Shown: one piece after another, positions 1 through 64,000 of the stretch | Layout of the letters: every line of letters starts with the position of its first letter | Numbering within the stretch: position 1 is the stretch's first letter | NCBI GenBank assembly: GCA_009103225.1 | Contig: RHPI01002533.1 | Location: 1,617,186-1,681,185, forward strand | Reading direction: 5' to 3' | Origin: Chlorokybus atmophyticus | Taxonomy: Eukaryota > Plantae > Mesostigma and Chlorokybus algae | Length of the DNA: 64,000 bases | Translations under genes and position numbers: made by a program | The notes under the pieces: model-generated | Databases searched by the model: none | What the model saw: the letters and a program-made list of their open reading frames with translations, nothing else | Told to the model about the DNA's origin: nothing

Positions 1-2029
1 GGCAAGCGCGCTGAAATGAGTTTTTGTCCAGGTTCACCTTTGATTGGGTGTATCGGGCGGGCAAAACCAATGTGGCTGACCCTTTAAGTTGCTGCCCGAC
101 ATTACGAACGGTGGTGCACGCGCAATTACTCGCGTCACGCAGCACATTGTCTCCCCATGATGAGTTTGTGCAAACTGTTGTACAGAGGTACACTCTTGAC
201 CCGTGGTTTTCTAATGCAGACAACTTACAAAAGTTTGACAAACGTGACAATCTGTATTACATGAGCAACAGGTTGGCGATCCCTGATCATGCTGAATGGC
301 GTGTAAAATGCATAGCGGATGTACACGATCCACCTTACGCTGGGCACTTTGGTAGTCGCAAGACCACTAAAACAGCGCAACAGTTGTACTGGTGGCCATC
401 GTTGCCTGCTGATGTGAAGGGTATGTGGACACGTGTGACAAATGTCAACGTCACAAACCGTTACGTCAAAAGCCCACGGGGCTACTGCGGCCGTTATCAG
501 TTCCTGACAGCAAGTGGGAAAGTGTGAGTATGGACCTTATCACTGAGCTCCCTGAGACAGCGTTGGGTCATACTGCGGTTGCAATGTTTGTGGATCGTTT
601 GACCAAAGTGGTTCACATTGTTCCTTGCCGTATGGAGATAGGCTCCCGTGATTTAGCAATGGTTTTTGTCGCGTAAGTTTAAGTTGCATGGCTTGCCTCG
701 CAACATTGTCTCTGACCGTGACCCCAGGTTTGTGGCTCAGTTTTGGAAGTCGCTATGCAACTTCCTGCAGATACAGCAGCACATGAGTACCGCTTATCAT
801 CCGCAGACGGATGGTCAGACTGAACGACCCCAATCAAGTGATCAAGGAAACCATTCGGCATTATGTGAGTCCGAATCAGTCTGATTGGGATATTAATCTT
901 TCAATGGCTGAGTTCGCGATTAACAATGCATGGCAAGAGAGCGTGCAGGAAACTCCGTTATTTTTAAATTACGGAGTGCATTCACAAAGTCCTACGGGTA
1001 TTAAGTTGCCAGCTAACGACTTGACTCGTGTGCCTGCAGCGCGCGAGATGGCTGCGGCCATGCAGGACAGGTTTGCAAAGAGCTGTCTACGCGCAGCGCA
1101 AGACAGACAAAAAGCCCAAGCTGATAAGCATCGTAGGCAGGCCGACTATGATGTGGGCAATTCGGTGCTTTTAAGCACTTAAAACATATCCATCAAGGGA
1201 GTGGGTACCCGAAAGTTTTTCCCTCGCTGGATAGGCCCCTTCAAAGTGGTTGATCGGGTCGGCACTCACTCGTATCGGTTGGAGTTACCACAATCCGTAC
1301 ATATTTATGTGAGTGTATTGAAACCGTACCGTTCAGACGGTCGGGTTCAACCTCCTCCACCCCCAGTCACAGTGGATGGCGATGATACTTTCGAGTATGA
1401 GGTAGAAACAATTCTGAGTCACCGTAAGCCCCGACGCGGACGCGCGCCGACTTACTTGGTGAAATGGAAAGGGTATGGTGTGTTCAACACCATACCCAAC
1501 ACGTGGGAACCCGAAAGGAATCTCACCAATTGCCAGAAGACTCTTCGGGCGTACTCGAGTGATGTGTCCGCACGCGGACGGTAAAAGGGTGCTGGCAGAC
1601 ATCTTTATCGCTTCGGCCCTGGTTCATTTCTCACTCAGGTTTTTAGTGCTCACGGTGGGGCCTTGCTAACCCTTGAATAAGGACATTGAAACCTAAGTGG
1701 GGGGGAATGTAACGGAGTGCTATTGCTATGCAGTTCCCCGCCCTTATTTAATGAGAAACCCCAACGGGATAAACACAGCCATTAAAGTCGTATTAGGGCC
1801 TTTATAGGCCCTAATAAGGTGTTATGTTATTTAACATCGATATCGACTTGAGACATGAGTTTTAAGTCGATAACGGCCTCATGGCGGCGCTGCTAACGCA
1901 CAGACCGCCATAGGCAGAGGATCCTTCGATCCCCTGGCTGCCAGCGGCGGCGGCAGCGGTGACGTGGATGTGGTTGGTGGTGTTGGGGTAGGGGATTAAA
2001 GGGGGCAGTAGCATTCCCCCCCCCTTACA
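1..2029 (+). mobile_element. Ty3/gypsy (chromovirus-type) LTR retrotransposon, 3' part: degenerate pol (RNaseH end, integrase, chromodomain), PPT and 3' LTR
   Basis: The fragments read ADPLS (RNaseH end), HDPPYAGHFG...CDKCQ (integrase Zn finger), WESVSMDLITELP / FVDRLTK / IVSDRDPRF / [14 protein letters not shown] (integrase core), KFFPRWIGPFKV (GPF motif) and EYEVETIL...YLVKWKGY...NTWEPERNL (chromodomain). They are spread over frames with stops and frameshifts. Confidence 0.93.
1708..2029 (+). repeat. Putative 3' LTR (TGTAA...TTACA) preceded by polypurine tract
   Basis: PPT aagtgggggggaa at 1695-1707 abuts TGTAAC at 1708. The matching TTACA is at 2025-2029. An internal 11-bp inverted repeat (tattagggcct/aggccctaata) lies at 1791-1816. 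The 5' LTR is outside the window, so the end point is not confirmed. Confidence 0.65.
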
Positions 2030-2655
2030 GACACCCAGATTGGTTCAGCGCCAACCGCATGGAACAGACGCACGCCTAAGATATCAAACGGTGGGCGCGT
2101 GGTGGCAACAACTGGGACTACCAGGCGTGCATCATGAAGGCACGGAGCTGTGCGAAATATGTGAGAGAGGTTGGCATGGTCGTGGATCTCGAGATGCACT
2201 CGGTCATGGCGCAGGCGCGGCAGCAGTGCTGCAATGCAATGGAGACGACGGACAAGTTGCTACGGATGGATGTGCTGACAATGAGGGAGTCCAGCCCGTA
2301 CTCGAGCGATTCTGCCGTAGCCGCCAAATTGCCTTGAAGACTCCATTCGCCGACAAGCTGCCTGCCACCCTGGACAGCTGGTTGAGCAGGGAACAACTGG
2401 AGTTGGTCGACGGGCGGTGTGCTGTTCGCGTGGTACAAGTCGCGGACAAGGCGTGGACAAGTTGTCCCATCAACCATAGGAGATAAGTGCGCACTACAAG
2501 TGCGACTTTACGTGCGAGACACAAGACGTTTAAAACCGCCTCATTTTCATTTTCGCGCCTCGTACATTTGGGCGGGCCAATTGGCGGTGGCAGCGTTGGA
2601 TGCGGCAGCAACCACCATTAGCTAGGCAGGCGGCACCCGATTATCAGCTAGAGAG

Positions 2656-5465
2656 ATGCCCCGTGGTCCATCTGTAGGTGCACCTCGTCGTGGAGGTCGA
2701 CGCCCAAAATCCACATTGCCCTTGGTGTTCAACCAGGCAACCGTCGCCAACCCGCAGCAGCCACTCTTGGCTAGTCAATCGCAGCAAGACCCCGCGCTAA
2801 TGCCAAGCCCATCATAACAACTCCACCTGACACCGCAGTCGCAAGGGCAAGCTAAAATGCATGCGTTCTTGATGCACTGTGCACGTTGCTTCTTGCTCAA
2901 CTTCAAACTTTGATGCTTGCTTTTTTTAAGACTAGCACAGTGACTCATTACATGCGTTCTGAATACACTGTGCGCGTTGCTTCTTGCTCATCCGTGAGGG
3001 TTGCATCTTTTGTGGCTGGGAGCATGACTCACATGGTTGTGCTTGCAGAGGGTCGATTCAAATCCCACACCCAAACACATTTGGCCGTGACGTAGCAACA
3101 TCGGCCGTCAGCAGCCCTTCCCCAAGCAACTGGAAGATTGGCAACGAGGTAAGCACTGTGTGACACTGTGACACTATGACACTGTGTGCAACGGATTGTT
3201 CTTCTGTGGACAGCATTTGCAAGATGCCATCGTTGAAATCATAAGTGCCCACTGGGTAGAAGTCACCACCTTTATCCCAAGGAGGACGCTATTCGTAGCT
3301 GTCACGCCTATAAGGCTAGCTAAAGTCATTCTCTGTTCCTTACTTATGTAAGTAAGATGAGACCGGGTGCGTTTCTCATGTCATAAGCATGTGTAGTGCT
3401 TGTGGGGTGGCTCTCACGTGGTCTGCTCTTGAGCCTATGAGGCTTTGAGTGAGATAAACTATACAAGGTATTGCATATCAGCAAGCACAGAGCTGGTCGG
3501 TACCATTGAGACATGGCCATGTGAGCCATGTGTCCGCATGTGTGAGCATATGTTTGCATGTGCATATGTCCGCATATGAGTGCATATGTGAGGATATGAG
3601 GTACGTACTAGATGTATGCATGTGTATGCATATGTGTGCATAGGGATGCATATGTATGCATGTGTGTGATGTCCTAGGCTGATATGACCAGCCAAGGACG
3701 TTCACATTGCCCAAGGGTGATGTTTGTGATGTCTAAGGCTGATATCACCAGCCAAGGACGTTCACAATGTCCGAGGCTGATGTGTGATCAGTCTTGGACA
3801 CCAAACAAGGGCTGATGTGGCAGCCCTAGACACGAGTTGTGGCCAACGCAGCCATGACAAGTCAAGTAGCCTTGGACTTGGATGTTTTAGGTCGGAGAGC
3901 AAACAGGGGGTATATGAACGGCCTCAACAAGTGTTGAAGGGGCTCAGCATGTGCATACTCGACTCTTGTGTGTGGGGTGCCTAGTTTAGTTGTTTGAGGG
4001 GCTCTCCCTCTCATCCCATGTGGGGTGTGATGCTTGTGGCAGCTCGGCACATGTGTGTGGGGTGTGCTTGAGTGTGCATGTGTGTGGGAGATGAGTAGAG
4101 AGGTTGGTGGCATCCTCTCCTTCCTTGGTGCGGTGCTGTGACTTCCCCTTCAAGGTACTGCACCGTGTGTTTAGCAAATCGCTGGTCGGGCTTTCGGCAG
4201 TAAGTCCTTGTGTCTGTGCATAAGTTTGCCAAGCCGTCCAGCAAGTAAGTGAGTGGTATCGTTACGAGAACGTCATGTGTCAAGTGCTGTGAATGCTTCA
4301 TGACCTCCCTGCACCGTGACACTAACCAACCTGCCCGTTACAGGTAGTTGGCTTTGATCATGACGAGGCCGATGCGGCCAAAATCTATAAGGTGTACCAG
4401 ACGCCCAAGGAGTGCCCCTTCCACAGGAGTGTCGCCTTTTTTGAAGAAAACTTCGCAGGTCCGGTCTGAGAACGTCACTAAGATCAAGCATGTCCTTGAG
4501 AAGGAGTACAAGTGGACAATATCTAACAGCAACAAGCGCAAGTGAGTAGGGTCCTCCACCACCATGTTTGCTATGCAACACTGCCTCCTTACTCAGCCTC
4601 CATACAAACGTACGCATCTTGCCTATTGTAACCGATTCAATTACGCACATCGACGCCCCAATGGACCCCGAGACCCAAAAAGCGCAGATGCGCAACGCGC
4701 TCCGAGGTAAGTCATAGGCACTATTCTAGCCTAGTGCAGGCTCAACTTGAACTATCTACATTGTGACCAATGCCTTGTTGGTATGACTCTCGCAGACAAG
4801 TCATGACGGAAAGCTGAGGTGACCGACAATGCAAACCCGGAGCAGAGGAGATACATCCATGAATGGGGCAATCCCATAATCTGGTAACTTACTTATTTAA
4901 AATAATTTAGCAATGCTAGTCTTACACCGTTACTTTACCTGGTCGCCGGCAGCTGACAGTCAACCACCTCGAATACCTGTTGCTTACGGTGAGCACTCAG
5001 AACTGGATTATTAACAATTCTGGAATGCTGTAGCCCCAAACTACAGGCTTGCAAACGCACTGCAGCAAATAGTGGCTTTCAATGCCATCAAGACATGTCT
5101 GTAAACTACGCAGATGGAGCGCATCCTTAAAGGGCAAGGATGGAGACCCTCTCCTAGCTGCCACCATCAACACACATGAAGAGTACCTCAGCGAAATCAA
5201 CACCATGATCGTGTCAATGAAGCGGAAGATGACGCAACTGTACGCAGTCCTCCAGCCATTCACCCTTGTGAAACGCCGCACTGCATTTTGTGTTGAATAC
5301 CTGAAAGATCCCTATTGGCGCCGGTTGCAAGAGATCGCTCGTGACCCGTTCGCTCAGGCAGAAGCGGCATTGAATTGGCCGGCGCAACCGTTTAAGGAGG
5401 AGGAAGAGCAACAGCAAGCTCTGGTGTCCTCTGCGTTCCCCAGCGCGTGGTGCTTTGTTTCATGA
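2656..5465 (+). CDS. Hypothetical multi-exon gene or pseudogene, no recognised family
   Basis: There is a series of AG/GT-bounded coding-like segments: 3048-3148 (GSIQIPHPNTFGRD...WKIGNE|gtaag), ~4405-4542 (...KHVLEKEYKWTISNSNKR|gtgag), ~4608-4707 and the last exon ~5116-5465 (ORF 5082..5465). Start codon and full phase continuity were not resolved. Confidence 0.4.
3661..3788. repeat. Tandem repeat, 60-bp unit, ~2 copies (after a degenerate CATATG/TGCA-rich tract at ~3530-3665)
   Basis: Lines 3661 and 3721 align base for base (...ggctgatatgaccagccaaggacgttcacattgccc / ...ggctgatatcaccagccaaggacgttcacaatgtcc). Confidence 0.85.
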
Positions 5466-5870
5466 TGACGTGCAAGGCTATAATGGCAAGGAGCTGGAGC
5501 AGTTGATAGTTTGTTTAGCTAGTAGTGTACACAGCTGCAAGGCTCTTGTGACTTAGTGTTGTGCATCTCAAACCAGCTCAGTCCATCGTCATTATGCTCA
5601 TGCATGTAGCAACTTGCATCCCTATGATATACAACAGAATTGCAAGCAACGCAAATCACATAATTGAACTACAAGCCTTGGCAAGTGACTAATAGACACT
5701 GTACACACCTCAAGTACCTGTATACAACACATAACGATGCTGGCAGTCAGTGACAGTCGCGTGTAGTCATGCTGTGCAAATACATATAACGACAATTAGG
5801 CATCAGTCACCTTTAGTTGCTTGAAGAATGCCTTATCTTGTCGACAATTACCGAGTTGGTGCTTGTGAAT

Positions 5871-6004
5871 TAGGCTCAGTCGCCTGCGCTACACTAGTGT
5901 GACACCTGCAGGTGCCTGTCACATAGGCTGAGTTACATAGGCTGAATCGCCTGCGCTGTACTGGTGTGTAACCTGCAGGTGCCTGTCACATAGGCTAAGT
6001 CACC
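5871..6004. repeat. Tandem repeat, 67-bp unit, 2 copies
   Basis: taggct..tcgcctgcgct...cctgcaggtgcctgtcacataggct starts at 5871 and again at 5938. Confidence 0.85.
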
Positions 6005-6319
6005 TAAGTTGAACTGATGTGTAACTTNGGGAGGGGTTCTTTTGGAATGGATTTTTGCGAGACGGCGTTTGCGCCCAACAGTCGCGAGTGTAAATCGGGT
6101 CTTTGAGCAGAGTATAATATGTGCCGACTTTACGATTGGCTTTTGCCGCAAAGTACGCAAGTGCGCTCGTAATAACGATAGGAAGCAGATGTGCAATCTC
6201 TGCGGAATGCGCGACAACATTGTGTTCGTTGCATGGATACATCGCAATTGCATACCATAGATAAGGTAGCTCATTTTGACACGCATCATATTAAAATACA
6301 TTACGAGCTTTTACATGCA

Positions 6320-7900
6320 AGTTAAACTAGCAGCCTAAAGTCACGTGATAAGATGAGCTTGCATGTAATTGAAAAAATACAAATGCACCAAGTACTCAGT
6401 GACCGAATGCTTCGACATACGCATCCCTTGCAAGATGCAATCACGAGCATCAAGCAAGATGTACAACAGCATCGTATGATGCAGATGGTAAATGTTTGCC
6501 AAGACATATGATAAATATTAAATAAATTGAAAATATGACAGAACGCGCTAATGTCAAGATGAATAGCAACATAGCTGAGGGCTTCTTGCAACCGTGAGCG
6601 CCGGTTCTGGTGCAAGCCACGGAAGATGTAACATGTGCCCAACGGCATGCCACAAGCGGTAGCCCCTGCCAAGAACAACTCCAACTCACGGCTAAACAGC
6701 ACTCCTGCTGTATTTCGTACAAGAATGCATGGTGCTGCTTGATTCTTACAATTCTTCAAAGTGCTAAGTTGCACCAGCACTCAGTCAAAGTTGCTCACGT
6801 TGTCCACACGCGTTTGGCAGCTTTCTCCCCCACGTTGACACGTGCTCCAAAGGTACACATTCAACAAATGGTCTCGAATAAGCAGCAGCTGAAGCACGTC
6901 AGTAGCTTTGCCTATCCGCTGTTTCATATGTTGTAAAAGCTGATGTATGTGGCTCTCGTTAAGGGGTTGAGCCTGTCGAAGGCGCCACCCATCAGCCAAA
7001 AGCACGCGATGATATCCCTTCAGGTACTGGCGTGTCGCGTGATCCGTGGGGACAACTCGTAGACGGAGTTGTTTCGAAGATCATTGAATAAAACGAATTT
7101 GCAAACAACTGAATCATGAGTTTTTTGATTGCAACATCATTTGGATCAAACTATAGTTGTACAATGTACACAAGATTTGCGACAAGCAACTTTCAATCTG
7201 TTATGTTAACTTTTGATATAATGTGCTCACTATTCAATTAACACATAGTGTGTGTTGGTATAACATGCTGCTAATAAGGCATTCAAGTAGCACTTGCATG
7301 ACTGTGATGTGTACATAGAAGCAGCTTTGCATAGCTTTTAGCGGGGAGGCGCTCAATACGGCCAAGCTTGTGGCATGATTGTTGAGATGCAAAGGCAAGG
7401 AGCATGGCGGACAACCCATATGGTCACACATTATACGCAGGTGAGTAAGTGAGATGAGATTAACATAGCAACATGCGCAAAGCGCTCGGGGCTATCAATG
7501 TGGTCTGACACTCCAAGACCTTTCACAAAGAGTCTGTCTCTCACGCGCAAGAACTCAAAGTTATGCACGGGCAGCTGCATTACCTGCACCCACCATGGCT
7601 TGTGCACCCATTCGGGTACAACCATAATACAATTGCGTTGATGGTGCGCTACCAGGCGCACCGTCAAGGCGACCAGAGCCAGCGGAGGGAGCACCCCAGC
7701 CAAGCCTTCGGTGGCAACGCACCAGTCCAAGGTAATGGCGTTGCCAGCAGCACCAGGACAGGCAGCTGCAGCAAAGATCAGCTGTGCCTTGGCGTTAACC
7801 TCTTAAGTGAAGCAATCCAAGGTTGGTTGACCCCATCTGTTGAGTGCAACTGCCATTCCTGCTGCCACAACACTTCCCACAAGTGTGCAGCTCTCCCTTA
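6320..7900 (-). mobile_element. Degenerate DIRS-like (tyrosine recombinase) retrotransposon: MT domain and YR fragments
   Basis: The minus strand at ~7850-7500 reads RWGQPTLDCFT*EVNAKAQLIFAAAACPGAAGNAITLDW...LPPLALVALTVRLV...CIMVVPEWVHKPWWVQV. This matches the DIRS1 pol C-terminal methyltransferase-like domain (WG.P..D.FA...N.K...F.....PG....DA...DW...NPP...I...ILVVP.W...PWW) with an in-frame stop. Downstream, 7005-6781 reads RQAQPLNESHIHQLL...IRDHLLNVYLWSTCQRGGE, like the YR N-terminus with its box I Arg, then YIFRGL...ALSY in another frame. Confidence 0.78.
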
Positions 7901-8591
7901 AGATACGGATCACTTGCGGAGCAGTCAGCTTGCTAAGGTTGCTCAGAGCTGGCAGTCCCCTTGTAAGGTGAGTGTTACATGAAATATGTTTGTTTCAAAT
8001 GTTGCAATACAATGGGCAACTTTTTGAATTGCTAGGCGCAGTGAACTTCACTGACGTAGACTTCACTGAGCGAAGGCTGCAGAAGTTGATGAACGAGCAC
8101 AACTTTGCGGCAACTTGCTTTCACCGTGACAAAGTCACGTGACTCCAGTATCATTGTCATCACCATACCCATTGCTTAAATTGACAATACCATACGAACC
8201 GGTACCGGCGCCTTGAAATCACTTGTTGTCCGGATGAATTAACATAGATACCAGACGCGCAGCCTGCTGCGCGTCTGGTATAGTGCAGTATGATTCCCCA
8301 GTCATACTGCAATGTACTGATCGTTTAATAACAGCACCATTACTGACCGACAGTCTAGGCAATGGTGTCGACTTGAGTTGAGGGCGAATGCCACTGTCCG
8401 TTATGTTGCTCCAGATGTCTGTTCGCTCAGTACTACTCCCCCCGCTATGTGGCGGCGGCGGCGGCGGCGACAGGCGCGAGGATGTCCTTTTGACAAAGCA
8501 GTAGTGGAAACATCATACACAAATTTGTGTAGCATAATGTCGCCCTGATCGTTCACTCTACAGCCTAGAAGCCTAGACACACACTTTGCTG

Positions 8592-8594
<3 letters not shown>

Positions 8595-8671
<77 letters not shown>
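8595..8671. repeat. (CA)n microsatellite just upstream of the GH26-GT2 start codon
   Basis: Seen directly in the sequence. Confidence 0.97.
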
Positions 8672-8672
<1 letters not shown>

Positions 8673-8705
8673 CCATACTATTCTGTATACACACACACAT
8701 ACACC

Positions 8706-11700
8706 ATGGCTAAGATCGCGAGGTGTGCGCTACTGGCGGTAGCAATCCTCATCATCACAGCGTCGTTTGATCTTGTATGGCATCCTGTAGAAGCAGCGGC
8801 GACCTTGTCAAGCAGGCCCCTTGCGTTGCTGGAGCCGGAGTATGGCGTGTACTTTGGCGTCAACATGAACAACAGGTGCTGATCCTCGATTGTGTTCGTC
8901 GATTGGGTGTGTACGAGATTAAACGTTTCAGCAACCTGGTAGCACAATGGTTGAAACTGTAAGTTCATAAAAGTTGAGACAATCCAGCATTTGTCCACAA
9001 TGGAGTAAGTTGAGCGATTGTCTCAGTTTCAGAATTGATCTTGACCATGCCGTGCCAAATGATGCGCGCGGCATTCCTTCACAATCAACGCGTATACACA
9101 TCGTCTTGTTCTCGACCTGTTAGCTAGTACACATGTGCAGCAAGCAGGCTGAATTGCCTTGCAAGCACAAAGTGCCCGCAGTTTAGACTAAACACGTCAC
9201 CAGTCGGTCACACAGAACTTGCCACTGCCCAGCTGTCAGCTTCCGTATTGCACACGCAAGGAATAGGCAATGATCTAAGCTCAAACTGACATCAACAACC
9301 ACAAATAACACTACCACCACCACCACCACCACCACCAACCACCACCACTACTGGCAGCGTGCCATTGGATGCGTACGAGGCCCAGCTGGGGCTGACGCCA
9401 GCCGCGTACGTGATCTTCATCGAGTTCCCGCTGCAAGACAGCGACGTCGCTCTCCTCCGGGGCTTCTTCGCAAAGGTGAGAGAGTGGGTGTGTTTGCTAC
9501 CTTTGAGCAGCAGATAGTGGACCAGCGCCACCGTGAAACCCACACGCACGCACGCACACGCATAGGCACGCGTTCGCACGATGCCACGCGCGGTTGCGCA
9601 CAGGCACATACACCCGAACACGCAAAGCATCTGCACATGCGCGTGTGCGTGGCATGCACATGCACGCACGATCATGTCCGCACGCGTGTGGTGGTTTGTG
9701 GTCACGCACACGCGCACAGCACACCCACACCCACACCCACACCCACACCCACACCCACACCCACACCCACACCCACACCCACACCCACACCCACACCCAC
9801 ACTCCCCCCTCCCCAGCTCGCCCCTCTGGGCGCCCTCGCCGTCGTGACCGCCGAGCCCGTCTCCGGCCTCTCCCTCGTCTCCGAACCCGAGTGCCGTCGC
9901 CTCGGCACGGAACTCGCCGGCGCGGAGAGGGCGGGAGTCGGGGGGGTCGTGGTGAGGTTCGCGCACGAGATGAACGGGAGCTGGTATCCGTGGAGCCAGA
10001 GGCCGGGGGAGTATAGGGAGAAGTTCAGGCTACTGGCCAAGTGAGTTGGGGGGGGTGTACGATATGTGGTTGGGTGGTCGTGGTATGGATGTGGGGCTGG
10101 GGTGTGCGGGGCCAGTGTCACAACCACTGCTTTGCACAGACTGTGGGACTAGTTGTTGTTGTGCGCTCGTTTAATCGGAGCATCCTGCGACCCCGTGTTT
10201 GACTGACCGCTCGTTGGGGTTTTACTTATTAGCCCGTGGTTGTTGTTGTTGTTGCGCTCAACTTATCTTTTGTTGTTTGTGTGGCAGGGTGATCAAGGAG
10301 ATGACGTGCAGGACGGCAATGCTTTGGGCTCCCAACAACGGCGGCGGCTACCCGTTCTCGGGGGGAGTGTACGAGTGCCGAAAGGGCGAGTGCGACGACT
10401 TCAACGTAAGCATGGCAAGAAGTGGTACATGTATCAACACATCCCAACATACTCCTCCTCGTGCAGCTCCTCGACACGGACGGCGACGGCGTGTTGACCA
10501 TGGCGGATGACATGTACGAGCCGTACTACCCGGGCGACGACGCGACGGACTGGGTCGGAATGACCATCTATCACTGGGGACTCAAGTACCCGTGGGGAGA
10601 GAACCACGTGTCGGAACCGCTGCAGTTCTTCCAGATGGTGGGCGAGAGTGTGTATTTGTGCGTGGGCGTGGGCGTGTATATCTGCTCACGTGTGCATTGC
10701 GCGTGCGCCTCTGTGTGCGTAAGTGTGTGCGTGTACGCGTGCGTGTGAGCCTGCGCGCGTGGTGGCATGCGCGCGCGCGCACGCGCCTGCGTGCCTGTGA
10801 GCCTATGTGTGTGCGCGCGCGCATGTTCGTACGTGCCTACGCGTGTGTCCACACGCGTGTATATAAGTGTGCGTGTACAAGCGTTATGCCTGCTTGATTG
10901 GCGTACGTGTGCGCGTGTGCGTGCGCATGTGGGCGGATTCATATATCTCTCGTGCGTCCCCAGTTCACTGGCACCTACAACGGCAGCGACGGCGACCAGA
11001 CCGCCGTCCCGGACTTTTACGCGACGTACAGCGGCGAGGACAGCGTGCACGCCAAGCCGTTTGCCATCCCCGAGACCGGCGCCTTCTTCAACACGGAGTA
11101 TTACGGACCTGGGGACGACGAGTTCAGCATCAAACAGGCGTGGTGGATACAGGTAAGGCATTGTCGTTGCTGATGTTGCTGTTGTTGTTGTTGTTGTTGG
11201 CAGTATCATCGAGCTACAGTAAGCGACAATACTATACACGATGTTCTTGCTATTGTCGAGTTGTTGTTGTTCTGAGTATATGCAGAGTTGAGTGACTGCA
11301 TCATGATGTAACACACACCTCCTGCGTAGGTGTTCAACGTGTACGGCGACAACTCGTACGCGGTGGACATCTCGGTCCACTTCCCTCGCATCCACATGAT
11401 CAACTGGTTCGACTGGAAGAAGTCCGAGCAGGAGGCGTATGGCGGCGACATTGTCGACTGGTCAATCTCGCTTAACCCCTCAGTAAGTGACTGTGAACAT
11501 ACACACCCACTCTCTCACATATTGCTCACCTGACTCAAACTGTGTGTTGGGGTAGATTCGTGACGCGTTCAAGAGCTACATCACGCGTCCGATGGCGGAC
11601 GGCCGCACGTACGTGAAGCTACGGCCGGAGCTTAAGTGGGAGCTCGGCGCCATTGATACGTCCCTCGTGCCCAAGTCTATGAAAGTGACCAAAGGTGAGA

Positions 11701-14700
11701 AGTACACACGCACCCGCACAAGCACACATGCGGGCCTGCGACACGCATGCGCAAACACATGCACTCATGAAGACATTACCACAAGCCAGCACGCGAGCAC
11801 ATCCGTTCAAGGATGCATGCGTGCGCACACATACGCACACACACACACACATACGCACGCACGCACATGTGTACACGCGCACACGCGCGCACGCATAAGC
11901 GCATGCACAACCCTGTACACACCACGGCAAATAACGTACACTCACGCCCACATTTCAGACCCGTGGGTGGTTCCCCTCCTCGTCCACACCAGCTCTCTCT
12001 CTGACGTTGGCGTGGACCTCTTCGACTCCTCCAACCCCTCCACCTACTACGCCGGCGGTCGCTACCCCAACCTCACGCTCGGCACCCACAACATCACCGT
12101 ACCCATCTACTTCACATCCCCGCACTCTTTCCCCACATCACGTACACTCTCACTACGCGCGTACCTCGTCCCACCCGGTGTCGACGCCGCCACGTACGCG
12201 TGCATACGCGCCGCGGACGACGTGTCGATACACGCCGAGAGGGGACCCAACATGGGTTTGGCCAAGAAGCATGTCACCACATTAGCGGGACCGATCACGT
12301 TGGCGGCGTGCGTGGGTGGGCTGGGGTTAGTGTGGGTGTGGGCAGTGTGGGGGAGGTGGAGGGATCAGAAAGGGAAGATGAAACACGCGCATGCGGGAGC
12401 GATGAGGTATGCGGCTTCAAGAGGAGATATACCGGCACTCGATGTAAGTAGTGTGTGTGGTGGTGTGTTTGGAGTGACTGAGTGAGTGAGTGAGTGACTG
12501 AGTGACTGAGTGACTGAGTGAGTGAATCTCTCTTGCCCCCCCACNNNNNNNNNNNNNNNNNNNNNNNNNNNNNNNNNNNNNNNNNNNNNNNNNNNNNNNN
12601 NNNNNNNNNNNNNNNNNNNNNNNNNNNNNNNNNNNNNNNNNNNNNNNNNNNNNNNNNNNNNNNNNNNNNNNNNNNNNNNNNNNNNNNNNNNNNNNNNNNN
12701 NNNNNNNNNNNNNNNNNNNNNNNNNNNNNNNNNNNNNNNNNNNNNNNNNNNNNNNNNNNNNNNNNNNNNNNNNNNNNNNNNNNNNNNNNNNNNNNNNNNN
12801 NNNNNNNNNNNNNNNNNNNNNNNNNNNNNNNNNNNNNNNNNNNNNNNNNNNNNNNNNNNNNNNNNNNNNNNNNNNNNNNNNNNNNNNNNNNNNNNNNNNN
12901 NNNNNNNNNNNNNNNNNNNNNNNNNNNNNNNNNNNNNNNNNNNNNNNNNNNNNNNNNNNNNNNNNNNNNNNNNNNNNNNNNNNNNNNNNNNNNNNNNNNN
13001 NNNNNNNNNNNNNNNNNNNNNNNNNNNNNNNNNNNNNNNNNNNNNNNNNNNNNNNNNNNNNNNNNNNNNNNNNNNNNNNNNNNNNNNNNNNNNNNNNNNN
13101 NNNNNNNNNNNNNNNNNNNNNNNNNNNNNNNNNNNNNNNNNNNNNNNNNNNNNNNNNNNNNNNNNNNNNNNNNNNNNNNNNNNNNNNNNNNNNNNNNNNN
13201 NNNNNNNNNNNNNNNNNNNNNNNNNNNNNNNNNNNNNNNNNNNNNNNNNNNNNNNNNNNNNNNNNNNNNNNNNNNNNNNNNNNNNNNNNNNNNNNNNNNN
13301 NNNNNNNNNNNAATCCAAGGCAGGCCCAAGCCCCTTCTCTCTCTCTCAGCTCATCGAGCGTCACTCCCCCCTCTTCCTCATCGACTCCTCCGTCTCCGGC
13401 TACACGGCCCTCCACGCCGCCTCCGTTGCCGGTCACGTCGCGGCGCTGGAGTGGCTCCTGCGTCGCGGGGCCTCCGTGCGTTGTATCAAGGAAGACGGGT
13501 GGAGAGACACCGCGCTGCATTACGCGGCGGCGAATGGCAACTTGGCGTGCGTACAGGTAGGGGGACGATACTAGGTGGATGTGGGTGTGGATGATGGGTG
13601 GTGAAGACTGTTGCTCCCCAGGTGTTGGTGGCGCATGGGGCTGACATATTTGCGAGGAATTTCTGTGATGCCACGGCGGCGGATTTGGCGGAGGCGGCGG
13701 GGAACAAGGAGATAGTGAGGTATGTTTCTTTTCTGTGTTTGTTTGTGTTTTTGCGGGTTGAGAATGACCACCCGTGCATGCATTGAGGTGTGATACTACA
13801 CTGCAGAAATGCACAAAGAACACAGAGTAGTATGCACACGAGCATTGTCCTCAAGAGCTACCTGCTACAGGTACTTGGAGAAGATCGGTGAGCAGATTAC
13901 CAGTGGGAGTGAATCACCAGGCCCTAGATCATCTGTTCGAGGAACTCCACTCTCCTTTGAAAGACTCGAATCACTCCACAACGAGGACAATGAGGACAAG
14001 CCTGAGCATGCCGAGCACGCGCACCACTTTAGAGAACAAGTCCAAGGACTCACTGTGGCCCTCAGTGCTGCGCGCATGTTGTTGGACAAGCGTGCGGCCA
14101 AAGCCAACAGCAACAACAACAACAACACGGGTCGGTCCTCCGTCAGATCTCCTGTTGGGTTGTCGCGCTTCGCTGCCAATGTGGAGGAGGACAACAACGA
14201 GGGTGAGGGTGAGGGTGGGAAGGGTGTTGTTGTCGGGGAGGTGAAGACAACGACTACTACTACTGTGGCGAACAGCAATGGAGAGAGGAAGTCGAGGTTC
14301 GCCTCACGTGTAAGATTCCAAGCTGATGAGGAAGAGGATGAAGTGAATGCTGCTGTGGTTGGCACCCCGGTGCTGTTCTCAACTGAAGATGACGGCGACA
14401 ACAACAACAACAACAGCAATAACGACGGTTCTGCAAGCGATGTTGTGGATGCAGAGGACGTGGACGTCGCCGAGGTCGGCGCACCCGTAGTGTTCTCGGT
14501 GGAACTCGATGACAACAACAACAACAACAACAACACCAACAACACCAACATGCATGACGACGGAGCCGACGTTGGTACACCTGTTGTGTTCTCGTTTGAG
14601 GACAGCAACAAACCTCACTCTCAATTACTTGACCGTCACGTGCGGTTTGGGGGTACGATGGACCGAGCAGGCAAGTCTAGCCCGAGACGGTTCCCGGTTA

Positions 14701-17700
14701 CTCCCCGGCAGGGAGAGATCAACACTAACCGGCTGAACCCGCTTGCCCGCACGCCCGTGTTCAATACTATTGTTGATGGTGGTCATGAGACTACAACAAC
14801 TACAACATCGCAACAGCTCAAGCAGAGTCCCACACTGGACTTGAGTGGTGATGATGGTGAGGGTGATGGTGAGGGTGAGGGAGTGGAGAGAAGTGAACAG
14901 ATTGCGTCGTTCCCGTTGGAGTTTGATGCGTCGGATGATGAAGGGGACACTGCGACGGGTGATGCAGAAAGTCAGATGGTAGACAATGTGGACAAGCCGT
15001 CACCCGCACCGCCGCGCACACAACCTGAAGGTACGCGATACACAGTTGCATAAGCGCTTGCTCACGCGCACACATGTATACATGTTGCGTGCGTGTGCAC
15101 TCGGCAACATGCGTGCGTGTGTGCGTGCGTGGCAGCACATGTTGTGTGTGAGCGTGAGAGCGTACTGTGTGTGAGAGCGTACGTGTGCACCTGTGCCCAT
15201 GTGTCAGAAGAGAATACTTTTTGTTATTGAAGAACGTGTTGCTGTTGCTGTCCCAGTTGATGGTGTTGCCGTCGGTCACGACGCGTTGAGCGTCCTCAGC
15301 GCGGCGTTGCCCCGCCTCAAGCTGCACAAAGCCCAGGAGGAGGCCGCCGCCCTCTCCCGCCTGTCCCCGCGACGGTTATCGAAGGAACAGCACGCCGAAG
15401 GGCGACGACAATCGAAGGAACAACACGCCGAAGGGCGACGACAATCGAAGGAACAGCACGCCGAAGGGCGACGACAATCGAAGGAAGAACAACACACAAC
15501 GCACCCACAAGCACAAGCACAAGCGCCAACGCCAGTGCAAGCGCAAGCACAAGCCCAACTAGATGCCTCCCCCTCGCTGCTTCGCGCCAACCACTCCATC
15601 GCCGCACATCGATTGGAGCGCTGGGAGACAAGCGTCGGCACAACACCCGACAAGTGGGTGTTACACCCACCCACCCCCACCCCCACCCCCACTCCTACTC
15701 ACTCACTCACTCACTCTCTGCAGTCGTTCTCCAAGGGTGTTGTCTGAGACCAAGTCCCTGACGCCCTCCCCCCGCGAGCCCCCCCGCGACGCGCGCGCGG
15801 TGCTGGAGCGGGGGTGGGAGGGGGCGGGCAGCGCGGGGACGAGGTTGAAGGAGGGGACGTACGTCTGGAGGACGCTGGCAGTCATGTGCCAGGTAGGTGG
15901 GTCGTGTGTGTGTGTGTGTGTGCGTGGGTGGGTGGGGGTGGGGGTGGGTGGCGGCGTGCATGGTTATGTGCATGTGTGCGTGTGCCTGTGCATGTCTGTG
16001 CGCCTGTCTGTGCATTCGAGTGCATGAGAGTGTGCGCGTCTGCGTGTGTGTGACCTGACGTTGAGTTGCTTCCTTGTGATTTCACGTACCTTTTGAAGCC
16101 ACAGGGTCACAACCCAATACACAGTCTCACGATCACACACTTAAAGCAAGGTGTCCGACACATATTGCTCACAGGTGTTGGGCGTGATCTACTTCATCTG
16201 GCGCGCCCTTCGCACGTTCAACCCCAACTACATGCCGCTGAGCATCATCTTCTTCGTAGCAGAGTTCATCTCCTTCATACCCTCTTTCATCTTCGTGCGG
16301 GAGATGTGGTCACAGATCGAACGCGACACGCGCTCGCTGGACGTGAGTGTGACTTGTTGATGATGGTGCTGGTGTGGTTGTCTCACGTGTGTTATTGTGA
16401 GCAGGAGTTGGGTATACCCGAGGACGAGTATCCCAACGTGGACGTGTTGATCCCGTGCTACACCGAGCCGGTAGATGTTGTCGAGGCCACCACGTGTGCC
16501 GCCCTCGGCATGCTCTACCCGCCCTCAAAGTAAGTCTCATTGCATGCATGTGCATTGTGTGTTGTCTTACCGTTATGTTGTGTCTGTGTGTCCTGCAGGC
16601 TGACCGTGTACATACTTGATGATGGCGCGAATGATAATGTTCGTGCTATGGCACATAAGCTCGAGTTCCAACGCAAGTACCTGAAGCGACAGGCGCAAGT
16701 CATCTATGTCTCACGCAAGAAGGTGATTGCACCCCTCTTCCGCTTACCGAAAGAACATGCGAGTAGACACTCGGCCAAGCATCCGCGCACTCATCCAATC
16801 ACGAGAGCGCGTGTGTGTGCGCGTGTCAGTAAACACACACACAGTGACACACGCACACGCACACACACGCACACGCACGCACGCACATGCACTGATGCTT
16901 GCACGCACACACGCACAAAAACCTCGCACATGCACTCGCACTCGTGTGCACCCCACTCACACTCACACTCACACCCACCTCAGGTGAAGGGCGTTCCCCA
17001 CCACGCCAAGGCGGGCAACATCAACCACTGCTTGCTGAAGGCGGGCCACGCGCGGGGGGACTACGCGGTCGTCTTCGACTGCGACATGATCGCCAAACAG
17101 GTACACATGATACACACATACACACACACACACACACATGTGGTCAACACTCTCCCCCCAACGCAGAGCTTCCTGATGCGCACGATGCCGCACTTTTGCA
17201 TCCAAGCACGAGATGGCAAGTGGCGGTTTAAAGAGAAGGCAGCATTCTTGCAGACACCACAGGTGAAAAGGAGAGTCACTTGTGCGTGTGCGTGACACAC
17301 AGTACTCACCCAACATGCATGCCCACACACAGGACTTTTATAATGTGGAGCCAAGCGATCCTATGGGCCACCGCGCGCGCTTCTTTTATGGACCCATGAT
17401 GCAGGCAAGCAGAGTGTGAACAACACTCGACACACACACATACCCACTCTCTCAATCTCCCCTTCTGTTGGGTCATCTCACTCACTCGTGTTGTTGTTGT
17501 TGTACAGGGCCGTGACGGCGCGGGTGCGTGTCCGTGTGTCGGCACCGGCGTTATCTTTCGACGCGACGCGCTCGTCTCCATCGGGGGACAGGTGACTACA
17601 CAGCCGTCTGTCACACGCCATGTGTGTGCGTGCGACAACTACCACTTCAAGTAATGTTGTTGATGTCGTGTGGGCTGGCAGGCTTACGGGTCTGTGACAG

Positions 17701-18042
17701 AGGACTACAACAGCGCAATGTGCCTACAGGTGAGCCAACTTGTACATCGCATGGTGACATGTTGTCCTGTTGCCTGTGCACTCATGATATGTATGTTATG
17801 TTGTGACAACAACAGGGTGCTGGTTTTGCGTCGATGTACCTCAACTCGCGCATGATCTTCGGGATGGCTCCCGACGACGTGGCCAACACATTCTCGCAGC
17901 GTCTGCGCTGGGCCATGGGCTCCCTGCAGGTTTGTGTGGGTGTGTGGGACATGTGTACACCATGTGTACGTGTGTCTATTCTCTCTCCATCAGTGTGCTT
18001 GTAGTGTATGAGGACCCCTGAGGTCCCAAGCATTGAGGCTTA

Positions 18043-18085
<43 letters not shown>

Positions 18086-20590
18086 TCTGTGCCGAGACAA
18101 CCCGCTGCTTAAATCAGGACTCACGTGGACGCAATCGCTGCTGTTCTTCCAATCTGCTTTCCAGTACGACAATTGTGAATAGTGAATACACACCCGCACA
18201 CCCGCACGCATGCACGCATGCACAACATCAGTCCAACATCACCCTTCGAAGTCGATACGCTGCAACAACTCTGCATGTTTCTGTCTCAGGTATGTCATGA
18301 GCGTCCCCACCCTCTTCATGGCCTGCATCCCCGTGGCGTACTTCTTCTTCTCCGCCGCCCCGATATACGCGCTAGTAAGTGTTGGCGATGTTGTATCATA
18401 CACACATACACACATAAACACACACTCACTCACTCTCTGACCCTGTCTCATCCTCTCAGATCCATGAGTTTCTGGTCTTCTTCTTCGGGTACTACCTTGT
18501 GAACCGATTGATGCTGTGGCACGCACACCGCGGGGTAGAGGGAGGGGACTTGGAGCTGTGGAGAGGATCGCAGGTTATGTGTGTGTATGTGTCGGGTTTG
18601 TGTGTCTGCATATGTGTGTATGTGTCGGGGGAAAGTAACTCACTGCCTGTCCTGCTCCACGCAGATGTGGGTGTGGTGCAGCCCCAACAACCTCCTTGCC
18701 TGCTGGAAAGTCTTCTCAACAGAGTGGAAGGTACTCAGCTTCCTCAAACTTGGAAAGGTACACCTCGACCCCAACATCCCACACTGCCAACACTTGTTGC
18801 CATGCACCCACACCCACACCCACACACCCACACTCAGGTTGGTTTTGCGGTGACGAGCAAGGGTCCCAAGAACGCCAGCTGGCATACCGAGCTCGCCACT
18901 GCTCTCAAAGACACATGGCACTTTGTCATGTACTACATCTTCGCCGTCGCGGGGATGGCGTATGTTGTGTCGCTCATCGCGAGAGACAAGCTTGCCATGA
19001 CGCAGATCGGGTCTCAGGTGTGTGTGTGTGTGTGGGGAGGTGTTGTTGTTGTTGTTGTTGTTGCTCAAAGCTCGATTTGTTACACTTGGCACCAGGCTGT
19101 GGCGGCGCTTTGGTGTGTTCTCATCATGGCTTACGTGTGGCCACCGCTGTCCACGCTGAATATATGGCGAAAGGCGCAGACAGGAGGCCAGGTATGAACT
19201 GTATCATTGATGTTGTTGCTGACACAACATCGATAGCAAACGATCCACATCACATTACAACAACCACAGGTGTTGTGGCACACGCCTCGTGCGCAAGACG
19301 CTCTCCCCTCGCGTCCCGCCACGCTTCGCAAGTCCACATTCAAGTTCCTCCAATCCATGAAGAAGTCCTTCTCGCTCAAACGCACCGGCTCCAACTTCGC
19401 CCGCACGCCAACCAAAGCACACACCAACATGGACACCAACACGGACACCATGAACACATCTGATGCGGCCACTGCTGCCAACACTGCTGCCAACAGCGCG
19501 AGGGACCCCTTAGCTGAAGCTGGCTTCAACAGAGAGAGTCTTAGATTGAACACTAAATTGAGAGTCAACACAATGAGGCCCGCAAGATTGAGCGAGGAGG
19601 GGGGGGAGGAAGAGGGGTTGAGTGGTGAGGAGAGGGCGAGGATGGGGGCTGTCAACAATAAGGCCGAGTATCGACGCACGACACAGGTGAGTGGGTGTGA
19701 GTGTGGGTGTGGGTGGGTGGGTGGATGTGCGTGTCTGCACGTGCGTGTGAGCATGCGTGTTCACATGCGCGCACACGCATGCCCATATGCATGGGTGGGT
19801 GAGTGCCTGCCTGCGTGCGTGTGCGTGTGCGTGTGCGCGTGTTTGCATGCACACGCGCCCATCGCATGTCCACCAACATGTGCTGTTGTATGCACCAGAT
19901 GGTGAACGAAAGATTGAAAGGCGACGAGGAGATGCAGCGCGACATCGCATTGCTCTACGCCCTCTCCACCAACGACAGCGACGACAGTTCAGCAGATCCC
20001 AACAATGCCAGCAGCAACGCCAACACACTTCACCCCTCACGCCTCGGCCTCGCACCGGACTCACCCGCAGCACGCGCACTCTCCTCATTCCGTGCGATGG
20101 TGAACGCATCCGCATCATCATCAACAAGGTCAATGGACTCAAACAACAACTCAGCCGCATCATCCATGCGAAAGGGAGGAGACTCGTTTGCACGTGTTGT
20201 AGGTAAGTGTGGTGTGGACATGCTTGTGCGATGTTGGGTTGGGTTGGAGTATACTGTATCATGTGGTTATGTAACACATAACTGTGTGTTGCAGCGCAAG
20301 TGTATCCGAGCGAGGACTTGCGACAATCTTTACGCAGGCAACAATCGATGCATCCGAAGGACTCGTTGCACGAGTTCACGCGGTACATGACTTCTCGAGT
20401 GGTTTATGAAGAGACAGTGTTAAGGGACCACGCGTCGCTGGTAGCCACGCCAACGTTTCGGTTCAAGAAAGCCAAGCATGACAACTACACGTTCTTGATA
20501 GTGAACTGCATCATGTTCTTGGCGTTTGGGATTGGGGGAGCACTGTACCTGATACTAGAGCAGCCGCCGGAGGACTGGCTAGGATTTTAA
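8706..20590 (+). CDS. Multi-exon GH26 glycosidase - TM - ankyrin - BcsA/cellulose-synthase-like GT2 fusion protein
   Basis: Signal peptide MAKIARCALLAVAILIITAS. GH26 motifs RFAHEMNGSWYPW (E 9967), YYPGDDATDWVG and KPFAIPETG (E 11072). TM ITLAACVGGLGLVWVWAVW followed by RWRDQKGK. Ankyrin repeats GYTALHAA and DTALHYAAANG. GT2 motifs VDVLIPCYTEP, YILDDG, HAKAGN, FDCD, FLQTPQ, TED (17697), QRLRW (17897) and FAVTSK. Splice phases were checked by hand for exons 1-3 and from the last pre-gap exon through the GT2 N-terminus; the remaining exons were assembled from the ORF track. One N gap (12545-13311) lies in a presumed intron. Confidence 0.8.
9718..9800. repeat. (CACACC)n hexanucleotide microsatellite in intron 2 of the fusion gene
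   Basis: Seen directly; it is the source of the spurious PT/HP/HT ORFs. Confidence 0.95.
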
Positions 20591-21165
20591 TTGTAATCTC
20601 ATAGATAATACATTGAATAGCTCATTGTTACAACCATGCATGCATGATTTCATAAGCGTGGCTCGCATAAACATGCACTGCTACGTTGCCTGCTGCCGGT
20701 GTTTAATGACCACGGCAGCAGGCAACATAGTGGATGTGCAGGAGAGTAGAGCAGTCTACTTTCCTGGCTTTCCTACATGAGCAGGTGGGTACGCTCTGCA
20801 CCCTAACACTTGCATTGCACCTAGCGGATCATTGTAAAGTTGTATAGCTATAACTTCAAAGTATAACTATACACAATATACTAGCGCTTGGTCTACATGT
20901 ACGCGCGGCTTGTCTGTGCTTGGATTTGTGAATAGTGTGTGCGCTACAACATGCAATGCCATCTCATGGCATGAGGAGAGAGTGCCCACCTGACCTTGGT
21001 TTGGCTCAAACATAACTAACGGGTTCAACAATAAGTTATTGTTATCAATGAATACTGCCGCGGAACTGTCACATTTGTCTCGAGAAAAAACATGTATTTT
21101 ATAATGCGTGTAAGGTTAACATAATACATGGTATATATATGCTTTTGTCATACTTAGTCTGCCCC

Positions 21166-21654
21166 CCCCCCTCCCCAGCTCGCCCCTCTGGGCGCCCTCG
21201 CCGTCGTGACCGCCGAGCCCGTCTCCGGCCTCTCCCTCGTCTCCGAACCCGAGTGCCGTCGCCTCGGCACGGAACTCGCCGGCGCGGAGAGGGCGGGAGT
21301 CGGGGGGGTCGTGGTGAGGTTCGCGCACGAGATGAACGGGAGCTGGTATCCGTGGAGCCAGAGGCCGGGGGAGTATAGGGAGAAGTTCAGGCTACTGGCC
21401 AAGTGAGTTGGGGGGGGTGTACGATATGTGGTTGGGTGGTCGTGGTATGGATGTGGGGCTGGGGTGTGCGGGGCCAGTGTCACAACCACTGCTTTGCACA
21501 GACTGTGGGACTAGTTGTTGTTGTGCGCTCGTTTAATCGGAGCATCCTGCGACCCCGTGTTTGACTGACCGCTCGTTGGGGTTTTACTTATTAGCCCGTG
21601 GTTGTTGTTGTTGTTGCGCTCAACTTATCTTTTGTTGTTTGTGTGGCAGGGTGA
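21166..21654 (+). repeat. Apparently exact 489-bp duplicate of 9804-10292 (GH26 exon 3 plus intron 3)
   Basis: Constant offset of 11362 at both ends. Bounded by a poly-C run on the left and a single N (21655) on the right. Confidence 0.93.
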
Positions 21655-23124
21655 NCAGAATTTTGACGCGCTAATATGCATAATATTGCCTCCAATTGAT
21701 CAATTGAGTATCCATCATTAGATTAACATATGCAAATTGAGTGTGATGCATTGTTGTTGTTTAGCTTGCTCTGTTTGCACACTTGCTTGTTCTACTGTGG
21801 CCCCTCTTCGAAACCTGGAGTTTGCTTCACCGACCAACTCTACTGTTGGTTATATACGCATCATATATTGCACATAGAGTATCTTGTGTGCACGCAAGAT
21901 AATATGTGATTGAATCTGTGTGCAATATATATAATTGTTGAAACTTTCGCAAGAGCAAAGTATGTTTTGCGCTTTATGTTATGCGCTTTGTAATTGTAAC
22001 TGTGCATGTTATTCACTAACTTACGTGCAGTGATGCATCATCATACAGTGGGATAGTATTTTTGTTCAAGGTACTCATTTGCTGAAAAGATTGCACAATT
22101 GTAAAAATTCAGCTCATGCATGATATATCATACATGAGCTGGATCATGATAATGCACCATATGACCATATTAATGAGTTCAACCACACCATCTGGCTGTT
22201 AGAAGATGTTTTACTCAATTTTTGCATTTGTACTTTGTTGCATACGTGATTTGTTTATCGTAGATGAAGTGATGTGTAGTTATAGTACTGAACCCTAACA
22301 ATTGCGGTGACATAATATCAAACCTTATTTATTGCACAAAAAACATGTTGACCAACAATACTCGATATTATTGACGCTACACAGCAAACTCATATAATTT
22401 GTTGCATATTTCACATGATTATTTCACACCAAAAATATTCCTCAAGAATGGTCAAACGGATACAACTTATATGATTCATGTTATCGCAGTTTAATAATCA
22501 AGCTTAATAAAATAACAACCGACATATTCATGTCGTAAACACATTTTTAACGCAATTGCTGCAATATAATTCAATGCGGCATTACGTGATTGCATTATAA
22601 TATCTCATGCACATTTACGAGCAATATTAATGAGTTCGTTTATAAACTGAACGGCCATTATTAAGAAAAATGTGTTTAAAAGACCGTTTTGTGTTCGTTC
22701 GGGCTATATAATAATAAGCAATAAAAAATAGAACAAACAAGCATGTAGCAGTACATATGTCAAAGATATGTCATAGAGTATAAAGTATTATTATTTTACG
22801 ATGTATACCTTTTTATAAGTTAAATTAAGTACAATTATCATCGAGTACAAACCAAACCCATGATATGATTGATAATTATCATATTGCATATTTTCTAGTT
22901 AACATTATAACATCTTTGGTGGCAAAATGTTTTACGATCATCAATCATATCGTCGTTGTCCGTGTTGCAAGTTTATGTGTGTCATGTTGTAAATTAAATC
23001 CGAAATATTGCATATAACGAAAACGTTGTTGGCAAAATAAAAATAATTATCATTATTGCTCCGGTACGTATTCGTTTGTAGGTGTAGGTGCCCATACGCA
23101 GGTTCAAACCCAGCCCTAGGTATA

Positions 23125-23188
23125 GGATTGGGGCCCGCTTGTTATAGGCAAGGCCTAGCCCTTGCCTATAGCAAGCGGGCCCCAATCC
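23125..23188. repeat. 29-bp inverted repeat (hairpin), 6-nt loop, one G-T mismatch
   Basis: ggattggggcccgcttgttataggcaagg - cctagc - ccttgcctatagcaagcgggccccaatcc. Confidence 0.95.
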
Positions 23189-23550
23189 AAGGCAGGCCCA
23201 AGCGTGTAGCAGTGCGGAAATCAACGACGTTTCGCAACACAACACGGCTTAGGGCGACCACCGAGTGAAGTCACGTGCGCGCTTTCGTCCCATTGCCCGC
23301 CTATTCGTGTAAGGAGGCACGCGCCGCGCGCTGTACATTGCCGGGAGGAGCCCGCGCCCGGGCATCGCTGACTGCCGTCCACCATCAGCATTGACCAGGC
23401 CAGGAGGAGAGGCTGACTGGGCCGCTGCGACAGGCGGCGGCGGCGGAGGAGGAGTAGGGAGGGGTGGGCATAGACCACCTTTTGATCCTCCTCGCCATTG
23501 TAGCGTAGTGGGCCTAGGCGTGGGGCTGCAGCTGAGAGGGTGCTCGCGGG

Positions 23551-26500
23551 ATGTCGCGCTCCAAGCTTAGTGACTTTGTCATTGGGGACGCCCTTGGGAA
23601 AGGCAGCTTTGGTACGTGCCATCCCACACTACAATATCTACATATTATATGAGCGCAGTGAGTGCAAGTGCCTGTAAGGACACTTGCACTTACCTTCAAA
23701 GTGAGTGCTACAATGGTGTTGTCGCAATCACGCTAAAACTGTGATGCTTTGTGTGTGCAGGCGTGGTATACAAGGTCACACGAAAAGGTAGGCGACAGGT
23801 CTTTGTGTAAAGTGACTTGCAAAAAGGGTTCAATCGACATATGGTACTGATTACACGGGAGGGGGCAATTGGCTGTCTGATACACTTGTGGGTTCACAGC
23901 GGACAACCGGACATATGTCATAAAGCAGATTCATATTGAGCAGCTAGATCGCAAGGAGCAGGAGGACGCGATCAATGAGGTGCAGACTGGGAATAGAGCT
24001 TACATGTACACACAGGAACACACTGCCACTTCCTCGACAATGACTGCTATGAGGATTTCCACATAGCTATAGTCATCCGTTCATTTGTCGGTGTATCATA
24101 ATGTCATTTGTGTATGATGGACAGGTGCACGTGTTAGCTTCACTCGACTCCAAGCACGTCATCAAGTACTACGACTCCTTCCTAGGTATATTGACACAGA
24201 TACACTCATCGCATTGTGATACGTTGTCATGTCACTGCTGCGATGTCATGTCCTCCATTGCGCGCACCTCAATGCACTGGGGCAGATGGCGGCAAGCTCA
24301 ACATCGTCATGGAGTACGCAGCGAATGGGACACTGCATCAAAAAATAAAAGTGAGTTGTGTGTGCCACGTTTGTACCAAGATGTGTTGCAACTCCATGGC
24401 AGTTGCTCCAATTCTCCCTAACTTGCAGGCTCAGAAGGGCAAGCCATTCCCGGAGCAGAGCGTGTGGAATTACTTCATACAGACATGCGTCGGTTTGAAC
24501 CGTATCCACTCAATGGCACTGCATATGGCGCTTGACTGCACTTGCACACAAATGAGCCCACACGAACACTACACTACACTACTGTGCGGGTTACCAGTAG
24601 TGAAGCACGCACTTGCGTCACAGTACATTTGGCGTGTCTTCTGTCACTACCTGTGTTGCCTTGACTTACACCTTCTGGGATCCAACAGACATCCACTCCA
24701 AGAAGGTTCTCCACCGTAAGTGTTAGGCTCCTATTGTTACAAAGTGGGGCATGCAAACCTGCACTTAAACAACGGCTGACATTCCGCCTGCGTTACAGGT
24801 GACATAAAGAGCTTGAACATCTTTCTGGGAGACGGAGACCAAGTCAAGGTGAGTCCACACAACCACAAGCATTCGGGTTGGATGCGTGTGATGTATAGTT
24901 TTGCTCAAGTCCAGTGTTCGTGTCTTTCTTCGCTCAGCTGGGAGATCTTGGCGTTGCTAAAGTCCTCAGCACGCAAACCAACTTTGCTAAGACCCTTGTC
25001 GGTACTCCGTACTATTTGTCACCGGAGCTGTGTGAAGACAAGCCCTACAACGGTACACATTGGAAACACACGCACGCATATGCACACGCGCGCACACATG
25101 CAAATACATGAGTCAATGGCAACAGCTCCAATTAAGCTCGCTGACTGTGGTTTTTGCAGAGAAATCCGATGTGTGGGCGTTGGGATGCGTGCTGTACGAG
25201 TGCTGCACGTTGCGGCATCCTTTTGACGCGGCGAACCAGGGCGCTCTGATCCTGAAGATCCTGCGGGGGAAGTACCCGCCCGTCAAGGGCTACAGTAGGG
25301 AGCTGAGCGACATCATGACGGCGTGCCTCACCCGCGACGCGTCTCTCCGACCCAGCACGGGGGAACTCCTCTCACTCGCAGCTGTGCGCGCAAAGGTACA
25401 TAACACTTACTCCATGTGCACGTTGGCTGACCGACAGCACAACAACATGTTGTGTCATGTTGGGCTAGCATGGTGTTGTAGGCGTCAGGATTGTATATAC
25501 ACACGCATGCATGCGTGCGCGCATACACACAAGTTCATCTCATGGTGTCTGCGGCAGGCGGTTGAGTTTGGAGTGAAGCTTCCAGAGGGCCTCGCGGTGC
25601 GCGTATCGCGACCAAGCACGCCGCTCACACCGCACACGCCGCCGGGATCCGCAGGAACCAGCACTTCATCGCCACGCACACCTTTCTCTGCTGCGCTGTC
25701 TGAGATGGTAGGAAGCACGTGGCTTTGCTCTGGCTCTGCCTGCTCGCATGCACACTGGCAGAAAAGGGTCTGTACAGACACATGTTGGTTTGTGATACTG
25801 ACTTGACATGCACAGGATGCGGTGGGTTCCGTCTTGCCTGTCGTGGCAGAAGGTTAGTCGGGATACGTTAGTGCTTGAGTTGACACATACGCGCACACTC
25901 AATATGCACATTGCTGACTTGAGCTTTTCTACCTTGAAGCAGGTCCGCCGACACCCAAGTCCTCAAGAAAAGCATCAGGTAGTTTGTCAAGCACCAGTGT
26001 ATTTTTATTCAGTGGCTCCTGATGTAAACTTGTTCAGTCTAACCAAGCATGAATAACAGCGGACGGCCTAGCTGCCGACATGTCATCGCTATCAATGGAG
26101 AAGAGCAACGGGTCTTCTGAGCAGTCGTTGAATTCAACGGTAGGCTCCTGAAGAGATTTGCGTTGAAGTTGTCAACGGTTGTCTTCAACTGTAGTGCTTA
26201 CAGTGAGCACATGTGCGCAGACACTCAATGGCTCAGGTACAAAGACCAAAACGTACCTTGTCAAGAGGAAGCTGGCACCCGCGACGCCCAAAACTCCACA
26301 GTCGCCTGCGTCGCCCATGAGTGAAGGTAGAAGGACGTGTGCTGTTGCTGTTACTTGGTCTGCTCCTCACACTTTGTGTCATGGCCTCACTGCTGCTCTT
26401 GTTCAGATCACTCTGCGCCTTCCGCCAGCCCGAGCACCAGCCGACCAGAGCGGGTATGCAAGCCCACGCACATCACACACAATTACACACACGTGCACGA

Positions 26501-27025
26501 ACACACGTGTGAATGCGCACACGCATGCACACAGCTGCAAGCGCACTGTTGCTGCTAAAGGCCCGTTGCTCACACCTGTTTTGGGTTGGCAGGGAGCTGA
26601 GGCCACCAACTCGGGCAACGCCACAAAGCCGCTGGTGTCGCACCGCAACCTCAACGCACTGCTGGACCGCTGCGACAAGCTGAAGGAGGGCATCACAGCC
26701 ACAAGAGACGCCTGCCTGGAGATGATTGAGAGGCCTGTGTTTGATGAGTTGTACCATTACTTCAAGGTGAGTGACAGCAACAGACCTGCGAGCGCATGCT
26801 GTTTCTCACAGAACACAGAACTCAACATGTGTGTTTCATGGTGTGCAGTTGCAGTCAGATCATGACGGAGATGAGAAGGAGATGGAGGACGTGCAGAAAT
26901 TTGTGTTCCGGAAAATACCTTATGAAAAGGCAGAGGTGGTCACAAAGCTGTACCACCTACTGTACCTGGAAGGCGAGGAGGACGCCGTTTCAAAAGAAAT
27001 CTCTGCGTTGCTCTCTGCGTCATGA
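23551..27025 (+). CDS. NIMA-related (NEK) serine/threonine kinase, multi-exon
   Basis: [42 protein letters not shown]|[52 protein letters not shown] and [20 protein letters not shown] are all NEK-typical. The C-terminal helical region ends ...EISALLSAS*. Confidence 0.92.
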
Positions 27026-27508
27026 GACCAGATGATTTCCGGCTGTATTTGTTATGTAGCGTAAAACAGTTCTCAGCGCAACTTAGACATATCTGATACT
27101 GGGCTATGCTGACTTGCATCTGCATATGCGCTATTCACCAAAAACGACTGAACTCAACGCACACAGCTTGTGCATGTGCACACGTTCACATGACACAACA
27201 TATCCAAGCGTGGTTGAAGCTTAAGCGACTGAGCAGTTGCAGTCATTATCAGCAGCTTGGTGTTGGCGCACCTGACACGTTTGCCTCCCAACCTTGAAGA
27301 CTGAGCAGGACGTTACTTGTACATTTGCAAAGCCACTACATGTTGCAGGGCAAGCAAGCATAAGCGGTTCATCATGGCAACAAGCAGACAGACCACGTCA
27401 CGTACACACTTGCGTGTATTCTGACAAGAAGCTGATATATCGTAAGTAGGTCATACTTCAACACTCATAAACCTAGCTATTTACACGCATTCAAAACTTA
27501 ACAGTTCT

Positions 27509-29129
27509 CTAACTCAGTTCCAGCTCTCGCAGATGCTTATTGAGCTCATCCAACTTCTGCAAACGCAGGCGCTCGCTCTCGGTTACAACCTGCAAGGCAT
27601 CGTATTTTAGCATGAGGAGAGGCGCATTTGATGACAAAGCGGTCACCAACTGTTGACAGCAGATATGTCATGCTGCAGATATGCCATGCTGTGCAACTAG
27701 CAACAGACAGCAGATCACGCACCTTGCACAACTGTGCACATTGTAATTGTCCGATCATCGTATGCACTGCACACATCTGTGCAGGACAAGACTACATGCA
27801 ACGAATGAACCAGCGAACCTCCATGAGTTTGCCGACCAGCTCTGTTTTCAACTCCGACTTCTGATTGTACTGCTCCAGTGCTGTCTTCAGTTCTTTCTCC
27901 TGCACAAGCCAACACCTTTCTGAGCAACATGCTGACAACTTGCTACCTTTCTTCAAACATAGGTAGCGTCATCATGCAAACTTTGTCATGCGCGACCTTT
28001 CTCTCGCAAAGGGTCTTCAGTGGCCGCAACTCTCTGTCAACAAGCTCAATTCTCCGTCGGATCTCCGCAACCTCCTTTTTGGTGGGGTCTTCGAGCAGAT
28101 CCAACTCCTGCGTTCAAGAACACATGAATCATCTTGACACGCATGGTGGTCAGGCCAGGCTTCTTGCATAGCACTGTTCTCACTTTGTGAAGCTCTTCCA
28201 ACCTCCTGGCCTGCTCTTCAACACGCGCTAGCTTGGCTTGAACCTTCCCTCGCACCTAAGCACGACATAGAGTTTTGAGCCCCAAAAGCAATATCACTGC
28301 TACGCAGTAGTGCCACGCACAATGAGAACTGCTCACAAACCTCCGTTTTCCTCTTTTCTATTTCAGCCTCTTTGTCTTTCAAAGAATCGAGCGTTTTAAG
28401 TCTAGCTTGGTCGTCCCGGTCATGCTTGCTAGCGCCTTTGCTTACAAGATGGCTTCCAGCTGGCATCGATACAGCCTGCACCTGAAAATAAGCAGAGCAA
28501 AGAGCACCATGTGTTTGCCTGTGGTATGCACGCCCTTTGGTTGTTCATTGGGTTTGGCTCCCTTTTTACACATGTGTCATAGCTTACTTGTTTGTTCATA
28601 CCTGCTCACGAGCTCGCTGCGCTTCTTTTGCCCACTGCTGCCGCTCCACCTCCAAGGCCTGTGTCCACCAGTCAATGCCAGTGCTTGTTTGGTGAAGCAG
28701 CCATAACGCATACAATGCAAGCTAAAAACAACGATCAACCAATCCTCCCCGCAGTATGCATGAACGAGATCAATCATAAGCACAACGCAAGCGCTCTCGT
28801 GTGAATCGGCAGCACTAAGCCATGCTGGTCTGATTGATGTGGGCGATAGTACCAATGCATCAAGACAAAGGTGACTTGATGTGAACATACAATGCGGGCT
28901 GCGTTTGAGTTGTATGACATGGCTGCCCAGCACAGGAAGAAAAATAAAATGACTGATTGGCATGCATGAAGGGAGGCAGGAATGGCAGAGTGCATCCTCA
29001 CAGAAGCTGCGTCATCACGTGCATATCAACTCGTCTGACCTTGTAGCGCTTCTCAGCATCCTCCGCCTCCTTCTTCAGCGTTGCCTTCAAGCTGGCCTCC
29101 AACCCTGACAGCGACTCCATGCCAGCCAT
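27509..29129 (-). CDS. RAB6-interacting golgin (GORAB/DUF662-like) coiled-coil protein, multi-exon
   Basis: The spliced exons give KEAEIEKRKTE|VRGKVQAKLARVEEQARRLEELHK|ELDLLEDPTKKEVAEIRRRIELVDRELRPLKTLCERK|EKELKTALEQYNQKSELKTELVGKLME|VVTESERLRLQKLDELNK, matching plant DUF662 proteins as I recall them. The start is uncertain; further upstream exons may extend to ~29770. Confidence 0.8.
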
Positions 29130-30372
29130 GTGCTTGTGCTCCAAATCAAGCGAACCAAATCTTGCCAAACCTCAACGACAGAACTGTGATTGCAAGCTTC
29201 ACCACAGCATGCGTCTAGCCAGATTATAAGCAGAACCACCTTCAATAACCACGACACCACTAACCCGAACGCCGCCGCCGCCGCCACCGCCACGGCCAGT
29301 ACTGCCACTGACACGTGCATTAGCGCATGCTGCTTGAGCAGCACGCAGCAAAAATGATCCGGGTCGGCCAATCTAGTATATCGACGTTTTGTGCAATCGG
29401 GTTTCATCAATCTTGTTGCCCAGCTTCTTCCGGCTCGGGCGATCCGGTCTCTGTTGCTGCCAAACTAACGTGCTGCCACTTGCTTTGCACAGCGCTCAGC
29501 GGTGAGGTTGCTGGCGGGGGCGGCGGTGTCGCTGTGCGGGTGCACCAGCTGACTGGTCAGATTGGTCGTTGATTCTTGAGAATAATCTTGAGCATTGAAG
29601 ATGTGTCGTTGGAATTGTCTGGATCTGTGAGGGGATGATGCTGCGCCATGAACTTGCTGCGCAATGTAGCCGAGCTGCTGCGCAAGGGTGCTGCGGAGGT
29701 TGCCGGTGGCGTTGCTGGGGTTGGGCAATTTGGCAGCAAAGATGATTCCGGCAGGTTGCTGCCGCCTCCATGGCCGGACGTCCGCTTCAGGTTGCGTTTA
29801 TTTAGTAGCTTGCTGTGTGCTTGCGTGTACGGTAGTGTTCAGCTGTGTCTACGAGATCAAGGCAGCAGATTATAATGTTAAGCAGAATATTACTCGTGAC
29901 ACAGTTTGCTATCAAGCTGCATGCAAGCAATTTGAAAGCTCTACAGTGGTGTAGCCTGTGCTTAAGCAGGCTACACCACTGTGGAGCTTGCAAGTTAGTA
30001 GCGTTGCCATCAGCAGTCGTACGTGCACCTGCTGGTTGGTGCATGTCTCCGATCGCTAGCAGCAAGATGGCATTGTATCTACATAACCATGAGTGCAATA
30101 TATGGTTGCGCGGTGATACTTTCCCTGTGCTGTGAAGGATGTTGTGTTGGCGCAGTTACTAGCATTGTGCTTAATGGCTGCACTGGTCTTAAAGAAGGTG
30201 ATGCTTGCATGATGTCGCCTTGTTGCTTGCTGCAGTAGGTTAGGTTGATACTTACATGGCTATGTTACTGCAGCACGCAAGATACAAGAGAGCAAAGCTT
30301 GGCAAAATCTTGGGCAAAGCATGAGCAGGCGAGCGCTGCACTCCATGTGCAGGTGTGCATTTCTCGTGCTAG

Positions 30373-43315
<12,943 letters not shown>

Positions 43316-44710
43316 TTGCTTGCCGCTGCGCCTGCAGGACGTCGCTGCTGCTAGCAGAACAGACCTGCTGATCATCCCAAGACCCTCAGGTTATACATGC
43401 TGGCTTGTTAGTCTTGCTCGCAAATCTGCTCTTGACTTCCTGGCCTCCCAGCAAAGATGTTGCTTTAACTTTGGTGTTGCTCTAACCGTCTTGATGGTAG
43501 CAGGCAGCAAGAGGCTGTGGCGTACGCTGCGCATTCCAATTTGTCAGGTTGTGCAGAGAACACACTGTTGATTTCAAGGGCTACAAGCTTATTGCAATGG
43601 TCCATGCTGGACACACGAGTGGCTGTGCGCAATGGAGCATTGGTAATAGGTATCCGGTTGGTTTAGAGTTAGTTGCCACTGCTAGGCAGTGCATCATAAG
43701 TGTTGTCAGACCGATTCGCTTTGGCCAGCCAGATTCGTTGTATCACAGCAGTCAAGTTGAGTTTAAACGTTGCTTATGATGCAATCTGACAGGTTCCTCA
43801 TGGTCAACTTGCCTCCAAGGCACTATTGCGTTGACATGGACAGAGCTCAAGAGTGTTAAGTGTGAATGCGTGTGCAATCAAGTTTTAAAGCATACACAAG
43901 CAAGCGCAATAGCACTACAACATCAGCAAGTCAGAGAATTGGGGGCCCAAAGCACAGACAACGACCGAGACAAGTAAGTTGGCAGGGAGGACGTCAGCAC
44001 CACCTGCGCAGCAGAGGTGTAGGCGTCAGGGCCAGCGTAGCAGCAGCAGCAGGTGACAACGACGACGCTAGCAAGCAGCGAGCAAGTTGTGCTTCAACCT
44101 GTCCGCTTAGCTCGCCATGGTCGGGTACCCAGCAGTAAATGGAGGTCGCTTTTATGTCCAAATGTAGCTTACAACTATCGGAACTCAGCCCATACAATCT
44201 TTACTTAGCCCACAATAAATGCATGCGGATGCGCTACACACCCTTGTTAATCATGAGCTCCATTTTGGCCCTCGCTAATCTTGCTGCCTGTATGGGGGTC
44301 CAGTCAGTTGTCGTCGCAGTTGTCAGCATCATCGTCATTCGAGTCGTGTGCGTGCTGCTGTGCTCAAGCCCGGCCTGACTTCCGCCTTTACTGTACAGGT
44401 TGTCTTTCACGCTTCCTTGGCGCCTGCTCCTTGCATCATGCCTCTGCCTGCTGGAGGGTCCGGTCCAAACCAAGTTAGTGTCCTGGCTTAAGTGGTGGCT
44501 TTGTATTGAAGAGCTCTGACTTGGCCCCCGTCCAGTTGAGTGTATTGCGTGTGTTTGCTGAAGTGTGCTTGCTGCTTGTGCACATTTATTCCGATTCACA
44601 AAAGAGTGTGCTTCGCGCAACTCTTGAGTATGTTATGTATGTGCGTGTGGCTTGCGTATTGTTTATAGATTATCTTAGACTTGCTTTATGCAGCTAATGT
44701 GTGAGTTGCT

Positions 44711-44779
44711 TACACGTGTTGATGTATCACTACCGTACGCTAGCCGCTAGCTGACGGTAGTGATACGTCGACACGTGTA
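44711..44779. repeat. Long imperfect hairpin (26-bp arms)
   Basis: tacacgtgttgatgtatcactaccgt...acggtagtgatacgtcgacacgtgta, with two G-T mismatches. Confidence 0.9.
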
Positions 44780-45012
44780 CTAATTTCAAAAATTGAGGTG
44801 ATGACTTTACCTTACATGAAAAGGCAAGGGGCAAGGTTTATGTTGACTCACAATTTCATAAGGCATACAACAACATGTACATGGCGCATATTGCGTAGCA
44901 TAGCAGCGGTGATTCACTTCGCGCTAATTATAGCATTTACCACAGCGTTCACTATAGTATTTGTCGACAGTTGGCATAGCCGATACACGGCGCATGTTAA
45001 AGCGGCTGTAAG

Positions 45013-45076
45013 TACACACGGATTGCACTCCGTGTGTAGAGAGGTAAGAGGGCATGCCCTCTTACCTCTGTACACA
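45013..45076. repeat. Adjacent hairpin and perfect 30-bp palindrome
   Basis: tacacacgga-ttgcac-tccgtgtgta (45013-45038), then agaggtaagagggcatgccctcttacctct (45040-45069). Confidence 0.92.
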
Positions 45077-45914
45077 TGCAAGTAGGCTAGCTGGCAGGCA
45101 GTAGTAAGCATTACTCAGGTTTTGTTGCCCGCGAGCTTAGCTAGCCGGTCGAAATGAGATATGGCTAAGTGTGTGTCTTGCAATATGCGCACTACAATCT
45201 GTTGACATTCATGTCAACAAGCTGCAATGCGCAGCGCAGCGACTGTCTTAATTAAATAAACTCTGCGCACTATGGTCTTTAAAAGCATCGCATATGCTAT
45301 GCATATCCATTAAGTTGTTGGGCGGCTATAAGAACACATAACTTACAAAAATAAAATGTGGGTACCATATTACGTTACACATTAAACGTTATGAGACTAT
45401 TGAAGACATAGAAGTGCTTATAACAGCCAGTAGTTGTCGACTTGATCAGCCACTTGATGTTATAATGTAGGTGGTTAAGACCCCTTAATGTTTAAATGCA
45501 TTAATGCATTAAAATTGTGGTATGCCAAGGTAATATTTGAAATGATGAGCGCTAAGGTTGTTGAAAATACTTGCATTTTCAATTAAAGCTACACGACTCG
45601 TGCAACAATATGAGCATATCTGCAGATTCCGAGATATAAGGTATGGTGCATGCAACGTTGCGCAACAACCGAGAAGATTTGGTTTTTTGTGAACAATTAC
45701 TTGAGAACGTTTGCTAAAGTTGTATGCTATGAATCAGTGGCGCAATGCATGGACTTGGTATGATGCAGCACAATTCATGCATCAACATAGTAATCGAATG
45801 TAATAATCCATGAACATGCTAAAAAGTAATTGTATTCATGCATCATGTGTTACGGTACATTTTGTATAAGTCATATAATGAATCTGTAACAAAACAATTA
45901 TATAATATACTTGT

Positions 45915-46025
45915 AAAAACATATATATATATATACATATACATATATATATAATTATATGTATACATATATATACGTATATGTATACCAATATATTAGT
46001 TTACATATACGTATATATATATGTA
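45915..46025. repeat. Degenerate (TA)n / TATACA microsatellite
   Basis: Seen directly. Confidence 0.85.
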
Positions 46026-47337
46026 AATTTATAAGGTATGCAAAACCTTTAAAATCCGACGCATCCAAGAATCACGTAAAGCAATTGATGATGCTTGTAC
46101 GTAAATAAGTAAGGTGTACACGAATGTCAATTGTTATATACGCATAATTCATAAAATGATTATGATATACTTGTTAATCAAAATAAAATCTTCAAAGTAG
46201 TTGACGTTTAAAGAATACACATACATTACTATCACATGATTTGTTTATGTTTGCTTTCAAGCCCAATTTTAAACTTGTAACGTTCAAATGCAAGATGATA
46301 AACGTCGCTGTACAACATGTATGAAATTGGTACTATGTTCGCGTAGTCTCATGCGTCGTCGGGCCATAGAAGCATAGGCTATACCTGGTAGGTCTGACGC
46401 AGGCTCACCTACGGTTTTGAGTGCGTATCTCGATAATTATTGCGCAATGTCTCCAGACTCCGAGTCATACGTGGCACTTGCGGTGGCGGGGACGTGCGCA
46501 TGGGCACGAGCTAACGTCACCCCGCAAAAAGCGAGGTTAGGTCAGGTCGGGGCCGCGCTGTGTGCCGTCATCACCGACCGCGGCCTGCTATACCCTTTAA
46601 CTACGTGTTAAGCCTGGCAGCCACCGTTACAGTTGAGCGCCAACGGTACCAGCACAGAGCCCTGGTTGTTTGAATTCTAGTTCTAGTTCCCGTCTAACGT
46701 CGTTGAGTCGAACTGCCACTGTACTGCATTTCCCCGCGTGGTCATCTAGTCAGCGCGCCGCGGCCACCAGCGCGACCGTTCCCTACCGCCAAAAGCCCTC
46801 AACAACGCCGGTCTATGCCGGACGTTCTACCAGATCACAGCATGGAAAGCGTACAATTTTGAAAGCCCAAGACCGATGCAATAACCGAAGCTGGCCGGCC
46901 GTCGATATTGTTAACAGGAGCCGCGGCAGGGCGCCGCCGTTGGCTTGGGGGTGGGGACTGAAAGGGGGGGGCTTTTAACGCTAGCTTTATCGGCGGTGCC
47001 GTTAGCGCTATATCTGGCTTCCCGGCCAACCATTTAGGAAGACTGCTAGAGAGGCAGGCAGCAGAGCAGTAGGGGAGAAGCAGCCGGCGGCGGCGGCGGC
47101 GGTGGGGGACCGCAACAGCGCCACCGTGCGACCACGGTAGCAGTGGGTCGTTGGTACTCCGGATCGCTTCCCGCAGCAGGTACTTTGCATGTTGTTGCTG
47201 TGTTGTCACCTGAATTGCGTTGGCCTGACGGCATGCTGCTGTGCTTGTGCTCAGCTGCGGCGCCTGCAAGTCTGGTAGTTGGTCCGTGTGCTGGTTGTGT
47301 CAGTTGTGTGTCTTGTGGTCTGTTGAGCTGTTTCATC

Positions 47338-50300
47338 ATGGTAGGGCGCTACGCTAGTGCTTGATGTGCAGTCGCTTTGACACGACGTTGGTGTGCTTAC
47401 GTTGCAGCCTTTGACGGCTGGCATGTGAATTGGGCAGCACTGTCACGAAAGCAAGCTTGCCTCTGCTTACTACGCAATGTAAACATATAACACGTTACAG
47501 TCAACCAGCACTGGCTGCATGCATTTGCTGCTTGGTTGTGACGGAAGACCTGTCTGTTACTACTGAGCGGCAGCGTGTTGTTGTGTTACAGTTGTTCGTG
47601 CGTTTTACTCGCTCAAATGTCCCTCTGCGTGGTGCGAAGGGGGTTTGGCACGACAGCGGCGCAGCTGCTAGCCCGCAACAGCAGAGTCAGGTTGAAGCCA
47701 AAGAGATATCTGTCTGTGCTGCCCTGCAGACCGTCAGTCAGGCCCGTGAAGCTGTCATCAAGGAGGTCCGCTGCTTGGCTTGCATGCACATGCGCCACAA
47801 GTTTGAGCTGCTGCCTGTACAATTAAACTTGTGGCCTGCTTTGGTGTTGCAGCTTTCGTGTGTACAATACCTTAGCAGTAGGTGCAACAGCCTCGTGTAG
47901 GGAGATGGAGGAACAACATTCCCTGTCAAGCATAACTCTGCAAGATGACAGCTTGCAATACCATTCCAATGTCATTCTAGAGAGTGTTGCAAAGGTAAGC
48001 AGCAGTTACATGCCCTCACACAATCACACACTTGCAAATGTTGGATATGGTAGTTGCTCACCCTCTGACGCACGCAGAACTTCTACGCTACTGATCTCCA
48101 GTATGAGAACTCCAGCATGGCAGACACTGACAGTCCCCTAGCAGGCGTTATACTTGGTACGTTCATTTGCAGCCAGGTGCGGTGATGAATTGGACTTTGT
48201 AGGTGTGTGCCAACCTCTTTAACGCTTGCTTCCGCACCAGGCGCAAAGGTGGCTACGCCAAAGGCCTACCACGACGTTCCTCTTGGTCGACTTCGTTGTA
48301 GACGTACGCTTGGCCTGGGACGCATCAAGATCTGGTGGATGCAACCCACATGGGGCGCTAAGGGCGCCAACATCCCGTCTGAAACTCAGGTTTGTGCAGG
48401 TTACACTCCCACTTGATGTTGGCATGGCTGCCGTTTACTACACCTATGTTCATCATACGCATTCTGTGCTTGACCAATTGTATCAATGGGTGAAGTTGCT
48501 GTTGGCTGAGCTGGAAGAAGGTGGACCATATGCGGCGATCCTTCCCTTGATAGACGCTTCGGGTTTTCGGGCCACTTTGCACGATGGTGAAGGCACCAAA
48601 GACAAGGGGTGGCTTACGCTGCGCATTGAGAGCGGCTGCCCTCAGACAATGGTACCCTTACCTTTCAAGTTGGATGTGTGCATGTGTGTCGTGTTGGGTA
48701 CACCCCTGCTTGGTGATGGTCAAAGGTGGTGGTGGTGGGGTGGGGTGGTGGTGGTGGTGTGGGGGGGGGGGGGGGGGGGNNNNNNNNNNNNNNNNNNNNG
48801 GGGGGGGGGTCCCCGCCTCATGGATTGCAAAGCTCGTTTCGCATTTGTATATGTACAGCTCAGCACTCCAACGACATCACCTTGTATGTATGTGCTTGCA
48901 GGCGTCTGATTGGAGCTCTCTCATTGCAATTACTGCCAGCTCAAGCCCTTATGAAGCCATCTCAGCTGCCGTCGAGCTGGCGTCAAAGAGGCTCAAGACC
49001 TTCCGCACACTCAAGGAGAAGACTCTGCCACCATGGTTGGACTACTTCGGATGGTGCACCTGGGATGCATTCTACTACACTGTTTGCGCACAGGTGACTT
49101 GCATGCGTCATCAACAACGGTTTCATATCGGCATCCAGTGTTGCACGTGCGCTCACCCACGCATTGCACTGCAGGACATCCCAGCCGGGTTGCGCACACT
49201 CAATGTTGGAGGCACTCCTGCGAAATTTGTCATTATTGATGATGGCTGGCAATCAGTACAAGTAGACCCCCAGTATCGCAAGCAGTTGTCCAATGCAATG
49301 ACCGAAGCTGCTGTGGACCATTCGCTCCTTCGCAAGCTTCCACAGGTACTTATTCGTTGCACAACATCAGCAATACATGTACTATATGCTAACCAAATCA
49401 CCCCTTGCTGAAGTGACTCGATTGTTGATCATGTGTTGCAGTATCTGTTGCGCCCACTACAAGTCGCTGGTAACTACATTCTAGGCTTGGGAACCAAGGG
49501 TGTTCAGCTTTGGTATGATAACCTGGTTGCACCAGCTCCAAACGGGTCCCTACGGGTAAGTAGTACTCCAGTTTGCAGCATAGAACTCGACTTGCCGTAC
49601 GAGGCATGCTGTTCAAAGACATCAATGTTGCCATGCACGTGCAGGTGAAAGCTTGGATTTTGATGGCACATTATCTTCTGCGGGCACCACTTCTGGCTCA
49701 CTACGCGCAAGTCATGACCTTGTCCAAGCGCTTGGTTTCAGTCCGAGCGAACACGAAGTTTGCACATATTGATGCTGGCCGTGAAGACGGCGAGTCCACA
49801 CCTGAGGAAGGTGGTGGCCTCAAAGCTGTCGTCAAGAACGCCAAGGAGGTGCATGGAGCGAAGTGGATGCTGGCTTGGCACGCTTTCCCAGGCTACTGGG
49901 GTGGAGTCTCCCCTCATTCGGAGGATACTAAAAAGTGAGTCCTCTGGCCGATTCATCCAGTTGAACACTTTACATTGCAAAGTGTTCAACGACTGACATT
50001 AATTGCGCTGGTAGGTACGACCCTTCCTTGGTAGCTCCCAACAACATCCCTGCCATCATCGAGTACGAGCCGCATGTGCAGTGGGACCCCACAGCCATGG
50101 GCGGTGTGGGCGTTGTGCCCCCGGAGCGCGTTGCTGACCTGTACAAGGACATGCATTCCTACTTGGCTAACGCTGGCATAGATGGCCTCAAGGTCTGTCA
50201 CATCTTAAGTTAGCATGAGGCATGCATGTGCTTTGTCATATATATGCTAACAACTTGTAGCACACTGACTTGGGGTGTATCGGTGCAGGTTGATGTGCAG

Positions 50301-51774
50301 GCCGGTGTGGGCGCCATGGGCACAGGGTATGGTGGCGGGTCTTCTCTCGTCAAGAGATACACCGAAGCACTGGAAACATCTGTGAAGAGGCATTTCCCTG
50401 AGGGCAGCGTCATGGGCTGCATGTGCCACTCCACCGAGAATTTGATGCATTACATGGATACACCCGTGGCACGCGCCTCTGATGACTTCTAGTAAGTACA
50501 TACATACAGCAAAGTGCCGTGCCATTTTCATTACCACATACAGAGTCATTGTTGAGTTGGTGCTTGCAACATGCCGTTGGTGTCAACACTCATTGACGCT
50601 TCACTATATTGCTTGCAGCCCTAGAGTGGAGGCCAGCCACAGCGCACACATCGTGGGTGTGGCATACAACAGCTTGCTTATTGGCGAGATTGCACAGCCC
50701 GACTGGGACATGTTTCATTCAAAGCACCCGGCAGCTGGTCTGCATGCGGCAGCCAGAGCTGTTGGTGGCACAGCGGTATGTCATATATGGAAAACTTGGG
50801 TAGGTTGCATAAGCCACATCGCTTGCGCAGTGGTCTAAGCGTCATGTTTGCACAGCTGTACGTCAGCGATGTCCCCGGTGAGCACGATTTTGATCTGTTA
50901 AAGAAGGTAGTTCTGCCCGACGGTCGCATCCTGCGTGCTCTGCTACCTGGCAGGCCAACTCGGGACTGCTTGTTTAATGATGTTTCTCGTGACTGCAAGA
51001 CTGCCCTGAAGGCAAGTGCCCTCTCTAAGAGCTGCAGTTCAAGTCGACTTGTGTTGAGACATGTGCAAATGCTTACCCAAGTTGTATTGCCAGGTGTGGA
51101 ACCACAATAAAACAGGCGGTGTGCTCGCAGCATTCAATGTGCAGGGAGCATCTTGGGACCGAACAAAGCGCGCATTCACCACCCATGATCCACAACCACC
51201 AACTCTGGAAGCCACCCTGTCCCCTCGTGATGTTGAGCAACTCTCTGCCTTCCCTGAAACAGGTGTTCTTAACATACAAGTTGCGTGCGTGAATCACTTT
51301 GATTCTGTGTCGAAACTGCAAGTGGCCCGTTCGCTTGCACGTCCACATCTGTCTAACATGTTCCCTCTTGCAGGCATATACGCAGTTCATCAACACAGCA
51401 CCGATCAGCTGCACATCATGCCCATTGACGGGAAGCTGCAGTTGAAGCTGAAGCCTCTGGAGTATGAGATTGTGAGCGTGACGCCGGTGTACAGGAAGCT
51501 TGATGTGCAGTTTGCTGCCGTCGGCCTCGCAGACATGTTCAACGGCGGTGGAGCTGTTCTGGCCCAAGAGTTGGTCAGTCACCACCACAAGGTGTCTGCC
51601 ACCATCACTGCACGCGGGTGCGGTAGGTTCGTGTGCCACACCAACATCTCTCCTGTTGGCGTGTGTGTGAACGGTGCCGCATGCGAGTTCACCTTCGACG
51701 AGGCCACCCAGCGGCTGGAGTTCCTGGTGCCATTTGTTGAAGCTGATTCTGTTGCCATTGGTGTGCTGTGGTAA
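47338..51774 (+). CDS. Raffinose synthase / seed imbibition protein family (GH36-related alpha-galactosidase or galactosyltransferase), multi-exon
   Basis: RIKIWWMQ...[54 protein letters not shown]|[48 protein letters not shown] and [10 protein letters not shown]. The 5' end is uncertain. Confidence 0.92.
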
Positions 51775-52669
51775 ATTTTGCACACAAGCTTTGCCACAAG
51801 CACAGTACAGCTGCGCCATTGCGCAGAAAATGGTTGGTCGGCCATACTGCTGGGCTGATTCAGCAGCAGCGCAGCACTCGGTCTGCTACGTTGACCATGT
51901 AGTTTGTTACGTAAGAACAGCAGCCCAGCTGTTGTAGCGTTGTTGTGCATAGGGTCATATCCTTGATGGCCAGGCCGGTTGAACTACATTTGCTTGGGGC
52001 CTGTAGTGTAATTAGGCGATTGAAGTAGTCAAACTACTATTGGTTTGATGGTATTATACATAAATAACTGCTCTTGCCTATACTGCTGGCAGGGCAGCGT
52101 TTATGTGCTGGCCATTGGATTGTGTATTTAACTGCAAAGCGCGCTGGCTATTGACTGGTAGCAACCACATTGTTGTGTGGTGATGTTGGTAACCTTGCCT
52201 CCTACAGTATAGCAGACTTGGCAAGGCATATTGATAGGTTCTTGTCATTCAGCTTGCTTCACATGTTGCTGGTTGCTTGCTGCTATGGTTCATGCTATGT
52301 GTATTAGCACGTATATGATTCCGGCCTTTGAGCTTGCTTTACAGCAACTCTTATGTGTGATGTGCAGAATCATTACTAACACCACCTGCGTCCTGGTAGT
52401 CAACACTTTGCTTGCATCAGTTGCGGGTGTATCACCATATGCCCACCACCATAATGCTCAGTAGCTGCAGCACGTGGCTTGTGTAGATTATTCCGCGTAG
52501 AGCGTGTGTATTGGGTAGGCTGCACAACAGGCTGGCAAGGCTTCTAAACTCATGTTCCTCACTGGCTGTGGGCAATTCCCTCATGACACAGGATATCACA
52601 GGTCGTGCACTTTGAAGCACAAACCCAGCAGGGCACTGCACATAAAGTATGCAATGTGCAGCGTATGCA

Positions 52670-55600
52670 AAACTCACTCACTGTGCACATACAGCATGCG
52701 TAGGCAGAGCAGAAAGGCAGACGCATACGCGCCCTTTGCCCTCAGCATCCTTGCATTCACCAATCTTATCATAGGCATTGCCATCCGGGTACCCAACATG
52801 AAAGGTACCCACTCTGCTAAGCACGACTGTAGTGTACCCGAGTGTATTGCTGCGCCAGTCGCTTGCTGCCACACCTTGGTACCTCCCTACTTTCCTTTTG
52901 CTTGCCCTCTGCTACAAGACACAAGTAAGTCTTGGGTGGTGCGTTCACAATGGCATTCACAGGCGGCAACCAAGTGCAAACTAAGCCCTCAGTCAAGGCC
53001 AGGATGTTTCCACATCGTCCAAGTCTGCTACCGATACTGCTAGCAGCAGAGGCCAGCCGCGTCATCAGCCACTCAACCACAACAGCGGTCAAACACATCG
53101 CACCGATAGTGAGCACTACCAACACGATGTGCTCAGCAGCTGGTGCAGCCGAGGCAGCCTCGGCAGCGGCACTCTTGGCCGTCAGTGTGGTTAAGACAGT
53201 TGTCATCATAGGGCGTGTTTGTATGGCATATGCAGCGACAGATGACTGGTGACATGAATGCTGCTCTTACAGTCAGCAAAGCGCAGGTAGACGCTCCATG
53301 TTGGTATTGCGGCGCTTGCACCAGCAGTCCTCGTGTTGAAGATTAATCTGACGGACACTTGTATGTACAAATCATTCGCCACAAGCGATTGCTCTTTGTC
53401 GCAAGTGCAGTCAGCAAACTTGCAAGCGCTGTTTTCGTCAAACAGCAAGGCTGGCAAACATATGTATTGTTGACGCTCAATGTCACACATAATCCAAGTC
53501 TAATCAGTGCAGTTGTTGCCAGGATACCTGAACAGTAGCGGTGCAGCACGCGCCCGGAGTACTGGACAATTGCCACAGTCCGGCAGTCCACTGTGGTTGA
53601 CTGTTTCTGCGCACCAACAAACAACAACAAAGCCAGGCAGCAAATGCATGGTATGTGAAGTGTGTGTAAGCAACAACTACTTCTTTCAATGACAATGACC
53701 CGTTATGTCAACAACAGTGTGGTACCAGTATATCCCAATACAAGAACCTGCAAGTCAACTTCAGCAGCCTACTACTTGAGTCCAGTATAGCTCCAGGTGC
53801 TGCAACAGTCGCAGAACCCAGCTGTACAAAGTGTCCATAGCCAGTGGTTTGCTGCCAGCATAGTTGCACAACTGGTGCGCCACGTGCATTGCGGAAACAT
53901 AACCATGGTGTTCGTGAGCAATGGTGTCCATCCCTGACATGTGCAGCAAGGCTTGCAGCACTTGCACCGCGGATGCAAAGGATGCTATCTGTGCCGCATT
54001 TGCTGCTGGGAGACCACCTTGTAGCGCTTCAAAACCCGAGGCGATACGATCAAGACGCTGCTGTAGAGCGTGAAGCTTGACCAGCTCAACTGCTGCTTCC
54101 GCCATACCAAGATCAAACTCCTGCAGGTCATGCCTACGCATCAGAATACCAACCGAACCGGAAGACTCCATAAAACTGTAACAACTTTGAATTTGATAGG
54201 CATGCATTGCAATGGATGCTGATCAAAATAGCCACCTGCTCTACGATTTGGTAAGCATGGCGCTGTTGCAAACCAAGTGTCTTCTTAGTGTCGGCCATGA
54301 CATAAGCTCTGACGCCAGCTGCTGTGCCACCAGCTATGAGCGCCGCTCCCATGCCTGCCTGCGGGTATGGGAACTGTCATACACAGTACACAGCGTGCAA
54401 ACAAAGCAGCGAGCAGCACAACACAGCAATGCATAGCATGACATTGCACATGGCAGAGAATGGCATGGCACACCATGGCATGGCTATTTATACCACAAGT
54501 GCCAAGGCCGTGCCGGAGACTGCTGTAAGGCCAAGCAGCGAGCCAGTTCCTGCGGCAAACAGTTTGGATGCCAGCAATCCAACCTGAGAGCACGCAGTTG
54601 TTGGTCAATCGAGAGCGATTGGTACCAGTCAATCAAGCAGACACTGGCTGGAGTATTTGGCTGCATGACTACAGTTTGCATTCGCACCTGATCGCAGAGC
54701 GCCGTATCGTAGCGGGCCCACGTCACCAGGTGCTCACAGTTGTTGGAGAAGAGGCGGTAATTTGGAGAACAGCCGACCTTTGAAATGATGCGCTTGACTA
54801 TAGTGTGGCGCGGCAATGGATGGAGCGAAGGCTCAAACTGATGATTCTTCACGCACACCTGCACCAAGGCTTTCACCTATTATAGGTTGCTGCCAACTGA
54901 TTCTCCAAAATGACCTGCTGAAGACCAATGGACAAGCATGTCTAGAGCCAAATGTGACGCACACCAGTAACAGCCATACAGAATCAGTGGACATGTTATG
55001 CAAGTCGCGATGTATAAGCAGCTGCTTTGAGTGTCGCAACATGCGAATGTGTTCATGTCTCACATCACGGAACGATTTTCTGACTTTGTCAAACGGCTCC
55101 AGCTTGATGACACAGCTGTCGTCGCCAAGCAGTGCGCCAATAGTGGCTTTGCGGTCGGATCCAAAGGTCACATGGCCAACATAGTGCACTTGCGGCTTAA
55201 GCTGCAGCTTGCGCATGGCCTGCACACAAACGGGAGCATGTCAGAACCAACAAAGCGTGTGAGCTGCAGAGCCAAAGCCTCGTAGTGGCTGAATGTAGGT
55301 GCATGCTACGCAATCAGGGTTCAGAGTCGAGCATCCAAACGTATCAAGCTTGCACATACCAACATGTTCAACAATGCGACCTTGTAAACCCTAGGCCGAG
55401 AGGAGTAACCCATACTTCAAAGTAGTCCTTCGTGACAGACGTTTCCTCCTCGTTCTTCTTGTCCCCGTCGTCTTCCATGCCATCCTGCGGCACCCAAGCT
55501 GCGCGCACGAGGTGAAGCAGCTCCCTGGCATGGTGCACGGCCAGCAGATAGCTCCCTGTCCCAACGTATACCGCCCAATGGCAGAACCCATCGGACCGGA

Positions 55601-55691
55601 ACTCCAGCAGGTCCCCTGGCTGAAACACGGAGGCGGTGGCGGCGGCGGCCTCCCAAGCTCCTTCCACGACCGGGGCCGCCGCCGCCGCCAT
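52670..55691 (-). CDS. LRAT/PLAAT (HRASLS)-like NlpC/P60 acyltransferase/phospholipase domain protein with C-terminal extension, multi-exon
   Basis: Exon 1 FQPGDLLEFRSDGFCHWAVYVG (H-box), a later PQVHY, and YRLFSNNCEHLVTWARY...DQV (NC box with catalytic Cys). Hydrophobic Gly/Ala-rich segments follow. The 3' exons and stop are uncertain. Confidence 0.75.
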
Positions 55692-55789
55692 GTCGACGGC
55701 GAAGCGGTGCAGAAAGTTGGGGGGGGCATGCGCTATTGCCACGTGTAGAACGGTCATATTTATGTGTACAGTAATCCTCGGCGCCATGC

Positions 55790-55861
55790 GCTTCTATAGC
55801 TCAGTGGTAGAGCATCTGTCTTGTAAACAGAAGGTCCTGAGTTCGAAACTCAGTGGAAGCT
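55790..55861 (+). tRNA. tRNA-Thr (anticodon UGU)
   Basis: Full cloverleaf: GCTTCTA/TGGAAGC acceptor stem, GCTC-AGTGGTA-GAGC D arm, TCTGT-CTTGTAA-ACAGA anticodon arm, CTGAG-TTCGAAA-CTCAG T arm. A T4 run follows at 55873-55876. Confidence 0.96.
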
Positions 55862-55873
55862 TCTCAAGCGCGT

Positions 55874-56147
55874 TTTGCCCGTTTACCAATCCGTAAACGG
55901 GGTGTCTTCCACAAGTGATTGGGGCCAACCTGGGGCTGCACTTGTGGTTGGGGGTGTGAAGGAGTGAACATAGATCCCAAACTATGTCAGTGTGCCGTGA
56001 GTACCATGGGTTTGCCCGTTTACCAATCCGTAAACGGGGTGTCTTCCACAAGTGGTTGGGGCCAACCTGGGGCTGCACTTGTGGTTGGGGGTGTGAAGGA
56101 GTGAACATAGATCCCAAACTATGTCAGTGCGCCGTGAGTACTATGGG
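55874..56147. repeat. Tandem repeat, 137-bp unit, 2 near-identical copies with internal hairpins
   Basis: tttgcccgtttaccaatccgtaaacgggg... starts at 55874 and at 56011. Confidence 0.93.
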
Positions 56148-56965
56148 TAAGTGTCAAAACTAGTGTGATGATATGGAAAAGTGTCGGCATGCAATATATT
56201 TCTCCATATGTTATTCATGCAACTATAATCAAGCGGTGATAATGATTGCACGTTTGCGCGTTCACTATCTTAATATCAAGTCCGATGCAGCCCCACATGA
56301 AGCCCTGGCCACCAACAATCGTATTCATAGAGCAAAATGTACACGGTATCAAAGATATAGTACTCAGCTACGTATGGGCAACAAGCAAGCCTAAGCCCAA
56401 GCTTAAGCCAACCAACCAGCAAGTATGAGCAGGGCAAAACATAGGGACAACCTGCGAAGGAAGTATATTTAATTATTCGCTCATTATGCGGTTAAATTAA
56501 TAAACAACAAAGTTTTCAATCGGCTTTCATCTGATTTTCATGTGTAAGCATTTCATTTGCATGTAGGCTTTGAACGAAATTTCCGACTCACATTCCAGTC
56601 ACTTTTTGAAAAGCACAAGAAGAGCTTCAAAGCCTATACCAACCGTTCGTCGCTTTATCATGTGAACATTAAGGCCACATATGTCAATAAACCCTAATTA
56701 AAACATGGGTTGTGAATGCTTTAATCATGTTAATAGCCAAGCTTTACAGGTGAGTGCATAAGCATTAACACTTAAAGCACCCACTAGACAGCCTCACAGA
56801 CTTCACGACATTCCAATCAATACCCTCCATGTGTATTGAGACAATTTCCTCTTGTCACACATGCATGATTGAGCAGGTCAGTTCACGCATGCATGAGGTC
56901 CTACGCGGCAGAGGCATGAGTGTTGCTGATCGCGTGTGCACGACCAATTTGCCCGCGGGCAGATC

Positions 56966-58281
56966 TCAATCGTCGTCCTTGAAAGGATACTCCTCTGGAA
57001 CAATCTCAATAAGCTTTAACCTAATCTCATTCGCATCATCTCCCCGCAGCACATCCCGAACAAACTGGCACTCAACCTTCATGTTGACCTGCAACAGTCA
57101 GTATGAAAGCTGCACAAGTGAATGCCGTCACAAACATCATCATAGTTAAAGACATGTAACCGCAGCCAAGCCTACCATCTCCAACGCTCCCCTGATTACC
57201 CCGCACAGGATGTTGCAATATGACAAGTTGTTGCAGTTTTCTGGCAGCTCAACAAAGTCCGCCAGCGGGTTGTCATCTAGCAACAAGCTGCCAGCACGCG
57301 TGCACATATCAGCACACAGACCGCGTTCACGACCAGATGGCGGTCGCAACTATGGTAACACTCACCTGCATTCTGTGCCTTTCTCATTCCAATTGGTAAC
57401 GTTTGCTGTCACTCCCAAAAACATCTTGAATCCAATCTGCATCGTAACAATGACATGGACATGCAGTCAGCGCATAGCAACAGCCATAGCTATCATGCAG
57501 CTGCTGGTTCAACGGCATAGCATACCTTTGCAATCACATCTGCGGTCTCCTTGAAATCATTGCAACGCGTGATGTTGGCTTTTGAAAGGAACTCATCTAT
57601 GAGCCTTATGCCTATGTCATACCCCCTGCACGCAATGTCAACAAGTAAGCAAGAGTCCGGGAGAACATGCCATGGTACACCAGCATTGATGACGTGGCGC
57701 ACTTACATTTTGTCCAGCTGTTTGTGGACCTCAGCCGGATCTTCAAAGTCATGCAGTAATTGCCGCACGACTGCGCCATACGTCAATGTGAACAACTCTG
57801 CATTCTGCAACAGAACATTGGGTAGAGTTACAGCTAGATGGTAACGCAGCTGCATAGTTGCTGACCGACCGTTTGCGGCTATCATACCTGAAGCGGACCA
57901 TGCGTACTATACTTACTCCAAGCTTGTATGACAACTTGACAGGCGCATACAGTTGAACAAACAAGCGCCTACGGAATGTAACATGCTTTTACACTTGCAA
58001 TGCATGCAGGGTGGTCATTGATTGGGCTTGGACGCGGCATAAAAGCAGAGCAAGCAATGGATCACCCACCAAAGTACTGTCCAAATGTCAGGAACAGTAT
58101 ATTGTACTGTCAACACCCTGTTCCATGCCAGCTGCTCCCATTTTTCTAATTGCAAAAGAAAGCTAAACATCAACATCAACAACACACGCATGACGGACTG
58201 AATGCCCGACTGGATAGCACGTACTATTTTGTCTACGCTGGCGAAAACAGCATCTCCAGCGCGCTGCGGCCCTGGGGCCAT
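56966..58281 (-). CDS. BET3: TRAPP complex subunit 3 (Bet3), 6 exons
   Basis: MAPGPQRAGDAVFASVDKI|NAELFTLTYGAVVRQLLHDFED...QLDKM|GYDIGIRLIDEFL|IGFKMFLG|DNPLADFVELP...LSYCNILCGVIRGALEM|V...EIRLKLIEIVPEEYPFKDDD*. Confidence 0.96.
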
Positions 58282-58749
58282 GCTGCCGGCTATGAGGCGG
58301 CGCTCCCTCCAGCGTCAGTGCTTTCTCAATAGAAGGAAAGCAGCACCGCGGCAGGCAAGGAGAAGGGAAAGGCGAAGGGTTCACAATGAGACCAGCACCT
58401 TCACCACCAGCAGTACGTCAAAGGTGTTAAGCCTACTGCCATTGTTGCTTGCCAAAAGCTGTTTAAACCATGGAGTGCGGTGCAGCAAGCTTGCTGCGCG
58501 AGCCTATACACGCACTCGCATTCTTTGATGGCACGAACCTCCCAAGATCTACAACCACCACGATGTCAACGACGACTCCACCGCCCACCCGTCGTTCAGC
58601 GTAACATGCAATTATTTGCCAATGGAATATGGCCAAAAGCAGAGCAGTGCAGTGAGGGTCCCGTACGGAGAAGGACGTAAACAGTCCGTTTGCGAGTTGT
58701 CCCTGCATAGGACTCTAGTGGAACTTCTGTGGGACTCTCTACCTGAAGC

Positions 58750-58758
58750 AAACCCTAA
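58750..58758 (+). promoter_or_regulatory. Telo-box (AAACCCTAA) upstream of NOP56
   Basis: Exact motif about 115 bp before the NOP56 ATG. Telo-boxes are known in plant ribosome-biogenesis genes. Confidence 0.6.
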
Positions 58759-58871
58759 TCTCTTGGCGGCGGCGGTGGCGGCCGTCAGCGCCGTGGGGTC
58801 GGCGGCGACGGCGGCGGCAGTGGTAACAGCGGCGGTGTATTGAAATTTGGCTTGTGTCAAAAGCTGGCGCT

Positions 58872-61457
58872 ATGGTAGGCTGTCTTGGTTGCGTGTTTTG
58901 GTTGCGCTGTTGCTTGCTTGCGTGCTGGACTGCCCTGTTCAAGAATATGTTGTAAGCTTTGCTATGTAATGTTATACAATAGCTTGTTGTTGATGCATTG
59001 CGAAGTAAAGTTCTTGCAAGGTGCTTCTGCAACCTGGGTTGCATTGTGCTTGCGCATAGTTTTCCAGCAAACACACGCTGTGCATGGGAAGGTCTTGCAT
59101 TACTGCTGAGCGCTAACACAGGCATTATGCTTCAGTTACTCTCTCCGTCCGTTTGATTTGTTTTCCTGCTTGAAGATGCATGTTTAAAGTTCTGCGGTGT
59201 CCTTCAGTCAGTCGCATAAAAGCCATATTGAGATGAAGTCATCTTCATTCGCAGGCGCTGCATGTGCTGTTTGAGAGTGCGTCGGGCTACGCTGTGTTTG
59301 AGGTGCAGCAGCTCGATGAGATCAACCAGAATCTTGCAGCTGTGCAAGAGAGCCTGCTGGACATGCAGCGGTTTGGAAAGGTCGTGAAGCTGCAGTCTTT
59401 CAAACCCTTTGCTTCCGCTGCTGATGCCTTGACCCAGATCAATGCCATCTCAGAAGGTATGCTGCTTCTTGGAGAAATGCTTGATGGGTTTTGCAGGGCT
59501 AGGCCCGCTGCATGTGAGTTGTGTGAGTTCATGCATGAGAGTTGGCTTACTCATAAGAACCCAACTGCGGTTGATGACATGCTTTTGCGCGCAGGCTTGC
59601 TGACCGATGACTTGAAGAACTTTTTGGAAATGACTCTGCCCAAGGTGAAGTCAGCAAAGAAAGCCAAGTTTCAGCTGGGTGTGACGGACTCTAAGCTAGG
59701 TTCTGCAATCGTGGAGGCGACAAACATTCCGTGCGTGTCTAACGACTTTGTGCTGGAGCTGTTGCGAGGCATACGCCTGCATTTTGAGCGCTTTGTGAAG
59801 GACCTAAAGGCAAGTCCCATTGCACCTATTATTCTGGCAAACTATTGGTCCTTTGGTACTAGCTTGACTTTGCGGCCTCAGGAATGTAACAACTGTATCT
59901 GGGTTTCCAGGAAGGTGATCTGGATAAGGCTCAGCTAGGTCTCAGCCACAGTTATTCTCGATCCAAAGTCAAGTTCAACGTTAACAGGGTTGACAACATG
60001 ATCATCCAGAGCATTTCGCTGCTGGACACTCTTGACAAGGACATCAACACATTCGTGATGCGAGTGAGGTGAGCGACACGCGTCCTGCCAGCGCAATGCA
60101 CCAACTCGCAATGACAACACCCATTGCTGACTTGAGGGGTTTCATGTTGATAGGGAATGGTACTCTTGGCATTTCCCAGAGCTTGTGAGGATTGTCACAG
60201 ACAACATCACGTACGCTCGAGCATGCCACTTCATCAAAGACAGGACCAGCCTCAACGAGGAAAAACTGCCTGAGCTCACAGAAGTGGTTGGAGATGAAGA
60301 TCAAGCCAAGGATGTCCTGGATGCCGCACGAGCATCAATGGGTACGCTGTTGTGTTCCTGTGTTCCTCTAAGGCACAGGTTCCAATATTGCATGTGCGTC
60401 CACTGCACTGCAACTGTGTAAGACACAACTGCTGACCATCCGCTGTTGACATATCAGGCCAGGATATCTCGCCCATTGACATGATCAACATTGAGGCCTT
60501 TGCATCAAGGGTTATCCAGCTCGCAGAGTACCGCAAGGCCTTGCACAGCTATCTCATAACAAAGATGCACGATGTCGCACCCAACCTGGCCACCTTGATT
60601 GGAGAGATGGTTGGAGCACGGCTTATTTCGCATGCTGGCAGTCTGACCAACCTTGCCAAGTATCCCGCTTCAACAGTGCAGATTTTGGGTGCCGAGAAGG
60701 CGCTGTTTAGGTCGGTGATGTGGTGGACAGATGTTGTCGTTTGCGCAGCTGCTGGTGCAATGAACTGCAGGCGAGCTGGTTGTTGATGCTTGTTGGCTGT
60801 ACAGGGCTCTAAAGACCAAGGGCAACACACCCAAGTATGGTCTTATCTACCACTCTTCGTTCATTGGAAGAGCGCAAGCACGCAATAAGGGGCGGATATC
60901 CAGATACCTCGCCAACAAGTGTTCCATTGCATCAAGGATTGATTGCTTTTCTGGTACGGCGTACTCCTGAATGTGCATATTCCGTTGCCTGTGGTTCTGC
61001 AGCCTGATGTCCGTGCTGTTGACAGAGAGCTCCACAACTGCCTACGGTGAGAAGCTGAAAGAGCAGGTCGAAGAAAGGTTGAACTTTTATGACAAAGGTG
61101 TGGCACCGCGCAAGAACATTGATGTGATGAAGGAAGTCCTGTCTTCGCTCGGTCCAAAGGCAGAACGTAAGCAACAGGCTACCAGTTTCTGATCAGTGTC
61201 GTATCACTGTCATGACGCTTGTAATCACTGATTGCTTTTCTTTTGCTGCAGAGGGTAAGACCAAGAAGAAGAAAAGCAAGGCAGAGGCAGAGGAACCAGC
61301 GGAGGAGGTTGATGGAGAGGAGCCTCCCAAGAAGAAGAAGAAGAAGGATCAGGCTGAGGCCCCAGTTGCCAGCAAGAAGAAGAGCAAGGCTGCCGCTGAA
61401 GAGGCACCAGCTGAGACGCCAGCAGAGACTCCAAAGAAGAAGAAGAAGAAAACATAG
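58872..61457 (+). CDS. NOP56: Nucleolar protein 56 (box C/D snoRNP subunit), multi-exon
   Basis: ATG|intron|[131 protein letters not shown], and a Lys-rich tail. Confidence 0.96.
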
Positions 61458-62428
61458 GTTGGTTTTGCAGGCAGTTGCTGTAGGGTTGTAGAGTAGTTGC
61501 ACTTGCGTTTTCTTTTGTGTGCATGCCTGTGAGAGCGAGTCGTGCTTGCACAGCCATGTTGGTAATAAGCACAACATGCTTTGCTGTTACATCCAAGCCT
61601 CAGTTACAAATTGAGGCTGCTCCTTGTATTACAATGGCGTGGAACGTACAATAGAATATATAGGATGCAGTTGTTGTGGCATGCATGAGAGTGCAAGGCC
61701 TACTTCACTACTAGCAACGCCAACCCCACACAACAGCACGCAACACTTACATTCGCCACCAGGTGTTCCACCAACTCACTAGCTACCTTACTTCACTACC
61801 AGCCCAAACCCTGTAAGACAAGCATGCATGCACGCGGCATCGCCTGCACCGCGGCCGTTGGTGTAGCATCACCGCATCGCTTGAGGTTATTGAATTATAG
61901 CTGAAGTCTTGCGGCGGGTGCGCCTTGATAGTGTATTGTACTACTCATAGATGACATAAGTGCTGAGCTAGGCGTGCTCAAAGATTGTGTGTGCAAAATG
62001 CAAGCACGCAAGTGTGCAACATGCAAATGCACACAATTATTACAGCCTTGCAGTGCTATGTCACATGACAGTGTCAGATCTCATTATGGTTAACTCGAGA
62101 TAGCTTCATGTCAAAGTTGCAACCATGTTTGTTGTAACTTACAACTTCTCACAAGTTATGCTAACACCGATGTTCAATAGTACTCACATGCTTATGTTGC
62201 GAAAGAGAGCATATCAAGAATAATATGATTATTACGTTCAAATTCTGATTACAATGGCATGTACAAAATATAAGATGCTGGGATTGTGCGTCAAGATTCT
62301 TTATTGATACAAGTATGGAATCTTGCATGTGTAATAATTCGTAAATCACAAAAAACACTAATGTTTGCATAGATAAGGTGATGCACACGCGTATATTGAC
62401 GCTATAACATTATGTTACAAATTTACAA

Positions 62429-62455
62429 CACACACACACACACACACACACACAT
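62429..62455. repeat. (CA)n microsatellite
   Basis: Seen directly. Confidence 0.9.
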
Positions 62456-64000
62456 CTTATACTTAAACATGACGTGCTACTTGAAAAACCTTTTGATTGT
62501 GTTGTCGACATGCAATTCAATAATCAAAATCAATGCCATGCATACACTCATAAACGATATACGTTAACATGTTACAACAACGTGTTGCCATTGCTTGGTG
62601 GAATGTGTATTATTGAAAATAAATGCAACTTATCGCCGTCTCCAATTCCAACATCTTGAAAGTCATTCGTTACAGCGTGCCTCGGGGATGATTTTGTTCG
62701 TTTATTTACTCTATTCATAGTTATGCTATCCTACTTAACATGATATATCACGATATATCATATGACATGACAACAATTGTGAACATTGACACCCGCACGG
62801 ATACATGCTCAATTAAGACTGCCAAGGTATGCATCAAGACTTCCATGAAGCATGAGTCATGCTGCATGACCAAGAGGGGTGACATGATAACAAGTGACGA
62901 GTACAGGTGGGTACAATGGTGACACTCGTTGCCTTCTACATGCGGGTCTGACCCGGTAACACCTCTCCAAGGGCTGACTATTTTTAGCTTCGCCATGCAC
63001 GCTCATGAAAGCACTTGCGCGATGCATGCAAGAGGTCTCACACGCTTTGTGTGACAAGCCAGTGCGCTATTTAAAGTCAGTGCTGGTAGCTGCACAGCAG
63101 CAGCAGCAGCAGCAGCACTGCTTGTGTGTAGCGCCTTTCGCGTACTTGCAGCGGGCGGCAGAAGGCGCAAGCGACATGAGGAGCTAGTGTCTGCAGGCGG
63201 GGTGCAGGCCTCACTGAGTCTGTGAGGTGAGTCACTGAGTCTGGCAGACTGGTACAGTGCTTCAGTTGCTCCAGCAGTGTGTTGCAACTGTTTGACTAAT
63301 CCTCCAGCCATTGGTGAGTGGGCATGCAGGCGGCAAACAGCCACAGCCTCTCGATGTTCCTGCCGCTTGCCTCAAAGTGGTCAGCTTGACACGCTCTGTG
63401 CTGCATGCACTAGTTGCGTGCAAGGCCGCCTTGCATGCAGCTAATGCATGCGCATGTAGACGGTCTGTTTGTAGGCGCAGCTTAGCTTGGTCATGTCATG
63501 CTTGCTGTTTAAAAATAGTCTCATACCTAGTGCATGAGCACTACAGCTGGGATGGTTAGTGACATAGCAAGCTCAGGCAGCACTTGGACGCACTGCTGCT
63601 GCTGCTGGCAACTGACCCATTGTGTGCTCCACTGGGCAGAAGCTGCTAGTGCCCGCCTTGGCCTCGTCGGATTGGTAGCTGCCAGTACTTATCACGACGT
63701 AGAGGCTGCCTTGCTACGCTGACAAGCTTACAAGCATCCATTGCGTCAGCTGCAATGAGGTGAGCTTCACTCAGGCTGCAGAGTAGGCAGCCTGACGGTC
63801 TTCAACGTAGTTAATCGTCATTCGGGATGGCTGTGACGTGTGCAACATACATGAGAACCTGAACACAGTTTATGAACTAGGCCATTGAACTTGTCGTTTC
63901 AACGAATTAAGTCAGAAACGCATTGCTTGACTTGTTGAATGTGTGGTCCAGTCCTGCCTAGAACTTCTCAGCTTTTGAAGCCAAGACACTCAGTGCATAG

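Follow-up and report, generated by a model that had tools for sequence, protein, structure and literature searches.

A candidate single-gene fusion of a GH26 hydrolase and a BcsA-like GT2 synthase in the alga Chlorokybus atmophyticus

Gene structure and domain order

The window analysed here, a stretch of 64,000 nucleotides from Chlorokybus atmophyticus, contains a long multi-exon coding region on the forward strand (Table 1). The start ATG is at 8706 and the stop codon at 20588-20590, and the assembled frame is continuous through all 32 exons with no internal stops. The intron borders comprise 30 GT-AG pairs and one GC-AG pair. All exons and motifs listed in a sequence-only reading of the window were found at the same positions and in the same order, and the single continuous coding sequence that it proposed, with the same order of domains, is borne out by the unbroken frame. 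On balance, the locus as a whole appears to be best explained as one nuclear, intron-rich gene for a 2127-aa multi-pass membrane protein, a view that we hold with a little more confidence than doubt.

Table 1. Features of the coding region, with positions in the window
Feature	Position	Strand	Basis
Whole coding region (32 exons, 2127 aa)	8706..20590	+	Splice-site and frame chaining
Exon 1 with short 5' UTR	8682..8875	+	Run X1 RNA contig; hydropathy
GH26 domain (aa 29-390, exons 1-8)	8790..11582	+	Colinear bacterial homologue; family HMM
Spacer, beta-strand-rich (aa 391-539)	11583..12293	+	No recognised family
TM helix (aa 540-558)	12294..12350	+	Hydropathy 1.89; conserved with P0002
Four ankyrin repeats (aa 571-705, exons 9-12)	12387..13913	+	Pfam Ank; register by sequence
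Intron 9, containing assembly gap 12545-13311	12444..13349	+	Flank sequences
Disordered low-complexity linker (aa 706-1256, exons 12-14)	13914..15862	+	Open frame of ~550 codons
Two pre-GT TM helices (aa 1257-1278 and 1289-1307)	15863..16297	+	Hydropathy; Nostoc GT2 alignment
GT2 (GT-A) catalytic core (exons 15-24)	16334..18107	+	Nostoc GT2 and BcsA alignments; TIGR03030; RNA contig
C-terminal membrane part (TM 1607-1651, FAVTSK 1700, TM 1726-1776)	18108..19191	+	Hydropathy
Tail of ~300 aa, final TM and stop codon (exons 30-32)	19270..20590	+	Hydropathy 2.17

The hydrophobic N-terminus (aa 7-25, hydropathy peak 2.3) is interpreted as either a signal peptide or a signal anchor. Homology shows the following domain to be a (beta/alpha)8 hydrolase of family GH26 with both catalytic glutamates kept, the acid/base Glu147 in HEMNG (exon 3) and the nucleophile Glu304 in PETG (exon 6). 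Over the whole catalytic domain, including both glutamate motifs, it shares 47% identity with a GH26 protein of Paenarthrobacter nicotinovorans pAO1 (WP_229778674.1; 369 aa, E = 2e-106, eight exons colinear), which itself exceeds the Pfam PF02156 cut-off. The spliced domain scores 404.6 bits against an HMM of 120 actinobacterial GH26 proteins, and exon 3 by itself matches PF02156 with E = 0.012. The spacer gave no Pfam matches and no relatives among 1.84 billion representatives; a single-sequence AF2 prediction has six strands, with a pLDDT of just 52.7. The TM helix after the spacer is followed by a basic stretch, RWRDQKGKMKH.

Exon 10 matches Pfam Ank families with E values from 1e-9 to 3e-14 (Ank_4, E = 2.9e-14), and intron 9 splits the first ankyrin repeat. 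The disordered linker proposed earlier is present, with a length of ~550 aa (706-1256) instead of ~600; it contains an SKEQHAEGRRQ repeat and matches no Pfam family. Linker exon 12 starts within the last ankyrin helix, and TM1 of the GT2 is encoded across the exon 14/15 junction, which makes one helix common to linker exon and GT2.

Alignment shows the C-terminal half to be a processive GT2 of the BcsA-like type; its catalytic motifs are complete, and the gating-loop motif and flanking TM helices are present. The motifs are DDG 1371, HAKAGN 1412, DCD 1437, QTPQ 1473, VGTG 1511, TED 1534 and QRLRW 1572. The spliced GT2 shares 38% identity with a Nostoc GT2 (E = 4e-79, fifteen exons colinear) and 32% with Cupriavidus BcsA (E = 8e-50), and the pre-GT TM helices align with the N-terminal TM hairpin of the Nostoc protein (39% identity, E = 5e-32). 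Four TM helices follow the core, and the alignment reaches the Nostoc FQVTPK motif. Exons 16, 18 and 23 match TIGR03030 CelA colinearly (E = 1e-8 to 1e-6), below its cut-off of 699 bits; the Nostoc GT2, the closest full-length relative scanned, scores 326 bits. The algal GT2 is best classed as BcsA-like, not as a BcsA equivalog. A Pfam scan of the tail found no recognised domain and no PilZ, and the final TM helix spans aa 2098-2116 (20498-20554).

Relatives of the hydrolase, predicted topology and substrate

These comparisons place the algal GH26 in a divergent subfamily whose other members here are actinobacterial. Unlike the algal domain, the bacterial members are free-standing, secreted or anchored proteins of ~415 aa, encoded without introns. 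The gene neighbourhoods of the closest bacterial relatives contain no BcsA-like GT2, so the GH26-GT2 pairing was not inherited from them. The subfamily was compared with known structures through a confident model of the 47%-identical bacterial proxy, whose top matches are the lichenase CtLic26A (2cip) and the mixed-linkage xylanase AlXyn26A (7xjr), with E values of 1e-14 and 8e-14 and target TM scores of 0.72-0.75. The same two enzymes lead the sequence matches among solved structures, at an identity of only about 20%, and mannanases and a beta-1,3-xylanase match the model too (E = 1e-10). Mannan and mixed-linkage glucan had both been offered as products in the sequence-only reading. Since the proxy model is nearest to a lichenase and a mixed-linkage xylanase, ahead of mannanases, a mixed-linkage beta-1,3/1,4 glycan would be slightly favoured over mannan. 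RiGT2, a BcsA-like GT2, produces (1,3;1,4)-beta-glucan (PMC10374906).

The topology proposed earlier, which puts the hydrolase outside the cell or in a lumen and leaves the ankyrins and GT2 core in the cytosol, is self-consistent. The signal peptide would send the GH26 and spacer to the extracytosolic side, at the cell surface or in the Golgi lumen, and TM helix 540-558 would bring the chain back so that ankyrins, linker and GT-A core lie in the cytosol. Using a nucleotide sugar, the GT2 would polymerise a beta-linked glycan and export it through a channel formed by its own helices. The emerging chain would then meet the tethered GH26 and undergo cleavage or transglycosylation, with control of chain length, release from the synthase or grafting to the wall as conceivable outcomes. 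Docking of regulators or the cytoskeleton is the probable role of the ankyrin repeats and linker. With an outward GH26 joined to an inward BcsA-like GT2, one protein could extrude and trim a wall polymer. That the substrate of the GH26 is the polymer made by its own GT2 we infer by analogy with known systems. The topology and mechanism, like the product and function, we infer as well, and the reading as one gene for synthesis and processing seems to us, overall, slightly the likelier outcome.

It is possible, if doubtful, that the gene is single and the GH26 remodels or degrades some other wall or environmental polymer, the fusion serving only to co-deliver both enzymes to the same membrane. 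The free-standing state of the nearest GH26 relatives, with no GT2 neighbour, would fit such a division of labour, as would the spacer, whose ~150 aa let the hydrolase reach beyond the channel exit; moreover, the linkage made by a GT2 is not readable from its sequence (PMC10374906). However, a permanent 1:1 tether is hard to account for if the substrate is unrelated, and where a GH and a processive GT2 are known in one chain or operon (NdvB; BcsA/BcsZ), they share a polymer.

Continuity of the transcript and of the assembly

The RNA evidence is one small run (X1), stored as contigs. Four introns are confirmed, two in the linker (15031-15256 and 15654-15723) and two, by one contig, in the GT2 (16723-16983 and 17101-17166). 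Exon 1 is also confirmed by this run, with a contig that spans 8682-8875 and terminates precisely at the predicted donor. Exon 1 and the exons of linker and GT2 have similar, low depth in X1 (2.5-5.2). Neither exon 1 nor the confirmed splice junctions were detected in runs X2 and X3, in which the pieces are shorter than 30 nt, except for one 130-nt X2 piece on exon 15 with 4 mismatches.

A continuous frame could still yield mostly separate proteins if expression also began within the linker (internal promoter, alternative start) or if the linker were cut by proteolysis. This would be in keeping with a long, low-complexity linker whose GC3 is 0.61, compared with 0.76-0.84 in the domains, and with the patchy RNA coverage, in which neither a full-length transcript nor any read or contig across the exon 11/12 or exon 14/15 junction appears. 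We nevertheless regard separate proteins as unlikely, given that ~550 linker codons are open, that the two linker introns are spliced in frame, and that the outer boundaries of the linker exons fall within helices of the flanking domains, an ankyrin helix at the start of exon 12 and TM1 of the GT2 at the end of exon 14.

The sequence-only reading had also raised the concern that the assembly gap (12545-13311) might break the gene. The gap sits in intron 9, and a missing exon is not indicated. The donor (12444) reads GAT/GTAAGT and the acceptor (13349) ...CTCTCAG/CTC, phase 0 at both, and joining exons 9 and 10, each of which carries half, restores one complete ankyrin repeat. A homologue from a metagenome locus (P0002, locus L001) aligns with aa 530-639 of the model at 41% identity over 110 aa (E = 1.5e-17), unbroken over the junction 589/590 and within a single open reading frame of the metagenome contig. 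Its residues 33-90 match the pre-gap exon and residues 99-140 the post-gap exon, the two halves differing in length from the algal ones by at most one residue. Thus, no exon appears to be missing at the gap.

It is quite unlikely that two separate genes, or a scaffold misjoin at the gap, have been misread as one chain, with a GH26-TM-ankyrin protein on one side and an ankyrin-linker-GT2 protein on the other. The length of the gap is an estimate, and no RNA or DNA read and no RNA contig crosses it. Exon 3 and intron 3 recur as an exact 492-bp copy located 580 bp past the stop codon, which indicates at least one odd join in the scaffold. On the other hand, the flanks of the gap are halves of one repeat with agreeing phase-0 splice sites, and an independent homologue carries both halves in one uninterrupted frame. 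Read-through of the intron 9 donor meets a stop after 13 codons, so that exon 9 does not by itself come to a natural end.

Comparison with known synthase-hydrolase systems

Fungal alpha-1,3-glucan synthases (Ags1/Mok1) combine GH13 with GT5, and in Ags1 the extracytosolic enzyme is fused to the synthase. In plants, CESA is paired with KORRIGAN, an extracytosolic GH9, the two being separate proteins. In both cases, making the wall polymer depends on a hydrolase or transglycosylase outside the cytosol, but the families (GH13 with GT5, and GH9) are other than those of the alga. In the Cupriavidus plasmid operon bcsQ-bcsA-bcsB-bcsZ, a hydrolase likewise accompanies the synthase, and BcsA has all the motifs of the algal GT2, including the FxVTxK gating loop. 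The bacterial hydrolase is, however, a separate GH8 protein, and the algal system has neither PilZ nor BcsB and just two TM helices ahead of the GT domain.

BcsA with BcsZ and Ags/Mok had been named as precedents, but a closer one exists in NdvB ('Orphan') of pseudomonads, also found in rhizobia, which joins a periplasmic GH17, a transmembrane region and a cytoplasmic BcsA-like GT2 (PMC10237404). NdvB and the algal protein each have, in one chain, an extracytosolic clan GH-A hydrolase linked by TM to a cytoplasmic BcsA-like GT2, and the GH of NdvB has been proposed as the processing enzyme for the cyclic beta-1,3-glucan that its GT2 makes (PMC10237404). NdvB differs in being bacterial, in having GH17 instead of GH26, and in lacking ankyrin repeats, a 550-aa linker and a C-terminal tail anchor. 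The design principle is thus already known and bacteria share a similar design. A literature search found no paper describing the GH26-ankyrin-GT2 architecture, and no orthologue sharing it was retrieved; the sequence-only reading knew of none in green plants or algae.

No green alga is known to us to make a cyclic beta-glycan, and it is improbable that the protein is an NdvB-like oligosaccharide or cyclic-glycan synthase whose GH26 is mainly a transglycosylase, cutting the nascent chain and cyclising or re-joining it into defined soluble products instead of a wall polymer: the parts do follow the NdvB order (PMC10237404) and the nucleophile is Gly in 5 of 40 GH26 subfamily members, which suggests that the subfamily is not uniformly hydrolytic, but both glutamates are intact in the alga, the GH26s characterised to date are hydrolases, and the solved matches are a lichenase, xylanases and mannanases.

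For the preferred reading as a synthase that processes its own product, a eukaryotic parallel is CSLA with the membrane-anchored mannanases AtMAN2/5, whose enzymatic activity is required in glucomannan synthesis (PMC13181414). There too, synthesis of a wall polymer needs an extracytosolic hydrolase or transglycosylase, but the plant hydrolases belong to GH5_7 and are not joined to the synthase in one protein. Among the full-length GT2 relatives retrieved, the closest is a Nostocales BcsA-like protein (WP_100903921.1, Nostoc flagelliforme pNFSY07), which resembles the algal GT2 from TM1 to the gating loop and in the absence of PilZ. Its gene cluster includes DUF3131, a PIG-L deacetylase and, in about a third of loci, a GH26-like gene. 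The genes are separate in Nostocales, unlike in the alga, and the Nostoc GH26-like protein is remote from the algal GH26 (18.6 bits, under the Pfam cut-off); in 27 of 80 loci this gene lies two genes (~2.7 kb) upstream of the GT2.

A probable 32-exon gene across an assembly gap

The window comes from the nuclear genome of a eukaryote whose genes are rich in introns. By chaining open segments through canonical splice sites with the frame kept, we obtained a single coding frame with one terminal stop codon (see the table), in which GH26, ankyrin and GT2 motifs follow one another, and the central observation of the sequence-only reading is thus borne out. Thirty introns are of the GT-AG type and one is of the GC-AG type, and their lengths range from 61 to 482 bases, with the exception of the gap-bearing intron 9. 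The sole predicted GC-AG intron is intron 20 (17405-17507, GCAAGC...ACAG), which lies outside the RNA coverage. GC3 is 0.76-0.84 in the domain exons versus 0.61-0.67 in the linker and tail, and a TGTAA is found a few bases 3′ of the stop codon. (CA)n and (CACCCA)n microsatellites are abundant in the introns and in the 5′ flank (8586-8681, 9702-9815, 11786-11925 and 16806-16935).

Coding region and downstream neighbors (window positions)
Feature	Position	Strand	Remarks
Coding region	8706-20590	+	32 exons, 6384 coding bases, 2127 residues; sole stop 20588-20590
Protein kinase	25060-25806	+	Pfam match, downstream
Neurobeachin/BEACH-type solenoid protein	32794-39956	+	Pfam match, downstream
Raffinose synthase	48226-51819	+	Pfam match, downstream
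NOP5	59264-59938	+	Pfam match, downstream

The downstream neighbors are ordinary nuclear genes. About 580 bp past the stop codon, within AT-rich surroundings, there is a 492-bp copy (21166-21657) of the segment 9804-10295, comprising exon 3 with the HEMNG codons, intron 3 and the initial 8 bases of exon 4. Apart from one N at 21655 the two do not differ, and the copy arose either as an assembly artifact or by very recent segmental copying.

RNA evidence came from the contigs of three small runs of one study. In run X1, a contig over exon 1 begins at 8682 and stops precisely at the predicted donor (8875), and four introns are confirmed: 15031-15256, 15654-15723 (where the reported offset consists of two unaligned contig letters), 16723-16983 and 17101-17166. 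The two ends of the gene have similar depths in X1 (3.6 over exon 1 and 2.5-5.2 over the linker and GT2). An RNA contig covers the 5′ part of exon 14, whose 3′ end falls within TM helix 1 of the GT2 half. Neither exon 1 nor the confirmed junctions were detected in runs X2 and X3, whose pieces are shorter than 30 nt save one X2 piece, of 130 nt with 4 mismatches, on exon 15. Since no RNA contig lies over 8876-13999, the gap and the remainder of the GH26 half are without RNA support.

The assembly gap (12545-13311) lies within intron 9, and the sequence-only reading had named a scaffolding misjoin at this position as a way in which the fusion could be false. Exon 9 ends at 12443 with ...GCA CTC GAT followed by GTAAGT; to the right of the Ns, a pyrimidine tract and a CAG ending at 13349 precede exon 10, which opens with CTC ATC GAG, and both sites are of phase 0. 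The predicted junction is ...GCACTCGAT joined to CTCATCGAG..., and the peptides of the two exons together form one whole ankyrin repeat, with helix 1 and part of helix 2 encoded before the gap and the remainder after it. A (GAGT)n-like repeat runs into the Ns on the left flank and is probably the cause of the gap.

An exhaustive representative search with exon 9 (spacer plus TM), against a library without the window's own protein, returned two matches, P0002 and an unrelated 3743-aa ankyrin protein. P0002 is a 140-aa open frame at 304-726 of the JGI metagenome contig Ga0672872_0451725; its residues 33-90 resemble the exon before the gap and its residues 99-140 the exon after it. When the spliced model was compared with this contig (tblastn), residues 530-639 were aligned without a break across the junction between residues 589 and 590 (41% identity, E = 1.5e-17). 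The lengths differ by at most one residue, so that no exon is apparently missing. The contig derives from an environmental eukaryote with a matching TM-plus-ankyrin module that lacks the gap-holding intron; at 1271 bp, it is too short for any GH26 or GT2 parts on either side to be seen. A scan of metagenomes with P0002 found generic ankyrin proteins only. A misjoin would have to hit the same intron of two genes having the same TM-ankyrin module, and the phase-0 sites, the restored ankyrin repeat and the unbroken alignment all argue against it; we regard it as highly improbable. The coding region is probably a single gene.

The GH26 hydrolase half and its bacterial relatives

Single exons gave marginal matches in Pfam and PDB because they encode 16-74 aa; exon 3 alone, for example, scores 15.5 bits against PF02156 (E = 0.012), under the cut-off, and a homologous-protein search with exon 3 found no match. 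Exons 3 and 5, when compared with plasmids (tblastn), matched a "glycosyl hydrolase" encoded on plasmids of Paenarthrobacter and Arthrobacter, with up to 72% identity over exon 5. Spliced residues 29-390 share 47% identity with the 416-aa Paenarthrobacter protein (E = 2e-106). The alignment stays colinear over all of the eight exons and so bears out the splice model as well. This bacterial protein matches the Pfam GH26 family (PF02156) with 40.8 bits (cut-off 20.2). Its best 120 relatives are all from Actinobacteria, many of them named GH26 by their sources, and an HMM of these 120 proteins scores 404.6 bits against the spliced algal domain. By transitivity, these results place the algal domain in GH26 (clan GH-A). 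Retaining hydrolysis of a beta-mannan, a beta-xylan or a beta-1,3-1,4-glucan would be expected of such a family member.

In GH26 enzymes the acid/base Glu follows strand 4, in an H-E motif, and the nucleophile Glu follows strand 7. Both catalytic glutamates are kept in the algal domain (acid/base E147 in HEMNG and nucleophile E304 in PETG), aligned to the family's invariant E176 and to its E329 column, and the algal H-E motif is aligned with those of CtLic26A and CfMan26A. Among 40 aligned members of this subfamily, the acid/base Glu is invariant, and the predicted nucleophile is Glu in 35 and Gly in 5 (E329 column, P0123). The Gly-bearing members may be natural non-hydrolytic or glycosynthase-like variants.

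To consider the fold, an AF2 model of the 47%-identical bacterial proxy, rather than of the algal domain, was used (pLDDT 87.7). The first 35 Foldseek matches of this model are GH26 domains, including engineered or fusion constructs built on them. Among solved structures, the lichenase CtLic26A is the best match (E = 1e-14), followed by the mixed-linkage xylanase AlXyn26A (E = 8e-14) and then by mannanases and a beta-1,3-xylanase (E = 1e-10), and a sequence search of solved structures gave the same ranking. As it is the bacterial proxy that was compared, this ranking is only a weak pointer to a mixed-linkage substrate. We have accordingly down-weighted mannan, the default GH26 substrate, given that CtLic26A and AlXyn26A came ahead in the fold search of the proxy.

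We also considered descent from a bacterial GH26-GT2 operon. Around a BcsA-like GT2 relative, 80 Nostocales loci encode DUF3131 (78 of 80), a PIG-L deacetylase (69 of 80) and a GH26-like protein (27 of 80), the last of which shows only remote similarity to the algal domain; on the GT2 side, such a descent is only weakly supported. At the closest GH26 relatives (Paenarthrobacter, Kocuria and Williamsia), a BcsA-like neighbor is absent, which indicates that the algal pairing is not simply an inherited operon; for these relatives we reject such a descent. The algal gene appears to be a new pairing, in which a GH26 of bacterial type has been joined to a GT2 of cyanobacterial type and both now contain spliceosomal introns. 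In relatives listings with the Paenarthrobacter GH26 and with the Nostoc GT2 as queries, under a length filter that leaves out any 2100-aa orthologue, close bacterial relatives only were found. The Nostocales cluster itself (L002, L006-L085) is conserved around an uncharacterized BcsA-like GT2 without PilZ, and its polymer appears to be undescribed.

A BcsA-like GT2 synthase half

Exon 18 matched bcsA genes and a Nostoc "glycosyltransferase" in the plasmid search. Over a stretch that starts with the N-terminal TM hairpin and extends to the gating loop, the spliced GT2 shares 38-39% identity with the Nostoc flagelliforme protein (WP_100903921.1; E = 4e-79 and 5e-32); its identity with a Cupriavidus BcsA is 32% (E = 8e-50). 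The motifs are found in order and with BcsA-like spacing: DDG 1371, HAKAGN, DCD 1437, QTPQ, VGTG, TED 1534, QRLRW 1572 and FAVTSK 1700. DDG and HAKAGN lie about 40 aa apart, DCD and TED about 97 aa. DDG, DCD, TED and QRLRW are aligned to the same motifs in the Nostoc GT2 and the Cupriavidus BcsA. From hydropathy and alignment, a channel is predicted that comprises TM helices within 1257-1307, 1607-1651 and 1726-1776 and an FxVTxK gating loop at FAVTSK 1700.

Exons 16, 18 and 23 each match NCBIfam TIGR03030 (CelA) at colinear profile positions with 27-34 bits each. The Nostoc GT2, the closest full-length relative retrieved, scores 326 bits against this profile, the equivalog cut-off of which is 699 bits, and on this comparison of sequences the whole spliced protein would be unlikely to exceed it. 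The tail exons 30-32 gave no Pfam match, and so none to PilZ, the c-di-GMP-binding domain at the C-terminus of bacterial BcsA proper. The algal GT2 would be BcsA-like in mechanism, but the missing PilZ and the expected distance from the equivalog cut-off suggest that it is not a cellulose-synthase/BcsA orthologue. Plant CESA proteins have an N-terminal zinc finger and two insertions, P-CR and CSR. The algal GT2 does not conform to this CESA/CSL pattern, and its spacing is BcsA-like. Against solved structures, the Nostoc proxy scores higher with BcsA (about 175 bits) than with plant CESA (about 122 bits) and CslF6 (87 bits). The product of the GT2 cannot be read from the sequence, a point also made for RiGT2, which is BcsA-like and produces (1,3;1,4)-beta-glucan (PMC10374906).

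Topology, known designs and the connecting region

The hydropathy profile gives, in order, an N-terminal signal, one TM, two TMs, four TMs and a last helix that resembles a tail anchor. If the signal is cleaved, GH26 and the spacer are predicted to be extracytosolic, and the ankyrins, linker, GT-A core, gating loop and tail cytosolic, with the last 11 residues outside. The profile agrees with the earlier proposal of an outside or lumenal hydrolase and a cytosolic GT core with its ankyrins.

Synthesis and hydrolysis are brought together in several known systems. The separate hydrolase KORRIGAN is needed for plant cellulose, and in Ags1 a GH13 is fused to a GT5. The BcsZ gene adjoins bcsA and encodes a separate protein. 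The activity of the membrane-anchored mannanases AtMAN2/5 was recently shown to be required for glucomannan synthesis (PMC13181414). The closest precedent in design is the bacterial NdvB/"Orphan" protein, in which the GH17 is proposed to cleave and cyclise the beta-1,3-glucan produced by the GT2; in the layout proposed for it, as in that predicted for the algal protein, a TM link joins a clan GH-A hydrolase outside the cytosol to a BcsA-like GT2 in the cytoplasm, but its N-terminal, periplasmic hydrolase is GH17 rather than GH26 (PMC10237404). The sequence-only reading had put the architecture forward as a candidate undescribed system, and indeed no description of GH26+ankyrin+GT2 was found in the literature searched, which included a survey of plant and algal members of the cellulose synthase superfamily. 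The architecture appears to be new, and the design of an extracytosolic GH, a TM and a BcsA-like GT2 is already known from NdvB.

A "synthesise-and-process" mechanism is the best reading of these features, and we infer it with evenly balanced confidence. A far more ambitious version, which we consider doubtful, would hold that the protein is a self-contained eukaryotic "make-export-cut" machine for a mixed-linkage beta-1,3/1,4 glycan, put together in a green alga out of a GH26 of actinobacterial type and a BcsA-like GT2 of cyanobacterial type, as one case of a wider tendency in this genome to fuse GT2 to accessory domains, and providing a route of wall-polymer synthesis and length control unlike that of plant CESA/CSL. 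What controls the length of extruded polysaccharides, their release and their attachment to the wall is still to be worked out, and the coupling in plants is between separate proteins and difficult to dissect. This coupling would become directly testable in a natural fusion that ties a GH26, catalytically intact as judged from its residues, 1:1 to a BcsA-like synthase. Such a fusion would also be a eukaryotic counterpart to the bacterial NdvB, and would point to the synthase of an algal beta-glycan that has so far lacked a biosynthetic gene.

Between the two catalytic halves, residues 391-539 showed no recognizable family in Pfam or in the representative search. Single-sequence AF2 of exon 9 gave six strands with low confidence (pLDDT 52.7), and an ESM Atlas look-up of this exon gave scores below 0.8, too low to be informative. 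A hydrophobic helix (540-558) and a basic stretch follow. Ankyrin repeats are tandem helix-turn-helix units of 33 residues. Exon 10 matches the Pfam ankyrin families Ank_4 (E = 2.9e-14), Ank (E = 1.4e-12) and Ank_2 (E = 1.9e-10), and exon 11 does so weakly; four repeats can be read from the sequence, the last helix of which extends into exon 12, the long linker exon. If this module docks cytoskeletal or regulatory partners, it would provide a way to study how wall synthesis is positioned in algae. The linker (706-1256) is of low complexity and contains a short tandem peptide repeat, SKEQHAEGRRQ, which is present in 3-4 copies in exon 13 (15400-15500), in the predicted cytosolic portion.

Follow-up and report, generated by a model that had tools for sequence, protein, structure and literature searches.

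An ankyrin-bearing, membrane-embedded GT2 synthase gene of Chlorokybus atmophyticus as a predicted member of an old green-algal family

The window analysed, a stretch of 64,000 nucleotides of Chlorokybus atmophyticus DNA, contains one long gene on the + strand (8706-20590), which includes an intact processive GT2 synthase encoded by 16 short GT-AG exons (15830-19191, + strand). As judged from sequence, it is most probably (probability of about 0.85) a native, expressed nuclear Chlorokybus gene for a membrane-embedded, processive GT2 beta-glycan synthase, belonging to an old green-algal family that combines ankyrin repeats with GT2.

From the N- to the C-terminus, the gene product comprises a signal peptide, a GH26-like ectodomain, a transmembrane (TM) helix, ankyrin repeats, a low-complexity linker, the GT2 core with 2+4 TM helices and a tail with a last TM helix. 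Its public annotation, P0162 (2015 aa), maps to 9359-20587 with ~100% identity (tblastn and exact mapping); the whole-domain analyses were run on this model, which has four local errors. The parts outside the core exons are the following:

8706..8876, + strand: exon 1, start Met and signal peptide, ending in YFGVNMNN (translation; alignment A2 with P0159/P0160)
9359..11672, + strand: GH26-like ectodomain, seven exons (tblastn and exact mapping of P0162)
9958-9984, + strand: first candidate catalytic Glu, in FAHEMNG
11063-11086, + strand: second candidate catalytic Glu, in AIPETG
11994..12482, + strand: single open exon from the ectodomain end through a TM helix (~12294-12350) to the first ankyrin repeat (open frame; hydropathy; P0027 match at 12276-12476)
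12545..13311, no strand: assembly gap (run of N) in the ankyrin region (sequence)
13350..13723, + strand: ankyrin-repeat exons (Pfam Ank, E 1e-12 to 3e-14; matches to the ankyrin regions of homologs)
13875..15030, + strand: low-complexity linker, long exon, spliced to 15257 (P0162 mapping; contig joint 15030>15257)
15257..15892, + strand: two linker exons (15257-15651 and 15725-15892), the second of which (E0) closes with the first core TM helix (contigs; P0162 mapping)
19267..20590, + strand: C-terminal extension, three exons (about 19267-19650, 19896-20202 and 20295-20587) and stop codon (P0162 mapping; joint 20202>20295)

Exon 1 (8706-8876) is absent from the public model, and the YFGVNMNN at its end matches the point in alignment A2 where the homologs begin their GH26-like domain. 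In the same alignment, the Glu of HEMNG and that of IPE(T/V) are both invariant across the three proteins. The Pfam GH26 match of P0162 is weak (16.1 bits vs a gathering cut-off of 20.2), the homologs P0159 and P0160 reaching 20.8 and 22.2 bits, and the GH26 matches of the ectodomain in the PDB have E-values of 8e-4 to 3e-3, the best being the lichenase CtLic26A (E 8e-4). The Pfam Ank match covers residues 508-597 of P0162 (13359-13571 of the window), and the last TM helix, at 20498-20554, is present in Klebsormidium too.

The exons of the GT2 core, with their motifs on the same strand, are:

16175..16342, + strand: E1, end of TM1, IYFIWRALRT (16187-16216) and TM2 (FFVAEF, 16250-16267) (exon translation, P0162 mapping)
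16405..16529, + strand: E2, start of the GT-A domain, VDVLIPCYTEP
16599..16722, + strand: E3, DDG motif (within 16612-16629); E3>E4 joint in an RNA-like contig
16984..17100, + strand: E4, HAKAGN (17002-17019) and DCD (within 17074-17088); a contig joins 16723 to 16985, and the segment is kept in 9/9 aligned homologs
17167..17262, + strand: E5, QTPQ (17251-17262) at its end; the following intron is common to Klebsormidium and Micractinium
17333..17404, + strand: E6, DFYNV...GPMMQ (DFYN at its start, 17333-17344), then a GC-AG intron
17508..17591, + strand: E7, GRDG...PCVGTGVIFRR...IGGQ
17682..17729, + strand: E8, AYGSVTED (TED motif within 17691-17705)
17816..17929, + strand: E9, QRLRW motif (17897-17911)
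18084..18163, + strand: E10, ILCRDNPL and start of TM3
18290..18374, + strand: E11, TM3
18460..18573, + strand: E12, TM4, with WRGSQ at its end; joint 18573>18665
18665..18757, + strand: E13, interface helix, MWVWCSPNN... (RNA-like contig joint; family consensus WVWxxPNN)
18838..19017, + strand: E14, gating loop FAVTSK (18844-18861) and TM5
19096..19191, + strand: E15, TM6 (P0162 mapping; homolog alignment without gaps)

The hallmarks of a processive cellulose-synthase-like GT2 are thus present, namely D, DxD, TED, QxxRW, the FxVTxK gating loop and a GT-A domain with a TM channel. All motifs named in a sequence-only reading of this DNA (among them IYFIWRALRT, QTPQ/DFYN and FAVTSK) were found in short + strand exons with canonical splice sites, and the absences that it had listed were borne out as well. 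There is no RING finger, since the 1140 residues that precede the GT2 core contain no CxxC and Pfam reports no zinc finger; DDG and HAKAGN are ~41 aa apart by exon bookkeeping (~45 in the earlier reading), with no insertion in the alignment, and therefore no P-CR exists; the distances from DCD to QTPQ (~36 aa) and from QTPQ to TED (~58 aa) leave no CSR; and Pfam detects a PilZ domain (PF07238) neither in P0162 nor in the C-terminal exons. In the public model, E6 carries three extra residues without counterpart in any homolog, and E10 is preceded by a 13-aa mini-exon (18005-18043), found in no homolog, which is the sole internal stretch with pLDDT <50 in the AF2 model.

The closest homologs among the matches listed (Klebsormidium, P0159/P0160, Nannochloris, Micractinium, Chlorella, Picochlorum, Tetradesmus, Scenedesmus, Symbiochloris and Pycnococcus) all combine ankyrin repeats with GT2, the repeats lying N-terminal to the GT2 core, according to Pfam, in Klebsormidium, Nannochloris, Pycnococcus and a chytrid. 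Identity to Klebsormidium is 52% by BLASTP over the GT2 region and 57-58% in multiple alignments. In an ML tree built without plant CESA/CSL, CslO (AGlcS, Tft1), oomycete, red-algal, amoebal and tunicate sequences, Chlorokybus is sister to Klebsormidium (99/95) within a green-algal ankyrin-GT2 clade (100/97), all eukaryotes group together (100/98), and eukaryotes plus PilZ-less cyanobacterial enzymes are split from BcsA with PilZ (100/100). Moreover, Chlorokybus and Klebsormidium have four introns at exactly the same positions, 0.19 being expected, and Chlorokybus shares three to four with the chlorophyte Micractinium. On these sequence comparisons, the family is an old green-algal one with members in both streptophyte and chlorophyte algae; it stands apart from proteobacterial BcsA and, as judged from motifs and PDB scores, from plant CESA/CSL.

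Among prokaryotes, the PilZ-less cyanobacterial cellulose synthases are closest to this family and form the sister group in the tree; in the family-profile search the cyanobacterial enzymes come next below the family members (445-471 bits, among the matches listed). Such "PCR-type" synthases without PilZ include Nostoc alr3757, Npun_F1469 and Synechococcus PCC 7002 A2118, the last of which has been tied to cellulose in vivo (PMC12430437, PMC4851311). QTPQDFYN, the lack of PilZ and a pair of TM helices ahead of the GT domain are common to both groups, whereas the cyanobacterial enzymes have an insertion of ~110 aa after DDG that is missing from the Chlorokybus family, FYTGTN instead of PCVGTG, and no ankyrin repeats, GH domain or introns.

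The family probably corresponds to the CslP of microalgae described by Feng et al. (2024, Nat Genet; PMC11096116, with the preprint PMC9915684), the match being one of description (length, taxa and nearest bacteria) and not of sequence. In the available text of that work, CslP has a mean length of 1474 aa, occurs in streptophyte and chlorophyte algae and is absent from land plants, has cyanobacterial cellulose synthases as its nearest bacterial relatives, and is separate from CESA/CslD/CslQ and CslA/C/K; the Zygnema CslP1/2 are Zci_01910 and Zci_11882. Ankyrin repeats and a GH26-like domain, both of them in the Chlorokybus gene, go unmentioned in the same text. The family itself has probably been described already; in the Chlorokybus gene its GT2 is joined to a predicted sugar-cutting (GH26-like) domain.

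The alternative that survives best, itself unlikely, assigns the gene to CslO, the AGlcS/Tft1 clade (with Pp3c12_24670), with mixed-linkage glucan (MLG) or arabinoglucan as its product. CslO adjoins CslP in the literature, as its sister and with CslP not inside it (available text of PMC11096116 and PMC9915684); the closest large Atlas cluster by protein-language-model features, a lead only, is a 652-aa GT2, mainly of Ascomycota and probably of the Tft1 family; the alpha-cellulose of Chlorokybus is very low and its hemicelluloses are glucose-rich, with MLG reported in its class; and a lichenase is the best solved match, a marginal one, of the GH26-like domain. However, CslO proteins average 659 aa, with long N-termini not described in those same texts, against ankyrin-bearing proteins of 1100-2000 aa across the whole clade of the Chlorokybus gene. 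Compared by description, as far as the available text goes, moss AGlcS (PNR44324.1) and the Aspergillus MLG synthase Tft1 (XP_748682.1) have ~650 aa and no reported ankyrin or GH domains, and the Chlorokybus protein has 2015 aa, ankyrin repeats and a GH26-like domain. Among the matches listed, the family-profile search placed no Tft1/AGlcS protein above the cyanobacterial enzymes, and the word-index searches returned no Tft1/AGlcS, nor did anything from fungi or mosses rank level with or higher than the cyanobacterial enzymes. Furthermore, the question of the product is separate from clade membership.

Membership in GT2 as such is far above chance, given E-values of 6.7e-64 to TIGR03030 (GT2 region of P0162) and 3e-36 to the BcsA structures of the PDB (127-128 bits). 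The sequence-only reading was right about the lack of PilZ, but its label of BcsA-type is imprecise. BcsA is the best solved match, yet the enzyme scores below the equivalog cut-offs (216 bits vs 699 for TIGR03030; 156 vs 992 for NF008558), has 2+4 TM helices, against 4+4 in BcsA, and lies in the tree apart from BcsA with PilZ. A true BcsA control, P0207, scored 920 and 1040 bits with the two models. The AF2 model (pLDDT 87) matched BcsA with E 2e-29 and CESA with E 2e-19 in Foldseek, with TM-scores of ~0.7 for each. [quoted passage not shown]

A similarity to BcsA above that to plant CESA, together with the absence of plant-specific insertions, would also be expected if Chlorokybus had recently acquired bcsA horizontally and gained introns afterwards, a form of the acquisition that the sequence-only reading had offered as one possibility. 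As a Chlorokybus-specific event, this proposal is highly improbable and is contradicted by the place of the gene in the tree, inside a set of eukaryotic genes from algae and sister to that of Klebsormidium, and by the shared introns, some of them common even to a chlorophyte; the four exact positions in common with Klebsormidium therefore exclude a recent transfer. The ankyrin repeats and C-terminal TM helix common to the algal homologs, the scores below the BcsA cut-offs and the missing PilZ also weigh against it. Any transfer would be older than the splits among these algae.

The low depth of the RNA-like contigs and the missing HAKAGN of the public model might suggest an inactive relic or pseudo-enzyme, a reading given as little credence as recent transfer. 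The loss of HAKAGN is, however, an annotation error: the motif is missing because E4 was annotated from 17041, without its first 18 residues; the exon has no defect at the DNA level, and a spliced contig makes use of it. Moreover, the catalytic motifs are all intact, the frames are all open and the AF2 model is confident. Contigs of run X1 contain the spliced joints 15030>15257, E3>E4, 18573>18665 and 20202>20295, so the gene is transcribed and spliced, on the support of a few low-depth contigs from runs of presumed RNA status, which cover it in pieces, with no one contig running end to end. Linker pieces lie at 15250-15397 and 15466-15653, and an X2 contig joins 15892 to 16175.

Finally, a divergent plant-type CESA/CSL is the least credible reading, VGTG, YGSVTED-like (in CESAs, GS(V/I)TED-like) motifs, two N-terminal TM helices and structural TM-scores of ~0.7 to CESAs being outweighed by the absence of the RING, P-CR and CSR that plant CESAs carry, by fragmentary PDB matches of 36-50 bits to plant CESA chains (32 to CslF6) vs 128 to BcsA, and by the finding of no land plant among the listed homologs (~120 per search) with an organism-named source. 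The earlier claim that the protein is not of plant type was thus upheld, the overall fold being like that of plant CESA/CSLF6 (6WLB, 7D5K, 8VHT, 8DQK) at 16-18% identity and 32-50 bits.

Beyond the structure, splicing, motif integrity, fold, placement and age of this algal ankyrin-GT2 gene, a mode of action may be proposed. The cytosolic GT-A domain (DDG, DCD, TED, QRLRW) would add sugars supplied by a UDP-sugar donor, UDP-glucose being the likeliest, and the chain would be extruded through a channel formed by the enzyme's six TM helices, below the FAVTSK gating loop, presumably free of c-di-GMP control. The cytosolic ankyrin repeats would probably dock partners, and the GH26-like ectodomain of the same polypeptide would probably trim or release the product outside the cell. 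Cellulose is not to be assumed as the product, in line with the sequence-only reading; from the sequence, a non-cellulosic beta-glucan is plausible.

Fusions of synthase and hydrolase are found elsewhere. In tunicate CesA a GH6-like domain is fused to the synthase, and P0172 and P0043 (GH8-like plus GT2, from a labyrinthulid and an MMETSP protist) carry, as here, a GH-like domain and a cellulose-synthase-like GT2 on one chain. In contrast to all of these, the hydrolase of Chlorokybus is GH26-like, N-terminal and predicted to lie outside the cell, beyond a TM helix of its own, with ankyrin repeats and a linker of 550 aa between it and GT2.

The GT2 core belongs to one gene (8706-20590), which comprises, in this order, a signal-peptide exon, a GH26-like ectodomain, a TM helix, ankyrin repeats, a linker, the GT2 core itself and a tail. 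The end of the signal-peptide exon matches the N-termini of homologs. A single open exon (11994-12482) holds the TM helix and the first ankyrin repeat; an assembly gap comes next, and the remaining repeats lie beyond it (Pfam E about 1e-14). The low-complexity linker between the ankyrin repeats and the GT2 core is 550 aa long, and one of its exons carries, at 15380-15500, about 3.5 tandem copies of the 11-aa unit SKEQHAEGRRQ. Two TM helices precede the GT-A domain of the core and four follow it, while the tail of 310 aa closes in a further TM helix (20498-20554); this extreme C-terminal helix is conserved in the Klebsormidium homolog (P0153:1329-1347). The resulting topology is self-consistent, with the hydrolase outside and both the ankyrin repeats and the GT-A domain inside. 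A search of the window for a second copy of the gene found none, only a 492-bp duplicate of part of the GH26-like region (9804-10295 and 21166-21657, 99.8% identical), whose copy ends at a single N (21655) and which is probably an assembly artefact.

The GT2 core is encoded on the + strand (15830-19191) by 16 exons of 48-180 nt, E0 to E15, separated by CA/TG-repeat-rich introns of 62-282 nt, and all the motifs named in the sequence-only reading were found in the exon translations. Every intron is of the GT-AG type except a GC-AG intron after 17404. Contigs of two sequencing runs, of low depth and presumed to derive from RNA, bear on the splicing: those of run X1 are confined to exons and give the joints 15030>15257, 16722/3>16984/5, 18573>18665 and 20202>20295, and in run X2 a contig of 97% identity connects 15892 to 16175. 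These joints argue that the gene is transcribed and spliced as modelled. The spliced X2 contig (16172-16301, E0/E1) stems from a different sample within the same study and is probably allelic, paralogous or derived from a sister strain.

The public annotated product, P0162 (EukProt jgi/Chlat1/298/Chrsp1S08782, 2015 aa), maps to 9359-20587 with about 100% identity. It differs from the corrected model at four places in the GT2 core, and each time the homologs in the alignment side with the corrected exons (9/9); spliced contigs confirm two of the four disputed junctions.

Features of the gene model and errors of the public protein P0162
12545-13311: assembly gap
17405-17507, + strand: GC-AG intron with donor GCAAGC; the public model uses a GT donor 9 nt downstream, homologs favour the GC donor
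8706-8876, + strand: first exon (signal peptide), missing from P0162
16984-17040, + strand: start of E4, begun at 17041 in P0162, with 18 residues including HAKAGN lost
17405-17413, + strand: 3 residues added by P0162 after E6
18005-18043, + strand: mini-exon of P0162, 13 aa added
18665-18682, + strand: start of E13, taken 18 nt late in P0162 at a wrong acceptor

The 13-aa insert of P0162 falls in a gap against BcsA and is the sole internal stretch with a pLDDT below 50 in the structure model. P0162 also crosses the assembly gap by means of an implausible 20-nt intron (12327-12346). In the corrected model, which is one of the new parts of this work, a start of E15 at 19075 was replaced by 19096 after homolog alignment. 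Exons were searched singly, the single-exon Pfam and PDB searches giving a signal insufficient for classification. The whole-domain analyses were run on P0162.

With regard to its class, the enzyme had been described from sequence as BcsA-type and not a plant CESA/CSL, and only the second half of this description holds. The RING finger, the P-CR and the CSR are all absent, and among solved structures BcsA matches the GT2 core with 127-128 bits (E 3e-36), plant CESAs with 36-50 and CslF6 with 32. The BcsA label fails as well: the core scores 216 bits on TIGR03030, against a required 699, and 156 bits on NF008558, against a required 992, its TM arrangement is 2+4, PilZ is absent from the gene, as had been noticed, and its motif states are QTPQ, PCVGTG and YGSVTED, whereas BcsA has QTPH, FFCGS and VETVTED. 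The QTPQDFYN of the gene is identical in a Nostoc enzyme. An AF2 model built on a 56-sequence alignment (pLDDT 87, pTM 0.85), which superseded a 10-sequence run (pLDDT 59.8), predicts a cellulose-synthase fold; Foldseek places BcsA (E 2e-29) ahead of CESA (E 2e-19), with TM-scores of about 0.7 for both, so that the structure informs on the mode of working and not on the family.

The first homologs, with no named reference enzyme among them, were retrieved by a HMMER search with the stop-free stretch holding E3-E5. Over all searches, the best homologs are all ankyrin plus GT2 proteins of green algae, the chytrid Boothiomyces being also among the matches. The 'cellulose synthase catalytic subunit' of Klebsormidium nitens is 52% identical by BLASTP over the GT2 region and 57-58% in multiple alignments, followed by the homologs P0159 and P0160 (45-48%), by proteins of Nannochloris, Micractinium, Chlorella, Hariotina, Picochlorum, Tetradesmus, Scenedesmus, Symbiochloris and Pycnococcus/Pseudoscourfieldia (about 40%) and by that of Boothiomyces (38-40%). 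Farther out lie the Nannochloropsis cellulose synthases and other stramenopile and labyrinthulid proteins, then PilZ-less cyanobacterial cellulose synthases (about 30%) and, last, BcsA with PilZ (about 28%). Against the family profile, the cyanobacterial enzymes rank straight below the family members (445-471 bits). Plant CESA/CSL, Tft1, AGlcS, oomycete and red-algal proteins were not among the matches listed for the P0033 domain, the Nannochloropsis protein P0171 or the family profile A1.

A maximum-likelihood tree covering part of the reference set proposed in the sequence-only reading (50 rows, 559 columns, LG+C20 PMSF; four long-branch rows and eight near-duplicates excluded) joins Chlorokybus with Klebsormidium (support 99/95), the ankyrin plus GT2 clade (100/97) and all eukaryotic sequences (100/98), and separates the eukaryotes plus the PilZ-less cyanobacterial enzymes from BcsA with PilZ (100/100). 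This cyanobacterial sister group corresponds to the 'PCR-type' of the literature (2+5 TM, no PilZ), a member of which, A2118 of Synechococcus PCC 7002, has been linked to cellulose. Its enzymes have about 110 aa inserted directly after DDG, whereas the algal family is without this insert; the insert, 'PCR-like' in P0176, P0361 and other Nostoc-type PilZ-less enzymes, is missing in every eukaryotic relative of the tree. Two ankyrin plus GT2 proteins of Boothiomyces sp. JEL0866 (P0165 and P0167) nest within the green-algal clade and group with a metagenomic protein (100/100), a placement which may reflect transfer between algae and chytrids.

Concerning the age of the gene, the introns after E3, E5, E7 and E13 align exactly with four of the seven introns that Klebsormidium has in the region, about 0.19 such matches being expected by chance, and three to four introns match those of Micractinium in position (0.5-1.3 expected); the intron at QTPQ/DFYN is common to all three genera. 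Together with the tree, the shared introns indicate that the gene dates back, with its introns, to early streptophytes, and probably as far as the ancestor shared by the green algae. Early green algae thus already carried this family in their nuclear genome, and a horizontal acquisition followed by intron gain, as a recent event in Chlorokybus, is excluded. An ancient cyanobacterial origin, endosymbiotic or otherwise, would fit the data. The sequence-only reading is confirmed in its observation and partly supported in its interpretation, and the classification chiefly corrects the label of BcsA-type and recently transferred.

Published work is in line with the presence, in a streptophyte alga, of a synthase that is of cyanobacterial and not of plant type. 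Feng et al. (PMC11096116) described CslP as microalgal proteins (mean 1474 aa) of streptophyte and chlorophyte algae, not of land plants, with cyanobacterial and Chloroflexi cellulose synthases as nearest relatives; its sister CslO, which groups with the fungal Tft1, contains the arabinoglucan synthase of moss. The green-algal ankyrin plus GT2 family fits this published description and is probably CslP, and the proposed kinship with AGlcS/Tft1 was accordingly probably near the mark, as a sister family rather than as membership. A further hint, and only that, comes from language-model features, by which an Ascomycota GT2 cluster (652 aa) resembles the protein most among the large Atlas clusters.

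The combination of ankyrin repeats with a GH26-like domain is the other new part. The order GH26-like, ankyrin, GT2 also occurs in P0159 and P0160, the ectodomains (8706-12482 in the window, P0159:50-560 and P0160:165-720) being 45% and 36% identical to that of Chlorokybus; within the family, the GH26-like domain occurs in a small subclade. Both candidate catalytic Glu are invariant across the three proteins, and the complete ORF of P0160, from a transcript assembly, supports a single messenger. Among solved structures, the lichenase CtLic26A matches the GH26-like domain best (E 8e-4), narrowly ahead of a mannanase (E 3e-3), a margin too small to decide between them. Furthermore, a GH8-like domain stands in its place, N-terminal to the GT2 core, in two relatives that are not green algae, the labyrinthulid P0172 (Mucochytrium quahogii) and the protist P0043 (MMETSP0098); this is a second, independent fusion, and a hydrolase was therefore joined to such synthases more than once.

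As regards the product, beta-1,4-glucan comes close to an even chance, since its closest characterised relatives, A2118 of Synechococcus and the enzymes of Nannochloropsis, have been connected with cellulose. Another beta-glucan is almost as likely: the alpha-cellulose fraction, ranging from 5 to 45% of wall residue among the six species examined in the literature, is lowest in Chlorokybus, its hemicelluloses are glucose-rich with MLG reported in its class, the sister clade CslO makes MLG and arabinoglucan, and the attached GH26-like domain has its candidate Glu pair conserved and a lichenase, however narrowly, as its best match. Something else is improbable. The very low alpha-cellulose makes the enzyme a direct candidate synthase for the unexplained glucose-rich wall polymers. 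We tentatively propose, with a probability of about 0.25, a single-chain 'make and trim' machine of early-diverging streptophytes, in which an ankyrin-tethered synthase of cyanobacterial descent would make a non-cellulosic beta-glucan, for example the glucose-rich hemicellulose or mixed-linkage glucan of Chlorokybus, and its own extracellular lichenase-like GH26 domain would process the emerging chain. At least two further organisms, those of P0159 and P0160, have the same architecture.
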